Below, in pieces: positions 1 to 64,000 of a stretch of 64,000 nt of DNA. The DNA comes from an uncultured Alphaproteobacteria bacterium. GTDB lineage: Bacteria; Pseudomonadota; Alphaproteobacteria; RF32; CAG-239. The notes under the pieces are model-generated. The model saw nothing but the letters and a program-made list of their open reading frames with translations, was not told where the DNA came from and did not search any database. The translations under genes were made by a program, and so were the position numbers. The DNA is taken from assembly GCA_944390315.1 (NCBI GenBank), contig CALXPO010000009.1:10945-74944 (forward strand). The letters run 5' to 3'. How positions within the stretch are numbered: position 1 is the stretch's first letter; each line of letters starts with the position of its first letter.

Positions 1-1692
1 GAAAATCAAGGACAAAGCGCTGCTCGAAACCGAGGAATGCAAGAAGCTAAGGGAGAATATATATCTTTTATTGACGCTGATGATTATATCAAAAACGGCT
101 TATACGATTATTTTGCTGAAAACGCTGCAAAAGTCGAGCCGGATGTTTTTATGTTTAATGGGGATATTATACAAGAAAATGAAACGACATCGTTTTTTCA
201 GCAAAGTATGTTCTCGGATAATGTGAAAGAGAATGATGTTTTCGACTATCGTCAAATAACAAACTATTTTTATGGAAATCAGTCAATATGCAATAAGATA
301 TATCGACGTGATTTTTTATTGGCGAATCATCTGAAAATGATTGAGGGCAAGGTTTTTGAAGATACATATTTTAATTTTATGACTTTAGTTAAAGCTCAAA
401 AGATACAATATACCCTTCAGTCATTTTATGTGTATTGCAATAACAATCCAAGTTCAACAACCAAAACATTTTCAGAAAATGCCTTTGGATTGTTTGATGT
501 TTTTGAACAAATGGAGCAAGAAATCAAGAAAATGGATTTGTGGACATATTTTCGATATGCCATATTCCAACTTGAGTTTGAAAAGCTGATAGAAACATTG
601 GGAATGACGGCAGCACAATATCAAAAGAAATTTTTTGAATTGAGCCAAAAACTGCTAACACGAAAATTATTTTTGTTAAATAATAAAATATGCCTAAAAT
701 TAAAAGATTTTCACCTTTGTCATTACCTGCTTAATTACAATTTTAATCAATTTCGGGATTTGGTTTTGTTGGAACAAGAAAAAAACAAAGGCGGAGTATC
801 TGTGAATCCTATACCGATGTTTTCAATTGTTGTTCCGATTTATAATGTTGCCCCATATTTACCAAGGTGTATCAAAAGTTTGCAACAGCAAACATTAGGC
901 GACTATGAAGTGATTTGCGTCAATGATGGTTCAACCGACGGCAGTGGTGCAATAGCCGATGAATATGCGGCAAAGGATAAAAGAATAAAAGTTTTACATC
1001 AGGCGAATATGGGATTGGGTGCAGCTCGCAATAACGGTGCGGCGGAAGCTAAAGGGAAATATCTGATATTCTTGGATAGTGACGACTGGTTGTCGGTTAA
1101 CGCTTTAGAAAAAATGAAAGAAACTATTGAAAATTATAATTCGCCGGATGTCGGTCTTTTTGGTTTTGAACGCTATGTGTTGGAACAAGGGGCTTTTGTT
1201 GTTGATAAAAATATTGAGTTATTTCCAGAGGATAAGATATTTAATTTTCATGATATAAGTGATACAATGTATTTACATCCTTGTGCATGGAATAAATTTT
1301 ACCGTCGTGAATATTTTCAAAAGAATAATTTTAAGTTTCCGACAAAAGTTGTTTTTGAAGATTTGCTGGTTCATACGCAAGTTTTGGTTCAAGCGCAGTC
1401 TATAACTGTTTGCAAATCTGATTTATATTATTATACAATCAGAGAGGGAAGTATTATGAATTCGGTTGTCGGAGATAAAAAAATACACGATTTGAAAATT
1501 GCCGTAAAAAACACCTTGTCTTACTTGAAAGAACATCAAGTATATAATGAGCTAAAATATTCATTTGGTGTTTTTGTAAAAAATGCATTTAATATGCATC
1601 TCAGCAAAATGAGCGAACAGCAAAGAGATATGTTTTTGCAAAGTATAAAGGAAGACTCAGAAATAACAGAATTGTTGCAAGGAGCGATTTAG
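1..1692 (+). CDS. Glycosyltransferase family 2 protein with two GT2 domains (5' partial; frame is open from window position 1)
   Basis: Frame 1 is open from nt 1. The upstream peptide ENQGQSAARNRGM matches the GT2 'AARNRG' motif, so the true start lies upstream of the window. First domain carries FIDADDYI (DxD). Second domain carries VPIYNVAPYLPRCIKSLQQQTLGDYEVICVNDGSTDGS and FLDSDDW. Confidence 0.75.
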   Translation, partial: ENQGQSAARNRGMQEAKGEYISFIDADDYIKNGLYDYFAENAAKVEPDVFMFNGDIIQENETTSFFQQSMFSDNVKENDVFDYRQITNYFYGNQSICNKIYRRDFLLANHLKMIEGKVFEDTYFNFMTLVKAQKIQYTLQSFYVYCNNNPSSTTKTFSENAFGLFDVFEQMEQEIKKMDLWTYFRYAIFQLEFEKLIETLGMTAAQYQKKFFELSQKLLTRKLFLLNNKICLKLKDFHLCHYLLNYNFNQFRDLVLLEQEKNKGGVSVNPIPMFSIVVPIYNVAPYLPRCIKSLQQQTLGDYEVICVNDGSTDGSGAIADEYAAKDKRIKVLHQANMGLGAARNNGAAEAKGKYLIFLDSDDWLSVNALEKMKETIENYNSPDVGLFGFERYVLEQGAFVVDKNIELFPEDKIFNFHDISDTMYLHPCAWNKFYRREYFQKNNFKFPTKVVFEDLLVHTQVLVQAQSITVCKSDLYYYTIREGSIMNSVVGDKKIHDLKIAVKNTLSYLKEHQVYNELKYSFGVFVKNAFNMHLSKMSEQQRDMFLQSIKEDSEITELLQGAI

Positions 1693-1713
1693 TTTTTTGG
1701 GAAATAAAAGCAA

Positions 1714-3051
1714 ATGGAGATAAAACTCTCGGATCATTTTACTTATAAAAGGCTATTGCGTTTTACCTTGCCGTCGATTTTGATGATTGTGTTCATCTCG
1801 ATTTATGTCGTTATTGACGGATTATTTGTATCAAATTTTGTAGGAACGCAGGCTTTTGCGGCGGTCAATTTCGTATTGCCGTTTATTATGGGTTTGGCTT
1901 CGGTCGGATATGTGTTTGGCGTCGGCGGCAGTGCGCTGGTGGCAAAAACTTTGGGCGAAAGAAAACGCTATAAGGCCAATCGTATATTTTCGCTGATTAT
2001 ATATACTTCGGTTGTCGTCGGTGTTGCACTCTCTGCGGTGGCTATTTTATATTTTGAGCCGATAATCGGTTGGTTTGGGGTTGACGGCACAATGCTTGAG
2101 TATTGTTTAACCTATTCCTATATTTTGTTGGCGGCACTTCCGGCGTTGATTTTGCAAATTGTCTTTCAGTCTTTTATGGTGGTGGCCGAGCGTCCGAAAT
2201 TAGGATTATATATTACGCTGTTGGCCGGTTTTTCAAATATCGTTTTAGATGCACTGTTCATTATTGTTTTCGGTTGGGGCTTAAAAGGAGCGGCTTGGGC
2301 AACGGTCTTCAGTCAAATTGTCGGTTCCGTTTTACCGATTTCATTTTTTATTTTTGCCAAATATTCCCCGATAAAGTTAGGTCGGACGGCTTTTTATCGC
2401 TCGGCAATGATAAAAGTGGTGACTAACGGTTTCAGCGAGTTAATGTCTAACATCTCCCTATCCATCGTTGCGGTTTTATATAATTACCAATTGTTAAAAA
2501 TCGCCGGAGAGAGCGGGGTGGTTGCCTTTGGAATTATGTCTTATGCCAACTTCGTTTTTCTGTCTATTTTTATCGGCTATGCGACCGGTAACAATCCGAT
2601 AGTCAGCTATAATCAAGGTTCCGGAAATCATAAAGAGTTGCAAAATATCTTTCGCAAAAATTTAATTATGATTGGTTGGTGCGGTCTGTTTTTGGTGGCA
2701 GTATCGGAGTTATTAGCTTATCCTGTTGTACAAATATTTGTAGGTTATGACCGAGAATTGACCGAATTTACGGTTCATGGATTTAGAATCTATGCTCTGG
2801 CTTTTTTAATCAGTGGATTTAGCATATATGCTTCGGCCTTTTTTACGGCCTTGAATAACGGGTTGATTTCGGCGATTATTGCTTTTGTCAGAACAATGAT
2901 TTTTGAATGCGGCTGTGTGTTGGTGCTGCCGCTGATGTTTGGTGTTGACGGAATTTGGAGCTCTTTTGTGGTTGCCGAAATAATGGCACTGTTGCTAAGC
3001 ATATGGTATTTTTATAAGTATCGCCACATATATCATTATATAAAATCTTAA
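1714..3051 (+). CDS. MATE family efflux transporter
   Basis: 445 aa with about 12 predicted TM segments and a MATE-like N-terminus (FTLPSILMIVFISIYVVIDGLFVSNFVGTQAFAAVN). RBS-like sequence upstream. Confidence 0.65.
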   Translation: MEIKLSDHFTYKRLLRFTLPSILMIVFISIYVVIDGLFVSNFVGTQAFAAVNFVLPFIMGLASVGYVFGVGGSALVAKTLGERKRYKANRIFSLIIYTSVVVGVALSAVAILYFEPIIGWFGVDGTMLEYCLTYSYILLAALPALILQIVFQSFMVVAERPKLGLYITLLAGFSNIVLDALFIIVFGWGLKGAAWATVFSQIVGSVLPISFFIFAKYSPIKLGRTAFYRSAMIKVVTNGFSELMSNISLSIVAVLYNYQLLKIAGESGVVAFGIMSYANFVFLSIFIGYATGNNPIVSYNQGSGNHKELQNIFRKNLIMIGWCGLFLVAVSELLAYPVVQIFVGYDRELTEFTVHGFRIYALAFLISGFSIYASAFFTALNNGLISAIIAFVRTMIFECGCVLVLPLMFGVDGIWSSFVVAEIMALLLSIWYFYKYRHIYHYIKS

Positions 3052-3070
3052 AATAAGAAGGGATAGATTT

Positions 3071-3919
3071 ATGATAGAGAAATTTGAATATATCGGAGAA
3101 AATGCAGGAATATCATTATTAATTTTGGCGGCCGTTCACGGAAATGAGACTGCGGGAACAATAGCTTGCCGTCGACTGATAAAAGAGATTGAAGAAGGAA
3201 AAATAAAAATTAAAAACGGCAGATTAACGATGGTGCCGGTATGCAATCCCGAAGCGTATCGTCGAGATGTCAGAGAAATTGACCAGAATCTGAATCGAGT
3301 AATGCACGAACATGCCAATCCGCAAAATTATGAACAGAAGTTGGCAAACGAAATTTGTCCGCTGATAAAGTCACACCGTATTTTGCTTGATTTGCACTCA
3401 ACCCACTGTGAAGGAGATGTCCCTTTCGCTTTTTGTGATTATCCCGATGAATATAATCAAAAACTCATTGACGGGTTAGATGTAGGCTATGTTTTGGAGG
3501 GCTGGCCTCAAATTTATCAAAACCAAAGTGAAATTGAAGATTATTCCACCGAACATTGCGCTCACGAATACGGCAATACCGCGACCACTTTGGAATGCGG
3601 ATATCACAAATCTCCGGCCGCCGCCGAATTGGCATATCACGCCATATTAAGCACTTTGGCAAATTTTGATTTGACAGCAGCTCCAAAGCCGCAATCAAGA
3701 GCCAAAAAACATATTGAAATGAAAAATTTTGTTATCAAACAAAGAGCAGGGCAACTAAGTAAAGCGTATAAGCATCTGGATAAGGTTAAAAAAGGCGAGG
3801 TTGTCGCCCGCTACGATGACGGGGAAGAGCTGACGGTCGCGGAAGATGGTTACATTTTACTTCCGAACTTAAATTGTGCGGTCGGTGCGGAATGGTATTA
3901 TTTCGGCAGTGCCAAGTAG
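3071..3919 (+). CDS. Succinylglutamate desuccinylase/aspartoacylase (AstE/AspA) family zinc hydrolase
   Basis: N-terminal GISLLILAAVHGNETAG zinc-binding motif typical of the AstE/AspA M14-like family. Followed by an intrinsic terminator. Confidence 0.6.
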   Translation: MIEKFEYIGENAGISLLILAAVHGNETAGTIACRRLIKEIEEGKIKIKNGRLTMVPVCNPEAYRRDVREIDQNLNRVMHEHANPQNYEQKLANEICPLIKSHRILLDLHSTHCEGDVPFAFCDYPDEYNQKLIDGLDVGYVLEGWPQIYQNQSEIEDYSTEHCAHEYGNTATTLECGYHKSPAAAELAYHAILSTLANFDLTAAPKPQSRAKKHIEMKNFVIKQRAGQLSKAYKHLDKVKKGEVVARYDDGEELTVAEDGYILLPNLNCAVGAEWYYFGSAK

Positions 3920-3930
3920 CGTTATAAAGC

Positions 3931-3970
3931 AAAAAATAAGCTCCCGAATTTTTGGGAGCTTTGTTTTTTT
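3931..3970. terminator. Bidirectional rho-independent terminator between convergent genes
   Basis: Hairpin aagctcccg-aattttt-gggagctt flanked by an A-run and a T-run. Confidence 0.6.
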
Positions 3971-4745
3971 AATAAGTATATTTGCCGTCTTTTTTCTGTT
4001 TAATTGCCCAGTCAAAGATTTTGTCTTGAGCTCTGCCGCTTGATTGTTTTTTCCAAATCAGGCTTTGAGTTTCTTTGTTAAGCTCAACACCGTGATAACC
4101 GCTCTCAATCAGGTATTGCATTTTTGAAAACAGAGCGGGAATTTTTTTATGAATATTTTCACCCAAAAACAGAGAATAACTGTTTTGGTTGCTATAAGCC
4201 GGTTGAATGATAGGTTGATGAGTGATTTTCTTTTCCAAATAGACAACCTTGACACCGTCGGTGGGATCTCTGTCAACTTTGGTGATGGACATGCCGTGAT
4301 GCAGGGCGTTTATCCAACTGGCAGGATTGTCAATGGCGATTTGAATGATGGCATGTTTTCTGCCGTTGTCAATAGCATGAGCCTCAATAAAGTCGAGCAT
4401 TTTTTTCATCAAACCAGAACCTCTGTATTGCGGATTGACCAAGATTGCTTCATATAAGACCAAATCTTCGTTGGGAACATCGGATTTGAATTCGGGCATA
4501 TCTCTTTTTTCACCGTTTTTAGGCATGGCAAATACGGTTTGTGCAATTAGTTCATCACCGTCGAATACGCCGAGCATATTGGAATTGGAAGAGTTGAGAG
4601 ATTTCATGTAATCTTCTTCGGTCCGGTGTAAAATAAAATGTTGTTCGTCGGGATGCAGATTTTCAATAATTTTTTGTTGAAGTTGCATGACGTTTTGAAG
4701 ATTATTGATACCGAGTTTTTTAACGGTTAAATGTTTTTTATTCAT
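3969..4745 (-). CDS. GNAT family N-acetyltransferase with C-terminal extension
   Basis: Acetyl-CoA-binding-like motif NPQYRGSGLMKKML (Q/R-x-x-G-x-G/A). 258 aa. Confidence 0.55.
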   Translation of the reverse strand: MNKKHLTVKKLGINNLQNVMQLQQKIIENLHPDEQHFILHRTEEDYMKSLNSSNSNMLGVFDGDELIAQTVFAMPKNGEKRDMPEFKSDVPNEDLVLYEAILVNPQYRGSGLMKKMLDFIEAHAIDNGRKHAIIQIAIDNPASWINALHHGMSITKVDRDPTDGVKVVYLEKKITHQPIIQPAYSNQNSYSLFLGENIHKKIPALFSKMQYLIESGYHGVELNKETQSLIWKKQSSGRAQDKIFDWAIKQKKDGKYTY

Positions 4746-4977
4746 TGAAAAATTCCTTTTGCATTCAAATTTGACATAAAAAAAAGATTTGAGAAAAACC
4801 CAAATCTTGCGACTGATTTATTCTTATAAAAAAGTATAAATCATCGTCGCATATCAAATCTGCGGAGGCGCAAAGCGCTATTTGCAAAAGTTAAATTCAT
4901 TCTATTATCCATAAAATTCACAACAAAATAAAGCTGACATATTTTTTTTATTTTTGCAAGCATTTTTTTAAATGGTT

Positions 4978-6096
4978 CTATTCCATATTACGTTTGAAAG
5001 TCAGAGCGGCAAATCCGAGGGTAGAAACGGCAATGATAATGAGTGGGACAAGATTAGGTAAGACGTCGACAAATCCCATATCTTTTAGGAACAATCCATT
5101 ACCGATGGCAATAAAGAAGCGGATGGGGTTGGCATAAGTCAGATATTGTAAAACCACGGGCATATCTTGAACCGGAGAAACAAAGCCCGAAAGCAAAATC
5201 GCCGGCATCATGAAAGCAAAAGCCCCCAAGATGGCTTGTTGCTGGTTGTTGCAGATTGATGATATGAACAAACCGACGCCGACAAAAGAAAGCAAAGCGA
5301 TAAAAGAAGAAAACATAAACAACGGAAACGAGCCGGTAAAAGGAATTTTAAAAAAGATTATGGCCGAGGCAACCATTGCCGACTGCATCAAAAGAGCAAT
5401 AATCATCGGCGGCACGGTTTTGCCGATTAAGATTTCAAAAGCGGTGTACGGACTGACGATTAATTGTTCAAAAGTTCCCAACTCCCGTTCACGTGCAACC
5501 GAAAGCGAGGTCAGCATCAAGGTAATGACCAAAGCCAAAATGACGATTAAAGAAATAACCAAATACCATTGATAGACGGCATTGGGATTAAACCAAACAC
5601 GGGTGCGAATATCAATTTGCGGATTTTTTATTCCGAGTTTTTGAGCAAAATTTTGCGAATAAGTTTGGGCAATTTGGCTGATGTAGTTGTTAATACCGTT
5701 GGCAATTGTCGGTGTTCTGCCGTCAAGGATAAGACGGACGGAGGCAGAGTGTCCGGATTTAAGTTGACGGGCAAAATCTTGTCTGATTTGTAAAATGGCT
5801 TCGATTTGCTCTGTTTTGAGCAAATTTTCGGCAAGGGTGATATTGTCGGTATTTTGCACTTTTCCGAACCATTTGGAATTGGCGACGGCAGCGACAAATT
5901 CTCTTGATTCCAAAGTATTGGAATTATCAATCACCATAATCTCGGCATTTTTTGTTTCCATAGTCAAAATATTTGCAAACAATACCAATTGTATCAGCGG
6001 TGGGGCAATAATGATGATACGGCTTTTTCGGTCGCGCAAAATTGCCAAAAATTCTTTTTTTATCAAAGCCCAAAGATGTTTTAAAGTCTCACTCAT
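4978..6096 (-). CDS. ABC-2 type transporter permease (YbhR-like)
   Basis: Polytopic ABC-2 permease. I place the start at the internal ATG at 6096 (MSETLKHLWALIKKEF), which overlaps the stop of the upstream permease by 8 nt. The ORF-track N-terminal extension to 6228 lies inside the neighbouring gene. Confidence 0.7.
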   Translation of the reverse strand: MSETLKHLWALIKKEFLAILRDRKSRIIIIAPPLIQLVLFANILTMETKNAEIMVIDNSNTLESREFVAAVANSKWFGKVQNTDNITLAENLLKTEQIEAILQIRQDFARQLKSGHSASVRLILDGRTPTIANGINNYISQIAQTYSQNFAQKLGIKNPQIDIRTRVWFNPNAVYQWYLVISLIVILALVITLMLTSLSVARERELGTFEQLIVSPYTAFEILIGKTVPPMIIALLMQSAMVASAIIFFKIPFTGSFPLFMFSSFIALLSFVGVGLFISSICNNQQQAILGAFAFMMPAILLSGFVSPVQDMPVVLQYLTYANPIRFFIAIGNGLFLKDMGFVDVLPNLVPLIIIAVSTLGFAALTFKRNME

Positions 6097-7195
6097 CGAG
6101 CCTCCTTGCTGTTTTTTTATAAACCAAAAGCGAAAACAAAAAACCAAGTCCGAGCAAAAAGAGCGAACTGATAAGCACGGTTTGCCAGATTGTACCTGCC
6201 AAAAATTCATTTTTGATAAAATAAACATAATGCGTCGGTGGCAACAATTTGGTCAACCAAGCAAAAAACGGCGGCATGGAGACAATCGGAAAAACAACCC
6301 CCGACATCATGAGTGCCGGCAAAAAACCGATAATCAAAGAAGCCATACTGGCAAGCATTTGGTCGTGCAACAGGCTTGAAATAATCAGACCGATACCGAG
6401 CGAGGCATATAAAAATAAAGCACTGACAATAAACAAAACCCAATAACTGCCGCGAAACGGCAACTGAAAGACAACAATAATCATCATCATGCTGAAAGCA
6501 AGAGAAAGCATCCCGACGACAAAATAGGGAATATATTTACCGAGAATGATTTGCCAAGGACTGATATTAGCCGAAAGCAGGGCTTCCATGGTGCCTCGCT
6601 CCCATTCTCTGGAAATAACCAAAGCCGTGAGCAAAATACCGATTAAAGTCATGGTAACCGCCAGAGAACTCGGAACCAAAGCTCTGCGCCCGTCGGCATT
6701 TTGATTATATTGTACGCGCGGCAAAATTTCGATGGAAGGGGATTGTTTATCAACAAATCCGCTCTGATTTAGCCATTGATTGACAATTTGATTGACATAA
6801 GTTTGAGCGTAACCGACCTGATTGATGTTAGAACCGTCGGTAATCAGGAGTAGAGAGGCTTGCTTTTGAGCCGCCAGATTGCGGGTAAAGTCAGACGGAA
6901 TAATCAGCGCCGCTTGCAGTTTTGAACGAATAATTTGCTGATACATGTCATCTTTGTTGTTAAATAAGCTGGATGAAATATAGGCATTTTGTCCGAAAGC
7001 ATCGACCAGTTCCTGAGTTTGGGAATTGATGTCGTCATTTTTGATACCCAAACGAATTTTGGCCGAATCAAGGTTAATGCCGTAGGTATAAATCAGTAAC
7101 AGCAACGTCGGCAGAACAAAAGCAATAATCAGACTGGAAGGATCGCGTAAAATCTGCAACATTTCTTTTTTGATGAAAGCAAGGGTGATTTTCAT
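6089..7195 (-). CDS. ABC-2 type transporter permease (YbhS-like)
   Basis: 368 aa ABC-2 family membrane protein (MKITLAFIKKEMLQILRDPSSL start, typical of this family). ATGA overlap with the upstream ATPase gene. Confidence 0.75.
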   Translation of the reverse strand: MKITLAFIKKEMLQILRDPSSLIIAFVLPTLLLLIYTYGINLDSAKIRLGIKNDDINSQTQELVDAFGQNAYISSSLFNNKDDMYQQIIRSKLQAALIIPSDFTRNLAAQKQASLLLITDGSNINQVGYAQTYVNQIVNQWLNQSGFVDKQSPSIEILPRVQYNQNADGRRALVPSSLAVTMTLIGILLTALVISREWERGTMEALLSANISPWQIILGKYIPYFVVGMLSLAFSMMMIIVVFQLPFRGSYWVLFIVSALFLYASLGIGLIISSLLHDQMLASMASLIIGFLPALMMSGVVFPIVSMPPFFAWLTKLLPPTHYVYFIKNEFLAGTIWQTVLISSLFLLGLGFLFSLLVYKKTARRLDE

Positions 7196-8694
7196 GCCGC
7201 TTCCTCCCTGATTTTGATGAGGTTGATAAAAGCCTCTTCCATCGTTTTGGCAGCCGCTGATTGCTTAAGTTCGTCGGGTGTTCCGGTGGCGATGGTTTCT
7301 CCTTTATAAAATAGGCTGATACGGTCGCAAAATTCGGCCTCATCCATAAAATGCGTCGTCACCATTACGGTGACGCCCTTAGCGGCCAAGGAGGTAATAT
7401 GATTCCAAAATTCGCGTCGGGCAATAACGTCCACACCCGAAGTCGGTTCATCTAAAAACAAAACCGAAGGATTGTGCATTACTGCGCAGGCCATGGACAG
7501 GCGTTGCTTAAAACCGAGCGGAAGTTCTTGAGCATTGTCATCAAGGTAATGTTCAAAGCCAAAAATTTCAATCATTTGACTGATGGCGTTTTGAGCGTCT
7601 TTACCGTAAAGTCCGTAAGCTCCGGCAAAAAAGTCAAAATTTTGTTTGACGCTCAAATTGGGGTAAAGTGAAAATTTTTGTGCCATATAGCCGATATTCT
7701 CGCGTGCAAGTGAGGCTTGCTTGACAATATCATACCCCATAATTCTTGCTGTTCCCGAAGTTGGTTTTGCCAGTCCGCACATCATTTTGAAGGAGGTCGA
7801 TTTGCCGGCACCGTTTGGCCCTAAAAGTCCGAAAATTTCACCGCGTTTAATTTTAAAACTGTTATTTTTAACGGCATAAAAATCACCGTATTTTTTGACC
7901 AAATTATCGGCTTCCACGACATATTGTATTGTCGATGGAAGTATGGCAAAATTTTTGGCAACAAGTGATTCCGAGGGTGTAAATCCCCCCATCAGTTCAA
8001 TAATTTTTTCTTCAAATCCTCGGCTGTCTGGAGCCAAATCACGGGGATTGCCGAGATAAACGATTTTGCCTTTATCAATAACGATTACATTATCAAAACC
8101 GTGCGCTTCGTCCATATAAGCGGTGGACCAAATGACGGTAGTGTCTTTGGTAACACTTTGTTTAACCATTTTGAGCAGTTCACGACGGGAGACGGGATCG
8201 ACACCGACGGAAGGTTCGTCCAAAAGCAACAACTCCGGATTTCCCATCAAAGCACAGATAAGTCCGAGTTTTTGTTTCATTCCGCCCGAGAGTTTTCCTG
8301 CCTGACGATTTTGAAAAGCCTGCAGCCCGGCAAATTTGAGCATGGTGTCAAATTTTTTTTCAATCCCCTTAAGGTCGGCGTAAAATTCCAGATTTTCTTT
8401 AACGGTCAAATCTTCATATAATCCGAATTTTTGCGGCATATATCCGATTTTGCGTGCCAATTCAATTTTTTGCTTAATAGGGTTGGAACCTAAGACCGAA
8501 ATTTCACCGCTGTCTTGAAGAAGCAGGCCGTCCAACAGCCTGAGCAAGGTCGTTTTGCCGGCACCGTCAGCCCCAATCAGACCGATAATTTGTCCCTTGC
8601 GGAGTGTGAGCGACAAATTGTCAATGGCCACGTTTTGCCCATGGTTGAATGTTTTGCGTAAGGCTCTGATTTCAACGGAGGGTGTTTCGGTCAT
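7192..8694 (-). CDS. ABC transporter ATP-binding protein with two tandem ATPase domains (YbhF-like)
   Basis: Two full NBDs. Walker A GADGAGKTT and GPNGAGKST. Signatures LSGGMKQK and LPLGFKQR. Walker B LLLDEP and LFLDEP. Confidence 0.9.
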   Translation of the reverse strand: MTETPSVEIRALRKTFNHGQNVAIDNLSLTLRKGQIIGLIGADGAGKTTLLRLLDGLLLQDSGEISVLGSNPIKQKIELARKIGYMPQKFGLYEDLTVKENLEFYADLKGIEKKFDTMLKFAGLQAFQNRQAGKLSGGMKQKLGLICALMGNPELLLLDEPSVGVDPVSRRELLKMVKQSVTKDTTVIWSTAYMDEAHGFDNVIVIDKGKIVYLGNPRDLAPDSRGFEEKIIELMGGFTPSESLVAKNFAILPSTIQYVVEADNLVKKYGDFYAVKNNSFKIKRGEIFGLLGPNGAGKSTSFKMMCGLAKPTSGTARIMGYDIVKQASLARENIGYMAQKFSLYPNLSVKQNFDFFAGAYGLYGKDAQNAISQMIEIFGFEHYLDDNAQELPLGFKQRLSMACAVMHNPSVLFLDEPTSGVDVIARREFWNHITSLAAKGVTVMVTTHFMDEAEFCDRISLFYKGETIATGTPDELKQSAAAKTMEEAFINLIKIREEAA

Positions 8695-9544
8695 GTTTTT
8701 TCTCCGAAATTCCCTTGATAAGTTTGACTGTCACCGGCATACCTTGCTTCAGTCCGCCGTCATTTTCATCAACATAAATATTCAGCCGATAAACCAAATC
8801 GGTGCGAAGTTCTTCGGTTTGAACGGTTTTGGGGGTAAATTCGGCAATCGGGGAAATGTAGCCGACATGACCGCGGTAACGTTTTTTATCGCCGGTTACA
8901 GGATTGACAGTATCGGTTATGATAACGGCGCGGCTACCGTAATCGATGCTTCCGAGTTCGGTTTCCGGCAAATAGACCCTTATCCAAAGAGGTTCGTTTT
9001 TAGTAATGGTATAAACCAATTGTCCTGCGGCCACCGTTGTCCCCGGTTCAACAATTCGTGAACTGATAATACCGTCCGCGGGGGCAAAAATTTGGGTGTA
9101 TTCGAGTTGTTTTTTCTCATAATCGGCGGTAATTTGAGCGGCTTCATAAGCGGCAACGGCTTCGTTTTTGGTGTTGGTGTAAGAAATACAGCTCCGTTCG
9201 GAAGATATTTTTTGTTTGCACAGCGGTAAGTTTGTTTCCAAGACGGATATGGCTTCTTCCATTTGCGCCTGATAACGTTTGATATCGGCTTTTGCTTTTT
9301 GATAGGCCAGTTGGTAATCACTGTCATCCAGCGTAGCCAACAAATCTCCTTTGTTGACGCGGTCACCTTCCTCAAACATCATTTTTTGAACGGTGCCAGC
9401 TACCTTAAAACTCATGTCAACCTGACGAATGTCAACATTTCCGTATAATTTGATATAATTAGCATTTCTATCATCGACAAGCCAAAAGACAAAGCCGATA
9501 ACAAGGATAAAGACAATTAAGAAAATCGGTAAAAATTTTTTCAT
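8672..9544 (-). CDS. HlyD-family membrane fusion protein (YbhG-like)
   Basis: N-terminal TM anchor, coiled-coil middle, beta-barrel/lipoyl-like ends (YGNVDIRQVDMSFKVAGTV). ATGA-type overlap with the TetR gene and an overlap with the ABC ATPase gene. Confidence 0.8.
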   Translation of the reverse strand: MKKFLPIFLIVFILVIGFVFWLVDDRNANYIKLYGNVDIRQVDMSFKVAGTVQKMMFEEGDRVNKGDLLATLDDSDYQLAYQKAKADIKRYQAQMEEAISVLETNLPLCKQKISSERSCISYTNTKNEAVAAYEAAQITADYEKKQLEYTQIFAPADGIISSRIVEPGTTVAAGQLVYTITKNEPLWIRVYLPETELGSIDYGSRAVIITDTVNPVTGDKKRYRGHVGYISPIAEFTPKTVQTEELRTDLVYRLNIYVDENDGGLKQGMPVTVKLIKGISEKKHDRNTLR

Positions 9545-10164
9545 GCGTTCCTCCTTGCCGCCTCTAAAATGGCTTCACAATTTTCTTCAATATGTTTTCG
9601 GATATTTTGCAAAAGTTGTTTATCATATATTTTTAAGTTCATTTGGCGGAGTAGGGCTTCTTTGTGAATTCTGAATATAACCGCCTGCCCGAACAAAGTA
9701 TGGGTTAAGATAAGCACTTTTGTGTCTTTTTCATCTGTATCTAAATAGGAAGCAACCATTTGTGAAATTTGTTTGTGTACGGGTTTAAGAATTTTTGCGT
9801 AGATTTGTTCATAGGCCTTTGAAGGGCTGATAATCTCATTTATCATCAACATTGCCTGACTGTCGGATACGCTGTCACTGTATAGAAAATCAAAGAAGTT
9901 ACCGATAATGTTTTTTATTCCGTTCAGAGGATTGTTCTGTTCAGATTGGTGATTGATGACGATAAGTAAAGAGTCGGTAATGGTTTGAATTAAACTGTCA
10001 ATAACGGCTTCATAGAGATTTTGCTTGGAGCCGAAATAATAGTTAATGGCACAAAGATTGACATTAGCGGCTTTGGCAAGTTCGCGGGTAGAAACGCCGT
10101 CCATGCCGCGTCTGGCAAACATTTTGGCGGCGGTAGCGAGCAATTTTGATTTGGTATTTTTCAT
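9541..10164 (-). CDS. TetR/AcrR family transcriptional regulator (CecR/YbiH-like) leading the exporter operon
   Basis: N-terminal HTH LLATAAKMFARRGMDGVSTRELAKAANVNLCAINYYFGSKQNLY is the canonical TetR signature. First gene of a 5-gene minus-strand operon. Confidence 0.85.
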   Translation of the reverse strand: MKNTKSKLLATAAKMFARRGMDGVSTRELAKAANVNLCAINYYFGSKQNLYEAVIDSLIQTITDSLLIVINHQSEQNNPLNGIKNIIGNFFDFLYSDSVSDSQAMLMINEIISPSKAYEQIYAKILKPVHKQISQMVASYLDTDEKDTKVLILTHTLFGQAVIFRIHKEALLRQMNLKIYDKQLLQNIRKHIEENCEAILEAARRNA

Positions 10165-10293
10165 TTTCTACCTCATTTATTATACTGACAATCATAACAC
10201 AAAGCAAAAATTAAGTCAATCGTTTGAATTATTTTTGAGGCAAAAGAAAAGGGCTGCGATAAAATCGCACCCCTCTTCCGACAAGACGCCTCA

Positions 10294-10857
10294 CTAGAAA
10301 CGATAGCCTACGCCCAATCTCACGGAGAGATTATCGTATGATATGTGGTAACTGTCTGTCGGCTTAGGAAACATATATCCGACTTCGGCATTGACAAACC
10401 ATCTTTTGTCTTTGCTGAAGTTGATATTTGTTCCAAGTTTTACCCGCCAATGGAACATGTCTTTTTCGAAGACATCATGCCCACAATTGTTCTCCGGAGC
10501 ACCTTCAAGTATGGTATAGCCCCAGTTAATCCAAGAAGACATGAGATAGACCTCATATCTTTCGGCAAACGTGTGAGCCACACCAATTGACGGGCTAAAG
10601 TAAAGCAAATTTTTACGAGTTGCCCCCGGATCAATCCAACTTCCGCCAAGCTCCAGTTCTGCTCTGAGAAAGTAGCAGTTGAGTCCCACGGCAGCACCGT
10701 AAATCGGAGCCGGTTCGAGTACGTTAGCACCGCTAAAGACAATCACACTAGGTTTAACAGAGTCATCGCTCCAGTAGTCGTTTCTATTTGCGCTCTGCGC
10801 AGAAGCCGAAATAGCCATACCCATGACCATAACGGCAAAAAGAATAATTCTTTTCAT
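10294..10857 (-). CDS. Small outer-membrane beta-barrel protein (OmpW/OmpA-like barrel)
   Basis: Signal peptide MKRIILFAVMVMGMAISASAQS. Alternating amphipathic strands. C-terminal aromatic residue (…GVGYRF) typical of OMP barrels. Confidence 0.6.
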   Translation of the reverse strand: MKRIILFAVMVMGMAISASAQSANRNDYWSDDSVKPSVIVFSGANVLEPAPIYGAAVGLNCYFLRAELELGGSWIDPGATRKNLLYFSPSIGVAHTFAERYEVYLMSSWINWGYTILEGAPENNCGHDVFEKDMFHWRVKLGTNINFSKDKRWFVNAEVGYMFPKPTDSYHISYDNLSVRLGVGYRF

Positions 10858-11352
10858 AAATTAATAATTTTTTTAGACAACTATATAGTATCTCAAAAAA
10901 ACATAAAAGTAAAGAAAAATAGACAAAAAGTTTAGGAAAGCTCTATTTTAAGGATTCTATTGAATTATATCGTTATACGAATTATGTACGTGCCATTGCA
11001 AAAATTGCTCATAAATCTGAATGTTATCGCGTATAACCGCCATGTAATATTCAATTTCAGGAATTTTTAAATCATCGGGAGGTAGGTATTTAAGTTTTAA
11101 ATGGTTTCTTTTTGTTTTTTTGAAATTGTTTCTTCACTGCTTTTGTGAAATAGATAAAAAACAGTTTCCATATTTTTTGCCTGATTACAAATCAAACTCC
11201 CGATATTCGGGAGTTTGATTTGTAGTTGCCTTACGGAAATCCCCGAGTTTACTCGGGGCTAAGTGTCATTAGACACCGCTCCAAGCCGGCGAGCGGAATC
11301 AAACCGTAAGGTTTGTAGCTGCCCCGGTTTAGTGGGGGTATCTATGTTATCC

Positions 11353-12357
11353 TTATCTGCCGAAAACGGCATCTTTTAAGCGTTTAAGCGTAGCTTGAGC
11401 AACGGGACGAGCTTTGGCGGCACCGTTTTCGAGCATTCCTTCGACTTCATCAAAATGCGCCATGTAATAGTTGTATTTTTCACGCGCATCCTTAATTTCA
11501 TTAATGACGGCGTCGAGCAACATATTTTTGATATGACCGTAGCCGAGCTTTCCTTGACGCAGTCCGTCGCCCATTTCCTGTAATTGCTCCGGAGTCGCAA
11601 TCGATTTGTAAATCTGATAGACCAAAATTTCTTCTGGATCTTTGGGTTCCTCCATCGGACGCGAGTCGGTTTTTATTGAAAAAATCGCTTTTTTAATAGC
11701 TTTGTCGTCTTCAAACAAAGGAATAACGTTTCCGTAAGATTTGCTCATCTTACGTCCGTCGATTCCCGGAACGACAGCGACATGCTCATCAACGGCGTAA
11801 TCGGGCAAAACAAGCAGTTGCTTATTATAGTGAGCATTAATGATGCCGGCAATATCGCGAGCAATTTCAACATGCTGTATCTGATCTTTGCCGACGGGAA
11901 CAATATCCGTATCATAAGCTAGAATATCGGCAGCCATTAATGTCGGGTAAGTATAAAGTCCCATATTAATACCGTCATCATCCGGTTTTCCGGCAGCACG
12001 ATTTTTATCAACTGCGGCTTTGTAAGCATGAGCTTTATTCATAAAGCCTTTGGGGGTATAAGCATACAAGATGGTTGTAATCTCGGGGATTTCGGGAATA
12101 TCGGACTGACGATAAAAAACGGATTTGTTCGGATCAAGTCCGCCGGCTAAATAAACACATGCAATTTCTTTAAGTTTTTCACTCAAAATTTCCGGATTTT
12201 TTTCGGCATTAATCGCATGATAATCAGCAATAAACATATAGTGCTCTTTGGCATTCTTGCCCATGGCAATAGCGGGTTTGATTGCACCCAGATAATTACC
12301 CAAGTGAGGCGTACCGGTCGGTTTTACTCCGGTCAAAACTTTTTTATCTTCAAACAT
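11353..12357 (-). CDS. trpS: Tryptophan--tRNA ligase
   Basis: Class I aaRS motifs (TPHLGN variant of HIGH, KMSKS). 334 aa, typical TrpS length. Confidence 0.9.
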   Translation of the reverse strand: MFEDKKVLTGVKPTGTPHLGNYLGAIKPAIAMGKNAKEHYMFIADYHAINAEKNPEILSEKLKEIACVYLAGGLDPNKSVFYRQSDIPEIPEITTILYAYTPKGFMNKAHAYKAAVDKNRAAGKPDDDGINMGLYTYPTLMAADILAYDTDIVPVGKDQIQHVEIARDIAGIINAHYNKQLLVLPDYAVDEHVAVVPGIDGRKMSKSYGNVIPLFEDDKAIKKAIFSIKTDSRPMEEPKDPEEILVYQIYKSIATPEQLQEMGDGLRQGKLGYGHIKNMLLDAVINEIKDAREKYNYYMAHFDEVEGMLENGAAKARPVAQATLKRLKDAVFGR

Positions 12358-12455
12358 TTCTTATATGACCTTATAAATTTTTATTGTATTTATTTACAGA
12401 ATTGATACTCTAAGCAAGTTTATAAATCAATAAAAAACATAAAGGACATTGGAGA

Positions 12456-13733
12456 ATGCTGGATATAAAATTTATTATCGAGAACCAACAATTGGTTGAA
12501 GAAGGAATAGCCAAAAAAGGCTTACAAGTTGATATCAAAGGACTTATTGCTTTACATAAAGATATTAATAAGCTCAAAACTTCTTCTCAGGCTTTGGCTG
12601 AAGAGAAGAATCGATTAAGTAACTCGATAAAATCAGCTTCTGCCGAAGAACGTCCCAACATTATTGCCAAAAGTAAAGCTCTTGGTGAAGAATTAAAGGC
12701 AGAACAAGAAAAACTGGCGGCAGAACAGGCAAAATTCGATGATATTATGTGGCGTATGCCCAATCTCCCCAGCCCAGAAAGTCCGGTCGGAAAAGATGAT
12801 AGTGAAAATGTGGTCAGAAGAAGAGTCGGCGAACCGACCAAGTTTGATTTTACACCGCGTGACCATGTCGAATTAATGGATTTAAACGGCTGGAGTGAAA
12901 TGGAACGCATTACCAAAGTTTGCGGTTCGAGAACTTATGCCATTACTAATGAATTGGCTCGTTTGGAACTGGCTATTCACTTGATAGTTATGGATAAATT
13001 GGCCGAAAACGGTTTTAGAGTCATTAACGTGCCGTCAATTTCCAAAGAAAAACCACTTTATGGACAAGGATATTTACCTTTTGCTCGTGACGAAATCTAC
13101 TATATGCCCGAAGATGATTTGTATTTGTCGGGAACGGCTGAGCTTATTTTGAATTCATTGCGTGCCGATGAAATTATTCCCGAAAATGAGTTGCCGATTT
13201 TATATGCCGGTTTTTCCCCTTGCTTTCGTCGCGAAGCCGGTGCGGCAGGCAAAGATACCAGAGGTTTAACGCGTGTCCATCAATTTTTAAAGACGGAACA
13301 ATTCGTTATCTGCAAAAACGATGTGAACGAAAGCGAAAAATGGCACAAAAAACTGTTGCAGATTTCCGAAGAAATTTTGCAAGATTTGGAGTTGCCGTAT
13401 CAGGTTTTGGAAGTTTGTACCGGTGATATGGGTGCGCCTAAATATCGTCAATATGATTTGGAAGCCTGGGTTCCGACACAAAATTGTTATCGTGAAACTC
13501 ACAGCTGTTCAAATATTACCGATTGGCAAGCACGCCGTACTAATTTGCGTTATCGTGATAATACAGATGGCAAGGTTAAATTTGTTCATACTTTGAACAA
13601 TACCGGTATTGCCACTCCGCGTGTCCTGGTTCCGTTTTTGGAAAATCATCAGCAAGCCGATGGCTCGATTCGTATCCCCGAAAAACTGCAACCCTATATG
13701 ATGGGTAAGAAATTTATCGGTGGAAAGAAGTAA
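12456..13733 (+). CDS. serS: Serine--tRNA ligase
   Basis: 425 aa with N-terminal coiled-coil arm and class II core. Divergent from trpS. Confidence 0.9.
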   Translation: MLDIKFIIENQQLVEEGIAKKGLQVDIKGLIALHKDINKLKTSSQALAEEKNRLSNSIKSASAEERPNIIAKSKALGEELKAEQEKLAAEQAKFDDIMWRMPNLPSPESPVGKDDSENVVRRRVGEPTKFDFTPRDHVELMDLNGWSEMERITKVCGSRTYAITNELARLELAIHLIVMDKLAENGFRVINVPSISKEKPLYGQGYLPFARDEIYYMPEDDLYLSGTAELILNSLRADEIIPENELPILYAGFSPCFRREAGAAGKDTRGLTRVHQFLKTEQFVICKNDVNESEKWHKKLLQISEEILQDLELPYQVLEVCTGDMGAPKYRQYDLEAWVPTQNCYRETHSCSNITDWQARRTNLRYRDNTDGKVKFVHTLNNTGIATPRVLVPFLENHQQADGSIRIPEKLQPYMMGKKFIGGKK

Positions 13734-13744
13734 TTTTATATAAA

Positions 13745-13780
13745 TTAAAAAAAATCCCGAGTATACCTCGGGATTTTTTT
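13745..13780 (+). terminator. Rho-independent terminator after serS
   Basis: aaaaaaaatcccgag-tatac-ctcgggattttttt: perfect 8-bp GC-rich stem followed by a T-run. Confidence 0.8.
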
Positions 13781-13787
13781 GTAAAAA

Positions 13788-13816
13788 ATTGACAAAAAAC
13801 TGTTTTCGGGTATAAT
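13788..13816 (+). promoter_or_regulatory. Near-consensus sigma70 promoter (TTGACA-N16/17-TATAAT) for the 1253-aa gene
   Basis: ttgaca at 13788-13793 and tataat at 13810-13815. A GAGGT RBS sits about 8 nt before the ATG at 13854. Confidence 0.65.
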
Positions 13817-13853
13817 TTTTATTATAAACTTATACAAAAAATGAGGTAAGGCG

Positions 13854-16800
13854 ATGGCTGAAAAAATTTTGCTGGGCGATGCCCTGAGAAGTATTATCTT
13901 AAAAGGTTCTAGGGAAACAGCCGCCGATTATGAACGTCAGTTGCGTGAAGCGGATAACGAACGTAAAAAAGCTCAGGCAGAGTTTAAGGAAAAAAGCGCC
14001 GGAAAAATAAAAGAACTGAAACAACAAATAAAAGAGTTAAGTGCCGAGATTAAAACCGCCGAACCGGCAAGAAAGAAGGAACTTGGCGAACAGATCAAAA
14101 AACTCAATGCCGAAATTGAACAATATAAAATTCCTCCCGTCAATCGTTTTACCTATCTTGACAGTGATATCAAGGCCTATGCCGGTGCCCAACTGTTGTT
14201 TAAGCCGATGTTGGGCGAAGAAGTTTTAAAAAGCAACAATATTGAATTTGACATAAACGAGCAGGGGCGTATTGAAGTCGACGCCAAGCAGCTGAGCGAC
14301 AGTGTTTTAGGCGACAAAATCAGAGAAGCTGCCGATTATATTTTCGTTCGTACTCGTGAGCTGAATGAAAAAATAACGCAAGCATCCGACATTAACAATA
14401 TTATTCGTGCCGATGCCAAAAATTTACTGAATATTGATGATGTTGAAAAAATAGATTTTGATTTAATTGAACGCTGCCACAAAGCCTATGAATATGAAAA
14501 TGCGGAAAAAGCACGCAGAAGAAAACAGGCAGAGCAACGCAAACAAGAAAGTTTGACCGGAATTAAAGTTATCAAAGAATATCCTGACGGCTATTCAATG
14601 GTTGAGATGCTGCCAAGCCCGGTTTATAACGAACAAGGAAAACTGTTGCATCACGCATCGCTGAAGTTTGAATCCGATGAAATGGGACACTGCGTCGGTC
14701 GCGGCGGCTACGACAAATATATTGGTGAAGAAGGGTGGCATTTTTATTCTCTGCGCGGGGCGGACGAAAACGGTGTAATGGTTCCGCACTGTACCATTTC
14801 AATAGAAAACGGCAAATTGGCACAAATTAAAGGTAATTCCAACGGTGCGGTTAAAAACAAATACATTCCCGATGTCAGAGATTTTGTAAAGTCTCTTGAT
14901 ATGCCGATACCTGAGTCCGAAAAATCAAGAATTGGTTATGTAAGAGATATCGATAGTCATGAAGTAGATCTGTTTGCCTTGGAAGCAGGTACCAGATTAA
15001 ATAAATTAAAATTGTCAGCCGGAGATCATAAGGGAATGAGGCTGGCTAATATTTCATATGTTAACACGCTCAGTTTTGAAGGCGGAGTAACTCAAAAAGA
15101 TTTTGAGGAAATTGCTAAAATCGGTAAAATAGAAAATCTGGTTTTGTCGGATGAAAACGAGGCTCAATGCTATGCACAAACTCTTCCCAAAGTTGAAAAA
15201 CTGATTATAAAAGGCAATTTTGCCATACCTGACCTTGGCAAAGTTCAGTATGCCAAATTCACGGCTATGCAGGAATATAATTTTGATTATAACTATGAGC
15301 AGCTGAAACAAATTGATTTTGATGAGAGAATTGTTCTCAATACCGAAAGAGCGCCAATCCTTGAAGAAGGAATTACGGGAGGTGCATGGGGCGATACCTC
15401 CAAACTTTCCACTAAAGAATTATTACTTAAAATGTTCGGCAGCAAGTGGGTGGAAAAGCACGTTTCCGAGCAAAACGGGCAATTGACCGTAGATACAGAT
15501 TTGAATTTTGACGGACGACGTCTGACCCGTTTTCCGTATGATTTCGGTCATGTAAAAATAAACGGAACGCTCAGTTTGCAAGATAATCTTTTAATGGATA
15601 ATGAGAGCCCCCTTGGATATCCCGAATGTCAAAAAATGATAATCAACCATTCGTACGGATGTCCGAAATTTGACCGATTTGAAACCTTACCGCGGTTGCC
15701 CGAAGGAATTGACTGTTTGGGTAGCAATGATATTGAGCTCTATACCAATTCCATCAGCAAAATTTCTCAAAAATTAAACATTACCAACGGCCAAAAATTA
15801 ACTCAGAAAGACGGCAAATTGTATTATCAAGGCGATTTGGATTTTTCAAAAGTTGCTGTTCTGATGCAAAGAAACTTAGAACTCGATATGAGCGAATTAT
15901 ATGTCGACGGTTCGGTTAAGGTTCCTCATAATACAAAATTTTTCCCCAATGCGAAAAAAATAGAAATTCCCTATGTGGACAGAGATATTCGTGTGCCGGA
16001 TGTGACGGAACAGATTATTGTGAACAATGCTTACGGCAATGACGGCCTGTACAATATTGAAGGAAAAAACTTAAAAAATATTACGTATAAAGATTATGTT
16101 CAGCTCAGAGCAACAGATTTACAAGGACTGAGTTCAAAACCTGACTACTGCGGAGAGTTTATTTTACGTCCGACGGAAGTTTCGGGAGTGGATTTGTCCG
16201 CTTGGAAATTGAAGCAAAAGCTACGTATATACGATGAACAGGTCTTCGAAAATGTGTCGATTCTGCCTCAGTGCCGCGAACTTAATATCGAATGTCCGCT
16301 GACAGAAACGATGCTTGCCAAGATAAATCCGCAAACCCAAACGCTTCGTTGTCAAAATTTGTTTGATGTCGATATGCTGCCGCGAGAAAGTCAGATAAAG
16401 TATGTCGGTGTAAGCTATCAGCAGACAAAAGATAAAGAAAGTTTTGACAAATTTATTCATCAGTTGTCTGAAAGAGGCATAATGATTGAGAACCTGAATA
16501 ATATTGATTATTCGCAAGATTTATCCGATATATTGGTCAAAAATGTTGAAATGCGTTGGAAAAGTGATATTAAAAATATTTCTAAATTTCCTAAAGCTGA
16601 AAAATTGCATATTTTAAGTCCGGGCTATGATTTTGAAAAAGATTTTTTAAAAGATGCAACTCCATATTTAAAGGAGTTGGAACTTGGTTATATGAATGAA
16701 AAGACGGATTTTTCGGCTTTGCCGTCTGATGTTAAACTTGAAAAACTACACATATATGACAGTTCCGTTCAGGCGGATATTTTTCGGCAACTGCCGACAT

Positions 16801-17615
16801 CTGTTAAGAGCGTTAACTTTTTAAGATGCAGAAATAATATTGATTTTGAAGCCATCAACAGTTTACCGAATTTGGAAAAACTGGAAATAAACCAAATGAA
16901 TGTTCCGGACAATGCCTTTGATAAAGTTGATCCTGAGCGTTTGAAACAAATTAAGATAAGCGGTGATGTGCGAACGGTTATGCGCGTACAAGAAATTTTA
17001 GCGATTCATCAGTTGCCGCCGACAGAAGAAAATAATAAAATTAAACAACTTCATCAATGGCTGACGGATGATAGAAATAATATTGATTATGCCGCTAAGC
17101 AAATTGTTTTTTATTCAACGGCCGCAGATGTGTTGAAGGGCAAGCATCCGCAACCGATAACGGCGGAAGAATTGTCGGCTCGCGTTCGTGGTGTTGAAAA
17201 GTTTAAATTAGACAGTTGTGCCAAAATTATTATGGCTAATGAACTCAATCATAAAACAGGCGATGATAAAATCGGCAGAACGGTTTTAGACGATTATAAG
17301 GGTAAAAAAGCCGGATATTATACTCATATGTCAAACTATTATGAGCGAGATAAAGATTTTGGCAAGATTGGTCAAATTATGAAAGCAGCGGTAACCCGTA
17401 ACATAAAACATCATCCTGATTTTAGGAAAGCTGAAAATATAGTTGAAGACAGAATGGGTGCGCATCAACGGTCGCTGCAATCCGATTTCAATCGATTGTT
17501 GAGTGAGCGAGCTGAAAGTCTCACAACTTATGAGTATTATAATCAATCGAGATTCAAGGCAGATAAATATAGCTTTAATCAAGCGGTGCAAAAAATGTGT
17601 GAATATAAACGCTGA
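13854..17615 (+). CDS. Large (1253 aa) coiled-coil / LRR-like repeat protein of unknown function; eukaryotic-like effector candidate
   Basis: N-terminal ~100 aa Lys/Glu-rich coiled coil. Conserved-looking His/Cys module (GHCVGRGGYDKYIGEEGWHFYSLRG…PHCTI). C-terminal half with leucine-rich-repeat-like periodicity (LEKLHIYDSS, LPNLEKLEINQMNV, LKELELGYMN). No signal peptide visible. Monocistronic between a strong promoter and a terminator. Confidence 0.5.
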   Translation: MAEKILLGDALRSIILKGSRETAADYERQLREADNERKKAQAEFKEKSAGKIKELKQQIKELSAEIKTAEPARKKELGEQIKKLNAEIEQYKIPPVNRFTYLDSDIKAYAGAQLLFKPMLGEEVLKSNNIEFDINEQGRIEVDAKQLSDSVLGDKIREAADYIFVRTRELNEKITQASDINNIIRADAKNLLNIDDVEKIDFDLIERCHKAYEYENAEKARRRKQAEQRKQESLTGIKVIKEYPDGYSMVEMLPSPVYNEQGKLLHHASLKFESDEMGHCVGRGGYDKYIGEEGWHFYSLRGADENGVMVPHCTISIENGKLAQIKGNSNGAVKNKYIPDVRDFVKSLDMPIPESEKSRIGYVRDIDSHEVDLFALEAGTRLNKLKLSAGDHKGMRLANISYVNTLSFEGGVTQKDFEEIAKIGKIENLVLSDENEAQCYAQTLPKVEKLIIKGNFAIPDLGKVQYAKFTAMQEYNFDYNYEQLKQIDFDERIVLNTERAPILEEGITGGAWGDTSKLSTKELLLKMFGSKWVEKHVSEQNGQLTVDTDLNFDGRRLTRFPYDFGHVKINGTLSLQDNLLMDNESPLGYPECQKMIINHSYGCPKFDRFETLPRLPEGIDCLGSNDIELYTNSISKISQKLNITNGQKLTQKDGKLYYQGDLDFSKVAVLMQRNLELDMSELYVDGSVKVPHNTKFFPNAKKIEIPYVDRDIRVPDVTEQIIVNNAYGNDGLYNIEGKNLKNITYKDYVQLRATDLQGLSSKPDYCGEFILRPTEVSGVDLSAWKLKQKLRIYDEQVFENVSILPQCRELNIECPLTETMLAKINPQTQTLRCQNLFDVDMLPRESQIKYVGVSYQQTKDKESFDKFIHQLSERGIMIENLNNIDYSQDLSDILVKNVEMRWKSDIKNISKFPKAEKLHILSPGYDFEKDFLKDATPYLKELELGYMNEKTDFSALPSDVKLEKLHIYDSSVQADIFRQLPTSVKSVNFLRCRNNIDFEAINSLPNLEKLEINQMNVPDNAFDKVDPERLKQIKISGDVRTVMRVQEILAIHQLPPTEENNKIKQLHQWLTDDRNNIDYAAKQIVFYSTAADVLKGKHPQPITAEELSARVRGVEKFKLDSCAKIIMANELNHKTGDDKIGRTVLDDYKGKKAGYYTHMSNYYERDKDFGKIGQIMKAAVTRNIKHHPDFRKAENIVEDRMGAHQRSLQSDFNRLLSERAESLTTYEYYNQSRFKADKYSFNQAVQKMCEYKR

Positions 17616-17616
17616 C

Positions 17617-17648
17617 AAAAAGCCGCTCGTAATTATGAGCGGCTTTTT
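17617..17648. terminator. Bidirectional rho-independent terminator
   Basis: aaaaagccgctcgtaattatgagcggcttttt: 8-bp stem with an A-run on one side and a T-run on the other. Separates the convergent 1253-aa gene and the small-membrane-protein operon. Confidence 0.8.
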
Positions 17649-17677
17649 GATATCATATGGAGAGATTATGCTTAAAA

Positions 17678-18109
17678 TTAAAGCGGTGTTGTTCCCGGTG
17701 TTGCCCAAAAAGCGACGGGATTTTCTTTGCATATTTCAAAGAAAATAGGGTAAGTCAAGGTAGTGATTGCAAACCAAAGGACAAACGCGGTCAAAGAAAG
17801 AGCATAAGCAGTCGCGTGTTTCTTAAAGTTTTTCTCTGTTGTAAACATCAAAGGCAAAGCCCGGTAAAAGATATATGCGCCGATGAGCAGTGGTACGACA
17901 TTTTCAAATGTATACAGATAAATATTGTCTTTACTGTCAGTTCGTCCGGGGATGACAATGGTTATAAAATCTTCAATTAAGAAATAGAAATAGACACTCC
18001 AAGCCCATAAGAAGAAAATTTGAAAGATGAGGATAAAAGAAGCCGCAAGCGGTCTTTGTTTGAAATTTTGTATGTAATGATTAAAGTAATTAATGATTTT
18101 ATCTTTCAT
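17678..18109 (-). CDS. Small 4-TM membrane protein, paralog B of a tandem pair
   Basis: 143 aa. MKDKIINYFNHYIQNFKQRP… is about 60-65% identical to the upstream gene product. Start overlaps the upstream stop by 1 nt (TAATG). Confidence 0.6.
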   Translation of the reverse strand: MKDKIINYFNHYIQNFKQRPLAASFILIFQIFFLWAWSVYFYFLIEDFITIVIPGRTDSKDNIYLYTFENVVPLLIGAYIFYRALPLMFTTEKNFKKHATAYALSLTAFVLWFAITTLTYPIFFEICKENPVAFWATPGTTPL

Positions 18110-18591
18110 TATTGTTTATCCTTAACAAAATTTTCTTGGGTAGGAGTGATTAATATCTTTGAAACCATAGGTTGAGGTTCTTTTGCCCAAAAGGTGTAAG
18201 CAACCTCTTTATATGTTCCGAATAAAATACTGTGAGGAGCCGTCAGCATAAAAAGCCAACAAATAAATCCCATAAAAGATAGAGCATAAGCAGTCGCGCG
18301 TTTTTTTAAATTCTTCTCTGTCACAAACATCAAAGGTAAACTACGGTAAAAGATATATCCGCAGACAATAAACAAAGTAATGTTATCAAGTATAAACAGA
18401 TAAACATTTTGTTTGCCCGATAGAAATCCGGGGATAACAATGGTTATAAAATCCTCAATTAAGAAATAGAAACATATTCCCCACCACCATAAGAAAAAAA
18501 TTTGAAAGATGAGGGTAAAAGAAGCAGCAATCGGTCTTTGTTTGAAGTTTTGCAGATACCGATTAAGGTAATTAATGATTTTATCTTTCAT
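18109..18591 (-). CDS. Small 4-TM membrane protein, paralog A of a tandem pair
   Basis: 160 aa. MKDKIINYLNRYLQNFKQRP…. Same hydropathy layout as paralog B. AGGACAGG RBS. Confidence 0.6.
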   Translation of the reverse strand: MKDKIINYLNRYLQNFKQRPIAASFTLIFQIFFLWWWGICFYFLIEDFITIVIPGFLSGKQNVYLFILDNITLFIVCGYIFYRSLPLMFVTEKNLKKRATAYALSFMGFICWLFMLTAPHSILFGTYKEVAYTFWAKEPQPMVSKILITPTQENFVKDKQ

Positions 18592-18639
18592 GCGACCTGT
18601 CCTTTCAGAAATTTTGCCATGCGATGATAAAGGAATTTT

Positions 18640-19017
18640 TTATATAAATTTGGGGATTAAAAATGAAGGCAAAAGCCCTTGCAAAAAAAAGATGATAAAA
18701 ATTATGGCGTAAAATATCACAACCGCCGACAGTCGAACAATGAAAAAATGTTTGGGGTTGAGCCATACTTTTCCCAATCGATAAAAAGCGTAAGGGAAGA
18801 TAAGTAACTGTAAAAAGATGTGCATAAAGCCAAAGACATAATCATCAAGAGAAAATCCCGCTCGGTTGACAATGTAGAGCCTCACGGCATAAACGATGTA
18901 GAAAACGAAAAATCCCCATCCGAGCCCAAGGACGCCCTTCTGTAATAAGGTCAAGATTTGCGCAAGGAGCATATTTTTTTTATTGTTTTGAGAAGAAATT
19001 TCAGTTTCGTTTTTCAT
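18640..19017 (-). CDS. Small polytopic membrane protein, unknown function
   Basis: I prefer the internal start MKNETEIS at 19017, which has a GAGG RBS 5 nt upstream, over the ORF-track start at 19080. About 4 TM segments. Confidence 0.5.
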   Translation of the reverse strand: MKNETEISSQNNKKNMLLAQILTLLQKGVLGLGWGFFVFYIVYAVRLYIVNRAGFSLDDYVFGFMHIFLQLLIFPYAFYRLGKVWLNPKHFFIVRLSAVVIFYAIIFIIFFLQGLLPSFLIPKFI

Positions 19018-19192
19018 AAAAACCTCATTTTTTATGGAGAAAACATCGGCTTGCCTTTGTCTGCGGTCAAACAGAAACAACCTATTAATAGGTTATAACA
19101 AAAGGGAAAATAAGTCAATCTAAAATTGAATATTTTTATACAACAGCAATTTTCAATTGAAATAACTGGTGGCAGATAAAAACAACCTTCAA

Positions 19193-19714
19193 TTACTGCG
19201 GATAAGAATTGCGGACGAAGCGAACGATATCGGCATCTGCCCAAGAGGTAAACTCAATTGTCGAAATATCTGGCATTAGGTTTGAGAAAATACTTTCCAC
19301 TGCCCATAAAGCATAAGGTATCAAAAAAAAGATGCCGACGGAGCATAAAAGAATTAAAATTTTCTTGCCGGCACCGACTTGCTCAACAAAAAAACCGCGA
19401 TAAAAACGAACAAATAAGGGGACGGATATGACCAAAAGCAATAAAATTTCCCCAATAACCGTATAAACACCGTAACAAGGTACGGTCGGTAAAGAAAAGT
19501 CGCAATAGCACCCTTTGGTTACAATCATAGTCAACGCATGACCGATTTCACTGAAATATACCCACCAACCGATAATAAACAGAAGATTCAACAAATTATG
19601 ACCGTATCTTTCGGCTTTGGTCGAAGTATATTCGGCGGTTTTCGGCGTATAAGAAGGGGTGTATCGCGTATTCATAAATTTTCTCCCGATAAATTTAAGA
19701 TTATCATAGGACAA
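19193..19714 (-). CDS. Polytopic membrane protein, unknown function
   Basis: 173 aa with hydrophobic segments (LLNLLFIIGWWVYF, VIGEILLLLVISVPLF, ILILLCSVGIFFLIPYALW). First gene of the minus-strand 4-gene cluster. Divergent from the HAD gene. Confidence 0.5.
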   Translation of the reverse strand: MSYDNLKFIGRKFMNTRYTPSYTPKTAEYTSTKAERYGHNLLNLLFIIGWWVYFSEIGHALTMIVTKGCYCDFSLPTVPCYGVYTVIGEILLLLVISVPLFVRFYRGFFVEQVGAGKKILILLCSVGIFFLIPYALWAVESIFSNLMPDISTIEFTSWADADIVRFVRNSYPQ

Positions 19715-19829
19715 ACTAAATTAAGAAACAACTTCTTTTATTGTGTAAAAAATACCGGAGAAAATGGGGTTTTGCTTGTAATTTTATCAAATTGCTTTAT
19801 CCTCATAGTCAAAACGGAGAAATTGTCGA

Positions 19830-20509
19830 TGCAAAAATTAGATGTAAACAAGTTAAAAGTTGCGGTATTTGATTGGGACGGAACTTTGGCGCAAACACGA
19901 ACACCGCGATTGTGGGCGGTTAATCAAATTATGCCCCGCTACGGATTGCCCGACTGGGAACAAACCAAAGATAAACAAGATAAATATTTATCGTTTATGG
20001 ACAATTTTGCATTGGTGTTCGGAAAAGATAAAGCTCAGGAAGCCTATCGTCAATATTGCGAAATTTATCTGCAAAATGTGGCGCGAATGATAACTTTGTT
20101 TGCCGGAGTTAAAGAATGTCTGAGTTGGCTCAAACAAAAAAATGTCAAACTGGCGGTTATGACCAACAAAGACAGAAAATTACTCGACTTCGAATTGCCT
20201 TTGTTGCTTTCTCCCGAGCTTTTTGACAATATTGTCTGCGGACACGAGGCAAAACAAGATAAACCAAGCGGAGAACATGCTCTTGCCGCTCTCAACGGCC
20301 TGATAAATCGAAACGAGATTTCTCCCGAAAGTGTGTGGATTGTCGGAGACAGCTTGCTTGACAATCTTTGTGCGTTGGCAGTTCACGCCTGTCCGATAAG
20401 AATTGTCGGTCAAGCCCCGAGAATTGAAAAAGCAGCCGACGAAGAAGTCATCTATTTTGACAGCTTTAACGATTTTTACCAAACGATAAAAGCGGAGGAC
20501 AAACTTTGA
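19830..20509 (+). CDS. HAD-superfamily hydrolase (phosphatase)
   Basis: Motif I VAVFDWDGTLAQT. Motif IV GDSLLD. I place the start at ATG 19830 (MQKLDV…). The upstream part of the ORF-track call overlaps the opposite-strand gene and has no HAD content. Confidence 0.7.
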
Positions 20510-22050
20510 AACAAGAAACGGATGACAAAAAAGCTCTTATTCGACGCTTTATATTGATTGCGGTTGCGGTTATATTGTTAGGTGTGCTGAATTATGCTTA
20601 TTTCAAAAAGCAAATTTCTTCTAACAATGAAAAAATAACCGATTATGTAAAGGAAGAAGACCCGATGGAAAAATACCGTGATCCCGCCGTTGCCGGCATA
20701 TTTTATGCAGACAGTCCCAGCGAACTTTCCCATGAAGTTGATGGCTATCTGAATATGTTTAAAAACGGAAACAGACAAAAACCGAAAATTTTGATAGTTC
20801 CGCATGCCGGTTATCAATACAGCGGTTATGCTGCCGCCAAGGCCTATCGCGGACTTGAAAAATATGCCGATAAAATTAAAAACGTTATTTTGCTCGGACC
20901 GTCGCATCGTACGGCTCTCTACGGAATAGCCGTTTCCACGGCGGATTACTTTACAACGCCGCTCGGAAAAATTGCGCTAAATAAAGAAATTAATTCAGAG
21001 CTGGTTGAACATCGAGGTTTTGCCTATAATGACCGTGCTCACAAAGATGAGCATTCGCTTGAAGTGCAGTTACCGTTCCTGCAAAAAGTTTTGTCCGATT
21101 TCAAAATTATACCGCTCGTTTACGGAGAAATAAATCCACAAGACGTGGCCGAAGTTTTGCAGCCTTATTTGCAAAATGAGGATACGTTGTTGGTTGTATC
21201 GGCTGATTTGTCACACTATTATCCTTATGATGAGGCGAGAATAATTGATGCCGAAACCGCACAGAAAATTGAAGATACCAGCGCTGATATTGATTATCAT
21301 CATTCTTGCGGTGCCGGAGGAATCAACAGTGCTTTAATATTATCGGAAATTATGCGTCTTAAACCTGAAACTTTGGCTTTGATAAATTCGGGTGACAGTT
21401 CCGGAGCCAAAGACAAAGTTGTCGGCTACGGAGCCTGGACTTTTGCCGAAAGCAATTTGGAGCGGCAAAGGGATGCTCTGAGAGAATTTACAAAAGAATA
21501 TAGAGATGAGTTGTTGCGTTTGGCCAGAACATCTTTGGAAGAGGCCGTACTTCACCAACGAAAATACGAACCTTCACGCGATGATTTTTCCGAAGTTTTG
21601 TTTAATAAAGGTGCCACTTTTGTGACTTTGACCGAAGAAAATAATTTGCGAGGGTGCATCGGAACACTGTTGCCGCGGGAAGCCGTTGCGGCGGATATTG
21701 CTCAAAATGCTTATGCGGCGGCATTAAACGACCGTCGGTTTAATCCGGTGACGGTCGAAGAACTGGATAAAATCAAGATTTCGATATCATTTTTGACCGG
21801 ATATGAACGTATGATTTATCAAGATGAAGAAGATTTGTTAAAGATGATTGAAGCCGGTACGGACGGTATGGTTATTCGCGACGGCAACAGGCAGGGATTG
21901 TTTTTGCCTTCGGTATGGGAGCAAATTCCCGATAAAAAAGAATTTTTACAAAATCTCAAGCTCAAAGCAGGTATGAGCCCGAGTTATTGGTCAAACAGCA
22001 TTAAAGTTTATCGTTTCAGAACCGTGGAGATAAAGGAAAATGAAAATTAA
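20506..22050 (+). CDS. Fused MEMO1-like (AmmeMemoRadiSam protein B) + AMMECR1 (protein A) domains
   Basis: N-terminal half has Memo motifs (RDPAVAGIFYAD, ILIVPHAGYQYSGYAAA, GPSHR, SADLSHYYP). C-terminal half is an AMMECR1 domain (GATFVTLTEENNLRGCIGTL…). A TTG start at 20506 gives an N-terminal TM-like segment. The alternative ATG start (MEKYRDPAVAG) is near 20665. Confidence 0.7.
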   Translation: MKQETDDKKALIRRFILIAVAVILLGVLNYAYFKKQISSNNEKITDYVKEEDPMEKYRDPAVAGIFYADSPSELSHEVDGYLNMFKNGNRQKPKILIVPHAGYQYSGYAAAKAYRGLEKYADKIKNVILLGPSHRTALYGIAVSTADYFTTPLGKIALNKEINSELVEHRGFAYNDRAHKDEHSLEVQLPFLQKVLSDFKIIPLVYGEINPQDVAEVLQPYLQNEDTLLVVSADLSHYYPYDEARIIDAETAQKIEDTSADIDYHHSCGAGGINSALILSEIMRLKPETLALINSGDSSGAKDKVVGYGAWTFAESNLERQRDALREFTKEYRDELLRLARTSLEEAVLHQRKYEPSRDDFSEVLFNKGATFVTLTEENNLRGCIGTLLPREAVAADIAQNAYAAALNDRRFNPVTVEELDKIKISISFLTGYERMIYQDEEDLLKMIEAGTDGMVIRDGNRQGLFLPSVWEQIPDKKEFLQNLKLKAGMSPSYWSNSIKVYRFRTVEIKENEN

Positions 22051-23755
22051 CGGATACGAGATTAAATATAGTGAACAGGATTTGGAAAATAAAATTAACA
22101 ATCAGACTTTGGAAATAAAGCTGATAACGCCTGAATTTGAGGGATATAAAAGTTTAAGCGAAGGCAATCAAAAAGCCTTGAAACATTTGGTTGCCGCTGC
22201 CAAAATAATAAATGACGTGAGTTTGGAGCAAGACCATCCGCACAACCTTGCGCAAAAACAAGCTCTGGAAGCCGCCGCGTCCGACAATAATCAGGCCAAA
22301 TTGGCTTTGATGTTGTTTAACAGTTTGAACGGTTTGGCCGGTTATAACGGAATTGATAAAGAACCGATTGAAATTTTTGAGGGTTTGCATTTGTTGCCGG
22401 GACATAATTTTTATCCTGAAGATTTATCAACTGATGAGTTATGCCGCATTTTGAAAAAAATGTTGGCGGAAGGTAAAATCAAGCAGGTAAGTGATATTTT
22501 GAGTGCCCGTACGATGGTCAGAAAAAAAGGTAATGAGCTTGAGGGGATAGATTATACCGAATATTTCGAAAAAGAATTTTCGGCTGTTGCCAACGAATTG
22601 GAAGTTGCGGCGCACTATTGCGATGACGAGGCTTTCAAGGATTATCTCGGCTGGCAGGCGCAAGCCCTTATTCAAAACAATCCCGATATGGATATGTTGG
22701 CCGACAAACATTGGGCTGTTCTGCAAGATTGCCCGTTGGAATTTACACTCAGCCGCGAGAATTATGATGATGAAATTACACCTTCGGTTTATAATGACGC
22801 AGAATTGAAAGCCTTATTGGAAAAGAACGGTATCGAAGCCGTATCCAAAGATATGCTCGGTGCCAGAGTCGGAATTGTGAACAAAGCCGGTACCGATTTA
22901 ATTTTACAATTCAAAAAACATATTCCCGAATTGGCGCATAAAATGCCTTATGCCGACCGCTATCACCAAAGTATTTTGGACGGAGAAGAACTCAAACAGA
23001 CGATGGTTGATGTCGATTTGGCGGATTTGGAAGGAGATTATGCTCAATGCCGCGGCGGAATTACCACGGCACAGAATTTGCCCAATAATGATAAGTTGGC
23101 GGTAAAGACCGGTGGCGGTCGTCGTAATGTCTATCATCGCCAGGTCAGACAATGTGTGGACAAAGAAAAAGAAAGAAAAATGCTCGAGATGTTGGTTGCG
23201 CCCGAATTGCATCAATATTTTGATAATGAGGCCGATCATTTGTTTGTCATCGGTCACGAAAACGGACATTCTCTCGGTCCTGACAGTAGTTATCAAAACG
23301 CTTTGGGAAACTATAAGCATATTCTTGAGGAACACAAAGCCGATACTATTTCTTTGACATTTATGTCCGACTATGTCAAAGCCGGTGTCATTGACGCAAA
23401 AACCTTGAAGAAAGTCTATGTCAGTTACATTTGCGGACGGATGTTTTTGATTGCGCGTCCGCATATGATGCTGCCGCATCGTATGGGCGAGCTGATACAA
23501 TTCAACTATTTGCGTGAAAAGGGAGTTATCAAAGAAAATGCGGCAGGAAAAGTCGAAATTGACTTGGAAAACATGCAAACGGCCTTAAATCAACTGTTGC
23601 AGGAAACGATTGAAGTTCAATTGTCAAAATCGCCCGAAAAAGCTGCCGCTTTTGTGGAAAAGTACAGCCAATGGTCCGAACTTTCGCAGAAAATTGCGTC
23701 CGTACGCCAAAAACTCGGGGTTAAACCTTATAAACGAATTGTCAGAAGTTTTTAA
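22040..23755 (+). CDS. Putative zinc metallopeptidase, DPP III (M49)-like
   Basis: HEXXGH-type motif GHENGHSLGP followed by EEHKAD, resembling the M49 second zinc-ligand motif EEXR/KAE/D. 571 aa. 11-nt overlap with the upstream gene. Family assignment is tentative. Confidence 0.4.
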   Translation: MKINGYEIKYSEQDLENKINNQTLEIKLITPEFEGYKSLSEGNQKALKHLVAAAKIINDVSLEQDHPHNLAQKQALEAAASDNNQAKLALMLFNSLNGLAGYNGIDKEPIEIFEGLHLLPGHNFYPEDLSTDELCRILKKMLAEGKIKQVSDILSARTMVRKKGNELEGIDYTEYFEKEFSAVANELEVAAHYCDDEAFKDYLGWQAQALIQNNPDMDMLADKHWAVLQDCPLEFTLSRENYDDEITPSVYNDAELKALLEKNGIEAVSKDMLGARVGIVNKAGTDLILQFKKHIPELAHKMPYADRYHQSILDGEELKQTMVDVDLADLEGDYAQCRGGITTAQNLPNNDKLAVKTGGGRRNVYHRQVRQCVDKEKERKMLEMLVAPELHQYFDNEADHLFVIGHENGHSLGPDSSYQNALGNYKHILEEHKADTISLTFMSDYVKAGVIDAKTLKKVYVSYICGRMFLIARPHMMLPHRMGELIQFNYLREKGVIKENAAGKVEIDLENMQTALNQLLQETIEVQLSKSPEKAAAFVEKYSQWSELSQKIASVRQKLGVKPYKRIVRSF

Positions 23756-23838
23756 TTTAAGGACAACTGATAAAAATCGCTTGCACAAAGGAGCTCTTTG
23801 TCTCATTATAGATGACATTGAAAACAGAGGGTAAAGCT

Positions 23839-24207
23839 ATGTTTAAAAAACTTATTGATGGTGAACTCAGCTTAAAAGATACGTTCTGGAAATTCGGCGT
23901 ATTAGGCTTGTTGGTCGTCCATTTGTTCGTCAAAATATTCGGCACGATGTTATATAATAAGTTGCGCGGATTGACTATTTTAGCTTACTATACTACACGC
24001 AAATACGGTCTTGAAACTTCAACCGTAATTTTGACAATTTTATATTTCAGCTCCTTGTGCTTTTTGCTTTTTTATTCAGGTTCAATGATTATCGGTACTT
24101 GGAGAAGTTCGGCCGAATATAACCGCAGTTTGTGGCTGAGACATTTGGCACGAATATTTATGATTGTACTTGTCATTTGTATACTCAAACATGACCTTAA
24201 TCTGTAA
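23839..24207 (+). CDS. Small 3-4 TM membrane protein, unknown function
   Basis: Start at MFKKLIDGELSL with an AGAGGG RBS. Hydrophobic segments follow. Confidence 0.45.
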   Translation: MFKKLIDGELSLKDTFWKFGVLGLLVVHLFVKIFGTMLYNKLRGLTILAYYTTRKYGLETSTVILTILYFSSLCFLLFYSGSMIIGTWRSSAEYNRSLWLRHLARIFMIVLVICILKHDLNL

Positions 24208-24218
24208 AGGAAAAACAA

Positions 24219-24376
24219 TGAAAAAAATTATGACTTTAGTTATACTGTTGGTTTTAAGCGGATGCGTAGCCGGAGAATTTACGCCCGAACGTAATCGTCT
24301 GCACGACATGAACAGTGATAGAGATATTTGCTCCAGAGAACCGGAACGTTGCATCAGCGGTGTTGCCGTTAAATAG
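24219..24376 (+). CDS. Small (52 aa) lipoprotein
   Basis: MKKIMTLVILLVLSGCVAG: lipobox LSGC. AAGGAAA RBS. Sits immediately upstream of dnaE. Confidence 0.5.
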
Positions 24377-24389
24377 TTTTTAAAAGGGA

Positions 24390-27300
24390 TTGAATATGGA
24401 ACCGCAGTTTGTTCATTTAAGAGTACATTCGGCTTATTCGCTCTTGGAAGGAGCAATGAAAGTGCCGGCCTTGATGAGCAGAGCGGCGGCAATGGGTTTT
24501 CCGGCAATAGCCATTACGGATACTAACAATATGTTCGGAGCCAAAGCCTTTTCTGACTATGCTCCCAAAAACGGAATCAAACCGATTTTGGGAACGCAAA
24601 TGTATATTCGCAATACCGATGCCGATGATGTCTTAAAATCAAAAGGAAAAATCATTGAACCGGATAAGATTATTCTGTTGGTTAAAAACGAGCAAGGTTA
24701 TGCCAATATTACCAAAATGATGAAAATCGCTTATTTGGGCGAAAAGGGCTTTGGTGAAAAACCGCAAATTAAACTGGAAGATTTACAGGCGCACAGCGAC
24801 GGACTGATTGTTTTGACGGCAGGTGTCGACGGCACCGTCGGTCGATTGCTTTTGGAGGGAAGAACCGATGAGGCAGAGGCCTTTTTGCTCAAACTCAAAG
24901 AAATTTTCGGCGACCGTCTGTATATGGAAATTTCGCGCATCGGAACCGAAAAAGAAGCCAAAACCGAAAATACGTTTATTGATTGGGCATATAAACACAA
25001 TATTCCGCTGGTGGCGACCAACGAAGCCTTCTTCTTTGATGCCGATATGTATGAGGCGCACGATGCTTTGGTTTGTATTGCCAAAGGTGAATATGTGGCC
25101 AACGAAAATCGAGAAAAATACTCCCCTAACCAACGTTTAAAAACAGCTGCCGAAATGGTTGCTTTGTTTGCCGATTTGCCCGAAGCCGTGGCCAATACGG
25201 TCAATATTGCCAAGCGCTGCAATTATGTATTGGAATATGTTGCACCTTTGCTGCCGATTTTTGAATGTCCTGGCGGCAAGACACAAAATGAATATTTGCG
25301 TGAAGAGGCAACCAAAGGCTTGCAAAAAAAGTTAGAAGCGCATGTTTATTTTGAAGGAATGACGGCAGAAGAAAAAGCGGATATAGATAAGCGTTATTTT
25401 GCCCGCTTGGAATATGAAATCAGCGTTATCGAAAAAATGGGCTTTGCCGGCTATTTCTTAATTGTGTCAGACTTTATTCGCTGGTCGAAGAGTCATGGTG
25501 TACCGGTTGGTCCGGGGCGTGGTTCAGGAGCCGGTTCAATGGTGGCATGGTCGTTGCAAATTACTGAGCTTGACCCTCTTAAACTTGATTTGTTATTTGA
25601 ACGTTTCTTAAACCCCGAACGTATTAATATGCCTGACTTTGACGTCGACTTCTGTCAGGAAAATCGTTATAAGACGATTGAATATGTGCAAAATAAATAC
25701 GGCTTTGATCATGTAGCGCAAATTATTACTTACGGAAAGTTACAGTCTAAAGCGGTTATTCGCGATGTTGCCCGCGTTTTGCAAATGCCTTATTCTCAAG
25801 CTGACAAAATCAGCAAAATGATACCGGCTCCGGTGCAAGGTGTTCAACCGAGCTTAAAAGATTCGTTGGAACAAGTTCCCGAACTTGAGGAAATGCGTCA
25901 AAATGACCCGCAGGTCAATAAACTGTTTGATATCGCCATGAAGCTGGAAGGACTTTATCGTCATACCGGTGTCCACGCAGCCGGTGTGGTTATCGGCGAT
26001 CGTCCGCTTGATTTGCTCGTTCCTTTGTACAAAGATCCAAAAGCCGATATGCCCGTCACTCAGTATGATATGAAATATATTGAGTCTACCGGTTTGATTA
26101 AATTTGACTTTTTAGGCTTAAAAACACTGACGACCATCAAAAAAGCAGTAGATTTGATTAAGGCAAATCATGGTGTTGAACTGGATATGAGCTCGATTCC
26201 TCTGGACGATAAAGATACCTATGCTTTGTTGCAGCGCGGTGATACCGCCGGCGTATTCCAATTTGAATCGGCGGGCATGAAAGACGTACATAAACAAATC
26301 AAACCCGACCGTTTTGAAGATTTGATAGCTATTGTGTCGCTTTATCGTCCCGGACCTATGGACAATATTCCGAGTTACATTAAGAGAAAGCACGGCGAAG
26401 AAAAAATTACCTATCTGCATCCAAAGTTGGAGCCAATCTTAAAAGGTACCTACGGTATTATGATTTACCAAGAGCAAGTTATGAAGATTGCTCAGGAACT
26501 AGCGGGCTATACTTTGGGCGGTGCGGATAAACTCCGTAAAGCGATGGGTAAAAAGATTAAAGAAGAAATGGTCAAGCACCGCAGCATTTTTACCGAGGGT
26601 GCGGTAGAACGCGGAATAGACAGAGAAACGGCAACGGCAATTTTTGACCAAATGGAAAAATTTGCGTCTTATGGTTTTAATAAATCGCACGCGGCGGCTT
26701 ATTCGCTGATTTCTTATCAAACGGCTTACTTAAAAGCTCACTATCCGGTTGAGTTCATGAGTGCAACCATGACGCTCGATATTACCAATACGGATAAATT
26801 GCAGTTTTTTAAGGACGAATGCCGTAAAATGGGAATAGAAGTTTTGCCGCCGGACGTTAATAAATCAGGGCACGATTTTACGGTAGAAGACGGTAAAATA
26901 CGTTATGCCCTTACGGCAATTAAAGGTGTCGGTGAAGCTAATATGAAAGCTCTGGTCGCCGAACGTGAAGCAAGAGGAAAATTTAAGGATATTTCAGATT
27001 TTATTCATCGTATTGACATTAAACAAACAAACCGTAAGCAGTTGGAACAACTCATAAAATCTGGAGCTTTTGACAGCTTGGATAAGAATCGCGGACGTTT
27101 ATTTGCAAATATTGATACCATTATCCAGCATATAAGTTCGTCTTGCGAATTAAAAACAAGTAATCAGACATCGTTGTTCGGCAACGAAGAAATGCAAGCC
27201 AAAATTAAACTCAAAGACGCCCCTGATTGGGTTGAGTTGGAAAAACTAAAACTGGAAGCAGAAGCCATCGGATTTTATCTGTCGGCACATCCGCTTGATA

Positions 27301-27866
27301 GTTATCGCAATGGTATGGAAAAACTTGGAGTTAAGAGTTGCAGTGAAGTTTTTCGCAATATCCAGGTCGGCGATGTTATTCGAGCCAAGTTGGCCGGCTG
27401 TGTTAATGGATTTAAGAAAAAAATATCACAAAAAGGCAGTCGTTTTGCTTTTTTGGAATTGTCCGATGCATCGGGTTCTTTTGAAGGAATTGTTTTTTCG
27501 GAAACTCTGCAACGTAGTGAAGAAATGATAAATTCTGGTTTGCCGCTTTTGGCCAGTGTCACCATAGAAAGGCAAACGGAAGAAGGCAACCCCAGAGTTA
27601 TGATAAGCAACATCGAAACTTTGGATAAAGCCATTGCCGATGTCGCCAGTGCTATTATTATTAATATCAGTAATATTGCGGCGGTACGTCCGGTCAAAGA
27701 AATTCTCGCTCGGGATAAAAAAGGCCTAAATAAGGTTTATATAAAACCCGATAACGATGACTGGGATATAACGATTGAACTCCAAAACAGATATGCGTTT
27801 AGCAGCGGCAATATTATCTCGCAATTGAAGTCTGTTCCCGGAGTTTCATCAGTAAAGGAAATATAA
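24390..27866 (+). CDS. dnaE: DNA polymerase III subunit alpha
   Basis: 1158 aa. PHP domain N-terminus (FVHLRVHSAYSLLEGA). Polymerase core (GRGSGAGSMVAWSLQITELDP, PDFDVDF). OB-fold C-terminus. Confidence 0.95.
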   Translation: MNMEPQFVHLRVHSAYSLLEGAMKVPALMSRAAAMGFPAIAITDTNNMFGAKAFSDYAPKNGIKPILGTQMYIRNTDADDVLKSKGKIIEPDKIILLVKNEQGYANITKMMKIAYLGEKGFGEKPQIKLEDLQAHSDGLIVLTAGVDGTVGRLLLEGRTDEAEAFLLKLKEIFGDRLYMEISRIGTEKEAKTENTFIDWAYKHNIPLVATNEAFFFDADMYEAHDALVCIAKGEYVANENREKYSPNQRLKTAAEMVALFADLPEAVANTVNIAKRCNYVLEYVAPLLPIFECPGGKTQNEYLREEATKGLQKKLEAHVYFEGMTAEEKADIDKRYFARLEYEISVIEKMGFAGYFLIVSDFIRWSKSHGVPVGPGRGSGAGSMVAWSLQITELDPLKLDLLFERFLNPERINMPDFDVDFCQENRYKTIEYVQNKYGFDHVAQIITYGKLQSKAVIRDVARVLQMPYSQADKISKMIPAPVQGVQPSLKDSLEQVPELEEMRQNDPQVNKLFDIAMKLEGLYRHTGVHAAGVVIGDRPLDLLVPLYKDPKADMPVTQYDMKYIESTGLIKFDFLGLKTLTTIKKAVDLIKANHGVELDMSSIPLDDKDTYALLQRGDTAGVFQFESAGMKDVHKQIKPDRFEDLIAIVSLYRPGPMDNIPSYIKRKHGEEKITYLHPKLEPILKGTYGIMIYQEQVMKIAQELAGYTLGGADKLRKAMGKKIKEEMVKHRSIFTEGAVERGIDRETATAIFDQMEKFASYGFNKSHAAAYSLISYQTAYLKAHYPVEFMSATMTLDITNTDKLQFFKDECRKMGIEVLPPDVNKSGHDFTVEDGKIRYALTAIKGVGEANMKALVAEREARGKFKDISDFIHRIDIKQTNRKQLEQLIKSGAFDSLDKNRGRLFANIDTIIQHISSSCELKTSNQTSLFGNEEMQAKIKLKDAPDWVELEKLKLEAEAIGFYLSAHPLDSYRNGMEKLGVKSCSEVFRNIQVGDVIRAKLAGCVNGFKKKISQKGSRFAFLELSDASGSFEGIVFSETLQRSEEMINSGLPLLASVTIERQTEEGNPRVMISNIETLDKAIADVASAIIINISNIAAVRPVKEILARDKKGLNKVYIKPDNDDWDITIELQNRYAFSSGNIISQLKSVPGVSSVKEI

Positions 27867-27869
27867 GAG

Positions 27870-28745
27870 ATGAGCAAAATAGGTGAAAAAATAGCAGCAA
27901 AACTCAAAAGTGTCGGTAATGCCGAATTTTTGGATGATACAACGCAAAATCCGGTTAGTGTTCCTTTTTGGGAGTTGAGCTTTTTGCCGATAGGAATTTT
28001 GATATACAGATTTAAACAATTTTTAAAAATAGCATCTCTATATGCCGTTTTTATCAGCTTGTTGGCTTTTATATCGCAAACCAGTTATGTATGCGGTCTG
28101 TACAATAGTGAAAATGCCTTTTTGGGCTGTCAATATTCATTAGTCGGTTACATCATTTTCTTTTTGTTACGCTTATTAATAACGGCAATGTTTTTAAGAA
28201 TATGGTACAAAACGGCAGTTTGCGGCGGAACAATCAATTATCGGGAAATGTTTACACTAACCAAAACAGACTGGAAAATTTGGTGCGGCATGCTTATTGT
28301 TATTTTCTTTGTGTGCCTTCCGGCTATTTCAATGTATTTGTTGTTAGAACGCGTTCCCAACCCCGATTGGCGGATTGAAAGTCTGTTTTTTGCCATAGCA
28401 TCTTCCGGATTCTGGCTACCGTTCATTGGTTTAAGATATTCTGCGGTTTTTGCATTTGTGTTGAGTGAAGAAAAGCGCCCGAATTTAGGTATGTTTTGGC
28501 AAAGGACAACAGGAAATACTCTTAAGATAATAGTCTCGCTAACACTGATGGTTATTTTGAATGCAATTGTCTTTATGTATTTTGCGTCAGCGGCATCCTA
28601 TATGATAGAACATGTGTCCGTGTTTGGCGAAGTCATATCGGAATGGCTGTATAGCGTAATTTATTTATTGATGGCGGCTTCTTTTTGCAGTTTGGCAATT
28701 ATTCAAAAAGAGGCTTTATTCAGCTGGTATGCAGTAAACAAATAA
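27870..28745 (+). CDS. Polytopic membrane protein, unknown function
   Basis: 291 aa with about 6 hydrophobic segments. No recognisable motif. Followed by a terminator. Confidence 0.45.
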   Translation: MSKIGEKIAAKLKSVGNAEFLDDTTQNPVSVPFWELSFLPIGILIYRFKQFLKIASLYAVFISLLAFISQTSYVCGLYNSENAFLGCQYSLVGYIIFFLLRLLITAMFLRIWYKTAVCGGTINYREMFTLTKTDWKIWCGMLIVIFFVCLPAISMYLLLERVPNPDWRIESLFFAIASSGFWLPFIGLRYSAVFAFVLSEEKRPNLGMFWQRTTGNTLKIIVSLTLMVILNAIVFMYFASAASYMIEHVSVFGEVISEWLYSVIYLLMAASFCSLAIIQKEALFSWYAVNK

Positions 28746-28765
28746 TCTGACAACATACAGAGTTG

Positions 28766-28820
28766 CAAACTCGACCTTCAAGGCAATTCAAAGCCGTTTG
28801 GGGTCGAGTTTTTTATTTTT
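28766..28820 (+). terminator. Rho-independent terminator (compound hairpin)
   Basis: aaactcgacc…ggtcgagttttttatttttt: outer 9-bp stem enclosing an inner ccttcaagg hairpin, followed by a T-run. Confidence 0.55.
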
Positions 28821-29043
28821 TATTTGGTATTGGCTGAAAGTTTGAATTGTTGAAAAACAGAATTCAAATTTTTAAGCAGCAAAATATACAAAGCCATATA
28901 ATAGCCGCGCATAACATATAAACAATGTATCCTTTGTTTAGATATAATAATCTACCAGCAAAAGCGAGCCGAGCCATGATACAATTGTAATATTGTTTTT
29001 AGGTTGGTCTAACTATTCTTGCAAAAATTGATCCGAAGAATGA

Positions 29044-31146
29044 TTAGAGCAAATTGTGGACCAAAGGCATGACATCCAGCCGGTAATCTTTTGCAATATC
29101 AAATGATTTCGGATATGACTGCTGCGCATTTAAGGCGTAGATATTTGCTTGCTGTATCTTAAATTGCCCACCCAAAACGACGGTACGTGCATTGTCCACA
29201 AGATTTTGCTTAAAGGCAAGGGCATCTTTAATGTTATTTTTCAAGAGACCTTTTCTTGTGGCAAAAAGGTTGGTATAGGTAAAAATCGCGAGAACCATTG
29301 CCGCAATAAATAAAGCCGAGACAAAGTGAATATGCAGGCACATAATCATTACGGCAAGAATAATTAAGATGACTGCAAAAATTTTGGCAATTATGCCAAT
29401 GAATTTGTTTTTAAATTTTGTTTTTAGAACCCATACGTAGAAAGCAAGAGTAAGTGTCGTTGAAATTAAAACTCCAAAAGTTTCGGGAGTATTAACGTTT
29501 AACCAAGCCATGGCCAATTCAGACAGAGCCAGCATGGCACAACTAAAGAAAATATATCCGGCATTAAGTTTTAAGGTAAGTAAGCGAATGCGCTTGAAGG
29601 TATCTTTTTCTATAATTTTATAAGCGCGCTTTAGTTTGAGAGCATTGGTACGGTCGATTGAAACCGAAAATTCTTTAGGTCCGATAATTTGTTGCAGGGC
29701 CTTTTTCTCAAATTTGTTAAGTCTAGATAGATTATCGGTTTTTTTGATGATTTGCAGCGTATCATCTTCCGCTTTTAGGTCAATGATATTACGTCGAAAC
29801 AAATCAAGCAAGAAAGAGCCGAAAGAAACTTTATCAAAAGTTCCGTTTATAAGCATGCGAAGCATAGCCGGTGTTTTTTGAAGTTCCGCTTTCATATTGT
29901 CGTTTCCGGAATTAATATAACGCCAAGAAATGATATAAGCGATGACAATGGCGATTAATCCGAATAAGGAAAAAATAATATCTCCGTAATCTTCAATAAA
30001 CCATTCAAATTTTTTATTAAAGTCCGGTTCTAAAAATCCTTTTTTAGGAATAGAAATCAAAATATGCATTCCTTCACCGGCGTAAAGCGGCATTGTAGAA
30101 GTAAACCCTAGGGCATTTGTTGCTTTATCTTTTGTAATGGTTGAATAGATATCGGTAAGATAATTTGGAGCATATCCGATAAACATATTTTGTCCGAGAG
30201 GGTTAACATCAATAGGCAGTCTGACAGTAGCAATGGCTTGAGAAATAGCAAGATTCCAAAAACTTCCGGTGACATCCCAATAAAATTCGTTACGATCGTC
30301 ATAGTACCATAACTTGCGATCAAGCATATAATCAAATTCGTAAGTATACACGCCCGGTTGCAAGGGAAGTTTATCTTTAGGCACAATCAAATACCTATCT
30401 CCGGCGTCTTTAAGCTGGTAAGGCACATCCGTACCGTTAATTTTGACGCTGTTTAAATAAGGTATTGTGGCATTTTTAACGCCTGTTCTGGATATGGAAT
30501 ATTTTGGAAGAGCTTTAGATAAGCCATATTTAAGTTTAATACCGTTAGCAATAAGATTAACGGTTTCTTTAATGTGTACGATACCGTTTGGCAAAATTTC
30601 GATTTTACTTGTCAAATAAGGAATATGTTCTTTAGCCGGAGCCAATACGGTTTGTCCGGTCGGCAATGTAATACTGACCACATCGATTTCGTTTTCTGGT
30701 GTTTGTTTTGGGGTATTTTGCTGTTCGTTTTGTTTTTGTTCAATAGCTTCAGGAAGCAAAGCGGGAGTATTAATTAAATCGGCAGGTTTATTATTTTCCA
30801 ATAAGTTCAATCTTTCCATTGCTTCTTCATAAATTTGCTCAAAAGTAGATTTATTCTGTTTTTGTTTTGCAATAAATTCGACATCGCCTTGAGCATTCAT
30901 GGTCGAAGCGTTTTGCACAACGGAGAGAGGCGTTTGAGCTACAATTTTAGAGCGTTCGCGAATAAAATTGCGAAAAGATTCATAATCCGCAGGAACTCCT
31001 TTCAGGGGAGCAGGTTGACGCATTTTCATGTTTTGGTCGGCTTCATGCTGATGAAGTTCAATTTCATCATGCATTTGAGTAATGGCCGCTTCGGCATTAG
31101 GACCGAACAAGGTAATGAAACAAATTGCAAAAAAAAGTTTTTTCAT
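29044..31146 (-). CDS. Large signal-peptide membrane protein, DUF2207-like architecture
   Basis: Signal peptide MKKLFFAICFITLFGPNAEA. About 380 aa extracytoplasmic domain (YTYEFDYMLDRKLWYYDDRNEFYWDVTG). Several C-terminal TM helices. DUF2207 assignment is from architecture, not from a verified motif. Confidence 0.4.
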   Translation of the reverse strand: MKKLFFAICFITLFGPNAEAAITQMHDEIELHQHEADQNMKMRQPAPLKGVPADYESFRNFIRERSKIVAQTPLSVVQNASTMNAQGDVEFIAKQKQNKSTFEQIYEEAMERLNLLENNKPADLINTPALLPEAIEQKQNEQQNTPKQTPENEIDVVSITLPTGQTVLAPAKEHIPYLTSKIEILPNGIVHIKETVNLIANGIKLKYGLSKALPKYSISRTGVKNATIPYLNSVKINGTDVPYQLKDAGDRYLIVPKDKLPLQPGVYTYEFDYMLDRKLWYYDDRNEFYWDVTGSFWNLAISQAIATVRLPIDVNPLGQNMFIGYAPNYLTDIYSTITKDKATNALGFTSTMPLYAGEGMHILISIPKKGFLEPDFNKKFEWFIEDYGDIIFSLFGLIAIVIAYIISWRYINSGNDNMKAELQKTPAMLRMLINGTFDKVSFGSFLLDLFRRNIIDLKAEDDTLQIIKKTDNLSRLNKFEKKALQQIIGPKEFSVSIDRTNALKLKRAYKIIEKDTFKRIRLLTLKLNAGYIFFSCAMLALSELAMAWLNVNTPETFGVLISTTLTLAFYVWVLKTKFKNKFIGIIAKIFAVILIILAVMIMCLHIHFVSALFIAAMVLAIFTYTNLFATRKGLLKNNIKDALAFKQNLVDNARTVVLGGQFKIQQANIYALNAQQSYPKSFDIAKDYRLDVMPLVHNLL

Positions 31147-31229
31147 AAAAAAATACCTTTGTTAACAAATAAAATATAATTGATAATATAATGTATAGTT
31201 ATTAAAAAAAGATTAGAAAGGAAAAATTA

Positions 31230-31964
31230 ATGACAAATTCTAAAATTGCTGCCGTTGTCTTAGGAGCAGGAAAAGGAACCCGTATGAAATCGGATTTACC
31301 TAAGGTTATGATGCCGATATGCGGAAAGCCGATGATAAAACACATCTTGGAAACTTTGGATGGAATGAATACGGATAAAATTGTTGTGGTTACCGCTCCG
31401 GATGGTGATTTAGTCCGAAAAGAAGTGGCACCGCACGAAAGTGTTATTCAAGAACAGCAACTCGGAACGGGAGATGCCGTTCTGGCATCGGCAAAAGCAA
31501 TGGAAGGATTTGACGGAGATGTCTTAGTCGTCTTTGGCGACAGTCCGCTGATTACAAAAGAAACATTTATAAATGCGGTTAATAAACGCCGTGAAGGATA
31601 TGCCATTGTCGTATTGGGTTTTCGTCCCGAAGATGCCGCAAGATACGGTCGTCTGGTCGTTTCTGACGGCGAGTTGCAAAAAATCGTAGAATTTAAAGAT
31701 GCAACTGATGCCGAAAAGGCCATAACTTTATGCAATTCGGGTGTTATGTGCTTTGATGGTCGTATAATGTTCGATATTTTGCGTCAAATAGGCAATGAAA
31801 ATGCGGCAAAAGAGTATTATCTTACAGATGCGATAGCCATTGCCCGTCGGCAAGGCTTAAAATGTACGGTGGTTGAGTGTTCGCCCGAAGAAGTAGCCGG
31901 AGCAAATACCAGAGAAGAACTGGCTCAGTTGGAAGAATATTTGAAGAAAAGACAAGGAAAATAA
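31230..31964 (+). CDS. Sugar-phosphate nucleotidyltransferase (GlmU N-terminal domain-like / MurU-like)
   Basis: AAVVLGAGKGTRMKSDLPKVMMPICGKPMIKHILE is the G-x-G-x-R nucleotidyltransferase signature. 244 aa and lacks the acetyltransferase LbH domain. Confidence 0.65.
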   Translation: MTNSKIAAVVLGAGKGTRMKSDLPKVMMPICGKPMIKHILETLDGMNTDKIVVVTAPDGDLVRKEVAPHESVIQEQQLGTGDAVLASAKAMEGFDGDVLVVFGDSPLITKETFINAVNKRREGYAIVVLGFRPEDAARYGRLVVSDGELQKIVEFKDATDAEKAITLCNSGVMCFDGRIMFDILRQIGNENAAKEYYLTDAIAIARRQGLKCTVVECSPEEVAGANTREELAQLEEYLKKRQGK

Positions 31965-32411
31965 TTGATGAATTTTATAAAAAATCATTGGTTTGGTTTA
32001 ATCGTATCATTGATAACATTAGCATTTTTGTGCGTTTTTGCTTTGGTATTGATAGCGCCGCACCAAGATGAACAAGGACGAGGCTTTGTCCCCTGTATTG
32101 AAAAAATGGCGGAAAATTTGCATGAATGCCGCGGACAAAATCTCTGTGCTTTAAACTGCGTTATTGAAAATACATTTTGCAATATTAAAGTTATCGGACA
32201 GGGAATAAAACAGTGGGCTGCCGGTGAACAACCGCGCCCATGGTCAAATTACCTGTTTGAACCGGAATTAAAACAGCCGTCTGCCGCCGATGATTTTGAA
32301 ACCGAAGAAAGTCTGGATGAATATTATCAAAACAATCCCGATATCTCTTTGGAAATGTCGGAATTGTACAAACTTAATCAACAACTGGAGCAAGATACAA
32401 ATGAACAATAA
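31965..32411 (+). CDS. Small N-terminally anchored Cys-containing protein, unknown function
   Basis: ATGA overlap with the upstream gene. One TM (LIVSLITLAFLCVFALVLIA) followed by a Cys-rich soluble segment and an acidic tail. Its stop overlaps the pepF start. Confidence 0.45.
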   Translation: MMNFIKNHWFGLIVSLITLAFLCVFALVLIAPHQDEQGRGFVPCIEKMAENLHECRGQNLCALNCVIENTFCNIKVIGQGIKQWAAGEQPRPWSNYLFEPELKQPSAADDFETEESLDEYYQNNPDISLEMSELYKLNQQLEQDTNEQ

Positions 32412-34197
32412 TAATTTACCGGCATGGGATTTAAGTGATTTATATCAAAGCATTGATGATGAACGTATTACCCGTGACATGGAAAACTATCGAGATTTTT
32501 GTATTGATTTCGCCAATCAATATAAGGGAAAGTTGGCTCAACTGGACAGTCGGGAAATGTTGAAAGCCCTAAAGGCTTATGAAAAAAATTCACTTTTGAT
32601 AAGTCGTGTCGGCGGTTTTGCTTATCTCAATATGGTAACTCAAATGAAAAATCAGGCCGCCGTTGCTTTTTATCAAAATGTCAGCGAAAAATTGACTGAT
32701 TACAGCAAACCGTTAATTTTTCTGAGTCTTGAAATAAATCAGTTGCCCGAAGAAAAAATTCAACAATGGCTGACAGACGAACAACTTGCTTTCTACAAAC
32801 CGTGGTTTGAACGTTTGCGTCGTTTTAAGCCTTATGAATTATCCGAACCGGTCGAAGAAGTATTGCTCGAAAAATCAATGACGTCCTCTTCCGCCTGGGT
32901 CAGACTGTATGAAGAAACTTCTTCCCGCTTGGAATATAAAATTGACGGCAAAAGCTATAATGATGCCGAAATTTCCAAATTGCTGCTTAATAAAGATGCA
33001 GATTTGCGCCATCGCGCCGGCGCCGAAATTAATCGTGTCGCTAAAGAAAATGCCGATTTGTTCACTTTTATCTACAATATGATTATTAAAGATAAGGCAA
33101 TAGAAGATGAAAAGAGAGGTTTTAGAGAGCCGGTATCATCGCGTAATTTGTCGGAAAATGTACCCGATAAAACGGTTGAAACTTTGGCAGAAACGGTAAG
33201 GGCAAATTATAAAAATATTGCCCATCGCTTTTATAAACTCAAAGCCAAATGGTTGGGGGTTGAAAAAATTTCATATTGGGATAGAAACGCACCTTTGCCT
33301 TTTGCGGCAGATAGGGAATACAGTTGGGAAGACGCGGTAAAATTGGTTTTAGATGCGTATAAATCATTTTCGCCCAAACTTTATGATATAGCCAAAGACT
33401 TTTTTGAAAACAATTGGATTGATGTGCCGCCGCGTGACGGTAAACGCAGCGGAGCTTTTTGTGCGCCGGTCAGTGCCGATTTTCATCCCTACCTGATGTT
33501 AAATTTTACCGGAAAACAAAATGATGTTTTGACTTTGGCGCATGAGTTGGGACATGGCTGTCACCACCAAACCAGAACGAAAAACGGCGAATTGAACGAA
33601 TACTCGCGTATGACAACCGAAGAAGTAGCTTCGGTGTTTGGCGAAATGATTACTTTTCAGTCGATGGTTTCAAAATTGCCGGATGGTCCGGAAAAACTGG
33701 CTTTGATAGCTTCCAAAGTCAGCGATATGATTAATACGGCGATTCGTCAAATAGCTTTTCACTTTTTTGAAACTCGGGCACATGCCGAACGCAAAAACGG
33801 TGAACTGAGTAAAGACCGGTTATGTGAGATTTGGCAAGAAGAAATGGCTGTCAGCTTAGGAGAAGCCGTAGAGGTCGGAGACGACAGTCGCTATATTTGG
33901 TCGCAAGTCGGACACTTTTTCTTTTTACCATTCTATGTTTACGCCTATTCTTTTGCCGATTGCTTGGTAAATTCTTTATATCAGGTCAGTCAGGAAGGCC
34001 GAGTCGAAAATTTTGCCGATAAGTATTTGGAACTTTTATCTCAGACGGCTATAGGAGATTATGAAAAATTGTTGGCTCCGTTTGGGCTCAATCCCAACAG
34101 TCCGGATTTTTGGAATAAAGGTTTAAGTCTGATTTCCGGTTACATTGACGAGTTGGAAAGATTGGATAAAGTTATAGAAACAAAGAAAAAGCAATAA
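32400..34197 (+). CDS. pepF: Oligoendopeptidase F (M3B family)
   Basis: HELGHGCHH zinc motif. Start chosen at MNNNNLPAWDLSDLY, the typical PepF N-terminus. This makes an ATGAACAATAA overlap with the upstream stop. Confidence 0.8.
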
Positions 34198-34259
34198 AAA
34201 AACGAGAAATGACACATTTTATAAAAGCCTCCGTCAACGGGAGGCTTTTATATTTAAGA

Positions 34260-35039
34260 CTATCTAAAGAACAACTCTTTGGTAATTCTCTTTGATTCTT
34301 CCAAATAGTGTTGAGAAGCATTTGGAGCGCCGAGATAGGATAGTGAAAAACTGGTAATCAAAAATCCGAAAGGATTCTTCAAAGCATCTTCATGTGTTCT
34401 ATTTTTAAATTTCACGAAACGTAGGCGCATAACGGCTCGCCAAATGTTTATATCCGGATTCGGATTTTTGGGTAAATAATCGATGGTACGGAACTGAACT
34501 TGCCATAGACCGGTACCGAGTGGTCTTATCCAATCAATTTCCACGTCGCGCATCATGCTTTTATTGCGAAATTGCATCATATTGAATTTGGCATCATAGC
34601 GCGTGAATTCATCAAAAATGAAGGGAGAAGAATACCAATAGACATAGGACCCCGGTCCCCAGCGCCGCATCAGTTCATCGTAGTCATTTGTAATGAGATA
34701 ACGCAGCATGATATAGTTTGTGATATGCTCCTCATTAATCAAATTTCCGACGGGATAATTTGTTTCCATAGGTTGAGCACGCTCGATTTGGCTAAAATAG
34801 TGATCTATGTAGAACAATTGCGGCGCACTTGAGCGTTGAGGAAGCATAACATAGATAGCGCTGGCTAACATCATATTAAAGCAGATGGACATGGCGGCAA
34901 TGATAACCAAAAAGCGTGATGTCCACAAATAACGTCTTTCAGGCATAGCATCAACATGCACTTGTTCAGGAAAGAGACCGAGTTTGTCAGGACTTTCTTT
35001 TTCTTTATACTTAAAAATTGTTTTAAAAATGTCTAGCAT
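34260..35039 (-). CDS. VirB8-like type IV secretion component (orphan)
   Basis: One TM near residue 45-65 (FLVIIAAMSICFNMMLASAIYVML). Then a periplasmic domain with VirB8-like motifs (EEHITNYIMLRYLITNDYDE resembling the (F/Y)V..RE.Y motif; C-terminal NPFGFLITSFS resembling NPLGF.V..Y). About 259 aa, typical VirB8 size. No other virB genes in the window. Confidence 0.5.
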   Translation of the reverse strand: MLDIFKTIFKYKEKESPDKLGLFPEQVHVDAMPERRYLWTSRFLVIIAAMSICFNMMLASAIYVMLPQRSSAPQLFYIDHYFSQIERAQPMETNYPVGNLINEEHITNYIMLRYLITNDYDELMRRWGPGSYVYWYSSPFIFDEFTRYDAKFNMMQFRNKSMMRDVEIDWIRPLGTGLWQVQFRTIDYLPKNPNPDINIWRAVMRLRFVKFKNRTHEDALKNPFGFLITSFSLSYLGAPNASQHYLEESKRITKELFFR

Positions 35040-35202
35040 GCGTTTTTTATCAATTCAAAATTAAACTCTGTATGTTAATTTTATACAACAAAGCAGCTAA
35101 AAAGCAAATAAATACTGCGAAAGAAGAAAAAAATACTACCAAGTTAGAAAATATTAGTGTAAATATATAACAGTATCTTTTATGCATAAAGGGTTTTAAC
35201 TG

Positions 35203-37107
35203 ATGAAAAAGCTATTAGTATCTTTAATTTTACCGATGTTGTTTATTGCATCGTGCGGACGAAACACGACAGTAACAGCTCCGACCGCTGCAACATATAA
35301 TCCGGAGTCGGTTTTGTACAATGATTGGGATCGTGCGGTTCGAGTAGATGTAGACATGCAAAATATGTATGTAAGCACGCCTACGAAAATCGAAAAGCCG
35401 ATAGATTTGTACATGGCCATGGCTTTGGCATTAAAATATAACTATACGCGCCGTTTGATTACTTACGAAGATAGTATTATTCGTGCCGGTCATTCTCCGG
35501 TCAACCGTTTGCCCGAAATTGTAAGTCATGCAGGCTATATTAATGATACAAATTCGGAAATGAGTCCGGATTTGAAAGTTGCGTGGAATATGCTTGATAT
35601 GTCTATGGTTTATTGCTTGAGCCAAGATAAAGAATATAAGGCCAGCGTAGCTTTTGAAGAAAGCCGCAAGGTTATTCACAACATACTTCAAGAAACACGT
35701 ACGCTGTATTGGAAAACTTTAACGGCTCAACGCTTGTTGCCGGTTATTGATGATATGACCGAATATATGACTTTGGAAGTTGATGAAATGAACTCCCAAG
35801 CCAAAAATTTAGATAAAAAAGGCGAGGCTCCGACAGTTAACCAACTGGTTAAGAAAAGACAATATATGGAAGCAATTAAAGAATTATCATCGCTCAAACG
35901 AGATATGGAAACGGCCCAAACACGTTTGGCCAGTTTAATGGGATTACATCCGTCAACAGAATTTAAGTTGGTTGGCTCGGAATATGGTAATTTTGACTTG
36001 CCGAAAATTAAAAATTCTTTGGCCGATCTGGAGTGGTTGGCCTTAAGCAATCGTCCGGAATTGCGTGAACATGATTTGGCCGTAAATGCTGAACGTATGA
36101 AATTGGTTATAAAAGATTTTAAGGATCCCGGTCTCAAACAATATAAAAATGATCCCGAATTTTATAACCGTATGTGGTCAAAACAAGCTCGCGAATTGGG
36201 AATGAGCGTGTTTGAAGATCCCGCAAGCCCGAATGTTTTGGATATGGAGCATCTTCGTCGTCAAAGAATGTCTGCTCTTATTTTGAGCCAGGTCTATGTT
36301 GCTTGGGCGCAATATATGTCGGCGGTAGAAGATTATCAAATTAATATGGAAATTGCTTCAACTTCCGAAAATATTGCCGAAGATTTTACAATTGCCGACG
36401 GCAGCCAAGCCGAGAAAAGCCAATTGGAGGCTTCTCGCGCTATTGAAGATGAAGTCAAAGCATTCAAATCTTATGCAGATTTACAAGAAGCATTGGGCAA
36501 CTTGTATGCAACAATCGGTTTAGATGCGATACCTTATTATATGCTTAATGAAAAGCCATCCAAAATTGCCGTATATTTGCGTAATACTTTGGAAAAATGG
36601 GCAAATGGAGATTTTATGCCCGACAATCGTCCGTATCTGCTCAATATTCCGGCTAAACGCCCGCCGGTTAATCTGAGTTCTGATACTTTATTGCCGGATG
36701 TTAAAGGAGAAACAGGCAAGAAAATTGTTGTTCAGGTGCCCGATTCGGCTTTATCAAGAATGGATTTTGAAGGAAAAGTAATAAGCCGAGCCGGAACCAT
36801 TGATGACAAGCCTTTGCCGAAATGGTTGACTTATAACGAAGAAACAAGAACTTTCTACGGTACGGCAATGCCCGGAGAAGAAGGAACATATAACATAAAA
36901 GTATATTTTAGTGATGAAGAAGGCAATGTCGCTTATATGACCTTCAAAATCACGGTTAAAGAAGTTTTTGTTCCTTCCTTGACTGTAAAAGGACAAATTG
37001 ACGGAAGTACCGCAACAGTCTTGAAGCGTTGTGCAGGAAACAATTGCAAAGACGACTATATCGTTGAAGATGCGGTTGGAAAAGATATCATAACTTCTGC
37101 TCAATAA
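35203..37107 (+). CDS. Outer membrane factor (TolC/NodT-like) lipoprotein with C-terminal cadherin-like Ig (He_PIG) domain
   Basis: Lipobox LFIASC. OEP-like helical repeats (IDLYMAMALALKYNY, TAQTRLASLMGLHP). C-terminal ~120 aa resembles a putative Ig / dystroglycan-type cadherin-like domain (KPLPKWLTYNEETRTFYGTAMPGEEGTYNIKVYFSDEEGN). Confidence 0.5.
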   Translation: MKKLLVSLILPMLFIASCGRNTTVTAPTAATYNPESVLYNDWDRAVRVDVDMQNMYVSTPTKIEKPIDLYMAMALALKYNYTRRLITYEDSIIRAGHSPVNRLPEIVSHAGYINDTNSEMSPDLKVAWNMLDMSMVYCLSQDKEYKASVAFEESRKVIHNILQETRTLYWKTLTAQRLLPVIDDMTEYMTLEVDEMNSQAKNLDKKGEAPTVNQLVKKRQYMEAIKELSSLKRDMETAQTRLASLMGLHPSTEFKLVGSEYGNFDLPKIKNSLADLEWLALSNRPELREHDLAVNAERMKLVIKDFKDPGLKQYKNDPEFYNRMWSKQARELGMSVFEDPASPNVLDMEHLRRQRMSALILSQVYVAWAQYMSAVEDYQINMEIASTSENIAEDFTIADGSQAEKSQLEASRAIEDEVKAFKSYADLQEALGNLYATIGLDAIPYYMLNEKPSKIAVYLRNTLEKWANGDFMPDNRPYLLNIPAKRPPVNLSSDTLLPDVKGETGKKIVVQVPDSALSRMDFEGKVISRAGTIDDKPLPKWLTYNEETRTFYGTAMPGEEGTYNIKVYFSDEEGNVAYMTFKITVKEVFVPSLTVKGQIDGSTATVLKRCAGNNCKDDYIVEDAVGKDIITSAQ

Positions 37108-37140
37108 AAAAGATACACCCCCAGGAAACTGGGGGTTTTA
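37108..37140 (+). terminator. Rho-independent terminator
   Basis: aaaaaagatacacccccaggaaactgggggtttta: 6-bp G/C stem followed by a T-run. Confidence 0.7.
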
Positions 37141-37287
37141 ATTTAGCTTTTAAATTTCATGATTAATTTGCTTCATCGGCACGGATTGGTAGCGTTATGT
37201 GCTTTATCTTTTCTGGGCTTGGCAAAAATCCGGAATAAACTCTGTTTTTTATATGATAACACGTAAAAAATACACAAAATTGTTGCT

Positions 37288-37320
37288 ACAAAAAAGCCTC
37301 GTTTTCGGCGAGGCTTTATA
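37288..37320 (-). terminator. Rho-independent terminator downstream of glgP
   Basis: aaaaaagcctcgttttcggcgaggcttt: 8-bp stem. A-run and T-run flanks make it usable on either strand. Confidence 0.65.
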
Positions 37321-37332
37321 AATGTATATTGT

Positions 37333-39807
37333 TTATTCGGCAACCGGTTTAATATGCCAAATTTTGTCGGCATATTCCATGACGGCGCGGTCACTTGAGA
37401 ATGGACCGATTCTGGCAACATTATAAATTGCCATTTTTGCCCATTTTACTTTATCTATATAATCATGTTCTGCTTTATGCAAAGCCTGATTGAATTCTGC
37501 CAAATCAGCCAGAACCATGTAATAATCACGGGAAAGCAATTCTTCGTATATCATCTTAAATAAGAGGGTATACTCTTTTTGGCAAAACATGTTTGAATTG
37601 ATGGCATTCATAATACGTTTGATATAATCAGACTTATCATAAACTTCTTGGGGTCTGTAAGTCTTTTTGCTGTGCATTTCAGCGATTTGCTCTTCTCTTA
37701 AGCCAAAAAGATAGAAATTTTCAGCTCCGACGGCTTCTCTGATTTCGATATTGGCCCCGTCATATGTGCCAACGGTGAGAGCGCCGTTCAAGGCAAATTT
37801 CATATTTCCGGTACCGGAAGCCTCAAAACCTGCAGTGGAATTTTGAATACTGATATCAGCCGCAGGTATAAGCAGTTCTGCCAAAGAAACTTTATAATCT
37901 GGAATAAAGACGACTTTTATTCTGTCATTTACACGGGAGTCGTTATTAACAACATCAGCAACATTGTTGATAAGTTTAATTATCATTTTTGCAAAGTTGT
38001 AAGAAGGGGCGGCTTTTCCGGCAAAAATATAAGTTTTCGGACAAGGCGGAATGGCATTATCTTTGATGATGGCCAAATAGTCGCCGATGACTTGTAAAAT
38101 GGTCATGAGTTGGCGTTTGTATTCATGAATACGTTTAGCTTGAACAATGAAAATACTTTCAGTATTCACAGCCACGCCGGTTGTTTTAAATATTTTTTTG
38201 GCGAGACGCTCTTTATTTTGTTTTTTGATTTTAATAAAATCTTCGACAAAGTCTTTATCATCAACGAATTGTTCAATTTGTTGCAATTGATCGAGATCGG
38301 TAATCCATTCCTTGCCGATTTTGTCACAAATAAGTGCGGCAAGAGCGGTATTGGCGTGGTACAGCCAACGACGGGGTGTGACACCGTTGGTAATATTGAT
38401 AAATTTTTCGGGCCACAATTCATAAAATTCCGGCACAAGTCTGTGTTTAAGTAATTCGGAGTGAATTTTAGCAACGCCGTTGACTTTATAAGAACCGACG
38501 ATGGAAAGGTTTGCCATACGAATAATTTGATTGTTACCGTCACCCGAAACAATAGAGACTTTGTTAAGTTTATCAGGGCTATCGCCGAATTTTGTTTTTG
38601 CAAATTCGATAAAACGACGGTTAATTTCATAGATAATCTGCAAATGTCTTGGCAACATTTTGCCCAACATCCAAGCAGGCCAAACTTCGAGAGCTTCTGG
38701 GAGCAGGGTATGGTTGGTATAAGCAAAAATTTTGGAAGTAACCTCCCAAGCCGTATTCCAAGATTGACCATAAATATCAATCAGTTGGTGCATCATTTCT
38801 GGAATAGCGAGTGCCGGGTGTGTGTCGTTAAGCTGAATGCAGATGTATTCCGGCATACGATGAAAATCATTACTTTTTTCCATAAAGCGTCGAATAATAT
38901 CCTGAATAGCGCAAGAAACGAAGAAGTACTGTTGTTTTAAGCGCAACTCTTTACCGGATTCAATGCTGTCTGAAGGGTAAAGCACTTTAGAAATGGTTTC
39001 ATTTTCAATTTTATCTTTCAGGGCATCGATATATCCGCCTTTGTTAAAGACGTTAATGTCGAGCTGTTCATCACCTTCGGCAGAGAACAAACGTAAATAG
39101 TTAACGGATTTTCCGTCATAACCGACGACAGGGAAATCATAAGGAATACCGTAGAGATGGGTAGAATTTTTCCAAATAAACATAGGTTCTCCGTTTGCGG
39201 CGTATTGAGTTTCGACTTCGCCGTACATAGGAATAGAGATACGTCTGTCAGGTCTTGCAAACTGCCAGGGAGAATCTTCGCCTTCCCAACTGTCGGCTAA
39301 TTCTACCTGATAGCCGTTTTCGAACTTTTGTTTAAATAAGCCGTATTCATAGTTAATTCCGTAGCCAAAGCCTGGGATTCCCAAAGAGGCCATAGAATCC
39401 ATATAACAAGCGGCTAATCGTCCCAAGCCGCCGTTACCGAGAGCCGGATCATATTCGGTATCAAAAATTTCATCTAAAGATTCCCAAGGCCAACCATCAA
39501 TTTTAATATCTTTCAAGATATCAAACAAGCCAAGGTTGTGCAGGTTATTTTCCAAAGAACGTCCGATAAGGTATTCAATAGAGAGATAATAAACACGTTT
39601 TGAATTGACTTTATTATAGCGGGCGATTGTTTGATACATTCTGTCCATGGCAAATTCTCTGACGGCAAGAGAAATAACTTTCAGAGCTTCTTCTTTGCTG
39701 ATTTCGCAGGTTCTTTTACCGATAAAATACTTAATGTAATGTTCAATAGACAGCTTAAGTCTGGCTTTATCAATTTCATCTAATATGACCGAATTTTCCG
39801 TAACCAT
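37333..39807 (-). CDS. glgP: Glycogen/alpha-glucan phosphorylase
   Basis: 824 aa with the PLP-lysine region EASGTGNMKFALNGALTVGTYDGANIEI. Confidence 0.9.
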   Translation of the reverse strand: MVTENSVILDEIDKARLKLSIEHYIKYFIGKRTCEISKEEALKVISLAVREFAMDRMYQTIARYNKVNSKRVYYLSIEYLIGRSLENNLHNLGLFDILKDIKIDGWPWESLDEIFDTEYDPALGNGGLGRLAACYMDSMASLGIPGFGYGINYEYGLFKQKFENGYQVELADSWEGEDSPWQFARPDRRISIPMYGEVETQYAANGEPMFIWKNSTHLYGIPYDFPVVGYDGKSVNYLRLFSAEGDEQLDINVFNKGGYIDALKDKIENETISKVLYPSDSIESGKELRLKQQYFFVSCAIQDIIRRFMEKSNDFHRMPEYICIQLNDTHPALAIPEMMHQLIDIYGQSWNTAWEVTSKIFAYTNHTLLPEALEVWPAWMLGKMLPRHLQIIYEINRRFIEFAKTKFGDSPDKLNKVSIVSGDGNNQIIRMANLSIVGSYKVNGVAKIHSELLKHRLVPEFYELWPEKFINITNGVTPRRWLYHANTALAALICDKIGKEWITDLDQLQQIEQFVDDKDFVEDFIKIKKQNKERLAKKIFKTTGVAVNTESIFIVQAKRIHEYKRQLMTILQVIGDYLAIIKDNAIPPCPKTYIFAGKAAPSYNFAKMIIKLINNVADVVNNDSRVNDRIKVVFIPDYKVSLAELLIPAADISIQNSTAGFEASGTGNMKFALNGALTVGTYDGANIEIREAVGAENFYLFGLREEQIAEMHSKKTYRPQEVYDKSDYIKRIMNAINSNMFCQKEYTLLFKMIYEELLSRDYYMVLADLAEFNQALHKAEHDYIDKVKWAKMAIYNVARIGPFSSDRAVMEYADKIWHIKPVAE

Positions 39808-39995
39808 TTTATCTCCTATTTTCGTAAAAAACTATCTATGTACACCATAATTTTAATTGTTTGAAATATAGTTAACAAAGACTATTCATATCCAAGATAT
39901 TTACTGTTTGAATATTGTAAAGAGTCATAATTTTGATTGCAATCACTAAAAAATAGAATATAATCAGCAAAGTTATGTAAAAAAGAGGTGAAATA

Positions 39996-41357
39996 ATGAA
40001 AAGATATTTTGCATCAATATTAATGAGTAGTGTTTTGCTGTGTTCACCGGTTAGAGCCGATACAATTTTTGAGGCCTTGGGTGAAGCATATAAAAGCAAT
40101 CCGGATTTACAGGCTCAAAGAGCATATTTGCGTGCGATTGATGAAAATGTTGCAATAGCAAAATCAGGATATCGTCCGTCAATAGATTTGACCGGTGGGT
40201 ATTATGAAACTCATAATAATAACGATAGTGATAATACGGATGAAGGCAGTAACGCTTCATCAATAGGTGCAAAGATTACACAACCGATTTTTAGCGGATT
40301 ATCGACATATCATTCCGTTAAAGCTGCGGACAGCCAGGCTCGCGCCGGCCAATATAATTTGTCTAGCTATGAACAAGCGATATTTCTAAGCGCGTCAGAA
40401 GCCTATTTAAATGTCGTAAGAGACGAGGCTATTCTTGATTTGCAAAAGAGTAATGAGAAACTTTTGCAAAAACAATTAGATGAAACGACAGAGCGCTTCA
40501 ATGTCGGTGAATTAACCCGTACAGACGTTGCTCAGGCTCGTTCCAGTCTTTCACAGGCCATAGCAAGCCGTATTAGTGCAGAGGGCAATTTACAAGTTTC
40601 GCGCGCTATCTATGAGCAGGTTATAGGAAAACAACCGTCAGAGCTGAGTGAACCTGACAATATTCGTGATTTTTTACCTACGGATTTTAAACAAGCTCTT
40701 GATTATACAATGAGCAATAATTACGAAATTTTGGCTGCCAAACGCACTTTAGAAGCCAATGAATATACCGTGAAAGCTAATTACGGAGCTCTTATGCCGC
40801 AAATTTCAGCTTCGGCCGAGGCAACCCAAAGTAAGAATGACCCGAGATACAGTGGACTGGATGATACGACTATCAATGGTGTTGAGGTAGGAGTAAATTT
40901 GACGGTTCCCCTATATGATGCCGGTGAAAACAGAGCTAAAATTCGTCAAAGCAAATATAATAAATGGCAAGCCTATGAGCAAGTATTAAGTGCCGAACGA
41001 GCAGCGGTTTCTGACATTACCAGCTACTGGGAATCCATGATAGCCAATGATGCTATGATCAAGGCCTTGCAAGACCAAGTCAGCGCGAACGAAATAGCCC
41101 TTGACGGTGTAAAAAAAGAAGAAGCATTAGGCAATCGTACCATTTTGGATGTTTTGAATGCCTACCAATCTCTGCTCGATTCTCAGGTGGAAGTTGTTAA
41201 AGCTCGTCGTGAGTATTATCTGTCTGCCATGCAGGTTATGCAAGCAATGGGTAAACTTACTGCGGAAAATCTGAAACTCAATGTTGAACTTTATGAACCG
41301 AAAAAGTTTTATAAAGAAACTCGAGATAAGTGGTTATCTTTATCCATAGACGATTAA
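39996..41357 (+). CDS. tolC: TolC family outer membrane protein
   Basis: Signal peptide. TolC N-terminus IFEALGEAYKSNPDLQAQRAYL. Duplicated helical repeats. 453 aa. Confidence 0.85.
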   Translation: MKRYFASILMSSVLLCSPVRADTIFEALGEAYKSNPDLQAQRAYLRAIDENVAIAKSGYRPSIDLTGGYYETHNNNDSDNTDEGSNASSIGAKITQPIFSGLSTYHSVKAADSQARAGQYNLSSYEQAIFLSASEAYLNVVRDEAILDLQKSNEKLLQKQLDETTERFNVGELTRTDVAQARSSLSQAIASRISAEGNLQVSRAIYEQVIGKQPSELSEPDNIRDFLPTDFKQALDYTMSNNYEILAAKRTLEANEYTVKANYGALMPQISASAEATQSKNDPRYSGLDDTTINGVEVGVNLTVPLYDAGENRAKIRQSKYNKWQAYEQVLSAERAAVSDITSYWESMIANDAMIKALQDQVSANEIALDGVKKEEALGNRTILDVLNAYQSLLDSQVEVVKARREYYLSAMQVMQAMGKLTAENLKLNVELYEPKKFYKETRDKWLSLSIDD

Positions 41358-41370
41358 TAGGGGAAGCATA

Positions 41371-41982
41371 ATGGCAGCGGAGCAAGACAACAAAGAACTT
41401 TCAATGGCCGAAATTTTAGCCTCAATTAAGAAAATTTTGGCAGATACAGAGGTAAATGCAGATAATAAAAAAACATCTGAAGAGCCTCTTATGCCCAAAA
41501 TATCTTTATCTGCTTCCGACGAAACAAATTTTGCGGATGCAGAAACAACAAATTCTAATGCTGCTCCTTTTCTGCCGATTTCTCCAAAAGATACACCTCC
41601 CGTTGCAGAAAAAGAAGCAGATGAAGAGGATATGAAAATTCCATATTTGGCTTTACATGAAGACGAACAGTCCGTGTCCGGTCAAAAATTAAGAGAAAGC
41701 AGTCATCCTCAAAATATTTCAGATGAAATTATCGATAGTTTTACGCGCATGTTTGAACAAAATGATTTTTGCCGTCAGACTAATCGTCAACAGATTGATA
41801 CCGATGCTCTGTTGCGACAAATAATTACTCAAACCGTTGCTGAAAAATTAGATAATGCTTTTTTGCAAAAAACCATAAGAGAAACAATAGTTCCCGTTTT
41901 GGAAGAATGGTTGTCGCATTATTTACCGAAATTGGTAGCTAAAGAAGTTGAACGAGTGATGGTAAAGACCGGCAGAAGCTGA
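41371..41982 (+). CDS. DUF2497 domain protein (alphaproteobacterial, conserved between tolC and valS)
   Basis: N-terminal MSMAEILASIKKILAD… and acidic low-complexity middle are typical of DUF2497. Conserved position between tolC and valS. Confidence 0.6.
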   Translation: MAAEQDNKELSMAEILASIKKILADTEVNADNKKTSEEPLMPKISLSASDETNFADAETTNSNAAPFLPISPKDTPPVAEKEADEEDMKIPYLALHEDEQSVSGQKLRESSHPQNISDEIIDSFTRMFEQNDFCRQTNRQQIDTDALLRQIITQTVAEKLDNAFLQKTIRETIVPVLEEWLSHYLPKLVAKEVERVMVKTGRS

Positions 41983-42069
41983 TATTTGGGCGCCGGTCTA
42001 AAGATTTATACTGCCCGAAGTGCAAAATCTTTGCGGCAGTTTTTGTATTTTCATGGTAAATCTATATAA

Positions 42070-44718
42070 GTGGAAAGAAAAATGTTAGATAAAACTTATA
42101 ATCCAAAAGCTTTTGAAGAAAAAATTTATGCTGAATGGGAAGTCAACGGTGATTTCAAACCTAATATGAACAAGAATAAAGAGGCCTTTTCCGTTGTTAT
42201 CCCGCCGCCGAACGTAACCGGTGTATTGCATATGGGACACGCCTTGGACGATACTTTGCAAGATATTTTGATTCGATACAATCGTATGCTGGGCAAAAAT
42301 GTGTTGTGGCAACCGGGTATGGACCACGCCGGTATTGCAACTCAAATGGTAGTCGAACGTAATTTGGCGGCAGAGGGAATTACCCGTCACGATTTGGGCA
42401 GAGAAAAATTTATTGAAACCGTATGGAAGTGGAAAGAAAAATCCGGCGGGACCATTTGCAAACAATTGCGTCGTCTGGGCGCATCCTGCGATTGGTCAAG
42501 AGCCCGTTTTACCATGGATGAGGGTTTGTCCCGTGCCGTTCGTAAAATCTTTGTAAAATTGTATAAAGACGGTTTGATTTACAAAGCCAAAAAATTGGTA
42601 AACTGGGATTCAAAATTTATGACCGCCGTTTCCGATTTGGAGGTTGTTCAAAAAGAAACCGTCGGAAAGATGTATTATTACAAATATCCGATTAAAGGCG
42701 AAGAGGGTGAATTCGTCCATATTGCCACCACCAGACCGGAAACCATGTTCGGTGATACGGCGGTTGCCATTTCCAAAGATAACGAAAAGCTAAAACACTT
42801 AATCGGAAAAGAATGCATTATTCCGATAATCAATCGTGCTATTCCGATTGTGGCCGATGATCACGCCGACCCCGAAAAAGGAACCGGTGCGGTTAAAATT
42901 ACACCGGCACACGACTTTAACGACTTTGAAGTCGGCAAACGTCATAACTTGCCTTTGATTAATATTCTAAATCCCGATGCAACCTTGAACGAAAATACGC
43001 CTTTTGCAGGCATGGATACGCAAACCGCCCGCAAAGCGACTATTGCAAAATTGGAAGAGTTGGGCTTTATGGAAAAAATCGAAGACCACCCAATGGTTAT
43101 TCCTTACGGCGATCGTTCAAACGTTGTGATTGAGCCGATGCTGACCGACCAATGGTTTGTAGATGCTCCGGTTTTGGCCAAAGAAGCCATTCGTGCGGTA
43201 GAAGACGGCGAAATGCAATTTGTTCCGAAGTCTTATGAAAAGACCTATTTTGAATGGATGCGCAATATTCAACCTTGGTGTATTTCCCGCCAATTGTGGT
43301 GGGGACACCAAATGCCGATTTGGTATGGTCCTGACGGCGAAATCTTCTGTGAAGAAAATGAAGAAGAAGCTCAGGCGGCTGCCGATAAGCATTATGGCAA
43401 AAAGGTTGAATTAACCAGAGAAACGGATGTTTTGGATACTTGGTTCTCTTCCGGTTTGTGGGCATTTTCGACTTTGGGTTGGCCGGATAAGAGCGAATAT
43501 CTTGATACTTTTTATCCGACTTCGGTTTTGGTTACCGGTTTTGACATCATCTTCTTCTGGGTTGCCCGTATGATGATGATGAGTATGTACGTTATGAAAA
43601 AAGTTCCGTTCAAAAAAGCCTATATTCACGGACTGGTTCGTGACGAACAGGGCCGCAAAATGTCAAAATCCAAAGGCAATACGGTTGACCCGATGGAAAT
43701 TATCGAAAAATACGGTGCCGATGCTTTGCGCTTCTTTATGGCGGCAATGGAAACTCAGGGACGCGACATCAATGTTTCCGAGGCTCGTATTCAAGGCTAC
43801 CGTAACTTTGCCACCAAGTTGTGGAATTCTGCTCGCTTTGGCGAAATGAACGAATGTCTGCCGGTTGAAGGCTTTGACGAAACAAAAGTTCAACATCCGC
43901 TCAATCGTTGGATTGTTGCCAAAGTTAAGGCCGCAAGCAAAGAGTTGACCGAAAATCTGAATAATTTCCGTTTCTCCGATTCTGCCAATACGGTTTACCA
44001 ATTTGTATGGGGTTCTTTCTGCGATTGGTACATTGAAATGATTAAGCCGATTTTGTATGGCGAAAACGAAGCCGAAAAAGCCGAAACCAGAGCGACTTTT
44101 GCTTGGGTATTGAACAGAATTTTGATTATCTTGCATCCGTTTATGCCTTTTATTACGACAGAATTATGGAACAATATCGGCACGCACGAGGAGCGTTTAA
44201 TAAATGCTTCTTGGCCGCAAAACGAAAGCTATGATGAGAAAGCCATCAGTGAGATTGACGGTGTTATTGATTTAATCAGCAATATTCGTTCACTTCGCGC
44301 CGAAATGAATTTACCGGCAGGAGCAAAGCTCAAAGTTTACTTAAAAGGTGCCAATGCCGCTACTCGCGCACAGGTTGAACATTTTAAGACAATTATTTGT
44401 TCTTTGGCTCGCTTGGAAGAAATCACAGCCTATGACGGAGAAGTCACTCCCGACATGATTCAAAGCGTTTTCCGCGAAGCAAGTTTGTTGATTCCGCTTA
44501 AAGGTGTGGTTGACTTTGCAGCCGAGAGAGAAAGATTGCAAAAGGAACTTGCCAGCTTAGAGCAAAATTTGGCAGGTTATGAGCGCAAACTCTCTAATCC
44601 GAGCTTTGTCGAAAGAGCTCCGGCGGCAGTTGTTGCCGAAGAAAAACGTCGCCAAGCAGAGGCTTTAGAAAATAAGGCTAAGGTAGAAGAGGCTTTGGCT
44701 CGTATTGTAGGACTTTAA
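42070..44718 (+). CDS. valS: Valine--tRNA ligase
   Basis: HIGH-type motif PNVTGVLHMGHAL. KMSKS. C-terminal coiled coil. 882 aa. True start may be the MLDKTYNP methionine four codons downstream. Confidence 0.95.
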   Translation: MERKMLDKTYNPKAFEEKIYAEWEVNGDFKPNMNKNKEAFSVVIPPPNVTGVLHMGHALDDTLQDILIRYNRMLGKNVLWQPGMDHAGIATQMVVERNLAAEGITRHDLGREKFIETVWKWKEKSGGTICKQLRRLGASCDWSRARFTMDEGLSRAVRKIFVKLYKDGLIYKAKKLVNWDSKFMTAVSDLEVVQKETVGKMYYYKYPIKGEEGEFVHIATTRPETMFGDTAVAISKDNEKLKHLIGKECIIPIINRAIPIVADDHADPEKGTGAVKITPAHDFNDFEVGKRHNLPLINILNPDATLNENTPFAGMDTQTARKATIAKLEELGFMEKIEDHPMVIPYGDRSNVVIEPMLTDQWFVDAPVLAKEAIRAVEDGEMQFVPKSYEKTYFEWMRNIQPWCISRQLWWGHQMPIWYGPDGEIFCEENEEEAQAAADKHYGKKVELTRETDVLDTWFSSGLWAFSTLGWPDKSEYLDTFYPTSVLVTGFDIIFFWVARMMMMSMYVMKKVPFKKAYIHGLVRDEQGRKMSKSKGNTVDPMEIIEKYGADALRFFMAAMETQGRDINVSEARIQGYRNFATKLWNSARFGEMNECLPVEGFDETKVQHPLNRWIVAKVKAASKELTENLNNFRFSDSANTVYQFVWGSFCDWYIEMIKPILYGENEAEKAETRATFAWVLNRILIILHPFMPFITTELWNNIGTHEERLINASWPQNESYDEKAISEIDGVIDLISNIRSLRAEMNLPAGAKLKVYLKGANAATRAQVEHFKTIICSLARLEEITAYDGEVTPDMIQSVFREASLLIPLKGVVDFAAERERLQKELASLEQNLAGYERKLSNPSFVERAPAAVVAEEKRRQAEALENKAKVEEALARIVGL

Positions 44719-44811
44719 GCTATTTCCTATCGTTTTAAGAATATACGGTAATGTTTGTAAAAAAATAAAATATTTTTATGCCGAATTTTTTAGAACGAAA
44801 ACTGGAATTAC

Positions 44812-44852
44812 GCAAAGATAAAAAAAGATCCATTAGTGGGTCTTTTTTTTTG
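44812..44852. terminator. Probable bidirectional terminator
   Basis: aaaaaaagatccattagtgggtcttttttttt: imperfect 6-bp stem between A- and T-runs, between convergent valS and the minus-strand cluster. Confidence 0.45.
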
Positions 44853-44992
44853 TGTGTGGTTTGTATATGAGAAAAAGGCGGGTGTACCTGATGATAAATC
44901 TGAATATTTTACTAAAATTCGCAAATTTGAGTTTATCAAAGGAGGTCCGATGTGAAAGTTTGCGGCATAATTTTTTATATATCGAAAAGCCA

Positions 44993-45409
44993 TCATTTTG
45001 TTTTTATGCATATTTCCCAATTTTGACCATTTATCAATAGGCGCTTGGCTATGGGAAGAAAACGGGGAGAATAGGCATAGATAATTTCAAAAACATCATT
45101 ATTAAAGTCAGCCTGCCGAAAACGTTTATCGAGTTCATAGGCATATTTTTCGGGAATATAAAAACGTTGACTGACGGTTTCAAAATTTTCTTTTGGGCAT
45201 TTGTTGTTCTCAAATTGAGTACAGTCCGAATTTTGCCAATCGATTTGATAGGAAATATAATGTCCCGAAAGCAAATCTCTCGGATCAAAACCTTGAATGC
45301 GCAGAATGACTTCCGGTTGTTCATATTTAAGAAGCCATAAGGATAAGCAAAACAAAAATATACAAATTGCCGGAATGAAAATAATATATTTTTTAAATTT
45401 ATTTAACAT
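44993..45409 (-). CDS. GDYXXLXY-like domain protein (N-terminal TM anchor)
   Basis: 138 aa. One N-terminal TM. Motif DPRDLLSGHYISYQI is a degenerate GDYxxLxY. Start overlaps the upstream gene by 11 nt. Confidence 0.4.
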   Translation of the reverse strand: MLNKFKKYIIFIPAICIFLFCLSLWLLKYEQPEVILRIQGFDPRDLLSGHYISYQIDWQNSDCTQFENNKCPKENFETVSQRFYIPEKYAYELDKRFRQADFNNDVFEIIYAYSPRFLPIAKRLLINGQNWEICIKTK

Positions 45410-46373
45410 CTGCTTTTCCTTTTGTGTTGAGATATTTTATGAGTTTTTTTGTTATAAAAATGAGTCCGAGAAAAATAATTCCCGATATAATTAAACCGAT
45501 ACCGGTGGCTGTTAAATCTGAAAACAGTTTAAGATAAGCAATAAAGAAACAAACGCCGACCATAGAAATGTTGAAATTCATCAATTTTTTTGAATTGACG
45601 CAGTAATGATAACTGCAGCCGAGAGCAAAAGTGGTGACGGATACAATCATCATGCCTAATGAAAATTCCGCAATCAATGCTATCAGGGCACTGAAGTAAA
45701 TAAAAAATTCGCAATATCCGCTCAAAACCGAAAGCAGAGCAAAGGGTTGGGATAACTGTTTTTGCAGATATCGAAACAGAGTACCTATGATGGTATAAAA
45801 CAAAATTAGGGTGGCTGTTGCCATAGGATAGCCGAATGTTTGGGTAATGTATTCAACTAGATTTTCGAGCCAGAGTAAAAAATTATAATTTTCAAATAAG
45901 CCGTACAAAGCAATCGGTACCCAAAATAAGGGTATCAATTTTTTGGGCGAAAGCCACAGCAAAGGTGCGCTGAAAACAGCCCATAATAACATTCCGTCAT
46001 CCAATGATCCCGATGTCTGAAAAATTTGGGCATTGAGTCCGATAGAAGCACCGATTAAAAAGAATAAGGCAAATATTTCAATTTCAAATATTAATTTTTG
46101 CGACTGATTATAAGCTATAAATGCTGCTCCGCTTAAGCCAAATAAAAGGATAAACTCGACCGTGAGTTTGACTGGATTGCTTATTTCATTCCAATTAGCG
46201 GCAATCAGACTTATTAAACCGAGGGAGATAATAAAAACTCCGAGTGAAAGCAGGGCATAAAATAAATGCAGATTGCTATTTTGATTTTCAAAGTTTTTTA
46301 TGGATTCAAATTGTTCTTTCGAAATTAAATTGTTTTGTTGCCACAAGGACAGTTTTTTTTCCAATCGGCTCAT
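45399..46373 (-). CDS. Polytopic membrane protein, DUF2157/DUF4401-like
   Basis: 324 aa. Soluble N-terminus (LSLWQQNNLISKEQFESI) then 8 or more TM helices. Operonic with the GDYXXLXY-like gene. Assignment based on architecture and the known gene pairing. Confidence 0.4.
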   Translation of the reverse strand: MSRLEKKLSLWQQNNLISKEQFESIKNFENQNSNLHLFYALLSLGVFIISLGLISLIAANWNEISNPVKLTVEFILLFGLSGAAFIAYNQSQKLIFEIEIFALFFLIGASIGLNAQIFQTSGSLDDGMLLWAVFSAPLLWLSPKKLIPLFWVPIALYGLFENYNFLLWLENLVEYITQTFGYPMATATLILFYTIIGTLFRYLQKQLSQPFALLSVLSGYCEFFIYFSALIALIAEFSLGMMIVSVTTFALGCSYHYCVNSKKLMNFNISMVGVCFFIAYLKLFSDLTATGIGLIISGIIFLGLIFITKKLIKYLNTKGKADVK

Positions 46374-46389
46374 TTGCTTCTCTTATAAG

Positions 46390-46890
46390 TTAATCATTTT
46401 TATAAAAGGTTTTTTCTTCGGCTTTAGTTGCTTTGGCTATCCAACAAGTTGGTACGGTGTGCAAAGCAACATTATAATATTTGACAGATGCATTGTATTT
46501 GCGTCTGGCTTTTTGTAGGTCGGTTTCAATTTTATCGGCTTCTTGTTTAAGTTCATCTTTATTTTGTATGTCGGATTGGTTGAGAAATTGTTCCAGCATA
46601 TTTTCCAACTGTTTTTCTGTTTGCAGGCGCTCGGTTGTATTTTGGGTATCAGATGCTTTTTGAAGCAATTTTTCAAGCTCTGCAGGCAAGATAATCGGAG
46701 ACTGTTCGTTTAGCTGTTGCAGCAAGGTATGTTGGCGGTCAAATTGTTGGGTAACATCATTCCACGTCTTTAGCGTCAAAACTTCTAATTTTGCCAGTTG
46801 ATTATAAAAAAAGACGACGCTGACTAAAACGGCAATGATAACGGCGGCGGTTAAAAGCATTTTTTTTCTCCTGTTTTTTGCAACCGGCAT
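46390..46890 (-). CDS. LemA family protein
   Basis: N-terminal TM, then YNQLAKLEVLTLKTWNDVTQQFDRQHTLL (LemA YNxLV…W…Q..RR..L pattern). C-terminal RRKYNASVKYYNVALHTVPTCWIA (LemA YN..V..YN…FP). Confidence 0.65.
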   Translation of the reverse strand: MPVAKNRRKKMLLTAAVIIAVLVSVVFFYNQLAKLEVLTLKTWNDVTQQFDRQHTLLQQLNEQSPIILPAELEKLLQKASDTQNTTERLQTEKQLENMLEQFLNQSDIQNKDELKQEADKIETDLQKARRKYNASVKYYNVALHTVPTCWIAKATKAEEKTFYKND

Positions 46891-46933
46891 TTGATATAGT
46901 AATTAAAAAATAAAAAAAAACAATTTTTTTATT

Positions 46934-47530
46934 TTATTTATCGGCAAGTTGATGACGATTAAATTTTACATAAATTTCCCGATTGCGAAATTCTCCATAA
47001 GTGAAAATAACTTCTTTTAAAGTGCATTCATAGTTGTAGCCGTTACGAATGGCAACATTTGCAGAGGCTCTGTTCAGGCTGTCGCAACATATTTCCAATC
47101 GTCTTATATTTTTTGCAAAAACAGCTTTTTCAATTGTTTGCACCGCATCACTCATATAGCCGAAACCGGTTTTGTTTTGACGAAGCCAATAGCCGATTGC
47201 GGCTATATGATTAGTTAAATCTATATCGTGAATATCAATACAACCTAAAAATTTTCCGGAATGTTTGTCGATAATGTTATAAGCAAATTTTGTTTGTGCC
47301 GCCCAATCTTCGTTAAACTTTTTGGTTACGGCGGCAACATTGTCAAAAGAGTTGGTTGTATCTACCCAGAAGAGATATTGTCTTAAAAAATCTCGATTTT
47401 CATCTATGGCTTGCCACAATTCTTTATCAAAATCATGGTTGCGTTTCAGCAAGATAATATTTGTTCCGACTAATTTTTCTTCAAGCGTAAAAGCAGGTAT
47501 CATATAAAAAACTCCGTTTTCAGCTGCCAA
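46934..47530 (-). CDS. GNAT family N-acetyltransferase (RimJ/RimL-like)
   Basis: 198 aa. Pattern HIAAIGYWLRQNKTGFGYMSDAV… typical of RimL-type acetyltransferases. Confidence 0.6.
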   Translation of the reverse strand: MAAENGVFYMIPAFTLEEKLVGTNIILLKRNHDFDKELWQAIDENRDFLRQYLFWVDTTNSFDNVAAVTKKFNEDWAAQTKFAYNIIDKHSGKFLGCIDIHDIDLTNHIAAIGYWLRQNKTGFGYMSDAVQTIEKAVFAKNIRRLEICCDSLNRASANVAIRNGYNYECTLKEVIFTYGEFRNREIYVKFNRHQLADK

Positions 47531-47641
47531 AATATATTATGAGGAGGTTAATTTTTAATGAAATGAAAAATAAAATATCTTGACTTAGAGTAAACTCTAA
47601 ATTGTAAGCTGAGTTTGGAATCGGAAACTAAGGAGGAATTT

Positions 47642-48115
47642 ATGAACAAAAAATTACTTTTCAGTATAGCATTTATCAGTTTATCATGTTTAACTTCAGT
47701 AAAGGCAGAGGAAATGAAAAAAAGCGAAGTGGATACTATTTTTGAACAGGGCGAAAAAAATCCATATGGAGAATTTTTTACCGGTCAAACTTATTTAAAT
47801 ATGCTAAGTGTCGGTGATAATGTTTTTAATGCTCCCGTAGGTAATGTAACTTTTGAGCCTAAAGCCAGAACCAACTGGCATAAACACAGCGGCGGGCAAA
47901 TTTTGCTTGTTACCGGCGGAGAAGGTCGTTATCAGGAACGCGGTAAAGAAATCAGAGTGCTGCACAAAGGTGATGTTGTTCGCATAGCTCCCGATGTTGA
48001 GCATTGGCACGGTGCGGCTCCAGACAGTTGGTTTGTGCATATATCTTTGGAAACAAACGTGCCCAACAACAAAGCAACTTGGTTAGAACCTGTTAGTGAT
48101 GCAGAATATAAATAG
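47642..48115 (+). CDS. Secreted cupin-domain protein
   Basis: AAGGAGG RBS before ATG 47642. Signal peptide MNKKLLFSIAFISLSCLTSVKA. Cupin motifs (WHKHSGGQILLVTGGEG…VVRIAPDVEHWHGA). Confidence 0.65.
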   Translation: MNKKLLFSIAFISLSCLTSVKAEEMKKSEVDTIFEQGEKNPYGEFFTGQTYLNMLSVGDNVFNAPVGNVTFEPKARTNWHKHSGGQILLVTGGEGRYQERGKEIRVLHKGDVVRIAPDVEHWHGAAPDSWFVHISLETNVPNNKATWLEPVSDAEYK

Positions 48116-48132
48116 TCGGAAGGTACAGGCAG

Positions 48133-48672
48133 ATGAGTAAAAAAGTTTTAATATTGTCTTCAAGTTTTCGTAAAAACGGTAATTCGGATACTTTGAGCAA
48201 TCAGTTTGCCAAAGGTGCCGAAGAAGCCGGAAACAAGGTAGAAAAAATTTTTATAAATGATTTTAAGATTAATTATTGCCGCGGTTGCGGTGTTTGCAAT
48301 ACGACCCACAAATGCGTCATTAAAGACGATATGGCGGATATTCTCGATAAGATGGTCAATGCCGATGTGATTGTGATGGCAACACCGGTTTATTTTTATA
48401 ATATGAATGGTCAGATGAAAACTTTAATCGACAGAACCGTTCCGCGGTATGAAGAAATCAGAAACAAAGATTTTTATTTTATCGTGGCGGCGGCAGATAC
48501 TTCACATGCCAATATGGAGCGAACTTTGGAAAGTTTCAGAGGCTTTACCGAAGACTGCTTAGAAGGTACCAAAGAAAAAGGAATTATTTATGGAACGGGA
48601 GCTTGGCAGATGGGAGACATTAAAAATTCTCCGGCAATGCAAGAAGCCTATGAGATGGGACGTGCCGTTTAG
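48133..48672 (+). CDS. NAD(P)H-dependent FMN reductase / iron-sulfur flavoprotein-like (flavodoxin fold)
   Basis: KVLILSSSFRKNGNSDTL flavodoxin-like N-terminus. CRGCGVCNTTHKC cysteine cluster as in Isf-type flavoproteins. Confidence 0.6.
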   Translation: MSKKVLILSSSFRKNGNSDTLSNQFAKGAEEAGNKVEKIFINDFKINYCRGCGVCNTTHKCVIKDDMADILDKMVNADVIVMATPVYFYNMNGQMKTLIDRTVPRYEEIRNKDFYFIVAAADTSHANMERTLESFRGFTEDCLEGTKEKGIIYGTGAWQMGDIKNSPAMQEAYEMGRAV

Positions 48673-48693
48673 TTGATTGTTTTTGTTTTAATT

Positions 48694-48726
48694 TAAAAGC
48701 CGTGAATTTTTTCACGGCTTTTTGGT
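48694..48726. terminator. Bidirectional rho-independent terminator
   Basis: aaaagccgtgaattttttcacggcttttt: perfect 8-bp stem between A- and T-runs. Confidence 0.75.
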
Positions 48727-48740
48727 TAAAGGATTGAGGC

Positions 48741-51215
48741 TTATTTATTTAATTTCGGTTGGAACCATCGGCTGTAAACATAGCTGATAACAAGTAATGA
48801 GCCGGCCAAGCCGAACAGAGCCGAAATTCGCCATATACCGTCCAAAGACGATACGTCATAGATAAAGACTTTGGCAATAACAAAGTAGATGAGGGCAAAG
48901 GCCGGTTTGATAAGCGATGTTTCTTTCAGACCGATAACCAACCACAGACAGCCGAGTAAAAGCCAAGCGGCGGAATAAGCAAAGATACCGCTGTCGGTAA
49001 AAATGATGCCGTCGAGATAAAGTGTTTGATAAAATCCCAAGGTCAGTATTCCCGAAACCAAAACAAAAGAACTCAAAGCCGTCATATAGGTCCACCAAGT
49101 TCTGTTGGCATTGTTTTCTTTCAAAGCGGTAACGGCAAAAATTGCTACGGGCACGGCATACGCAAATAGGAACTCACCCCAAGATAAAGTTTCGCGGTTA
49201 AAAAAGGGTGAACCGAAAAGAAAGTTAATGATGAACAGTCGCCATAATCCGGCAGCGGTAATCCAAGAAAAAACGTTGCGACGGGTGTAGGCATAGCCAA
49301 CCGAGCCGAGCAGAAGCAGATTGGTAATAATCGCACAATCGGTGAATGTCGGGACTATTCTTGCTGTCTGAGCTATTTGCATCTTAATTTGCATATAGAA
49401 AGAAAATACGGCAAATAAAATGAGTAAGCCTGAGTAAACCGAGCTTAAAGCGCGAGCGGTATTTGTCTTGGTAATATAGGCCAAATAAACCAGACCGCAG
49501 GCGGGAATCAAGAGGTAAGACCAGTAATAGTCAGGAGTTAGATTCCTTAACAAATAAGCTTGTTCCCATATCGGGGCCAAAAACAGCAGACCCGCTATTT
49601 TCATAATGTTTTCGACTTCGAGAATTGCCAGAAGTGCGGCAGCGATACCAATTCCTTTTTCCAATTTTTTAATGTGGAACTTGTTTTGTAAAGAAACCAA
49701 AACAATCAGTTCTGCCGTGATGATTATCGGCCAAAATTCTATTTTGAAGAAATCTGCAAAGGCAAGAGTTGATACTGCTGCCGCCGATAAAATCAGATGT
49801 GACGCACAAAGGTTAAGTTTATCATCAGTCAAATCAAAGCGGATAACCAATATTGCAAAAGCCAAAGCCGTTATCAGTCCCAGACAAGGCAGAATGATAC
49901 CGTCGGGCAAAAGATAGTAGGCCAACGCATAAATCAGCGGAGCGCTGACGGTCGGTAAGGTTACAAACTCTTTTTGCCGTTTGAACCATAACATAATATA
50001 TGAGGGCAACAAGGTTATTAGGGCAAAGCCGCCGATGGTGATTTGTTTTGTATTTGTGTTTCCGTCGCTTCCCAAGATAAGCATAAAAACGGCAGCGGTG
50101 GCGGCATAGAGTAAAGACGCATAATTTTTGTGTTCAAACAGATTGAGAACATTTAATCCGAGCAGCAATATTCCGACTATTCCCCATTCAAACATTCCAA
50201 AATCTGTTTTTATCAAAGCGGCAAAGGCAAAGGTAATACAAAATGCTTGGGATATTATCCGCAGTATTTTGCCGTCTTCTTTGCGGAACATTGACAAACA
50301 TAACATACTGATGCCGACGCCAAGCAGGAACATCCAAGCCGAATCAAAATCAACAAAGAACAAAAACAGCCAGACAAAGAGCCAAATATAAAGTCCGCAC
50401 AAGGCCAACATTACCAACCATAAGCAAACGAGCCATTTGCCGATGAACATGATTGCCGAAGTAAAAATGAACAGATAAAGGCAAAATTCGATAATATTTC
50501 CTTTTGCACTCAAAGCCAAAGCAGGAGTTAAAAATCCGCCGACAAGCGCCAGAACGGCGGTGGCTTTACCTTTAAAAGTAAGGGTTAAGGCAATGGAGAT
50601 AATTGTCGTCAGGCACATCAAAACAAAAGCTGTTTCTGAAGAAATCAACTGATAGATTTGCGATGAAGCATAAGCCGCAAAATAGAAAGCGGCAATTCCG
50701 GTTCCGTTTAGAACTTCGCCGATGGTTTGATAATTGGCAAGTTTCTTTTTATATAAAATCAGACTGCCGAGAATAATCAGGACAATTCCGCTTGCGGTCG
50801 TTATCATCATACGAGCGACAGGCGTAAGCAAACCGTTTTCGATGGAATAGCGTACAAAGTAGAAAAATCCCAAGACGGCGGCAAAGCCGGCAATCCAAGA
50901 AATAAGTTTTTGACCGAGAAAATTGATATCTTGATTTTTGGCAGCGGTGAAAGATGCTTCAGTTGGAGGTTGAGGTTGTACCATTGACGGCATGGGTTCT
51001 GTTGTAACAGAAATAGGTTGTAAAGGAGGTTGAAACGGCTTTTGCTCTTGAATAACCGTTTTTTCTTCCGCTCTTTCCGATTTTTGTTGCTCGAGTTGTT
51101 GCAAACGAAACCGAAGTTGTTTTATGTCCGATTTGGCACTTACAACCATAATATACAAAATAAAGATAATCAGCCAGATAAACATTTCCATCAATTTTCC
51201 ATAAGAGTTAATCAA
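48741..51215 (-). CDS. Very large polytopic membrane protein (DUF2339-like)
   Basis: 824 aa. N-terminal TM plus coiled coil (LRFRLQQLEQQKSERAEEK) and Pro/Gln-rich linker, then more than 20 predicted TM helices. Confidence 0.4.
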   Translation of the reverse strand: MINSYGKLMEMFIWLIIFILYIMVVSAKSDIKQLRFRLQQLEQQKSERAEEKTVIQEQKPFQPPLQPISVTTEPMPSMVQPQPPTEASFTAAKNQDINFLGQKLISWIAGFAAVLGFFYFVRYSIENGLLTPVARMMITTASGIVLIILGSLILYKKKLANYQTIGEVLNGTGIAAFYFAAYASSQIYQLISSETAFVLMCLTTIISIALTLTFKGKATAVLALVGGFLTPALALSAKGNIIEFCLYLFIFTSAIMFIGKWLVCLWLVMLALCGLYIWLFVWLFLFFVDFDSAWMFLLGVGISMLCLSMFRKEDGKILRIISQAFCITFAFAALIKTDFGMFEWGIVGILLLGLNVLNLFEHKNYASLLYAATAAVFMLILGSDGNTNTKQITIGGFALITLLPSYIMLWFKRQKEFVTLPTVSAPLIYALAYYLLPDGIILPCLGLITALAFAILVIRFDLTDDKLNLCASHLILSAAAVSTLAFADFFKIEFWPIIITAELIVLVSLQNKFHIKKLEKGIGIAAALLAILEVENIMKIAGLLFLAPIWEQAYLLRNLTPDYYWSYLLIPACGLVYLAYITKTNTARALSSVYSGLLILFAVFSFYMQIKMQIAQTARIVPTFTDCAIITNLLLLGSVGYAYTRRNVFSWITAAGLWRLFIINFLFGSPFFNRETLSWGEFLFAYAVPVAIFAVTALKENNANRTWWTYMTALSSFVLVSGILTLGFYQTLYLDGIIFTDSGIFAYSAAWLLLGCLWLVIGLKETSLIKPAFALIYFVIAKVFIYDVSSLDGIWRISALFGLAGSLLVISYVYSRWFQPKLNK

Positions 51216-51326
51216 TATGAGAAGATGTTAGTGCTTTAACTTGTGCTAAACAAGCGATTTTGCGTTTTTATACATTGAATTTTTTTTGTCTTTGTTTTAT
51301 GCTTGCTTAAATAAAGGAGAACCAAT

Positions 51327-52394
51327 ATGCAAAAAACCAAAGAAATCATCAATCAGTTGGAGGAGCTTAAAACAAAATCTTCGTCCGTAACCAAGAAAAA
51401 AATACGCCCCGGAAAAATAGAATCTGTCGGCGGTTTTTTGAATAACGGTGCCGTATCTTTACGTTTTATTTTTCACGAAAGAGAAAATATTGTTTTTGCA
51501 CTGCTGCAGTTGGTGGTTATCGGAATTATGTATTTCATATGGGCAAAGAGTTTGTCCTTTATTCCCGAAGACTATTGGCGGGATGATAATACCGATGATT
51601 TGGTTTCCGTTATTGTCTTATTATGGTCGTTTGTTTTGGTTGGAATTGCAACTTTTCCTTTAGGACTGCTTACGGCTTGTATGTGCGCTTCTTATCTGTT
51701 GCATTTTGAAGGACGTGATTCTACTGTTGCGGAATGCTTGAAAATTGTGCTGCCGAAATCTTGGAGTATATGGATATTCAGTTGGTTCGACGGTTGGTGG
51801 ACGGCTTGGCAGATATTGGAAAGATTGCCAAAGAAAAATGATAAGACGCCTTTGACCGTTAAACTTGCTCATGAGGCAGCTTATCAAGCATGGAAAATAG
51901 CATCTCTCGGTGTAATTCCGTCGTTGCTTTCGGGAAACGGCATTGCTGAAGCTGCCAAAAACTCAATATCTTTGTTATCTTCCAAATTTTCAATGCTTGC
52001 CAAACTGAGATTGGGATATTCGCTCATTTGTTGGATATTTGGAATAGGCGCTTATATTTCGATGTTTTTTTTAATTAGTCATTTGAGTGATGTTCCCGCG
52101 TTTGCAACCTTATTTAAAACCGTCAGCGGATTTTATTTGTTTGCTGGAATCCCGACAATAGCGGCATTAGTATTTGTTATGTTAATTTTTCGTCCGATTT
52201 ATATTATTTCGGCTTGTCGAATTTATGCCTATAATGCTCGTGAACACAATCAACCGATTTTGTTGCCTGAACCTATGCCAAGAATCTTAAGTGCATTTGT
52301 ATTCTTTGTTGCTTTGGTTATTATTGCCTTTGTCGCATGGCAATATGTATCATATTTCGGCGGTGACAATTTATTGAATTTGTTGCCTAAATAA
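51327..52394 (+). CDS. Membrane protein of unknown function
   Basis: 355 aa. Soluble ~50 aa N-terminus then about 8 TM helices. AAGGAGA RBS. Confidence 0.45.
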   Translation: MQKTKEIINQLEELKTKSSSVTKKKIRPGKIESVGGFLNNGAVSLRFIFHERENIVFALLQLVVIGIMYFIWAKSLSFIPEDYWRDDNTDDLVSVIVLLWSFVLVGIATFPLGLLTACMCASYLLHFEGRDSTVAECLKIVLPKSWSIWIFSWFDGWWTAWQILERLPKKNDKTPLTVKLAHEAAYQAWKIASLGVIPSLLSGNGIAEAAKNSISLLSSKFSMLAKLRLGYSLICWIFGIGAYISMFFLISHLSDVPAFATLFKTVSGFYLFAGIPTIAALVFVMLIFRPIYIISACRIYAYNAREHNQPILLPEPMPRILSAFVFFVALVIIAFVAWQYVSYFGGDNLLNLLPK

Positions 52395-52397
52395 TGT

Positions 52398-53222
52398 TTA
52401 GAAATTGTATGCTTTCCCTTTGTAGACGGCAAGTATAATATTTTGTTTGACGAAGGGGCGCTGGTTGCTTTGTACAAAAGTTAAAGTCGAAGTTTCTTTA
52501 TTGTAACCGCAGCCGATATAGCCTCTTGCCAAAAGTTTATCAATAAGATTAAAACTTGCAAAATGAACGTTCACTCCACGTGGGGGAAGGTCGGTTTTCG
52601 TTTTTAAGTTATGGTGCATTAAAGCAATTTTGCCGCCGTCGGCAGGATCAATTGCGGTGGCATACATTCTGAAACCGTTGTTAAAATAGGGCGGCATATT
52701 CCAATGATTGCTGCGGTCGATAATTGAAGCGGCACCGTTGCAGTGTAGATTTTTTGCCAGTTCCAAACGATAATCAATCATAATTTGGTTGAGATTGTTT
52801 CCTCTGTAAGCCGGCAAAACACTATCCGCACCGAGTGCGGCTATTCGTGTGTCGGAAGTTTTGAAAAAATTGAGCGGACTGTTGGGAATTTCGTCGGAAA
52901 ATTGTTGATGGTTGCGGCAAATCTTCAGATATGACATGGCAATCAATTTTTCCCCGACAAAAACACCGATATATTGTGTATCTGGATTTTTAATGGCTTG
53001 ATGATAGTAAGAAGTTTCGTGTTTGTGGATAAAACACTCTTCACCCAAACCGAGGTGGCGGTATATCTCTGCGGATAAGATACCCATATTTTCGGCGTCA
53101 TTACCGGAAAGCGGACGAATAGTGAAATGGGGTCCGTTATCAACTTTTTGACCGTCAATTTTATTTAATCTTCCGCGCCAAACAGAATGTCCGTTTATTG
53201 TATATTTTTGTATATTATTCAT
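52398..53222 (-). CDS. Hypothetical cytoplasmic protein, possibly GNAT-fold
   Basis: 274 aa, no TM. Weak acyl-CoA-binding-like motif (SVLPAYRGNNLNQIM). Convergent with the preceding membrane protein with a 3-nt gap. Confidence 0.35.
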   Translation of the reverse strand: MNNIQKYTINGHSVWRGRLNKIDGQKVDNGPHFTIRPLSGNDAENMGILSAEIYRHLGLGEECFIHKHETSYYHQAIKNPDTQYIGVFVGEKLIAMSYLKICRNHQQFSDEIPNSPLNFFKTSDTRIAALGADSVLPAYRGNNLNQIMIDYRLELAKNLHCNGAASIIDRSNHWNMPPYFNNGFRMYATAIDPADGGKIALMHHNLKTKTDLPPRGVNVHFASFNLIDKLLARGYIGCGYNKETSTLTFVQSNQRPFVKQNIILAVYKGKAYNF

Positions 53223-53240
53223 TTTCTGCTCTCTCTAACA

Positions 53241-53270
53241 AAAAAAAAGGCGGGATAAACCCGCCTTATC
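53241..53270 (-). terminator. Rho-independent terminator (minus strand)
   Basis: On the minus strand: aggcgggtttatcccgcc followed by tttttttttg. 7-bp GC stem plus a 9-T run downstream of the Cys-rich secreted protein gene. Confidence 0.7.
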
Positions 53271-53444
53271 TTTGAACTGTATATTTCTAACACATACATA
53301 CAAACCCATACGGCGGGAAATAAATTTCCAGACGTTTAGATTTGATTTGTTTTATAAAGTTAGAAATCACAATTAACCTCATTATTTGTGTATCAACTAT
53401 TTTCAAAAATATAGATAAAGCGTCGGTGAGTCAAGAATTTTTTA

Positions 53445-54620
53445 TTATTTTGCGTTATTCTTTTGTTGCAATAAAATTTCTGCCGCGTATTTATCTTGTG
53501 CTTCAAAATTTTCCCAATTGATATATACAGTCGAAATATAGGCGACGCGGCTTTGGTCTTTTATCGCCTCTAAACCGTCCGGAAAAATAATTTGTACGCG
53601 TAGCATCCACGGTTTATCGAGCCAATAATAGGTATCCGAATAGTAAGTTTTGAGTTTTTGACAATCACTTTTTTCAAAATTTACAAAATTTTTGGTTTGA
53701 CATTCTTTTTGCAGAACATTCGTATTGATAAATTCGTGGATATCACATATTCCCGAACAGCCGTTCTTTTTGATATTTTTACGTCTGATGCTCACGGTTG
53801 CCGGTCCGTATTCTTTTAGCAAGTTTTCGACAATCTGCTTATAGCTGAGGTAACGGACATCGGGTGAAACGGACGGTTGATCGTTATACAAACCAAAGGG
53901 GACAATCGAAACAATGTTTTCGTAATGATTTGTTCCGAGCAAAAATCCTTTGCCTTTACATTTGGTTACCGTATAGGGAACTTCGCGGTATTGGCAAAAC
54001 ATATCTTCAAAATTTTGATAATTTGCTTGGCAGGCTTGCATAACTTCCACTTTTGCCAATCCGTCTGCATGGTCAATTGATTTGAGACAATTGAGATAAC
54101 TTATTCTTTTTCTGCTTTCACAATTATCTTCGTAAATACGTCGTGTATGGGTTTCGGTTACGATATTATCGCAATAATAGCCGTATTTCGTATTCCATGA
54201 ACCGTTTTTGGCGTCAGAAAACATAAAACTCTCGCGATAGGCATCGGGGATATGAGCCCAACAATCACCGGTAATTGTCTTTAAAAATGACATATCCGGT
54301 TCATAGTCCGAAAGTTTTACTTTTCTGGTTGCTATATCATTAAAATCGAGCCCCGATATTTTAAATTTGGATAAGTCTGCCGTTTTGGCGTATTTCATAG
54401 AAGGGTGTTCAAATTTGGTACCTTTTAAGGCTTTGAGATAATCTCTGAGATTTTCTTTTTCTTTCTCATTGATTTTATCGGCATACATATGTTCGCAAAC
54501 GCCGCCGTTAAGGAGCCTGTCATATCGATTTATAACTTCAACACTGACGACTTGAGCGGCTTTGCAATCAGCCGAAATTGATAAGAAAAGCAGAGCTATG
54601 GCAGTAAGTGTTTTTTTCAT
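53445..54620 (-). CDS. Secreted cysteine-rich protein of unknown function
   Basis: Signal peptide MKKTLTAIALLFLSISADCKA. About 20 Cys residues spread over 391 aa. 10-nt gap from the upstream ankyrin gene (operon). Confidence 0.5.
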   Translation of the reverse strand: MKKTLTAIALLFLSISADCKAAQVVSVEVINRYDRLLNGGVCEHMYADKINEKEKENLRDYLKALKGTKFEHPSMKYAKTADLSKFKISGLDFNDIATRKVKLSDYEPDMSFLKTITGDCWAHIPDAYRESFMFSDAKNGSWNTKYGYYCDNIVTETHTRRIYEDNCESRKRISYLNCLKSIDHADGLAKVEVMQACQANYQNFEDMFCQYREVPYTVTKCKGKGFLLGTNHYENIVSIVPFGLYNDQPSVSPDVRYLSYKQIVENLLKEYGPATVSIRRKNIKKNGCSGICDIHEFINTNVLQKECQTKNFVNFEKSDCQKLKTYYSDTYYWLDKPWMLRVQIIFPDGLEAIKDQSRVAYISTVYINWENFEAQDKYAAEILLQQKNNAK

Positions 54621-54629
54621 ATCTGTTTC

Positions 54630-55640
54630 CTAAAAAAGTTTGTCACCTTCAAGCTCTTGTAATTCATTATTTAATTTTTGACGTTTGGCCTGTTGTTTTT
54701 GCTCTTTTGCTTTTTTGATGTGATTGCGGATAAGTTGTACTTTTTCGGGAGAATCACAGTCGGTTGCCATATAACCGTTGATATCTTTGGCGTAAACATT
54801 GGCTCCGCTATCAAGCAAAAGTTTAACGACTTGTTTTGAAATGGCAGGACTGCAGGTTGCCCAAATCAAAGGCGTGTCTTTTTCTTCGGTGGGCAGAACT
54901 TCATTAACATTTGCTCCGTTTTTGATAGCTCCTTTGTATAGAGCAATATCGTTATAAATCTTTTCATTCTCAGAAAGCATTATATTTTTCAGAGGAAGTT
55001 TGGCTCCGGCGTTTAGCAAAACTTTGGCGTTTTCGTATTGTCTGTTGGTGACGGCAAATGTGACGGCAGAGTATCCCTGAAAATCTTTGCTTTCTAATTT
55101 TGCACCGTTTTTGAGTAATGTTTTAATTATTTCGGGATTGGAATTGTATGTAGCGGCAAACATTAGGGGGGTTTGTTGATGATTTTCGGTGTCATTGACG
55201 TTTGCTCCTTTTTTGAGGAGTTCTTTTATTATTTGCGGATTTTGATTCATTTGAGCAGCAAAAATAATCGGAGATCTGCCTGTTTTGCTGCGTTCGTTTA
55301 TGTCAGCTCCGTTTTTGATTAACAAATCTATTTTTTCGGGATTTTGCGAGAATGCAGCGACTCCCATTAATACCGACATATCGTATTTCTCATTGTAAGC
55401 TTTTACATCAGCTCCTTTTTCTATCAGTGTTTGGCAGGCTTCGGTAGATTCAAAAGTAATCAGAGGAAAGGGGCGTTCGAAAGATGAATATTCGTTAACA
55501 TCTGCTCCTTTTTGTATTTCCTCATGGAATTTTTCCATAGAAACTTCACCGTTTTCGGAGATGGCATTGTAGACAGACGGGGTAGAGCAACTGCAGAGTA
55601 AAGTTGATGCGAATAAGGCGGTATATATTGATTTTTTCAT
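54630..55640 (-). CDS. Ankyrin-repeat protein with signal peptide / possible lipobox
   Basis: N-terminus MKKSIYTALFASTLLCSCS. At least 6 ankyrin repeats (…LIEKGADVKAYN…, …LIKNGADINERSKTGRSPIIFAA…, …LLKKGANVNDTENHQQTPLMFAA…, …LLKNGAKLESKD…, …LLNAGAKL…, …LLDSGANVYAKDINGYMA…). Confidence 0.8.
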   Translation of the reverse strand: MKKSIYTALFASTLLCSCSTPSVYNAISENGEVSMEKFHEEIQKGADVNEYSSFERPFPLITFESTEACQTLIEKGADVKAYNEKYDMSVLMGVAAFSQNPEKIDLLIKNGADINERSKTGRSPIIFAAQMNQNPQIIKELLKKGANVNDTENHQQTPLMFAATYNSNPEIIKTLLKNGAKLESKDFQGYSAVTFAVTNRQYENAKVLLNAGAKLPLKNIMLSENEKIYNDIALYKGAIKNGANVNEVLPTEEKDTPLIWATCSPAISKQVVKLLLDSGANVYAKDINGYMATDCDSPEKVQLIRNHIKKAKEQKQQAKRQKLNNELQELEGDKLF

Positions 55641-55792
55641 ATGTCAGTCCTTTAGTCTTTGATATAAAAATATAATTATTACCAAGAGTTATTGCGTTCT
55701 ATGTTAGACTGATAAAATTTTGAGTCAACAAGAAAAAACATATGCACAAACAGATACAAAAAAACCTGCTTTAACAGCAGGTCTTTTCTATC

Positions 55793-55869
55793 TGGTCGGG
55801 ACGAGAGGATTCGAACCTCCGACTTCTTGCACCCCATGCAAGCGCTCTACCAGGCTGAACTACGTCCCG
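55793..55869 (-). tRNA. tRNA-Pro (anticodon GGG)
   Basis: Reverse complement reads CGGGACGTAGTTCAGCCTGGTAGAGCGCTTGCATGGGGTGCAAGAAGTCGGAGGTTCGAATCCTCTCGTCCCGACCA. 7-bp acceptor stem, D-arm GTTC/GAGC, anticodon stem CTTGC/GCAAG, loop AUGGGGU (GGG), T-arm GGAGGTTCGAATCCTCC, encoded CCA. Confidence 0.85.
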
Positions 55870-56033
55870 AATTCGTCTATGACAACTAGCACTTTGATGC
55901 AGCTTAGTCAATATCTTTTTGCGTTTTTTTAGAAAAACTATTTTGTTTTTTATAAATGATATTGCTTCTTGAATTAAAGTATAAAGCTATGCTATGATTA
56001 ACAACAATACGTAATATAAAAATAGGTATAACT

Positions 56034-57002
56034 ATGTCTAATCGCCTAAATATTTGTCTGAGCTCCGATAATAATTATGTGCAACATATGGCGGTGACAA
56101 TTCAGTCACTGATTGATAATCATTTAAATAATGAACTCTTTATATATGTTCTGGATACAGATATATCTGAAGAAAATAAGACAAAAATCTTGTCGCTAAA
56201 AAGAGATAATGTTCAGATTATCTTTAAAAAAATTAATGAAGATTTATTCAAAGATTATAATTTTTCAGAAAAAAGCCATTTCACCTCAGCCATTTTTAAT
56301 CGTTTTAAAATTCCTGAGTTTTTTTCAAATTTAGATAGAGTTCTTTATATGGATGTCGATATTGTCGTTATGCAGAACTTATCCGATTTCTATAATATGG
56401 ATATGGAAGGTAAAGCTCTGGCAATGATTGCCGATTGGAACGAAAATATTCATAAAAAAAGAATGAATATCCAGAAATATTATAATTCAGGTGTTATGTT
56501 GTTTGATATCAAAAAATGTTTGCAACTCGATGTCTATAACCTTTTGATGAATGCTCTTAAAAACAATAAGCTCAATTTGAAAATGCCCGATCAGGATATT
56601 ATTAATCTGACTTGTCAAGAAATCATAAAACCGGTTGATTTTACCTGCAATACACAAATTCATCCTAATCTGTCCGATAATGTCAAATGGATTAATGATA
56701 ATATTGATAAAGTGAAAATTTTACACTACACCAGCCAGCAAAAACCCTGGAAACCAAAATTTGTGCCTTTTGAAGAATATTATTTCAAATATCTGCAAAT
56801 GACGCCTTGGAAAGAAAATGCAGAGGCTGTGATTTTTAGAAAAAAAATACGAAAAATCAGAGATTTTATATTTTCAACGGAAAAAATTGACCATAATATA
56901 AAATATCTCAAATTTATGGGCATAAAATGGTTTACCAGAGTTAAAATTAACGGCGAAAAACGTTTTTATTTTCTCGGGCTCAATATCTATAATCAAAAAT
57001 AA
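56034..57002 (+). CDS. Glycosyltransferase family 8 (LPS glucosyl/galactosyltransferase-like)
   Basis: GT8 motifs: LYMDVDIVV (DxD), YYNSGVMLFD, HYTSQQKPW. Confidence 0.75.
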   Translation: MSNRLNICLSSDNNYVQHMAVTIQSLIDNHLNNELFIYVLDTDISEENKTKILSLKRDNVQIIFKKINEDLFKDYNFSEKSHFTSAIFNRFKIPEFFSNLDRVLYMDVDIVVMQNLSDFYNMDMEGKALAMIADWNENIHKKRMNIQKYYNSGVMLFDIKKCLQLDVYNLLMNALKNNKLNLKMPDQDIINLTCQEIIKPVDFTCNTQIHPNLSDNVKWINDNIDKVKILHYTSQQKPWKPKFVPFEEYYFKYLQMTPWKENAEAVIFRKKIRKIRDFIFSTEKIDHNIKYLKFMGIKWFTRVKINGEKRFYFLGLNIYNQK

Positions 57003-57066
57003 GGAGATTTTTGCCGTTCTTCCGTTGACATTGCCGTTATGATATTATAGAACAAAATAAGAACAA

Positions 57067-58230
57067 ATGGAGAAAATAATGCATACGGTGGCCTTGATTG
57101 ATTGTGATTGCTTTTTTGTCAGTTGTGAAAGAAGTGTCGATGATAAACTGAATAATCAACCCGTCTGCGTGGTAACCGGAGATAACGGTTGCGTTGTTTC
57201 TCGTTCCAAAGAAGCTAAAGATGTCGGCGTTAAAATGGGAATGCCTATGTTTATGGCAAAGCAGCAATTTCCGGAAGTTATTTATAAAAATGCAAGACAT
57301 ACTTTGTACCACCACATTTCTGAACAAGTTATGGATTGTTTGAAACAAATGTTACCTGAAGTCGAAGTTGTTTCCGTCGATGAGGCTTATGCCGAATTAA
57401 CCTCTCTTGATAAAGTCTATAAACAATCTTTTGCCGAATTGGCCCAAAATATAAAAAATAAAATCTTACAACAAACACAAATTCCGGTTTCTATCGGAAT
57501 TGCTCCTTCAAAATTATTGGCAAAACTAGCTAGTGATAAAGCTAAAAATTGTGGCGGAATTTTCCAAATCGATTTAGAAAATTTACCGGATATTTTAAAA
57601 CACACCGACATTAACGATGTCAGCGGAATAGGGCGTAGTCATTCTAAACTTATGGCTTACCACGGCGTCTTTTCGGCTTTTGATTTCGTTAATCGTCCCG
57701 ATGAAGTTATTCGTAAACAAATGGGGATTATCGGGTTAGATATAAAATATGAGTTGCTCGGTCATTATTTGAAAAAGGTAAATACCAAATCTGAATTGCC
57801 TCAATCTATCCAAGATACATCCGTATTGCCGGCGTTTACTTCAGACAAAGAGGTGATAAAATCGCAATTACGTTATCATTTGCATCAAGCTTGTAGGCGT
57901 ATGCGCTCGGATGGTTGTTATTGTACAATAGTGGAGTTGATGCTCAGAACAAAAGATTTTTATGTGGTATCTGATAAAATAAAATTATCGGCTGCATCCG
58001 ATGATGAATTCTTTATTGCTAAAGAAATGATGCCCTTGTTAGATAAAATTTATCATTCGGAAATTTTATACCGCAGCAGCGGCGTAAGTTTGCTGGGACT
58101 GATATCAAAAACAAATTATCAGCAAGAGCTTTTCAAATCGTTAGAACTCAAAAGTAGCCCGCTTTCTTCTGCTTGGGATGAACTTGAAAACAAATTTGGT
58201 AAAAATATTATCAAAAACGGATGGTCGTAA
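57067..58230 (+). CDS. Y-family DNA polymerase (UmuC/DinB-like, catalytic residues intact)
   Basis: N-terminus VALIDCDCFFVSCE is the Y-family D-x-D…FY/F-x-S-C-E palm motif. 387 aa. No umuD-like gene adjacent. Confidence 0.75.
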   Translation: MEKIMHTVALIDCDCFFVSCERSVDDKLNNQPVCVVTGDNGCVVSRSKEAKDVGVKMGMPMFMAKQQFPEVIYKNARHTLYHHISEQVMDCLKQMLPEVEVVSVDEAYAELTSLDKVYKQSFAELAQNIKNKILQQTQIPVSIGIAPSKLLAKLASDKAKNCGGIFQIDLENLPDILKHTDINDVSGIGRSHSKLMAYHGVFSAFDFVNRPDEVIRKQMGIIGLDIKYELLGHYLKKVNTKSELPQSIQDTSVLPAFTSDKEVIKSQLRYHLHQACRRMRSDGCYCTIVELMLRTKDFYVVSDKIKLSAASDDEFFIAKEMMPLLDKIYHSEILYRSSGVSLLGLISKTNYQQELFKSLELKSSPLSSAWDELENKFGKNIIKNGWS

Positions 58231-58234
58231 ACTG

Positions 58235-58669
58235 TTATCTGCGAAACAAACGATGACTGTTTAAGCTAAAATATATGATGTGAGCAAGCATGGAACTTAA
58301 AGAGATAGCCGCACCGATAATTGATTTAAGCTCTGAGGCTGGGATAAAAGTGCCGACTAATAAGGTGACGGCAGTTATTATCGGGAAAAACGCCGCAGTT
58401 TTTGATAGGTGCAGAGAACGAGATATGAAATAGAGAATTATTCCGGCCACGCTCAGTAAAATTGCCAAATATATTTTGATGGTATTGGATACCGGAGTTG
58501 TTTCAAACCATGGAACTTGCGGCAAATTAGTCGTTTGTAATTCGGTGATGGTCAAATACATAACCAACAGCCATAAGTTAACGGCCAAATATAAAAAGCG
58601 AAAAACAAGATTTCCGTCCAGCCAAAAAATAAGGGCAAAAAGGACAATCAAGAAAATAATTAAAGGCAT
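58235..58669 (-). CDS. Small 4-TM membrane protein
   Basis: 144 aa, hydrophobic. 10-nt overlap with the upstream ogt gene. Confidence 0.45.
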   Translation of the reverse strand: MPLIIFLIVLFALIFWLDGNLVFRFLYLAVNLWLLVMYLTITELQTTNLPQVPWFETTPVSNTIKIYLAILLSVAGIILYFISRSLHLSKTAAFFPIITAVTLLVGTFIPASELKSIIGAAISLSSMLAHIIYFSLNSHRLFRR

Positions 58670-59115
58670 TTTTGCTCTAACTCCAGTAAGTATTTTTTTA
58701 TTTTTAATCCTCCGTTATAGCCGATTGGCTTTTGATTGCTGCCGATAACGCGGTGGCATGGAATAAAAATAGGTAAAGGATTTCGATTGCAGGCGTTGCC
58801 AACGGCGCGTACAGCTTTTTCATGTCCAATGTTTTCGGCAATTTGTTTATAAGTTTTGGTTTTGCCGTAATCAATAGCAGATATGGCGTGCCATACTTGT
58901 TGCTGAAAGATTGTTCCGCGTTGTAGCGATAGCATGATATCGAAGTTTTTTCTTGTTCCATTTAAGTATTCTTCCAGTTCTGTTTTGGCTTTTTGTAGAG
59001 CCGACGTAACTTTTTGGCTTGCCGTTTGCCCAAAAGAAAGCTGACAGATATACCCGTTATCTTCATATAGTGTGCAATATCCTATTGGGGTTAAAAAGCA
59101 AAGACAACTTATCAT
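58660..59115 (-). CDS. ogt: Methylated-DNA--protein-cysteine methyltransferase
   Basis: Active-site IPCHRVIG (PCHRV) and helix-turn-helix YGKTKTYKQIAENIGHEKAVRAVGNACNRNP. Confidence 0.85.
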   Translation of the reverse strand: MISCLCFLTPIGYCTLYEDNGYICQLSFGQTASQKVTSALQKAKTELEEYLNGTRKNFDIMLSLQRGTIFQQQVWHAISAIDYGKTKTYKQIAENIGHEKAVRAVGNACNRNPLPIFIPCHRVIGSNQKPIGYNGGLKIKKYLLELEQKCL

Positions 59116-59249
59116 GTAATTTATTCCGATATCAATATCTACATTATTTTACGCTTTTACAAAATTGTCAATTTATAAAAGGAGGGTTGTCTTGAGATAA
59201 ATAGATATTACTTAACAATAAGAATTTTTGTAAAAGGGGAAATATAAAT

Positions 59250-60239
59250 ATGTTTGAAGTTACATTGATTATTCCATTATACAATGGCAGCCGCCATTTG
59301 CGAAGTTGTTTAGATTCCGTAGCTCATCAGACGCTTAAGCAGATGGAGGTATTGTTAATTGATGATGGTTCTACGGATGAAACAGTACAAATTGCACAAC
59401 AATATTGTCGTAAAAACGATTACTGGAGACTGATAAGCCAAAAGAATAGCGGTGTTTCTGCGGCTCGCAATCACGGACTTGCAGAGGCACAATCCCTTTA
59501 TGTCGCATTTTTGGATCAAGATGATGTTTTACATCCGCAAGCAATGGAATTTCTATACAAAATGATAACAACTTATCAGACAGATGCAGCTGCTTTTGAA
59601 ATCGAATTTGTCGCGGACAATTTCACGATTGAGGAAAAACCAAAATTGTATAATATTGAAAGTGAAATAGATAAAGCGCAATTGATTGATTATCCAATGA
59701 AAAAATTCTTTAAGAATAAAAAAGGAGATAAAATTTATGTGTGGAATAAACTATATAAGAAACAAGCAATATCTCATATTGAATTTCCTTTATCTGTACA
59801 GCCGGCGGAAGATACCGTTTTTACACTCAAAACCATGCTGACGATTAAAAATATGGTTTGCAGCGATAAAAAACTTCTCTATTATCGGCAAAATGATAAT
59901 TCCGTAAGCAAACAAGGAATTACAAAAAATTATATTTATTCACATGCTGTGGCAGCCGAAGAAATGAGAAAGTTTTTTGCCTCATATAAAAATGATGTAT
60001 GGCTCAATGCCCATTTACGTTTTTATTTGACAAATTTTATTTTTAAGGCTTTGATATCTCGTCCTCTGAGATTAATTTCAGGGAATAACAGAGAAGAATT
60101 ACTTAATTATGCCAGAAAATATGCATTTGAATTCTATGTTCAAGAAGCACTGATGCCAAATTTGCTTGGATTTAGAAAAGAGATGGCGTGCCGATTGTTT
60201 TTTAAGAAACATGAAAGGCTGGCAAGATTTTTACTATAG
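59250..60239 (+). CDS. Glycosyltransferase family 2
   Basis: VTLIIPLYNGSRHLRSCLDSVAHQTLKQMEVLLIDDGSTDET and FLDQDDV (DxD). Confidence 0.8.
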   Translation: MFEVTLIIPLYNGSRHLRSCLDSVAHQTLKQMEVLLIDDGSTDETVQIAQQYCRKNDYWRLISQKNSGVSAARNHGLAEAQSLYVAFLDQDDVLHPQAMEFLYKMITTYQTDAAAFEIEFVADNFTIEEKPKLYNIESEIDKAQLIDYPMKKFFKNKKGDKIYVWNKLYKKQAISHIEFPLSVQPAEDTVFTLKTMLTIKNMVCSDKKLLYYRQNDNSVSKQGITKNYIYSHAVAAEEMRKFFASYKNDVWLNAHLRFYLTNFIFKALISRPLRLISGNNREELLNYARKYAFEFYVQEALMPNLLGFRKEMACRLFFKKHERLARFLL

Positions 60240-60248
60240 GAGATTATC

Positions 60249-60797
60249 GTGAAGCTGGTTATTATTCGTCACGGACAAACCGATGGAAATTTACAAGGAA
60301 TTTTACAAGGAGCCAGTATAAATTTACCTCTAAACGAAACAGGGCGCGAACAAGCAAAACTTGCGGCAGATAACCTAGAGAAGTTTAAGTTTCCGATTAT
60401 ATATTGCTCAAAATTAACAAGAGCGAAACAAACGGCGGAAATTATAGCTGAAAAATTACATTGTTCGGTACAACCTGTTGATGGATTGGAAGAAGTGCAT
60501 TTTGGGGATGCCGAAGGTATGTTTGTAGAAGATGCACATGAAAAATATGCCGATATTTTTAATCTGATAAACGATGAAACAAATCCGGAACGTTATACGG
60601 TCTCAATTCCTAACGGTGAAACAATAAAGCAATGTGTAGCCAGAGGAGTTAAAACATTGCAAGATATCTCGTCAAGCTGTCCTTATGAAGTAGCAGGAGT
60701 TGTGACGCACGGAGCCTTAATGTATAATTTGTATCAGCATTTTTTTGGCGAATCCAGACGCTTTCATAATTGTGATTTTTTTGAGATTGAAATATAA
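60249..60797 (+). CDS. Histidine phosphatase family protein (phosphoglycerate mutase-like)
   Basis: KLVIIRHGQTDGN (RHG catalytic motif) at the N-terminus. GTG start. Confidence 0.75.
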   Translation: MKLVIIRHGQTDGNLQGILQGASINLPLNETGREQAKLAADNLEKFKFPIIYCSKLTRAKQTAEIIAEKLHCSVQPVDGLEEVHFGDAEGMFVEDAHEKYADIFNLINDETNPERYTVSIPNGETIKQCVARGVKTLQDISSSCPYEVAGVVTHGALMYNLYQHFFGESRRFHNCDFFEIEI

Positions 60798-60807
60798 TTT
60801 ATAGTAA

Positions 60808-60838
60808 ATTTAATCCCCGTCTTTTAGGACGGGGATTA
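60808..60838. terminator. Bidirectional rho-independent terminator
   Basis: ttaatccccgtcttttaggacggggattaa: 9-bp stem. Between the convergent phosphatase and autotransporter genes. Confidence 0.75.
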
Positions 60839-60844
60839 AACAAA

Positions 60845-63800
60845 TCAGAAAGCGTAGTTCAAACCGACACCAAAGGTCGTCGCGTCATAGTCGCTGCCAA
60901 AGGTATAGTTCGCCCAACCATAGGCCGATAATACAGAACTTATACCATAACGACCGCCTATCTCTACTCGACCTAACGTCTCGTCATCCAAACTCTCAAC
61001 CTTACCTAATCCGCTGATACTTACTTCTCCGCCATCGGTTATCGTTTGCACAACACTCGGTTTGATATAAACATTTGCATAACCATTGTCATACCAAAAG
61101 CCTTTGGTTAATTTGATACCTGCTTCAATTTCTATTTGACGAATATTATCATATTCTGCCTTCTTACCGACATTGTCTTTTGCATCGTCATAGTTAATTT
61201 GGACATAATAGATACCTAGGCTCGGAGTTATATATAAATCACCCTGTAAAGCATAGTCATATCCGACTTCCGCACTGCCGCCGAACTCTATACCGTCCGT
61301 GTCCGATTTTACACCGTCTTTCGTCTTGAGATCGGCTTCCTGCATACCGCCGTAGACTGTCGCAAAGCCATACCAATTGTTCTTATCATAACGATAGTAT
61401 AAACCTGCTACATAGCTGTCTATGCCTATCTCCGAACCTATATCCGAACGATAATGTTTGCCGGCCCCGCTCATATCATACTCTCCGTTACGATACGAGA
61501 CAAACAAGCCTAAACGATTGTTGACATCATATTGCAAATCACCGCCGGCCTCAACACCCCAAATATCCGTATCAACATCAAAATATGAATCCGAACTCGA
61601 TTTATAATAGGTCGGATTAATCCAAACATTTTCATAGGATTCACCATTCCAATGACTATCAACAAAGCTGCAGGAACGAGTATAATAACGATTATTTTTG
61701 ATTTGATTGCCTACATTATCTACCATATTGCGGGTTTGTTCTATTCCCGCTATCGGCAAAGCACCAAAGGCTATAACTTCAGGAGCTACATTCGTTGACG
61801 GCACATCAGGTATTTCAGGATCATCAGGTATTACCGGTTCATCCGGTACTTCCGGCTCACTATCAGAATCCGGATTAACCATGTCATTCATAACCAATGA
61901 CCATTCTTTGTTTGTCTCATCCGCACTATAACTTACATCAAACAGATATGGACTCTTATAAACACGCCATACCTTGAATGAATCCGAATTTCCCGTTGTA
62001 TCATTTGTAGATTGTGCAAACAAAATACTTTCACCGCGAATGTCTTTTTCCGAGTTAGCATATACCAATAAATTTGTTTGCCCCTCTACATTGCCGTTAA
62101 CATTCAAAACATCGGCTGTCAAATTTTCAACATCTACATCTATATGCAGATAACCATTATCCGACTTCCAACCTGCCAGTCTGACTTCATCTTTATAGTC
62201 ATTGTACAAATCAAACGCCGCATTCGTTAAAGTCATTTTTGTGACCGGTTCACTTGTAGAAATAATTTCCCCTTTGCCATAGGGACCCGTTCCTAAAACT
62301 AATGTGTTTGATGAAACATAAATACTTCCTGCATTGGCAATGCTATTATTCAATTTGACATACTGAGGAGTTTTTAGCGTTTCATCATCAATATCCTTAT
62401 CCCCGTATATACCTAGGCTATAACCACTCTCACCATCAATACCGTCATTTACTAATATAATTCCGTTATTGCTCGTCGTCAGTACAAGATCATTAGCATC
62501 TCCGCTTCCAGATGTGTTTATTGTTACGTCCCAATCTACATTCTTGCCACTAAAGCCTGGAAAAATATCATCCTCAAAAGAGGCCATTCCAGTTTTATTC
62601 AAAACATAAAAAGCATTATGTTCTCCATTTGCCGTATTACCGTCTATTATAGATGTGTAATTATCTGCCGTAATCTTAATACCACTGCCATAGAAAGCGC
62701 CACCTAACGCATCTCCGTTCGCGGCTTGAACATAATTGTTGCGAAATGACGAATTATAAAAATTTAACTGACCTTGGGTTTCAATTGTTGGTGTAATTTC
62801 CGTTATATAGGTTGCATTATTTATCATTTCTTGCGTGGCAACAACATTATTTCGGATATTTGTTAATGCTTTTTCTTGGTCCGCTTCCGATTGCTGATAA
62901 AATTGTGATAAATACTCTTGTCTATCTTCCTCATTTATAGCTCCTGCTTTTATCATCAAATCTATATAATCTTCCGCAGTGATATTATCCGGAGATAATT
63001 CCAGCAAATAAGCATAAATTGAATAAGTTTTATATTGATTAAAATCCCTTTCATTATCAACCGTCATCGTTCCTGATACAATTTGCATATTTTCCGAAGA
63101 AGTTCCCCCTTGAGGAATATACAACTCCATTTCTTGATCACCATATTTCAGATTAATATGATACATCAGATTATTAGAAAACTCCGGAGCTTGAATCTTT
63201 ATATTGGCATCATTATAAACAGCTCCACCATAAGCATCTCCTTGATCACTGATTGCATAATTACCAAGGAAATTGCCCGTAATACTTCCAATTTGACCAT
63301 TATTATATATGGCACCGCCAATTGAAACTGCATCTACACTTTGAGCATAATTACCTATAAAATCACCCGTTATAGCTTCAATTTTTGCATGGGTATAACT
63401 GTTCGTGTCTAAATAATTGTATATTGCTCCACCATATGCGGAACCTTTAATTTGACTGTTATATACGTAATTCTGTATAAAATCACCATTTATGTTTTTT
63501 ATAGTTACATCATTCTCATTAACTATTGCTCCGCCAGATATATAAGAAGATCCCTCACCTCCATGCTCAGCTATGACATAGTTACCTTCAAAATTACCGG
63601 TAATGTTGCCGATTGTGCCTACTATATTAAAAATAGCTCCTCCATGAGCATCTCCGGATGAATAAATCGTATTAACATCCGCATGTGCATAGTTTCCTAT
63701 AAAATCACCTATAATATCACCAATCTCACCATTGTTATATATTGCACCTCCAGTTGAAACTGCGTCTACACTTTGAGTATAATTTTCTATAAAATCACCA

Positions 63801-64000
63801 ATAATAGATTTAATTGATGAACCGCTATTAATAATTGCGCCTCCTTTTGCCTCAACTTTTCCAACGGCATAATTACCTATAAAATTCCCTTGAATATTAC
63901 CAATATAACTTCCGCTGTCAAAATTAGAAATTGCCCCGCCGTAAGAAGAACCCAAAGTACTTCCCGCATAATTGCCTATAAAATGACTGTTTAAAATGCT
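60845..64000 (-). CDS. Autotransporter (type Va) with Pmp-like GGAI/FxxN repeat passenger (N-terminal part lies beyond the window end)
   Basis: C-terminal ~280 aa beta-barrel ending …GVGLNYAF. Pro-rich linker PEVPDEPVIPDDPEIPDVP. Passenger built of about 45-aa repeats, each with GGAIYN/GGAIFN/GGAVYN and GNFIGNYA/GDFIGNYA (FxxN) motifs. Frame is open to the window edge. Confidence 0.75.
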   Translation of the reverse strand, partial: SILNSHFIGNYAGSTLGSSYGGAISNFDSGSYIGNIQGNFIGNYAVGKVEAKGGAIINSGSSIKSIIGDFIENYTQSVDAVSTGGAIYNNGEIGDIIGDFIGNYAHADVNTIYSSGDAHGGAIFNIVGTIGNITGNFEGNYVIAEHGGEGSSYISGGAIVNENDVTIKNINGDFIQNYVYNSQIKGSAYGGAIYNYLDTNSYTHAKIEAITGDFIGNYAQSVDAVSIGGAIYNNGQIGSITGNFLGNYAISDQGDAYGGAVYNDANIKIQAPEFSNNLMYHINLKYGDQEMELYIPQGGTSSENMQIVSGTMTVDNERDFNQYKTYSIYAYLLELSPDNITAEDYIDLMIKAGAINEEDRQEYLSQFYQQSEADQEKALTNIRNNVVATQEMINNATYITEITPTIETQGQLNFYNSSFRNNYVQAANGDALGGAFYGSGIKITADNYTSIIDGNTANGEHNAFYVLNKTGMASFEDDIFPGFSGKNVDWDVTINTSGSGDANDLVLTTSNNGIILVNDGIDGESGYSLGIYGDKDIDDETLKTPQYVKLNNSIANAGSIYVSSNTLVLGTGPYGKGEIISTSEPVTKMTLTNAAFDLYNDYKDEVRLAGWKSDNGYLHIDVDVENLTADVLNVNGNVEGQTNLLVYANSEKDIRGESILFAQSTNDTTGNSDSFKVWRVYKSPYLFDVSYSADETNKEWSLVMNDMVNPDSDSEPEVPDEPVIPDDPEIPDVPSTNVAPEVIAFGALPIAGIEQTRNMVDNVGNQIKNNRYYTRSCSFVDSHWNGESYENVWINPTYYKSSSDSYFDVDTDIWGVEAGGDLQYDVNNRLGLFVSYRNGEYDMSGAGKHYRSDIGSEIGIDSYVAGLYYRYDKNNWYGFATVYGGMQEADLKTKDGVKSDTDGIEFGGSAEVGYDYALQGDLYITPSLGIYYVQINYDDAKDNVGKKAEYDNIRQIEIEAGIKLTKGFWYDNGYANVYIKPSVVQTITDGGEVSISGLGKVESLDDETLGRVEIGGRYGISSVLSAYGWANYTFGSDYDATTFGVGLNYAF

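Follow-up and report, generated by a model that had tools for sequence, protein, structure and literature searches.

Organization of the Locus

The stretch of DNA analyzed here (the window, 64,000 nucleotides) carries one large gene directly downstream of serS and, converging on it, four genes for small membrane proteins (Table 1). The initial annotation had described a strong near-consensus promoter right after the serS terminator, a single ORF of 1253 aa and a perfect bidirectional hairpin terminator, all of which were confirmed. Only 8 nt separate the serS terminator hairpin from the TTGACA element. The perfect TTGACA-N16-TATAAT arrangement was found once in 64 kb, compared with 0.03 occurrences expected from shuffled sequences. 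In five syntenic loci, the −35 and −10 hexamers are kept while the flanking sequence diverges. In nine fetched loci, TTGACA-N16-18-TAYAAT is located 30–65 bp upstream of the homolog and is the sole match in each; two of these nine (L006 and L010) keep the promoter despite a different upstream gene. The terminator at the other end, AAAAAGCCGCTC-GTAATTAT-GAGCGGCTTTTT, folds with −23.4 kcal/mol (z = −5.15), and 0 of 200 shuffles folded as well. It is bidirectional because its arms consist of an A-run and a T-run. With a conserved near-consensus promoter of its own and a strong terminator, the 1253-aa ORF forms an autonomous transcription unit of a single gene.

Table 1. Positions of the features at the locus, numbered from the first nucleotide of the window.
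Feature	Position	Strand	Details
serS intrinsic terminator hairpin	13748..13780	+	AAAAAAATCCCGAG-tatac-CTCGGGATTTTTTT; upstream boundary of the unit
Sigma-70-type promoter TTGACA-N16-TATAAT	13789..13816	+	12/12 match
Shine-Dalgarno GAGG	13843..13846	+	ATG 7 nt downstream; read directly from the sequence
CDS, 1253 aa	13854..17615	+	ATG start; soluble protein; 12-member family
Residues 1–227, structured helical domain	13854..14534	+	long helical hairpin 20–91; AlphaFold2, HMM
Residues 228–392, divergent PcfJ-like (PF14284) domain	14535..15029	+	judged from profile homology and signature residues
Residues 393–1040, about six super-repeats of ~108 aa	15030..16973	+	hhalign self-match
Residues 1041–1253 plus stop, orphan C-terminal domain	16974..17615	+	net-basic (+7); conserved, found in the family only
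Bidirectional intrinsic terminator	17616..17649	.	15-bp perfect stem, common to both convergent units
mp143, 143 aa, 3-TM	17678..18109	-	lineage-specific paralog family; dN/dS 0.23 vs L001
mp160, 160 aa	18109..18591	-	recent mp143 paralog, 60% identity
mp125, divergent paralog	18640..19080	-	likely ATG 19017 (125 aa), possible extension to 19080
"173-aa" ORF	19193..19714	-	likely 160 aa from ATG at 19675 (homologs); most divergent member

Evolution of the Large Gene

The large gene has a GC content of 0.387 against 0.388 for the window; a horizontal-transfer signature, for which the initial annotation had suggested looking, was not seen. Its product is 74% identical to that of locus L001, where the neighboring HAD, Memo and 571-aa genes reach 58–71%, and its dN/dS is ~0.14. 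The gene is under purifying selection and shows no unusual evolutionary rate. It keeps its place beside serS in nine loci among housekeeping genes, and no presence/absence polymorphism was found among the syntenic genomes. The family is hosted by gut-associated uncultured Alphaproteobacteria, and within this clade the gene has been inherited vertically beside serS.

No signal peptide and no hydrophobic segment were found in the 1253-aa protein (maximum Kyte–Doolittle 19-residue score 0.67), which is soluble and probably cytoplasmic.

The PcfJ-Like Head

The motifs quoted in the initial annotation from a "His-Cys module" were all located in the ORF: GHCVGRGGY at residues 278–286, GWHFYSLRG at 294–302 and PHCTI at 311–315. 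Pfam and profile searches made the module recognisable. When residues 228–392 were compared alone with PF14284, a match of 16.0 bits (E = 0.011) to profile positions 77–141 of 147 was obtained, which falls under the gathering score of 25 bits; the full-length protein gave nothing against PF14284 at E ≤ 1, and one of the 12 family members reaches E = 0.0065. With the profile of residues 228–392, 1,723 cluster representatives were recovered at E ≤ 1e-3, of which 188 also pass E ≤ 1e-10; the superfamily thus comprises no fewer than 1,723 clusters at 50% identity. PF14284 matches were present in 32 of 41 sampled recruited relatives, the best at 3.6e-16. In an alignment of 31 sequences (A8), C280, G327 and Y337 are invariant, and E273, M277, S299, R301, P311, H312, T314 and Q324 are at least 90% conserved; all of them are found in the window protein. 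Judged by transitive profile homology and the shared signature, E-x3-M-x-H-C-x-G ... Y-S-L-R ... P-H-x-T-I-E ... Q-x-K-G-x-x-N ... K-Y, the module is a divergent PcfJ-like (PF14284) domain. The "two His-Cys dyads" of the initial annotation do not hold across the superfamily, where C313 (the second Cys) and H279 are not conserved.

PF14284 is named after PcfJ of Enterococcus faecalis plasmid pCF10. PcfJ-like proteins are frequently encoded by conjugative plasmids, phages and many bacterial chromosomes, and neither a function nor a solved structure is known for any of them. The function had been called uncharacterised from the outset, and indeed a literature search found no functional study of any PcfJ-like protein. 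The window gene differs from its relatives in lying on the chromosome beside serS, not in a plasmid or phage, and in its product of 1253 aa, whereas the relatives are mostly 200–1000 aa long. The protein also has the second Cys (C313), carries Gly after SLR, where Asp is usual, and adds the super-repeat array and the orphan C-terminal domain. On the other hand, many relatives share the preceding helical region as well as a following repeat or LRR region.

The helical region had been taken for a coiled-coil N-terminus. The long helices stand, but the region is a conserved folded domain and not a long generic coiled coil. An HMM of residues 1–227 matches 42 non-family relatives with E down to 2.7e-42, and the predicted head models are confident, with pLDDT values of 89.6 (residues 1–227, AlphaFold2) and 89.9 and a pTM of 0.85. 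The N-domain and the PcfJ-like domain form a conserved "head" of ~390 aa common to many relatives.

Relatives of the head carry LRR_4, Ank, WD40, pentapeptide and AAA/STAND domains, and those in the alignment show an LRR-type continuation, "NLPxxLxVxGDLDL". An association with mobile elements is seen in PHROG families 3169, 7484 and 8470, which match relatives, in one phage contig that was matched directly, and in P0016, whose neighbors are MTase, KAP NTPase, T5orf172 and SSB genes. An alternative reading is that the large gene on its own constitutes an anti-phage or anti-plasmid immune sensor-effector, in which detection of an invader component by the solenoid would switch on the PcfJ-like head. 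Such a role is suggested by the fusions of superfamily members to STAND/AAA NTPases and a HigB-like toxin, by their variable repeat sensors, and by the MTase, KAP NTPase and T5orf172 genes around P0016. PcfJ-like proteins are moreover targets of DGRs in CPR bacteria (PMC5758913), and no part of the window protein varies more than its repeat region. Nevertheless, PADLOC gave no defence match, its sole hit being a coiled-coil-type ZorA at E = 0.076, and the PcfJ-like domain is more typical of mobile elements themselves. The fixed position beside serS in nine loci among housekeeping genes, the lack of presence/absence polymorphism among syntenic genomes and the overall purifying selection also speak against it, and we regard an immune sensor as unlikely.

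Repeat Region and C-Terminal Domain

The C-terminal half was initially annotated as leucine-rich-repeat-like. That it is strongly repetitive was borne out by the self-match of residues 393–1040 (hhalign probability 99.3%, E 9e-21) with a main offset of ~108 aa, accompanied by weaker sub-periods of 20–26 aa. The LRR assignment fared less well. The strict LxxLxLxxN motif was observed 3 times against 1.08 expected (p ~0.09), which is no enrichment, and LRR_4 scored 14 bits on the 1253-aa protein against a cut-off of 27 bits. LRR_R13L1-DRL21 matches 6 of the 12 family members, the best with E 2.6e-4. The ~650-aa super-repeat solenoid is only weakly LRR-like, mainly at residues 950–1015. It is the most variable part of the protein (62% identity to L001). 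The C-terminal domain (residues 1041–1253) was found in its own family alone and is an orphan in searches; with 83% identity and dN/dS of 0.11, it is conserved and not polymorphic.

This architecture invites comparison with bacterial LRR and "eukaryotic-like" repeat effectors. The region is likewise repetitive and solenoid-like, with one canonical unit at about residues 571–600 and sub-threshold LRR_R13L1-DRL21, LRR_4 and FNIP matches near residues 950–1015. It differs from them in the unenriched LxxLxLxxN motif, in a period of ~108 aa rather than 20–30 aa and in having no secretion signal. A secreted host-interaction effector would use its repeats to bind a host target, and its basic C-terminal domain would serve as an export signal of a non-Sec type, such as type IV or type I. 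The gut-associated hosts, the size of the P0005 cluster (584 members across many contigs), the orphan domain of net charge +7 and the strong conserved promoter are compatible with this proposal, as is the repeat/LRR-like architecture. It is, however, difficult to reconcile with a window and loci in which no secretion-system gene or known translocation signal was found, with a large protein that has no eukaryotic-like domain above threshold, and with a head common to phage, plasmid and environmental relatives rather than to known effectors. Secretion as an effector is quite unlikely in our judgment.

The Small Membrane-Protein Array

The four convergent genes had been described as encoding small membrane proteins that include recent paralogs. 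This description is upheld, as a Kyte–Doolittle scan found 2–4 hydrophobic segments in each protein, and mp143 and mp160 are evident recent duplicates. The lengths of 143, ~125 and 160 aa were retained, but "173 aa" is to be replaced by a more likely 160 aa. The mp160 stop and the mp143 start overlap by 1 nt at TAATG. Against the membrane family, mp125 and the "173-aa" ORF score 17.6 and 15.8 bits, respectively, compared with 10.8 bits for the best decoy. The copy number is four in the window, one plus remnants in L001 and at least 5–7 in L003/L005. The L003 array includes a YkuD/Tlde1-like gene. In L011, two DUF308 membrane proteins come after a distant homolog.

Of the 12 informative loci, 4 have the membrane family next to the large gene. 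At L016, the array is missing although a 78%-identical ortholog and the trpS-serS synteny are kept; it is also missing at L017, L018, L006, L007, L008, L010 and L011, including all non-syntenic contexts. These observations show that the array is a separate, copy-number-variable paralog family in a variable downstream slot and not a partner of the large gene.

The same observations decide the fate of the pairing suggested in the initial annotation, which saw an effector- or toxin-immunity style locus; the small membrane proteins would then be immunity or export partners. Like polymorphic toxin/immunity-array loci, the locus does have an adjacent array of lineage-specific, rapidly duplicating small membrane genes of strain-dependent copy number, and the YkuD/Tlde1-like gene and the DUF308 pair could be read in the same sense. 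Yet the array is absent in 8 of the 12 informative loci, L016 and L017/L018 among them, and in the window it is convergent across a strong terminator instead of following the large gene in the same orientation. Searches of the large protein with Pfam, NCBIfam and PADLOC found neither a toxin or PAAR/Rhs/LXG domain nor a secretion domain, and PADLOC gave no match on the four membrane proteins; the initial annotation had likewise recognised no toxin, secretion or immunity domain. Furthermore, the large protein has a conserved C-terminus, not a polymorphic one, and no signal peptide. The co-occurrence result already largely refutes a toxin-immunity locus, which we consider very improbable. What lies downstream of the large gene is a variable slot in which a lineage-specific 3-TM family expands and contracts, and the negative pairing result guards against wrongly classing the locus as a toxin-immunity module.

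Predicted Fold and Proposed Function

The predicted alpha/beta fold of residues 228–392 appears to resemble GNAT/MYST/HAT1 enzymes. The fold matches are weak; in both runs, Foldseek independently ranked MYST enzymes first. In GNAT enzymes, motif A (Q/RxxGxG/A) is the pyrophosphate-binding loop between beta4 and alpha3, and MYST enzymes use Cys and Glu for catalysis. In the module, a Cys is invariant and Glu residues are conserved. In the model, its loop Q324-I-K-G327-N-S-N330-G-A, between the predicted strand 321–326 and helix 335–347, places Q-x-K-G before a helix at what may be a motif-A-like position. It differs from these enzymes in having no detectable sequence relationship: hhalign of alignment A8 against the human KAT8 core gave a probability of 0.3%, and no acetyltransferase model of Pfam or NCBIfam matched. 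The module model shows no evident counterpart of alpha4-beta6, the C-terminal half of the GNAT core. A PDB profile search with the module returned 0 matches at E ≤ 10, and no solved structure was found by sequence.

An alternative is a non-catalytic module whose conserved Cys, His and Glu would serve as ligands of a structural metal, in a protein acting as an abundant scaffold or cytoskeleton-like coiled-coil/solenoid protein. The weakness of the fold matches to enzymes speaks for it, the conserved residues are compatible with a metal site, and long helices together with a strong constitutive-type promoter would suit such a protein. However, only one Cys is invariant, the conserved set of E, C, R, H, T, Q, G, N and Y is more active-site-like than a Cys/His zinc knuckle, and the N-terminal helices belong to a conserved folded domain instead of a long generic coiled coil. 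A scaffold therefore seems unlikely to us.

We favor the proposal that the PcfJ-like head is an enzyme-like module, to which the invariant Cys, the near-invariant His, Glu and Arg, and the Q-x-K-G-x-x-N loop between strand and helix would contribute. On this view, the head would most likely transfer an acyl-type group or otherwise covalently modify a macromolecular target, which the repeat solenoid would select. The most plausible setting would be one in which the head recognizes and modifies foreign or partner macromolecules, since its relatives occur in phages and plasmids and are fused to LRR, WD40, Ank, pentapeptide, STAND and AAA modules. Against a role in conflict, a core cellular role would account at least equally well for the stable housekeeping neighborhood, the constitutive-type promoter and the purifying selection. 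Taken together, an autonomous, vertically inherited PcfJ-like gene, a separate membrane array and an acyltransferase-like head guided by the solenoid make up the best joint explanation, to which we would give an even chance. A broader and rather doubtful conjecture is that the PcfJ-like superfamily is an unrecognised, divergent MYST/HAT1-like acyltransferase branch with a Cys/His/Glu site and repeat "sensors", of which the window gene is a domesticated member.

Implications

The analysis yields a testable hypothesis for the whole superfamily, namely an acyltransferase-like head (invariant Cys; conserved His, Glu and Arg) with a guiding repeat solenoid. The large gene offers a clean single-gene PcfJ-like representative, which appears to be highly expressed and is inherited vertically in gut Alphaproteobacteria that are abundant although uncultured. 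If the conjecture were true, phages, plasmids and bacteria would deploy PcfJ-like heads on variable repeats to modify specific macromolecular targets covalently, and the window gene would be a chromosomal representative that has been domesticated and is strongly expressed in Alphaproteobacteria common in the human gut.

An autonomous gene downstream of serS

The large gene is best read as an autonomous gene for a soluble protein of the PcfJ-like superfamily. The features described for this region in the initial annotation were all found in place and are listed in the table. The near-consensus promoter reported behind the serS terminator matches at 12/12 positions, and the 64 kb contain a single perfect TTGACA-N16-TATAAT, where shuffles predict 0.03. 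In nine fetched loci a TTGACA-N16-18-TAYAAT sequence was observed 30-65 bp 5′ of the homolog, being the sole match within each, which gives ten family loci including the window. It is retained in two of the nine, L006 and L010, despite a different upstream gene. The large gene follows serS in 9 loci. What is conserved is the order of serS and large gene together with the large gene's own promoter. Judged from these promoter elements the gene is strongly promoted, and we agree with its earlier description as both uncharacterised and strongly promoted. The hairpin at its end (AAAAAGCCGCTC-GTAATTAT-GAGCGGCTTTTT) has a folding energy of -23.4 kcal/mol (z = -5.15) and is usable from both sides because of its A-runs and T-runs, as the initial annotation had described. 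The flanks are housekeeping in nature: an ABC-2/HlyD/CecR operon, trpS, serS, HAD, Memo-AMMECR1 and dnaE.

Coordinates of features in the window and in two other loci carrying homologs of the large gene (L003, L011)
Feature	Locus	Position	Strand	Description
serS terminator hairpin	window	13748-13780		promoter begins 8 nt 3′ of hairpin
Promoter	window	13789-13816		TTGACA-N16-TATAAT
Shine-Dalgarno	window			GAGG, 7 nt 5′ of large-gene ATG
Large-gene ORF	window	13854-17615	+	1253 aa
GIxGGxWGDxS motif	window	15363-15557		residues ~504-568
Hairpin terminator	window	17616-17649		15-bp perfect stem; large gene stops 1 nt before
Variable slot	window	17678-19714		between large gene and HAD
Four membrane ORFs	window		-	143, 160, 146 (probably 125) and 173 (probably 160) aa; convergent on terminator
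HAD hydrolase, longest ORF call	window	19538-20509	+	overlaps 173-aa membrane ORF
Memo-AMMECR1	window	20506-22050	+	514 aa
571-aa ORF	window	22040-23755	+	3′ of Memo-AMMECR1
Duplicated stretch	L003	13172-14275	-	just 3′ of large gene; ORFs 13678-13935 and 14000-14275
N-run	L003	14928-15197		further downstream, between simple repeats
Fused membrane copy	L003	16520-17461		~190-aa disordered N-terminal extension
296-aa ORF	L003	19969-20859	-	within expanded paralog array
DUF308 pair	L011	7989-9234	+	same strand, 3′ of P0011

The convergent membrane-protein array

The four small membrane-protein genes converging on the terminator are present as described, and it had been suggested that they form one module with the large gene, possibly as an effector/immunity pair. 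A co-occurrence check speaks otherwise. Among the 12 loci with downstream sequence, the array lies beside the large gene in four (the window, L001, L003 and L005) and is absent from eight. A 78% identical ortholog in the same trpS-serS synteny (L016) is followed by a U32 peptidase and DUF3108, and two further serS-syntenic loci (L017, L018) by a methyltransferase. In different contexts, MlaC and MlaA come next where TPR is upstream (L006, L007, L010), unknown genes where Rho is upstream (L008), and two DUF308 genes in L011. The large gene and the membrane array do not belong together. In line with its solubility, the large protein shows neither a signal peptide nor a hydrophobic segment anywhere in its length. 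A role as secreted effector is considered unlikely.

Within the array, mp143 and mp160 are 60% identical. An HMM of the core paralogs, scored against 1,000 composition-matched decoys, gave 17.6 bits for the 125-aa and 15.8 bits for the 173-aa protein versus 10.8 bits for the best decoy; all four belong to a single divergent family. It is tiny and lineage-restricted, and purifying selection acts on mp143 (dN/dS 0.23). The window has four copies, L001 a single one plus remnants, and L003/L005 at least five to seven; the slot is variable relative to all three, and the L001 remnants are degraded.

Locus L003 comes from the 'Azospirillum sp. 51_20' MAG. Its 296-aa ORF matches the YkuD L,D-transpeptidase domain (E 7.7e-7) and the Tlde1 domain (E 8.9e-6) and has an HGG...SAGCID motif, with no equivalent in the window array. 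One membrane copy of L003 is fused to a disordered extension, the two near-identical ORFs just 3′ of the large gene indicate local tandem duplication, and the N-run is probably an assembly gap. In L011, two tandem DUF308 (HdeD-like) polytopic proteins, unrelated to the window membrane family, follow P0011, which of the full-length homologs that have the C-terminal domain is the most divergent; they are a second case of downstream small membrane paralogs, which may be coincidental.

On the far side of the array, the HAD gene most likely starts at the ATG at 19826 ('MQKLDVNKLKVAVFDWDGT'), as comparison with L003 suggests, which would leave a ~110-150-bp divergent intergenic region between it and the array. 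The next gene encodes one protein in which a Memo-like part (E 1.4e-51) is fused with AMMECR1 (E 7e-46). The 571-aa ORF has no Pfam match at E <= 1e-5 and contains 'VIGHENGHSLGP', an HExxH zincin-like motif.

The PcfJ-like head

The invariant residues of the family alignment cluster at 233-376. This region had been described as a compact module with two His-Cys dyads; it was found to be a PcfJ-like domain, and the large protein is not domain-less. Scanned alone, this stretch matches Pfam PF14284 (PcfJ-like) at E = 0.011 and 16 bits, below the 25-bit cut-off. A search of 1.84 billion cluster representatives with a profile of residues 228-392, using no word index, retrieved 1,723 proteins at E <= 1e-3, with 188 at E <= 1e-10. 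Since 32 of 41 sampled hits match PF14284, down to 3.6e-16, superfamily membership is secure by transitive homology even with the Pfam threshold unmet.

A 31-sequence alignment gave the signature E-x3-M-x-H-C-x-G ... Y-S-L-R ... P-H-x-T-I-E ... Q-x-K-G-x-x-N ... K-Y, in which C280, G327 and Y337 are invariant and E273, M277, S299, R301, P311, H312, T314 and Q324 are conserved at >= 90%. The motifs quoted in the initial annotation were located at residues 278-286, 294-302 and 311-315. The 'two His-Cys dyads' are not the functional unit, as H279 and the second cysteine, C313, show no conservation across the superfamily.

The N-terminus, previously called a coiled coil, is not a generic one. AlphaFold2 confidently predicts residues 1-405 as a helical domain that runs on into the alpha/beta module (pLDDT 89.6), and an HMM of residues 1-227 matches 42 relatives outside the family (E down to 2.7e-42), in each case immediately N-terminal to the PcfJ-like domain. 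This co-occurrence defines a conserved head of ~390 aa.

The domain-only model, which is confident (pLDDT 89.9, pTM 0.85), and the long model independently placed MYST enzymes at the top of the Foldseek ranking, and the domain alone retrieved MOF, KAT6A, HBO1 and NuA3/NuA4, all at insignificant scores (E 0.09-0.4, TM 0.2-0.36). In the predicted model, the conserved loop Q324-I-K-G-N-S-N330 lies between a strand and a helix, which we take to be where GNAT motif A sits. MYST enzymes use a cysteine and a glutamate. A sequence bridge to MYST failed, as hhalign against the real KAT8 core from the PDB gave 0.3% probability, and no meaningful sequence match to a solved structure was found in the PDB with the full protein or with module, C-terminal or superfamily profiles. 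We therefore treat an acyltransferase-like mechanism as a reasoned hypothesis and not as a finding. PD-(D/E)XK nuclease and papain-like readings of the conserved E/C/H/Q-x-K pattern, which follow motif order only, were set aside because all structural neighbours have the NAT fold. The conserved head is probably enzymatic and, by its modelled fold, possibly acyltransferase-like; that the protein is instead a non-catalytic scaffold seems improbable.

Repeats, C-terminus and selection

An LRR-like C-terminal half had been proposed, and its repetitive nature is borne out: residues 393-1040 match themselves at 99.3% hhalign probability (E 9e-21), with dominant offsets of 102-112 aa and weaker ones of 20-26 and about 45 aa. 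The resemblance to LRRs is weak: LxxLxLxxN in its strict form is not enriched, and Pfam LRR/FNIP matches are sub-threshold and restricted to about 950-1015. In relatives, the head is followed by clear LRR_4, Ank, WD40 or pentapeptide repeats or by AAA/STAND modules, and in many it continues directly into 'NLPxxLxVxGDLDL'. The repeat solenoid would probably pick the target for the head. A role as immune sensor, for which such AAA/STAND modules might be cited, is considered unlikely. Full-length Pfam, NCBIfam and PADLOC scans returned coiled-coil noise only. Residues 1041-1253 are conserved in the family (net +7), and HMM and profile searches including the PDB found no relative of them outside it.

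A ~50-65-aa motif, 'GIxGGxWGDxSxLSTKELLxKMxGxKWVExH..E.NG....D.DL', seems to represent a small, so far unrecognised repeat unit ahead of an LRR-type 'LxxxPxDFG' unit. The window protein has one copy, the homolog clusters P0008/P0009 have two, the second through insertion of a ~95-aa duplication, and P0011 has about three.

A fast-evolving arms-race gene was considered from the first comparison of serS (94%) and large protein (48%). This reading was dropped because neighbouring proteins diverge equally or more: relative to L001, identity is 74% for the large protein, 58% for HAD, 61% for Memo-AMMECR1 and 71% for the 571-aa protein. Moreover, the dN/dS of the large gene is about 0.14 with dS near saturation, with a minimum of 0.06-0.07 in the head and a maximum of 0.20 in the repeats. 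No horizontal-transfer signature was found; GC and GC3 of the large gene match the neighbourhood.

Distribution and significance

Among 5.8 billion proteins, the large protein has 12 homolog clusters, none of them named (0/12). Every genome match is a MAG of an uncultured gut alphaproteobacterium; several bear the label 'Azospirillum sp.', and the guts sampled include those of humans and water deer. Cluster P0005 comprises 584 member sequences spread over many contigs, and the family is therefore common in gut metagenomes.

Plasmid tblastn gave no match, and viral contigs scanned with close-family patterns, which are too narrow to reach the wider superfamily, gave no relative. A relative with 22% identity is encoded on one phage contig from the human gut, and several PHROG families, each of 'unknown function', are matched by short relatives. 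The gene for P0016, a close relative outside the family, has MTase, KAP NTPase, T5orf172 and SSB genes as neighbours. No functional study of PcfJ, PcfJ-like or PF14284 proteins was found in the literature; the sole substantive mention found names the PcfJ-like domain in proteins targeted by DGRs in CPR bacteria (PMC5758913). The large gene offers a way into a superfamily that is very large and uncharacterised.

What the first reader, a model, noticed from the sequence alone, without database searches (positions are those of the whole stretch)
34260..35039. Orphan VirB8-like gene between pepF and an OMF lipoprotein
The 259-aa protein has the VirB8 layout: short cytoplasmic N-terminus, single TM, then an NTF2-like periplasmic domain. 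It shows VirB8-like motifs (…NYIMLRYLITNDYDE…, C-terminal NPFGFLITSFS). No virB2-B11 or virD4 genes are in the 64-kb window. Stand-alone VirB8 paralogs are known in some alphaproteobacteria with scattered or duplicated T4SS genes, but they may also represent domesticated components. The convergent placement next to a TolC-like lipoprotein with an Ig-like domain is notable.
Basis: partly seen in the sequence, partly recalled or inferred. Interest (0 to 1): 0.55.

Follow-up and report, generated by a model that had tools for sequence, protein, structure and literature searches.

The report
Third VirB8 copy paired with lipoprotein
This gene is a genuine but extra, separately located copy of the type IV secretion protein VirB8, always found head-to-head with a large lipoprotein gene in a group of uncultured gut bacteria, and a related genome carries a full secretion machine elsewhere, so it is not a relic.

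Summary
The 259-aa ORF at 34260-35039 (-) is real and belongs to the VirB8 family. Pfam scores 65.6 bits against a cutoff of 23.2. The predicted fold matches solved VirB8, TrwG and TraE structures, and the NPXG motif is kept.

It is "orphan" only locally. In a relative with a 60% identical protein, one 107-kb contig carries the same gene pair and, about 50 kb away, a T4SS operon that already holds two VirB8 genes. The window gene therefore represents a third paralogue clade.

The gene is divergent (head-to-head, 163 bp) with the 634-aa lipoprotein gene and convergent with pepF.

That divergent pairing is strict: 35 of 35 genome loci and 73 of 73 informative metagenome loci have it. None has another T4SS gene within 10 kb. 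Both genes are under strong purifying selection, and the cytoplasmic tail is the most conserved part of the protein.

The lipoprotein is only tentatively TolC-like. A moderate-confidence model gives a fold match, but Pfam OEP and profile comparisons find nothing.

Most likely the protein is an accessory, inner-membrane-anchored VirB8 scaffold that links the lipoprotein to the chromosomal T4SS. This is inferred, not shown. It is a new variant of a known kind, of moderate interest.

The parts
34260..35039 (-). Stand-alone VirB8-family gene ('VirB8-III'), 259 aa
   Evidence: ORF. Pfam PF04335 65.6 bits, profile positions 17-210 of 213. AF2 periplasmic domain pLDDT above 90. Foldseek top 41 PDB hits are all VirB8/TrwG/TraE/RvhB8. 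pN/pS 0.009-0.037.
34911..35039 (-). Cytoplasmic N-terminal tail, aa 1-43, with the motif SPDxLGxFPExVHVxAMPERRYLW. It is the most conserved part of the protein.
   Evidence: 14 of 43 positions are invariant, against 15 of 141 in the NTF2-like domain. Residues 1-27 are specific to the third clade; the RRYLW juxtamembrane motif is shared with the operon's VirB8-II.
34845..34910 (-). Transmembrane helix, about aa 44-65
   Evidence: Best Kyte-Doolittle window is residues 44-62. AF2 helix 33-65.
34329..34751 (-). Periplasmic NTF2-like VirB8 domain, about aa 97-237, including NPFG (aa 222-225)
   Evidence: pLDDT about 90. TM 0.75-0.86 (target-normalised) and rmsd 2.3-3 A to Brucella, Bartonella, Agrobacterium VirB8 and TraE. 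N222, P223 invariant in both alignments; G225 invariant in A1 and at least 90% conserved in A2.
34263..34328 (-). C-terminal extension, aa 238-259, predicted helix; absent from operon-encoded VirB8-I and VirB8-II
   Evidence: Alignment. Helix 239-258 at low confidence. Weakly conserved, 1 of 22 positions invariant.
35040..35202 (.). Shared divergent intergenic (promoter) region
   Evidence: Head-to-head arrangement. Conserved blocks across 14 lineages.
35100..35116 (-). Conserved 17-nt element AGTATTTATTTGCTTTT (16 of 17 positions invariant or nearly so), 61-77 nt upstream of the VirB8-like ATG, followed by a TGTATAAAAT -10-like box
   Evidence: Conserved in 14 lineages, with an A for C at position 13 in five of them. 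Unique exact match in the window, exact in L057 and L044, and absent upstream of T4SS operon genes.
34220..34252 (.). Bidirectional terminator-like hairpin between the convergent pepF and VirB8-like genes
   Evidence: RNA fold -19.5 kcal/mol, z = -5.2. The simple terminator scan did not list it.
35203..37107 (+). Partner gene: 634-aa lipoprotein with a lipobox (IASC, Cys18), a helical N-terminal region of about 450 aa with four very long helices, a He_PIG Ig-like domain (aa ~497-586) and a Cys-containing C-terminal tail
   Evidence: Pfam He_PIG 43 bits. C18, C610 and C615 invariant. AF2 model pLDDT 61. Foldseek: N-terminal part to TolC/OprM/OprN/CmeC/NodT, Ig domain to dystroglycan/SraP. Adjacent and divergent to the VirB8-like gene in 35 of 35 and 73 of 73 loci.
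37117..37136 (.). Terminator-like hairpin after the lipoprotein gene, shared with the convergent glgP

Best explanation
The ORF encodes a functional VirB8-family protein that belongs to a third, lineage-specific paralogue clade ('VirB8-III'). It is found in uncultured animal-gut Alphaproteobacteria that NCBI labels 'Azospirillum sp. 51_20' or 'uncultured Alphaproteobacteria'. In at least one of these lineages the genome carries a chromosomal T4SS operon (VirB2/TrbC, VirB4, VirB8-I, a VirB7-like ORF, VirB8-II, VirB9; VirB10 and VirB11 are seen in a related operon). The window gene has moved out of that operon. It has its own promoter and terminator and forms a fixed head-to-head module with a large outer-membrane-type lipoprotein. 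Proposed mechanism, which is inferred: the protein sits in the inner membrane with its N terminus in the cytoplasm. Its strongly conserved cytoplasmic tail and juxtamembrane RRYLW motif would dock onto the T4SS inner-membrane complex, as VirB8 subunits contact VirB4 in the R388 structure. Its periplasmic NTF2-like domain would oligomerise through the retained NPXG surface and hold or position the helical, Ig-bearing lipoprotein. The result would be an accessory envelope-spanning element of the T4SS. Shown here: family membership, fold, topology, purifying selection, strict pairing with the lipoprotein, and presence of a T4SS on the same contig in a relative. Inferred: a T4SS in the window's own genome, physical contact with the lipoprotein, and contact with VirB4.
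For: Family and fold. Three paralogue clades, with the stand-alone family separate from operon VirB8-I and VirB8-II. The window protein is 36% identical to operon VirB8-II and 28% to VirB8-I. Same-contig link: the pair at about 30 kb and the T4SS operon at about 81-96 kb of BRZ_M NODE_415 (107,238 bp). Related VirB4 operons are abundant in human-gut contigs. Pairing with the lipoprotein holds in 35 of 35 genome loci, even where pepF and glgP are replaced, and in 73 of 73 informative metagenome loci. Purifying selection on both genes: pN/pS 0.009-0.037 for the VirB8-like gene and dN/dS about 0.03-0.04 for the lipoprotein. The tail is the most conserved region. VirB8 contacts VirB4 in R388, as summarised in the review PMC12857230. 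A strongly conserved promoter element across lineages with saturated synonymous sites. Lipobox with invariant Cys18 and an invariant C-terminal Cys pair fit an extracytoplasmic lipoprotein. Precedent for separately transcribed, co-expressed VirB8 paralogues in Rickettsiales (PMC4676284).
Against: No T4SS gene was found in the window or within 10 kb of the pair in any of 108 informative related loci. The T4SS link rests on a single metagenomic contig from a relative whose protein is 60% identical, and a chimeric assembly cannot be excluded. The T4SS operon already has two VirB8 genes, so a third is not obviously needed. The conserved promoter element is not found upstream of the T4SS operon genes I could see, so there is no sign of a shared regulon. 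No interaction was tested. The C-terminal extension is poorly conserved. The lipoprotein model has low confidence (pLDDT 61), and its location in the outer membrane is inferred only from the lipobox.
Confidence: 0.5

Rival explanations
1. Co-opted module independent of the T4SS: the VirB8-like protein and the lipoprotein form their own two-component envelope device, for example an inner-membrane anchor for an outer-membrane helical or channel-like lipoprotein, or an envelope tether or adhesin platform. On this view it no longer contacts T4SS subunits.
For: The pair is a self-contained unit with its own promoter region and terminators. It is never next to T4SS genes in 108 informative loci. The promoter element is not shared with the T4SS operon. 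The operon has its own two VirB8 genes. A clade-III relative, L046, also sits among housekeeping genes without the lipoprotein.
Against: The most conserved part is the cytoplasmic tail, including the RRYLW motif shared with operon VirB8-II. That points to a conserved cytoplasmic or inner-membrane partner, which in known systems is VirB4/VirB3. A T4SS is present on the same contig in a relative. A basal member of the clade, L042, still sits in the first-VirB8 slot of a T4SS operon.
Confidence: 0.25
2. Modulatory paralogue: like the divergent Rvh-II duplicates proposed for Rickettsiales, the extra VirB8 competes with or replaces operon VirB8 subunits to regulate T4SS assembly or activity. On this view the adjacent lipoprotein is functionally unrelated or only co-regulated.
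For: Precedent of duplicated, co-expressed RvhB8-I and RvhB8-II with unresolved roles, hypothesised to autoregulate secretion. Retention of the NPXG dimerisation motif could allow mixed oligomers with the operon copies. Recurrent tandem duplication of the stand-alone gene suggests dosage or hetero-oligomer effects.
Against: Adjacency with the lipoprotein in every informative locus, across lineages with otherwise rearranged neighbourhoods, is hard to explain without functional coupling. Unlike RvhB8-II, this protein is highly conserved and keeps canonical motifs.
Confidence: 0.15
3. Decaying or non-functional remnant of a lost or relocated T4SS cluster.
For: No other T4SS genes in the 64-kb window.
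Against: Intact ORF of constant length (256-260 aa) in hundreds of lineages. pN/pS 0.009-0.037. Conserved promoter element and terminator. 34 invariant residues across 44 sequences.
Confidence: 0.02

Closest known systems
Canonical P-type T4SS VirB8 (Brucella and Agrobacterium VirB8, R388 TrwG, pKM101 TraE)
   Same: Bitopic N-in topology, the ERR..W juxtamembrane motif, the periplasmic NTF2-like fold (TM 0.75-0.86) and the NPXG motif. Pfam PF04335 is above threshold.
   Different: Only 15-21% identical over the structural alignments. Fails the NCBIfam VirB8 equivalog model, 18.8 against 188 bits. Has an extra, highly conserved N-terminal tail of about 27 aa and a C-terminal extension of about 22 aa. 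It is not encoded in a T4SS cluster but is paired with a lipoprotein gene.
Duplicated RvhB8-I / RvhB8-II of the Rickettsiales rvh T4SS (PMC4676284)
   Same: Several VirB8 paralogues in one genome. The operon order B8, B7-like, B8, B9, (B10, B11) in the gut relatives mirrors rvhB8-II, rvhB7, rvhB8-I, rvhB9-II, rvhB10, rvhB11. One paralogue is transcribed separately from the main cluster.
   Different: Here there are three paralogues, not two. The separate copy keeps NPXG and is highly conserved, whereas RvhB8-II is fast-evolving with a degenerate motif. The organisms are gut Alphaproteobacteria not assigned to Rickettsiales in their records. No special sequence or structural closeness to Rickettsia RvhB8 was seen. 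The other rvh hallmarks (B4 and B9 duplication, multicopy B6) were not tested.
DotI/DotJ (Legionella Dot/Icm) and the PrgD/PrgL, TraH/TraM VirB8-like pairs of Gram-positive systems
   Same: VirB8-fold paralogues that co-exist in one system and form hetero- or homo-oligomers.
   Different: Those paralogues are encoded within their T4SS loci. The structural match is weaker: the IcmL-like protein 5cnl scores E about 5e-3.
Lipidated outer-membrane factors (OprM, OprN, NodT, CmeC; the TolC family), as comparison for the partner protein
   Same: N-terminal lipobox, two pairs of very long helices, and Foldseek alignments of 340-550 columns to OMF channels at probability 1.0. One homologue is named 'TolC family protein' by NCBI.
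   Different: No Pfam OEP hit at E below 1. No profile-profile signal against the genome's own TolC. No detectable internal repeat. The beta-barrel segments are not modelled. There is an extra C-terminal He_PIG Ig-like domain and a Cys pair. No adjacent membrane-fusion or pump genes.

Membership tests
VirB8 (Pfam PF04335) | Match to the family HMM above the gathering threshold over most of the model | tested here: met
   65.6 bits against 23.2, profile positions 17-210 of 213. The family profile hits Bartonella VirB8 4lso at E 2.7e-7, and also Brucella, TrwG and TraE.
VirB8 (Pfam PF04335) | Bitopic topology: short cytoplasmic N terminus, one TM helix, periplasmic C-terminal domain | tested here: met
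   Hydrophobic segment at 44-62, basic residues on the N-terminal side, AF2 helix 33-65.
VirB8 (Pfam PF04335) | NTF2-like periplasmic fold superimposable on solved VirB8 structures | tested here: met
   Foldseek top 41 hits are all VirB8-family proteins, TM (target) 0.75-0.86, rmsd 2.3-3 A.
VirB8 (Pfam PF04335) | NPXG motif of the major dimerisation site | tested here: met
   NPFG at residues 222-225. N222 and P223 are invariant in both alignments; G225 is invariant in A1 and at least 90% conserved in A2.
VirB8 (Pfam PF04335) | Encoded within a T4SS gene cluster | tested here: not met
   No T4SS homologue in the window or within 10 kb in 35 genome loci and 73 informative metagenome loci.
VirB8 (Pfam PF04335) | A T4SS (VirB4 and others) present in the same genome | tested here: inconclusive
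   Met for a relative whose protein is 60% identical, on one 107-kb contig. The window's own genome beyond these 64 kb could not be read.
VirB8 (Pfam PF04335) | Assembles into the T4SS inner-membrane complex or arches and is required for secretion | not testable with these tools
   Needs interaction or genetic experiments, or multimer modelling.
NCBIfam VirB8 equivalog (NF010439 / PRK13865) | Score above the curated equivalog cutoff | tested here: not met
   18.8 bits against a cutoff of 188, and only residues 40-78 matched.
RvhB8-II-type divergent paralogue (Rickettsiales rvh) | Degenerate NPXG motif and accelerated evolution relative to the other paralogue | tested here: not met
   NPFG retained and the protein highly conserved. 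Definition taken from PMC4676284.
RvhB8-II-type divergent paralogue (Rickettsiales rvh) | Separate transcriptional unit away from the B8-B9-B10-B11-D4 islet | tested here: met
   Own promoter region and terminator, with housekeeping neighbours.
rvh-type T4SS (for the relatives' operon) | Duplicated B8, B9 and B4, multicopy B6, no B5 (PMC11077975) | tested here: inconclusive
   B8 duplication with a B7-like ORF between the copies, followed by B9, was seen. B4 and B9 duplication and the identity of the four unannotated ORFs after VirB4 were not established.
Outer membrane factor / TolC family (partner lipoprotein) | Pfam OEP (PF02321) repeats | tested here: not met
   No OEP hit at E up to 1. 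hhalign against the window's TolC and a TolC alignment gave probability below 4%.
Outer membrane factor / TolC family (partner lipoprotein) | OMF fold: alpha-barrel hairpins plus beta-barrel strands, with an internal duplication | tested here: inconclusive
   Foldseek hits to TolC, OprM, OprN, CmeC and NodT at probability 1.0 but TM 0.35-0.47 and rmsd above 11 A, on a model with pLDDT 61. The internal-repeat test was negative but had low power.
   VirB8 is the only Pfam family at E up to 1. Non-VirB8 folds appear only from rank 44, at E above 4e-3.

The most novel reading that the evidence does not exclude
A VirB8 scaffold has been recruited as the inner-membrane partner of a TolC-like, Ig-domain-bearing lipoprotein. 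This would create either a T4SS-independent two-protein envelope-spanning device or an alternative TolC-like outer-membrane conduit or anchor for a T4SS. Neither architecture has been described for any T4SS.
Probability: 0.2. Interest if true: 0.7.

Novelty: new variant of a known kind. Interest (0 to 1): 0.42.

Why it matters
VirB8 is a core assembly and scaffold subunit of type IV secretion systems, and the roles of extra VirB8 paralogues such as RvhB8-II and DotJ remain unresolved. This finding gives a clean natural case: a third paralogue under strong constraint, physically separated from the machine's operon, and locked to one specific envelope lipoprotein in prevalent but uncultured human and animal gut Alphaproteobacteria. 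If the two proteins interact, that would identify a new accessory element of a T4SS, or a co-option of the VirB8 fold. It would also point to an undescribed T4SS, with gene order reminiscent of the Rickettsiales system, in common gut commensals. If they do not interact, the gene is simply one more relocated T4SS paralogue.

Tried and rejected
1. Lipoprotein as a sequence-level TolC relative. Pfam and NCBIfam gave no hit. hhalign against the window's TolC and against a seven-sequence TolC alignment gave nothing. A test for an internal repeat was negative, but the genuine TolC control was also barely detectable, so the test had low power.

3. A shared cis-element between the stand-alone gene and the T4SS operon. 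The 17-nt conserved motif is absent from the T4SS upstream regions.

4. Source names to tie VirB4 clusters to the same organisms.

5. A second same-contig link, using the most prevalent VirB4 cluster (P0401) and lipoprotein cluster (P0555). There were no shared contigs among those shown.

6. Literature on T4SS in RF32 / CAG-239 gut Alphaproteobacteria. Nothing relevant was found.

7. The window's 1253-aa unannotated ORF as a homologue of the operon's 1261-aa ORF. No similarity.

8. Classical dN/dS against the window. Synonymous sites are saturated because of a GC shift, so I used unsaturated pairs of relatives instead.

9. Homology between the unannotated neighbours of outgroup VirB8 copies (L041, L042, L046) and the lipoprotein. 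None was found.

10. Taxonomy look-up of 'Azospirillum sp. 51_20'. The tool rejected the name. The RF32 / CAG-239 placement is from my own knowledge and was not verified.

Full report
**Observation.** The window holds an ATG-initiated ORF at 34260..35039 on the minus strand that encodes 259 aa. The strongest hydrophobic segment is residues 44-62, preceded by PERRYLWTSR.

The left neighbour is pepF (32290-34197, plus strand; Peptidase_M3). The right neighbour is a 634-aa protein (35203-37107, plus strand) with a lipobox and a He_PIG Ig-like domain.

The orientation was misread. The VirB8-like gene and the lipoprotein gene are divergent, head-to-head and 163 bp apart. pepF and the VirB8-like gene are convergent, separated by a strong hairpin at 34220-34252 (-19.5 kcal/mol, z = -5.2).

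No other T4SS gene is in the 64 kb. Pfam scans of the ORFs of 150 aa or more that do not lie within a longer ORF, plus one 148-aa ORF, found only housekeeping, transport and surface-protein families. A tblastn of every protein from three related T4SS operons, small ORFs included, hit only this ORF.

**Family and fold.**
- Pfam VirB8 (PF04335) scores 65.6 bits against a gathering threshold of 23.2, covering profile positions 17-210 of 213.
- The stricter NCBIfam VirB8 equivalog is not met, at 18.8 against 188 bits.
- The single sequence barely detects solved VirB8 proteins (E about 0.9). A 44-sequence family profile finds Bartonella, Brucella, TrwG and TraE at E 3e-7 to 2e-3.
- An AlphaFold2 model has pLDDT above 90 across the periplasmic domain.
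- Its top 41 Foldseek matches in the PDB are all VirB8-family proteins, with target-normalised TM 0.75-0.86 and rmsd 2.3-3 A. Unrelated NTF2-like folds appear only from rank 44.
- The NPXG motif (NPFG) is conserved across the family, with N222 and P223 invariant.

**Who has it.** The protein belongs to a large family: 405 hits, nearly all 256-260 aa, at 50-93% identity. They come from human, ruminant and mouse gut MAGs labelled 'Azospirillum sp. 51_20', 'uncultured Azospirillum sp.' or 'Alphaproteobacteria bacterium'. From my own knowledge, not verified here, these correspond to the GTDB order RF32, family CAG-239.

The gene is under strong purifying selection. pN/pS is 0.009-0.037 in unsaturated pairs of relatives. 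Against the window itself pN is 0.04-0.08, with synonymous sites saturated.

**A conserved two-gene module.** In all 35 genome loci the lipoprotein gene lies immediately upstream and divergent. This holds even where pepF or glgP are replaced by nrdDG, tgt, mutS or other housekeeping genes.

I sampled 80 further loci from metagenomes through the lipoprotein. All 73 informative loci have the divergent VirB8-like neighbour, and 8 of them have two tandem copies. The remaining 7 are truncated within 1 kb of the gene. None has a homologue of any other T4SS-operon protein within 10 kb.

The lipoprotein is equally conserved (60-94% identity) and constrained (dN/dS about 0.03-0.04).

The shared intergenic region contains a 17-nt element, AGTATTTATTTGCTTTT (window 35100-35116, minus strand), conserved in 14 lineages with one variable position, followed by a TGTATAAAAT box. 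It persists although synonymous sites are saturated between these lineages. It is unique in the window and absent upstream of T4SS operon genes.

**Where the rest of the T4SS is.** An exhaustive profile search gave 722 relatives. I sampled the genomic context of four intermediate ones:
- **P0276** lies in a T4SS operon: VirB4, five unannotated ORFs, VirB8, a 66-aa ORF, VirB8, VirB9/CagX, a 2717-aa ORF ending in a TrbI/VirB10 domain, then VirB11.
- **P0264 (L042)** sits in the first-VirB8 slot of such an operon. It is followed by a VirB7-like lipoprotein and the start of a second VirB8.
- **P0272 (L046)** is stand-alone among housekeeping genes, without the lipoprotein.
- **P0267 (L044)** shows the pair arrangement with a tandem duplicate.

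The VirB4 of the P0276 operon has many relatives of about 810 aa at 65-73% identity on abundant human-gut contigs.

Matching contig lengths led to the key result. One contig, ERZ24773451 BRZ_M NODE_415 (107,238 bp), carries two things:
- the stand-alone VirB8-like gene (P0040, 60% identical to the window's) with its lipoprotein, at about 30 kb;
- at about 81-96 kb, the operon TrbC x2, a 96-aa VirB3-sized ORF, VirB4, four unannotated ORFs, VirB8 (250 aa), a 72-aa ORF, VirB8 (241 aa) and VirB9.

The stand-alone gene is therefore a third VirB8 paralogue in a T4SS-bearing genome. Two caveats apply. This is a single metagenomic contig from a relative, and the window's own genome outside the 64 kb could not be examined.

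**Relationships among the paralogues.** A neighbour-joining tree separates three clades: operon VirB8-I, operon VirB8-II, and a third clade holding every stand-alone copy plus L046 and the L042 copy. The window protein is 36% identical to operon VirB8-II and 28% to VirB8-I.

Third-clade proteins have an extra N-terminal tail, SPDxLGx(Y/F)PExVHVxAxPERRYLW, whose RRYLW part is shared with VirB8-II. They also have a C-terminal extension of about 22 aa that the operon copies lack.

The cytoplasmic tail is the most conserved region, with 14 of 43 positions invariant. The NTF2-like domain has 15 of 141 invariant and the C-terminal extension 1 of 22.

**The partner lipoprotein.**
- Cys18 in an IASC lipobox and Cys610/Cys615 are invariant.
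- The AlphaFold2 model has only moderate confidence (pLDDT 61). It shows four very long helices (143-205, 212-245, 345-399, 404-438) and an Ig-like sandwich at about 500-586.
- Foldseek aligns the N-terminal ~450 residues to TolC, OprM, OprN, OprJ, CmeC and NodT over 340-550 columns at probability 1.0. TM-scores are low (0.35-0.47) and rmsd is high.
- The Ig-like domain matches dystroglycan and SraP.
- Pfam OEP is absent, and profile-profile comparisons with the genome's own TolC are negative.

'TolC-like' is thus a lead, not an established membership.

**Mechanism.** In R388, VirB8 subunits contact VirB4 and the periplasmic domains form trimer-based 'arches' (review PMC12857230; PDB titles). 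The strongest constraint here falls on the cytoplasmic tail, the RRYLW motif is shared with operon VirB8-II, NPXG is retained, a T4SS lies on the same contig, and the lipoprotein pairing is strict.

The best-supported model is therefore an accessory VirB8 scaffold. It would dock on the T4SS inner-membrane complex and hold or position the lipoprotein. I give this a confidence of about 0.5.

The rivals are:
- a T4SS-independent two-protein envelope module (0.25);
- a modulatory paralogue, with the lipoprotein merely adjacent (0.15);
- a decaying remnant (0.02, effectively excluded by the selection data).

**Comparison and novelty.** Duplicated, co-expressed VirB8 paralogues, one of them transcribed separately, are known in Rickettsiales rvh systems (PMC4676284). 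Those systems are regarded as a Rickettsiales signature (PMC11077975).

The gut-clade operon shares the B8, B7-like, B8, B9 order. I did not establish rvh membership, and the proteins show no special similarity to Rickettsia RvhB8.

Three things differ here: there is a third paralogue, it is highly conserved with canonical motifs, and it is strictly coupled to a large helical, Ig-bearing lipoprotein. I found no literature on T4SSs in this gut clade.

I rate it a new variant of a known kind, with interest 0.42.

Noticed in passing
whole window, compared with L007, L009, L011, L012, L014: The window is 38.8% GC (GC3 of the VirB8-like gene is 0.42). Its closest relatives, at 92-93% protein identity, are 50-52% GC (GC3 0.64-0.74). 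Synonymous differences are beyond saturation (pS 0.83-0.90). This is a marked recent compositional shift between closely related gut lineages.
   Followed up: partly
window 51327-55869: A 336-aa ankyrin-repeat protein (54630-55640, minus strand) sits beside three ORFs with no Pfam hit (51327-52394, 52398-53222, 53445-54620) and a tRNA-Pro (55793-55869). This could be a T4SS-effector-type islet.
   Followed up: no
window 60845-63955 (-); L069-L071: A 1036-aa autotransporter lies in the window. In close relatives an autotransporter gene lies directly downstream of the lipoprotein gene, in place of glgP.
   Followed up: no
window 13854-17615 (+), 22040-23755 (+), 27870-28745 (+): Large ORFs (1253, 571 and 291 aa) with no Pfam family. 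The 571-aa and 291-aa ORFs are syntenic in relatives. The 1253-aa ORF is not related to the 1261-aa ORF of the T4SS operon.
   Followed up: partly
L047-L056, L060, L061 (T4SS operon loci): The chromosomal T4SS operon of the gut relatives lies back-to-back with a Tcp-like type IVb pilus or secretin cluster (T2SSE ATPase, PilO-like, secretin, TcpQ). Four ORFs between VirB4 and VirB8-I (about 560-590, 260-275, 395 and 1235-1260 aa) have no informative Pfam hit and may be VirB6-like.
   Followed up: no
L041 12364-20517: The VirB10 homologue of this operon is 2717 aa. It has about 24 beta-flower repeats and DUF3659 repeats ahead of the TrbI domain.
   Followed up: no
L038 10001-11572; L044 9254-10741; 8 of 73 metagenome loci: The stand-alone VirB8-like gene has been tandemly duplicated repeatedly (the copies are 49% identical in L038), always next to the same lipoprotein gene.
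   Followed up: partly
P0297, P0302, P0388 (representative library): Proteins of 402-621 aa contain three or four separate VirB8-profile stretches, so they appear to be multi-domain or fused VirB8 proteins.
   Followed up: no
L042 2980-8255; L062 4077-5424: One T4SS operon variant has runs of secreted, helical paralogues of about 220 aa (VirB5-like?) after VirB4, and an 800-aa secreted protein ahead of the VirB8 slot. The VirB4 of the similar operon at L062-L068 is very prevalent in human-gut samples, including Hadza and Nepali ones.
   Followed up: partly
window 31965-32411 and 32290-34197: The listed pepF ORF start (32290) overlaps the preceding 148-aa ORF by about 120 nt. The true pepF start is probably a downstream Met. 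The 148-aa ORF is conserved in synteny across relatives.
   Followed up: no

Follow-up and report, generated by a model that had tools for sequence, protein, structure and literature searches.

Does the pair of genes that lies beside tRNA-Pro(GGG) in this 64-kb stretch of DNA (the window) represent an acquired islet, and what might its products do? The sequence-only reading of this locus had proposed that a signal-peptide ankyrin-repeat protein and a cysteine-rich secreted protein are encoded by an operon abutting the 3' end of the tRNA gene, that the two may form a tRNA-linked islet, and that ankyrin repeats as in the first product are characteristic of host-interaction effectors. Our analysis leads us, with moderate confidence, to the following answer as the most likely one: the pair would be a self-contained, laterally exchanged accessory cassette, the two exported products of which form a binding pair located in the cell envelope. 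The comparisons cover a handful of genomes, all of them metagenome assemblies.

All features of the locus described here lie on the minus strand. The tRNA-Pro(GGG) gene (55793–55869; ARAGORN, and 59 bits to Rfam RF00005) has its 3' end at 55793, as had been read, and forms the right-hand anchor of a variable slot. Its 77-nt sequence is identical or differs by one base across all of the relatives, and in the downstream sequences compared similarity to the relatives stops directly past its 3' end. It is followed by an intrinsic terminator hairpin of its own (55758–55788; terminator scan), unlike the one common to relatives L015, L018 and L021, and by a promoter-like site 5' of the ankyrin gene (TTGACT-16-TAACAT, 55701–55728; consensus scan, 9/12 matches), which is a match to the consensus only and no proof of function. 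Both elements fall within the 152 nt that separate the tRNA from the ankyrin gene, so that the pair does not, in functional terms, abut the tRNA as had been proposed. On account of this separate terminator and of the promoter-like site in front of the pair, co-transcription of the tRNA with the two genes was considered and rejected. The two genes do adjoin one another on the same strand: the first (54630–55640) specifies an ankyrin-repeat lipoprotein of 336 aa and the second (53445–54620) a secreted cysteine-rich protein of an unclassified family. The second ORF starts 9 nt past the stop codon of the first, in the same frame, and its AGGA Shine-Dalgarno sequence overlaps that stop codon.

The left-hand anchor of the slot is a leader- or sRNA-like element (53247–53434) which matches no Rfam family. 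It consists of a promoter-like site (53406–53434), a conserved core of about 110 nt (~53290–53400) and a terminator hairpin (53247–53267) with a T-run, and it is kept 5' of the GNAT-like gene in L105 and L102, both of which are without the gene pair. The strong terminator that the sequence-only reading placed at 53241–53270 is thus present as a hairpin, but since it follows an element conserved in pair-less relatives it is not specific to the operon. The GNAT-like gene (52398–53222, 274 aa) belongs, by synteny with the relatives, to the conserved flank outside the cassette; its product shows 82.7% identity to that of the sister species and 92% to that of L105, it adjoins the gene for a 355-aa membrane protein there too, and its match to Pfam Acetyltransf_1 falls under the cut-off. 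Alignment with L105 and L102 delimits a lineage-specific cassette of ~2.4 kb (53405–55792), running from the tRNA 3' end to the point where similarity to the relatives resumes.

When the tRNA-Pro locus was compared in related genomes, the pair proved absent from the sister species, the flank proteins of which are 77–97% identical (most of them 83–92%), and from a closer lineage, in which most are ~92–98% identical and one 81%. The flanks are syntenic in the sister species and in L105, neither of which has the pair. The gene order in the sister species is DUF2339, 355-aa membrane protein, GNAT-like, PALP, HAD, TK, SLFN-like helicase, HsdR/S/M, tRNA-Pro, GT8 and DinB; between the GNAT-like gene and the tRNA the cargo comprises the PALP/HAD/TK genes, the SLFN-like helicase and a type I restriction-modification (R-M) system. 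L105 carries a rhodanese-domain gene after the GNAT-like gene, and an SLFN-like helicase or an HsdM-like methylase is found at the tRNA in L018 and L021. Between the tRNA 3' end and the GNAT-like gene, the three closest lineages hold different cargo. These alignments show the cassette to fill a variable slot between tRNA-Pro(GGG) and the leader-like element with its GNAT-like gene. Transfer between species at this same slot is demonstrable from the identity of the SLFN-like helicase (95.5% between species) set against more diverged core proteins, the DinB of L018 and of the sister species being 73% and 86% identical, respectively, to that of the window.

One might argue that the pair was never acquired: it would have been at this position from the start, and the other lineages sampled would have lost or replaced it. 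Against this stand the three different occupants in the three closest lineages, the inter-species transfer at the slot, the terminator of the tRNA itself, which is unlike the common one of the relatives, and the situation in a second species (species B). Here the same gene pair, 45% and 51% identical, occurs in the same order and with close spacing on more than 16 contigs. The block which holds it has a GC content of 0.36–0.44 compared with 0.47–0.60 in its flanks, and its breakpoints coincide with the 3' ends of tRNA-Met and tRNA-Leu. The comparison shows the pair to occur as a unit in a block bounded by two tRNAs and, judged by its composition, foreign. Its neighbours are an autotransporter and HipBA, joined in some strains by AAA_15/RloB and a Cap4 nuclease. 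An identity of 45–51% between the pairs of the two species could, in favour of ancestry, also fit old vertical divergence.

The search for signatures of mobility in the window bears on the same question. As had been observed before, neither an integrase nor a second copy of the tRNA 3' end is apparent: the slot contains no genes besides the pair, integrases and recombinases are missing from the Pfam annotations ~10 kb on either side, and the tRNA end has no duplicate in the 64-kb window with 2–3 mismatches allowed. No relevant flanking repeat was detected in 44–57.5 kb. A check for compositional deviation revealed none, the GC content (0.375 and 0.384), GC3 (0.365 and 0.353) and codon usage of the pair lying within 1 sd of the window's genes. 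Both this composition and the lack of an integrase and of att-like repeats are what an ancestral pair would display; given its native-like composition, an acquisition could be old or from a close relative, or there could instead have been loss elsewhere. On balance we regard an ancestral pair as quite improbable. The cassette shares with tRNA-linked islands and islets its adjacency to a tRNA 3' end, its presence or absence among close relatives, its accessory cargo and the reuse of its slot, but, unlike integrase-mediated tRNA islands, it lacks in this genome an integrase, a duplicate of the tRNA end and a distinctive composition. The proposal of an islet therefore holds as regards an accessory pair in a variable slot, but not in the classical form defined by integrase, repeats and composition.

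Variation between strains gives some indication of how the exchange may have occurred. Between the window and L013, which are otherwise nearly identical strains, 86 of 104 SNPs are concentrated in 850 nt, in two patches within the gene pair (p=3.5e-62 for clustering). The first patch (54900–55100; SNP map against L013 and allele alignment) covers repeats 6–7 of the ankyrin gene (aa ~180–247) with 17% nucleotide divergence; the second (53500–54150; SNP map) covers aa ~157–373 of the cysteine-rich gene with ~8% divergence, and a third allele of this gene exists in P0005. The dN/dS ratios between strains are 0.30 for the ankyrin gene and 0.08 for the cysteine-rich gene, while dS amounts to 0.18 for the cysteine-rich and 0.08 for the ankyrin gene compared with ~0.01 in the flanking genes. 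Taken with the conservation in the second species, the ratios mark both as true coding genes. The same values led us to reject diversifying selection as the source of the differences between strains: ratios of 0.08–0.30 with strongly raised dS point to imported recombination tracts. Within the species, then, the SNP maps and ratios show both genes to be recombination mosaics under purifying selection. Presumably the cassette is gained and exchanged without an integrase, through homologous recombination in the anchors that are conserved on either side; for this mechanism we have only those anchors and the mosaic patches to go by.

The claim of at least six ankyrin repeats in the first product is borne out by repeat-profile searches (Pfam Ank_2 [PF12796], E=5.7e-49, 165 bits with a cut-off of 27.3; Ank [PF00023], E=3.7e-28). 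Eight 'GA[DNK][VIL]' loops (residues 45, 76, 111, 145, 179, 212, 242 and 279) lead us to count eight repeats, which are spaced 30–37 residues apart. The signal peptide and lipobox were likewise recovered. The N-terminus, MKKSIYTALFASTLLCSC, has a K-rich n-region, a hydrophobic core and the lipobox L-L-C-S|C18; in the species-B orthologue I-G-G|C aligns with it, and the cysteine is conserved. By these features the protein is a Sec/SPII lipoprotein, with lipidation predicted. Searching the PDB sequences with it produced generic or designed ANK proteins only, which are therefore of no use for family assignment.

Ankyrin repeats immediately bring host cells to mind, and the pair might be a horizontally acquired, eukaryote-like islet, both products of which have host cells or the mucosal surface as their target. 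The number of ankyrin repeats in bacteria is reported to go with a host-associated lifestyle (PMC3932732); the organism is gut-associated, judging from sample names and MAG titles, the cassette is accessory, an autotransporter adjoins the pair in species B, and certain remote relatives of the cysteine-rich protein, fused to MORN_2 repeats, weakly resemble a Leptospira adhesin model. A lipoprotein, however, remains attached to the cell that makes it, unlike a translocated effector. The best NCBIfam matches of the ankyrin protein are the Legionella Dot/Icm effectors AnkH, AnkY, AnkG and AnkX, with which it has ankyrin repeats in common, but its scores against these models (NF043022/23/28/29) are 42–60 bits where the cut-offs are 500–1400, the best being 59.6 against 600, and it differs from the effectors in being a predicted Sec-exported lipoprotein with no T4SS nearby. 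No secretion apparatus is found in the vicinity, and no homology to eukaryotic cysteine-rich domains was detected. As originally worded, the reading as a host-interaction effector thus finds no support, and we give little credence to the wider proposal that both proteins act on the host; the ankyrin lipoprotein might yet have a surface role in host contact.

The second product was correctly described as a secreted protein of 391 aa, but instead of about 20 cysteines it contains 13 (3.3%), 12 of which are left after removal of the signal peptide. The latter is a hydrophobic Sec signal peptide at the start of the protein and is kept in species B, as are 11 of the 12 mature cysteines. Relatives are exceedingly scarce, amounting to three matches among 5.8e9 proteins and 14 representative matches among 1.84e9 cluster representatives. 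None was found in GTDB representative genomes, IMG/VR viral contigs, PLSDB plasmids or INPHARED phages, and a search of JGI metagenome contigs with the family alignment yielded nothing. Pfam, NCBIfam, PADLOC and PHROGs contain no matching family even at E<=5 over all 13 family members, and a profile search against PDB sequences gave no match at E<=1. An AF2 model (pLDDT 76) has no significant fold match in the PDB or BFVD (Foldseek). By these searches the protein is a member of a tiny, very rare, uncharacterised family. In the alignment of the family the invariant columns are Y, G, W, W, N and the cysteines, among which no catalytic-type motif is seen; on this basis the protein is probably non-enzymatic.

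The remote members of the family are fused to MORN_2 repeats [PF07661]. These secreted proteins share with the window protein a cysteine-containing core with the motifs 'IPYxRVVxALxEKYGPAT' and 'FYWxDxxW'. In them a repeat scaffold is fused to the C-terminal module, whereas in the window the scaffold is a separate gene. Downstream of their genes lies one for a secreted repeat protein of 83 aa, and two of the loci also have genes for unrelated lipoproteins there. We have counted the MORN_2 fusions and the neighbouring lipoproteins in favour of a functional linkage of the family to a binding scaffold or lipoprotein. Relative P0138 adjoins housekeeping genes and has neither an ankyrin nor a lipoprotein neighbour, an observation which we have counted against the preferred reading.

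Under that reading, a laterally exchanged cassette specifying an envelope-located binding pair, the ankyrin product would be tethered to a membrane by lipidation of Cys18, on the side of the periplasm or of the cell surface, and the cysteine-rich product would be exported by Sec and fold with up to six disulfides. The ankyrin solenoid may bind the cysteine-rich protein as its anchor, chaperone or inhibitor, so that the two would function together as a single unit in the envelope. The role of this unit would be accessory, probably one of interaction with competitors, phages or the host surface, and probably not enzymatic. A comparable arrangement is seen in KatB-AnkB of Pseudomonas aeruginosa, where a periplasmic ankyrin protein supports its co-encoded partner. 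The window likewise encodes a periplasm-directed ankyrin protein together with a partner with which it would be co-transcribed and which it may assist; the differences are that the partner is no catalase and belongs to no known family, and that the ankyrin protein is predicted to be lipid-anchored.

A second parallel is found in Enterobacter cloacae, where the T6SS phospholipase effector Tle is neutralised by Tli, a lipoprotein with ankyrin repeats that is encoded next to it and has to be in the periplasm for this purpose (bioRxiv 10.1101/2023.03.28.534661). By this logic the cysteine-rich protein would be an antibacterial toxin that is exported and acts in the periplasm or envelope, and the ankyrin lipoprotein its cognate periplasmic immunity protein. 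Besides the precedent of such a lipoprotein binding its partner and acting in the periplasm, one may cite the tight coupling of the two genes, the R-M, HipBA and other defence genes otherwise held by the slots of the pair, the mosaic alleles of both genes, the very narrow distribution of the family, and the unrelated lipoproteins adjoining its remote members. The differences from Tle/Tli are nevertheless considerable. The partner in the window has its own Sec signal peptide and lacks an alpha/beta-hydrolase (lipase) or other toxin domain, the family shows no conserved catalytic residues, the gene order is reversed, with the putative immunity gene upstream rather than downstream, and neither T6SS families nor T4SS or CDI genes lie within ~10 kb. 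The PDB sequences matched by the ankyrin protein, as noted above, are merely generic or designed. Also speaking against a toxin and its immunity protein are the low dN/dS and the one relative that stands alone among housekeeping genes. We judge this explanation unlikely, if not as improbable as the others considered here.

The cargo of the slot in the relatives, a type I R-M system together with an SLFN-like helicase, raises the question of whether the pair is an envelope anti-phage module placed in a defence hot spot, with the lipoprotein and the secreted protein together keeping phages from adsorbing or their DNA from entering. The neighbours of the species-B pair, namely HipBA, to which some strains add AAA_15/RloB and the Cap4 nuclease, agree with this, and allelic mosaicism would fit frequency-dependent selection. 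The argument is one of guilt by association only, in a family too rare for context statistics; PADLOC-DB 2.0 returned generic ankyrin matches (PDC-M72A, Ankyrin) for the ankyrin gene and none for its partner, and no relatives occur in the phage or plasmid collections searched. A module of this kind seems very unlikely to us. A bolder proposal is that the pair constitutes a new Sec-exported envelope conflict system. Built on a new fold and travelling as a minimal cassette via tRNA-flanked defence hot spots between gut alphaproteobacteria, it would either exclude phages or act against other bacteria through a non-enzymatic effector with tethered immunity; this we hold to be distinctly doubtful.

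If the pair is indeed an envelope binding unit in a tRNA-anchored hot spot, the accessory genes of the poorly known uncultured human-gut Alphaproteobacteria gain an extremely rare uncharacterised family, which may also represent a new fold. The pair would also provide a clean example of integrase-free swapping of cassettes, with a tRNA gene on one side and a leader-like element on the other as the conserved anchors, and would extend the theme of an ankyrin lipoprotein plus partner past the T6SS-associated Tle/Tli. Until its function is demonstrated, the pair is of modest practical value.

A minor observation concerns the C-termini. In the MORN_2-fused relatives the C-terminus is a tail rich in K and E that bears the motif 'KIxNF[EK]L'; the cysteine-rich protein of the window has no such tail. 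A tail similar to theirs is found on its ankyrin partner, where it is K/Q/E-rich, ends in DKLF and is kept in the species-B orthologue.

The only tRNA gene that ARAGORN finds in the window, tRNA-Pro(GGG), lies on the minus strand at 55793–55869 (Rfam concurs, 59 bits) and is followed on that strand by two genes, as the sequence-only reading had proposed. The first (54630–55640) specifies a 336-residue ankyrin-repeat protein and the second (53445–54620) a 391-residue cysteine-rich protein. They share a frame and are 9 nt apart, the AGGA Shine-Dalgarno sequence of the second overlapping the stop codon of the first. The pair is indeed downstream of the tRNA gene but does not abut it, the distance being 152 nt. 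Because the tRNA gene has its own terminator (55758–55788, minus strand) and a promoter-like site (55701–55728, minus strand) precedes the ankyrin gene, the pair forms a separate transcription unit. Judging from dN/dS between two strains (0.30 for the ankyrin gene, 0.08 for the cysteine-rich gene) and from conservation in another species, both genes are truly coding.

The ankyrin assignment held in repeat-profile searches (Pfam Ank_2, E=5.7e-49; Ank, 3.7e-28). The protein contains eight GA[DNK][VIL] loops spaced by 30–37 residues, and therefore eight repeats. Its N-terminus, MKKSIYTALFASTLLCSC, carries the signal and a lipobox, making it a predicted lipoprotein; Cys18 aligns with the I-G-G/C lipobox of the orthologue in the second species possessing the pair (species B). 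The C-terminal tail, ‘...LExDKLF’, is kept in both species.

The cysteine-rich protein has the expected size and a typical signal peptide, so that both products are predicted to be exported; its cysteines number 13 (12 in the mature protein) rather than the approximately 20 first counted. Only two sequence clusters were found among 5.8 billion proteins searched, the second being 51% identical to the window protein, and HMMER, run exhaustively against 1.84 billion cluster representatives, yielded only 14 family members. The family was not recognized by profile libraries (Pfam, NCBIfam, PADLOC, PHROGs) or by a PDB-sequence profile search, and phage, plasmid, viral-contig and JGI metagenome collections contained no relatives. 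An AlphaFold model (pLDDT 76, pTM 0.69) gave no significant match to PDB or BFVD. The residues invariant across the family are aromatics, Gly, Asn and Cys, none of which looks catalytic in the alignment.

The remote members have in common the C-terminal two-thirds of the protein, including the cysteine core, and the motifs ‘IPYxRVVxALxEKYGPAT’ and ‘FYWxDxxW’; N-terminal MORN_2 repeats are frequent among them. Most members end in a K/E-rich tail, a predicted helix in which ‘KIxNF[EK]L’ is strictly C-terminal (family alignment A4). The window protein is without this tail, and the C-terminus of its ankyrin partner (54630–54720) resembles it; the two tails may represent a common docking or sorting motif. 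At three loci (L101 2865–3116, L106 3171–3422 and L107 1676–1927) the remote members are followed by a conserved 83-residue secreted protein, matching no Pfam family, with three 23-residue ‘CWxIxNxDxxxxCLAxxK’ repeats and six cysteines; unrelated lipoproteins are also present at two of the three. The closest remote relative (P0138) lies amid housekeeping genes without an ankyrin gene. It is preceded by KdsB, HIT and TilS, and the gene after it (L100 5645–5944) is type IV pilin-like, with the N-terminal sequence GRSMIEMLGVLAIIGVLS.

On the other side of tRNA-Pro is a block that is syntenic in relatives (DinB, a 144-residue protein, MGMT, GT2 and His-phosphatase). The tRNA gene lies upstream of this block in unchanged orientation in relatives L015/L016, L018, L021 and L026–L028, its sequence being identical or one base different, and similarity stops directly past its 3' end. 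The opposite anchor consists of conserved genes for a GNAT-like protein (274 residues) and a membrane protein (355 residues). Their respective identities are 82.7% and 86% for the sister species; for L105, a closer lineage lacking the pair, they rise to 92% and 95%. What lies between the anchors varies by lineage: the ankyrin and cysteine-rich genes only in the window species; PALP, HAD, thymidine kinase, an SLFN-like helicase (PF09848) and a type I R-M system in the sister species; a rhodanese-domain gene adjoining the GNAT-like gene in L105; the helicase alone at the tRNA in L018; and an HsdM-like methylase in L021. The helicases of L018 (592–2652) and the sister species (L102 15124–17184) are 95.5% identical, whereas DinB is far more diverged (73% and 86% identity to the window, respectively); cargo has therefore passed between species at the tRNA-Pro slot, and the sequences indicate that this transfer was recent. 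In the sister species the R-M system and extra inserted genes separate the helicase from the tRNA.

At the left breakpoint of the cassette (~53405) similarity to relatives returns, within a leader-like element (53247–53434, minus strand) with a promoter-like site and a conserved core of ~110 nt, located 5' of the GNAT-like gene. The strong terminator which had been thought to end the operon is a genuine hairpin and T-run (53247–53267, minus strand), but it follows this element, just before the GNAT-like start codon, and L105 and L102, which lack the pair, retain the two together; the element is kept in relatives at about 86–95% protein identity. The ~110-nt element has no match in Rfam and may represent a riboswitch, a leader or a small RNA associated with the GNAT-like gene. 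The pair is accordingly a 2.4-kb accessory cassette in a hot spot of recombination and exchange, with a tRNA gene at one border and this element at the other. As first reported, there is no integrase in the slot or ~10 kb on either side, and the tRNA 3' end occurs only once in the window; in GC, GC3 and codon usage the two genes are within one standard deviation of window genes. The islet proposal is supported in a modified, integrase-free form, in which cargo would be exchanged by homologous recombination across the anchors. In L028, an inverted T-arm-like pair (GGATTTGAACCTCC ... GGAGGTTCGA) lies ~40–90 nt past the tRNA-Pro 3' end, after the tRNA terminator and adjoining a Dam-like methylase gene; what remains of an attachment site may be seen here.

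Between the window and a second strain of its species (L013) there are 104 differences over 7.3 kb, 86 of them in two patches (p=3.5e-62), at 53500–54150 (cysteine-rich residues about 157–373) and 54900–55100 (ankyrin repeats 6–7). Values of dS in the two genes are 0.18 and 0.08, against ~0.01 in flanking genes, with dN/dS <1; a third allele was also seen. Relaxed or positive selection was considered as the cause and rejected, since clustering, raised dS and low dN/dS are the signature of recombination tracts imported from divergent alleles. The pair is under purifying selection and its alleles are mosaic.

Two species have inherited the cassette as a single unit. In species B the 51%-identical cysteine-rich protein is always preceded by a 369-residue ankyrin lipoprotein (45% identity, tblastn), within a constant core of autotransporter (opposite strand), Ank, Cys, HipB-like gene and HipA. 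This core lies between tRNA-Met and tRNA-Leu genes whose 3' ends both face it; it is compositionally foreign, since its GC (0.36–0.44, resembling that of the window genome) is below that of the chromosomal flanks (0.47–0.60). In comparisons of strains the breakpoints map within the two tRNA genes or to their 3' ends, where a phage-like element, a resolvase/ParB element and an AAA_15/RloB and Cap4 nuclease island are inserted. From these junctions, the tRNA genes are apparently two active integration sites flanking the conserved block. The phage-like element adjoins a 57-nt 3' fragment of tRNA-Met (L005 6677–6733), and the defence island, which also carries resolvases, starts in the last bases of tRNA-Leu (L005/L006 ~13271–13276).

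We might suggest that the ankyrin solenoid, tethered by its lipid, binds the disulfide-rich protein exported with it and so serves that protein as an anchor, chaperone or inhibitor. The nearest described analogue in architecture is Tli (10.1101/2023.03.28.534661), an ankyrin-repeat lipoprotein that acts in the periplasm to neutralise Tle, a T6SS lipase; the pair differs in that the partner shows no lipase domain and has a Sec signal, and no T6SS genes lie within ~10 kb. A reading as an ankyrin effector of type IV (T4SS) kind was not upheld, the protein scoring below the curated cut-offs of the Dot/Icm families; a broader host-effector role has no direct support but may still apply to a surface-exposed complex. 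This is a genuine, well-delimited accessory pair which contains a new, very rare protein family and joins two known themes, the tRNA-linked islet and the ankyrin lipoprotein with a partner.

The presence of DnaE, ValS and glycogen phosphorylase marks the window as chromosomal. Its DinB comes closest, at 62–69% identity, to that of human and animal gut MAGs, which bear the labels ‘uncultured Alphaproteobacteria’ or ‘Azospirillum sp. 51_20’; nearer relatives (73–89%) are known only from metagenome assemblies. Between the tRNA and DinB lies a GT8 glycosyltransferase gene (56034–57002, plus strand) with a GC of 0.29, ~3 standard deviations below window genes, which is missing from relatives with DinB identity ≤68%; it too may have been acquired, as a gene for LPS modification. 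A 1036-residue autotransporter (60845–63955, minus strand) is encoded 5 kb from the pair, and the sister species has a fragment of its C-terminal beta-domain at another locus (L102 1558–1888). The autotransporter directly neighbouring the species B pair varies in length and is apparently often disrupted. GC skew changes from ~+0.1 to ~-0.25 across the last 3 kb (61001–64000), with a cumulative peak near 61 kb. The switch falls on the long minus-strand autotransporter gene and may reflect the strand of that gene or mark a landmark of replication.
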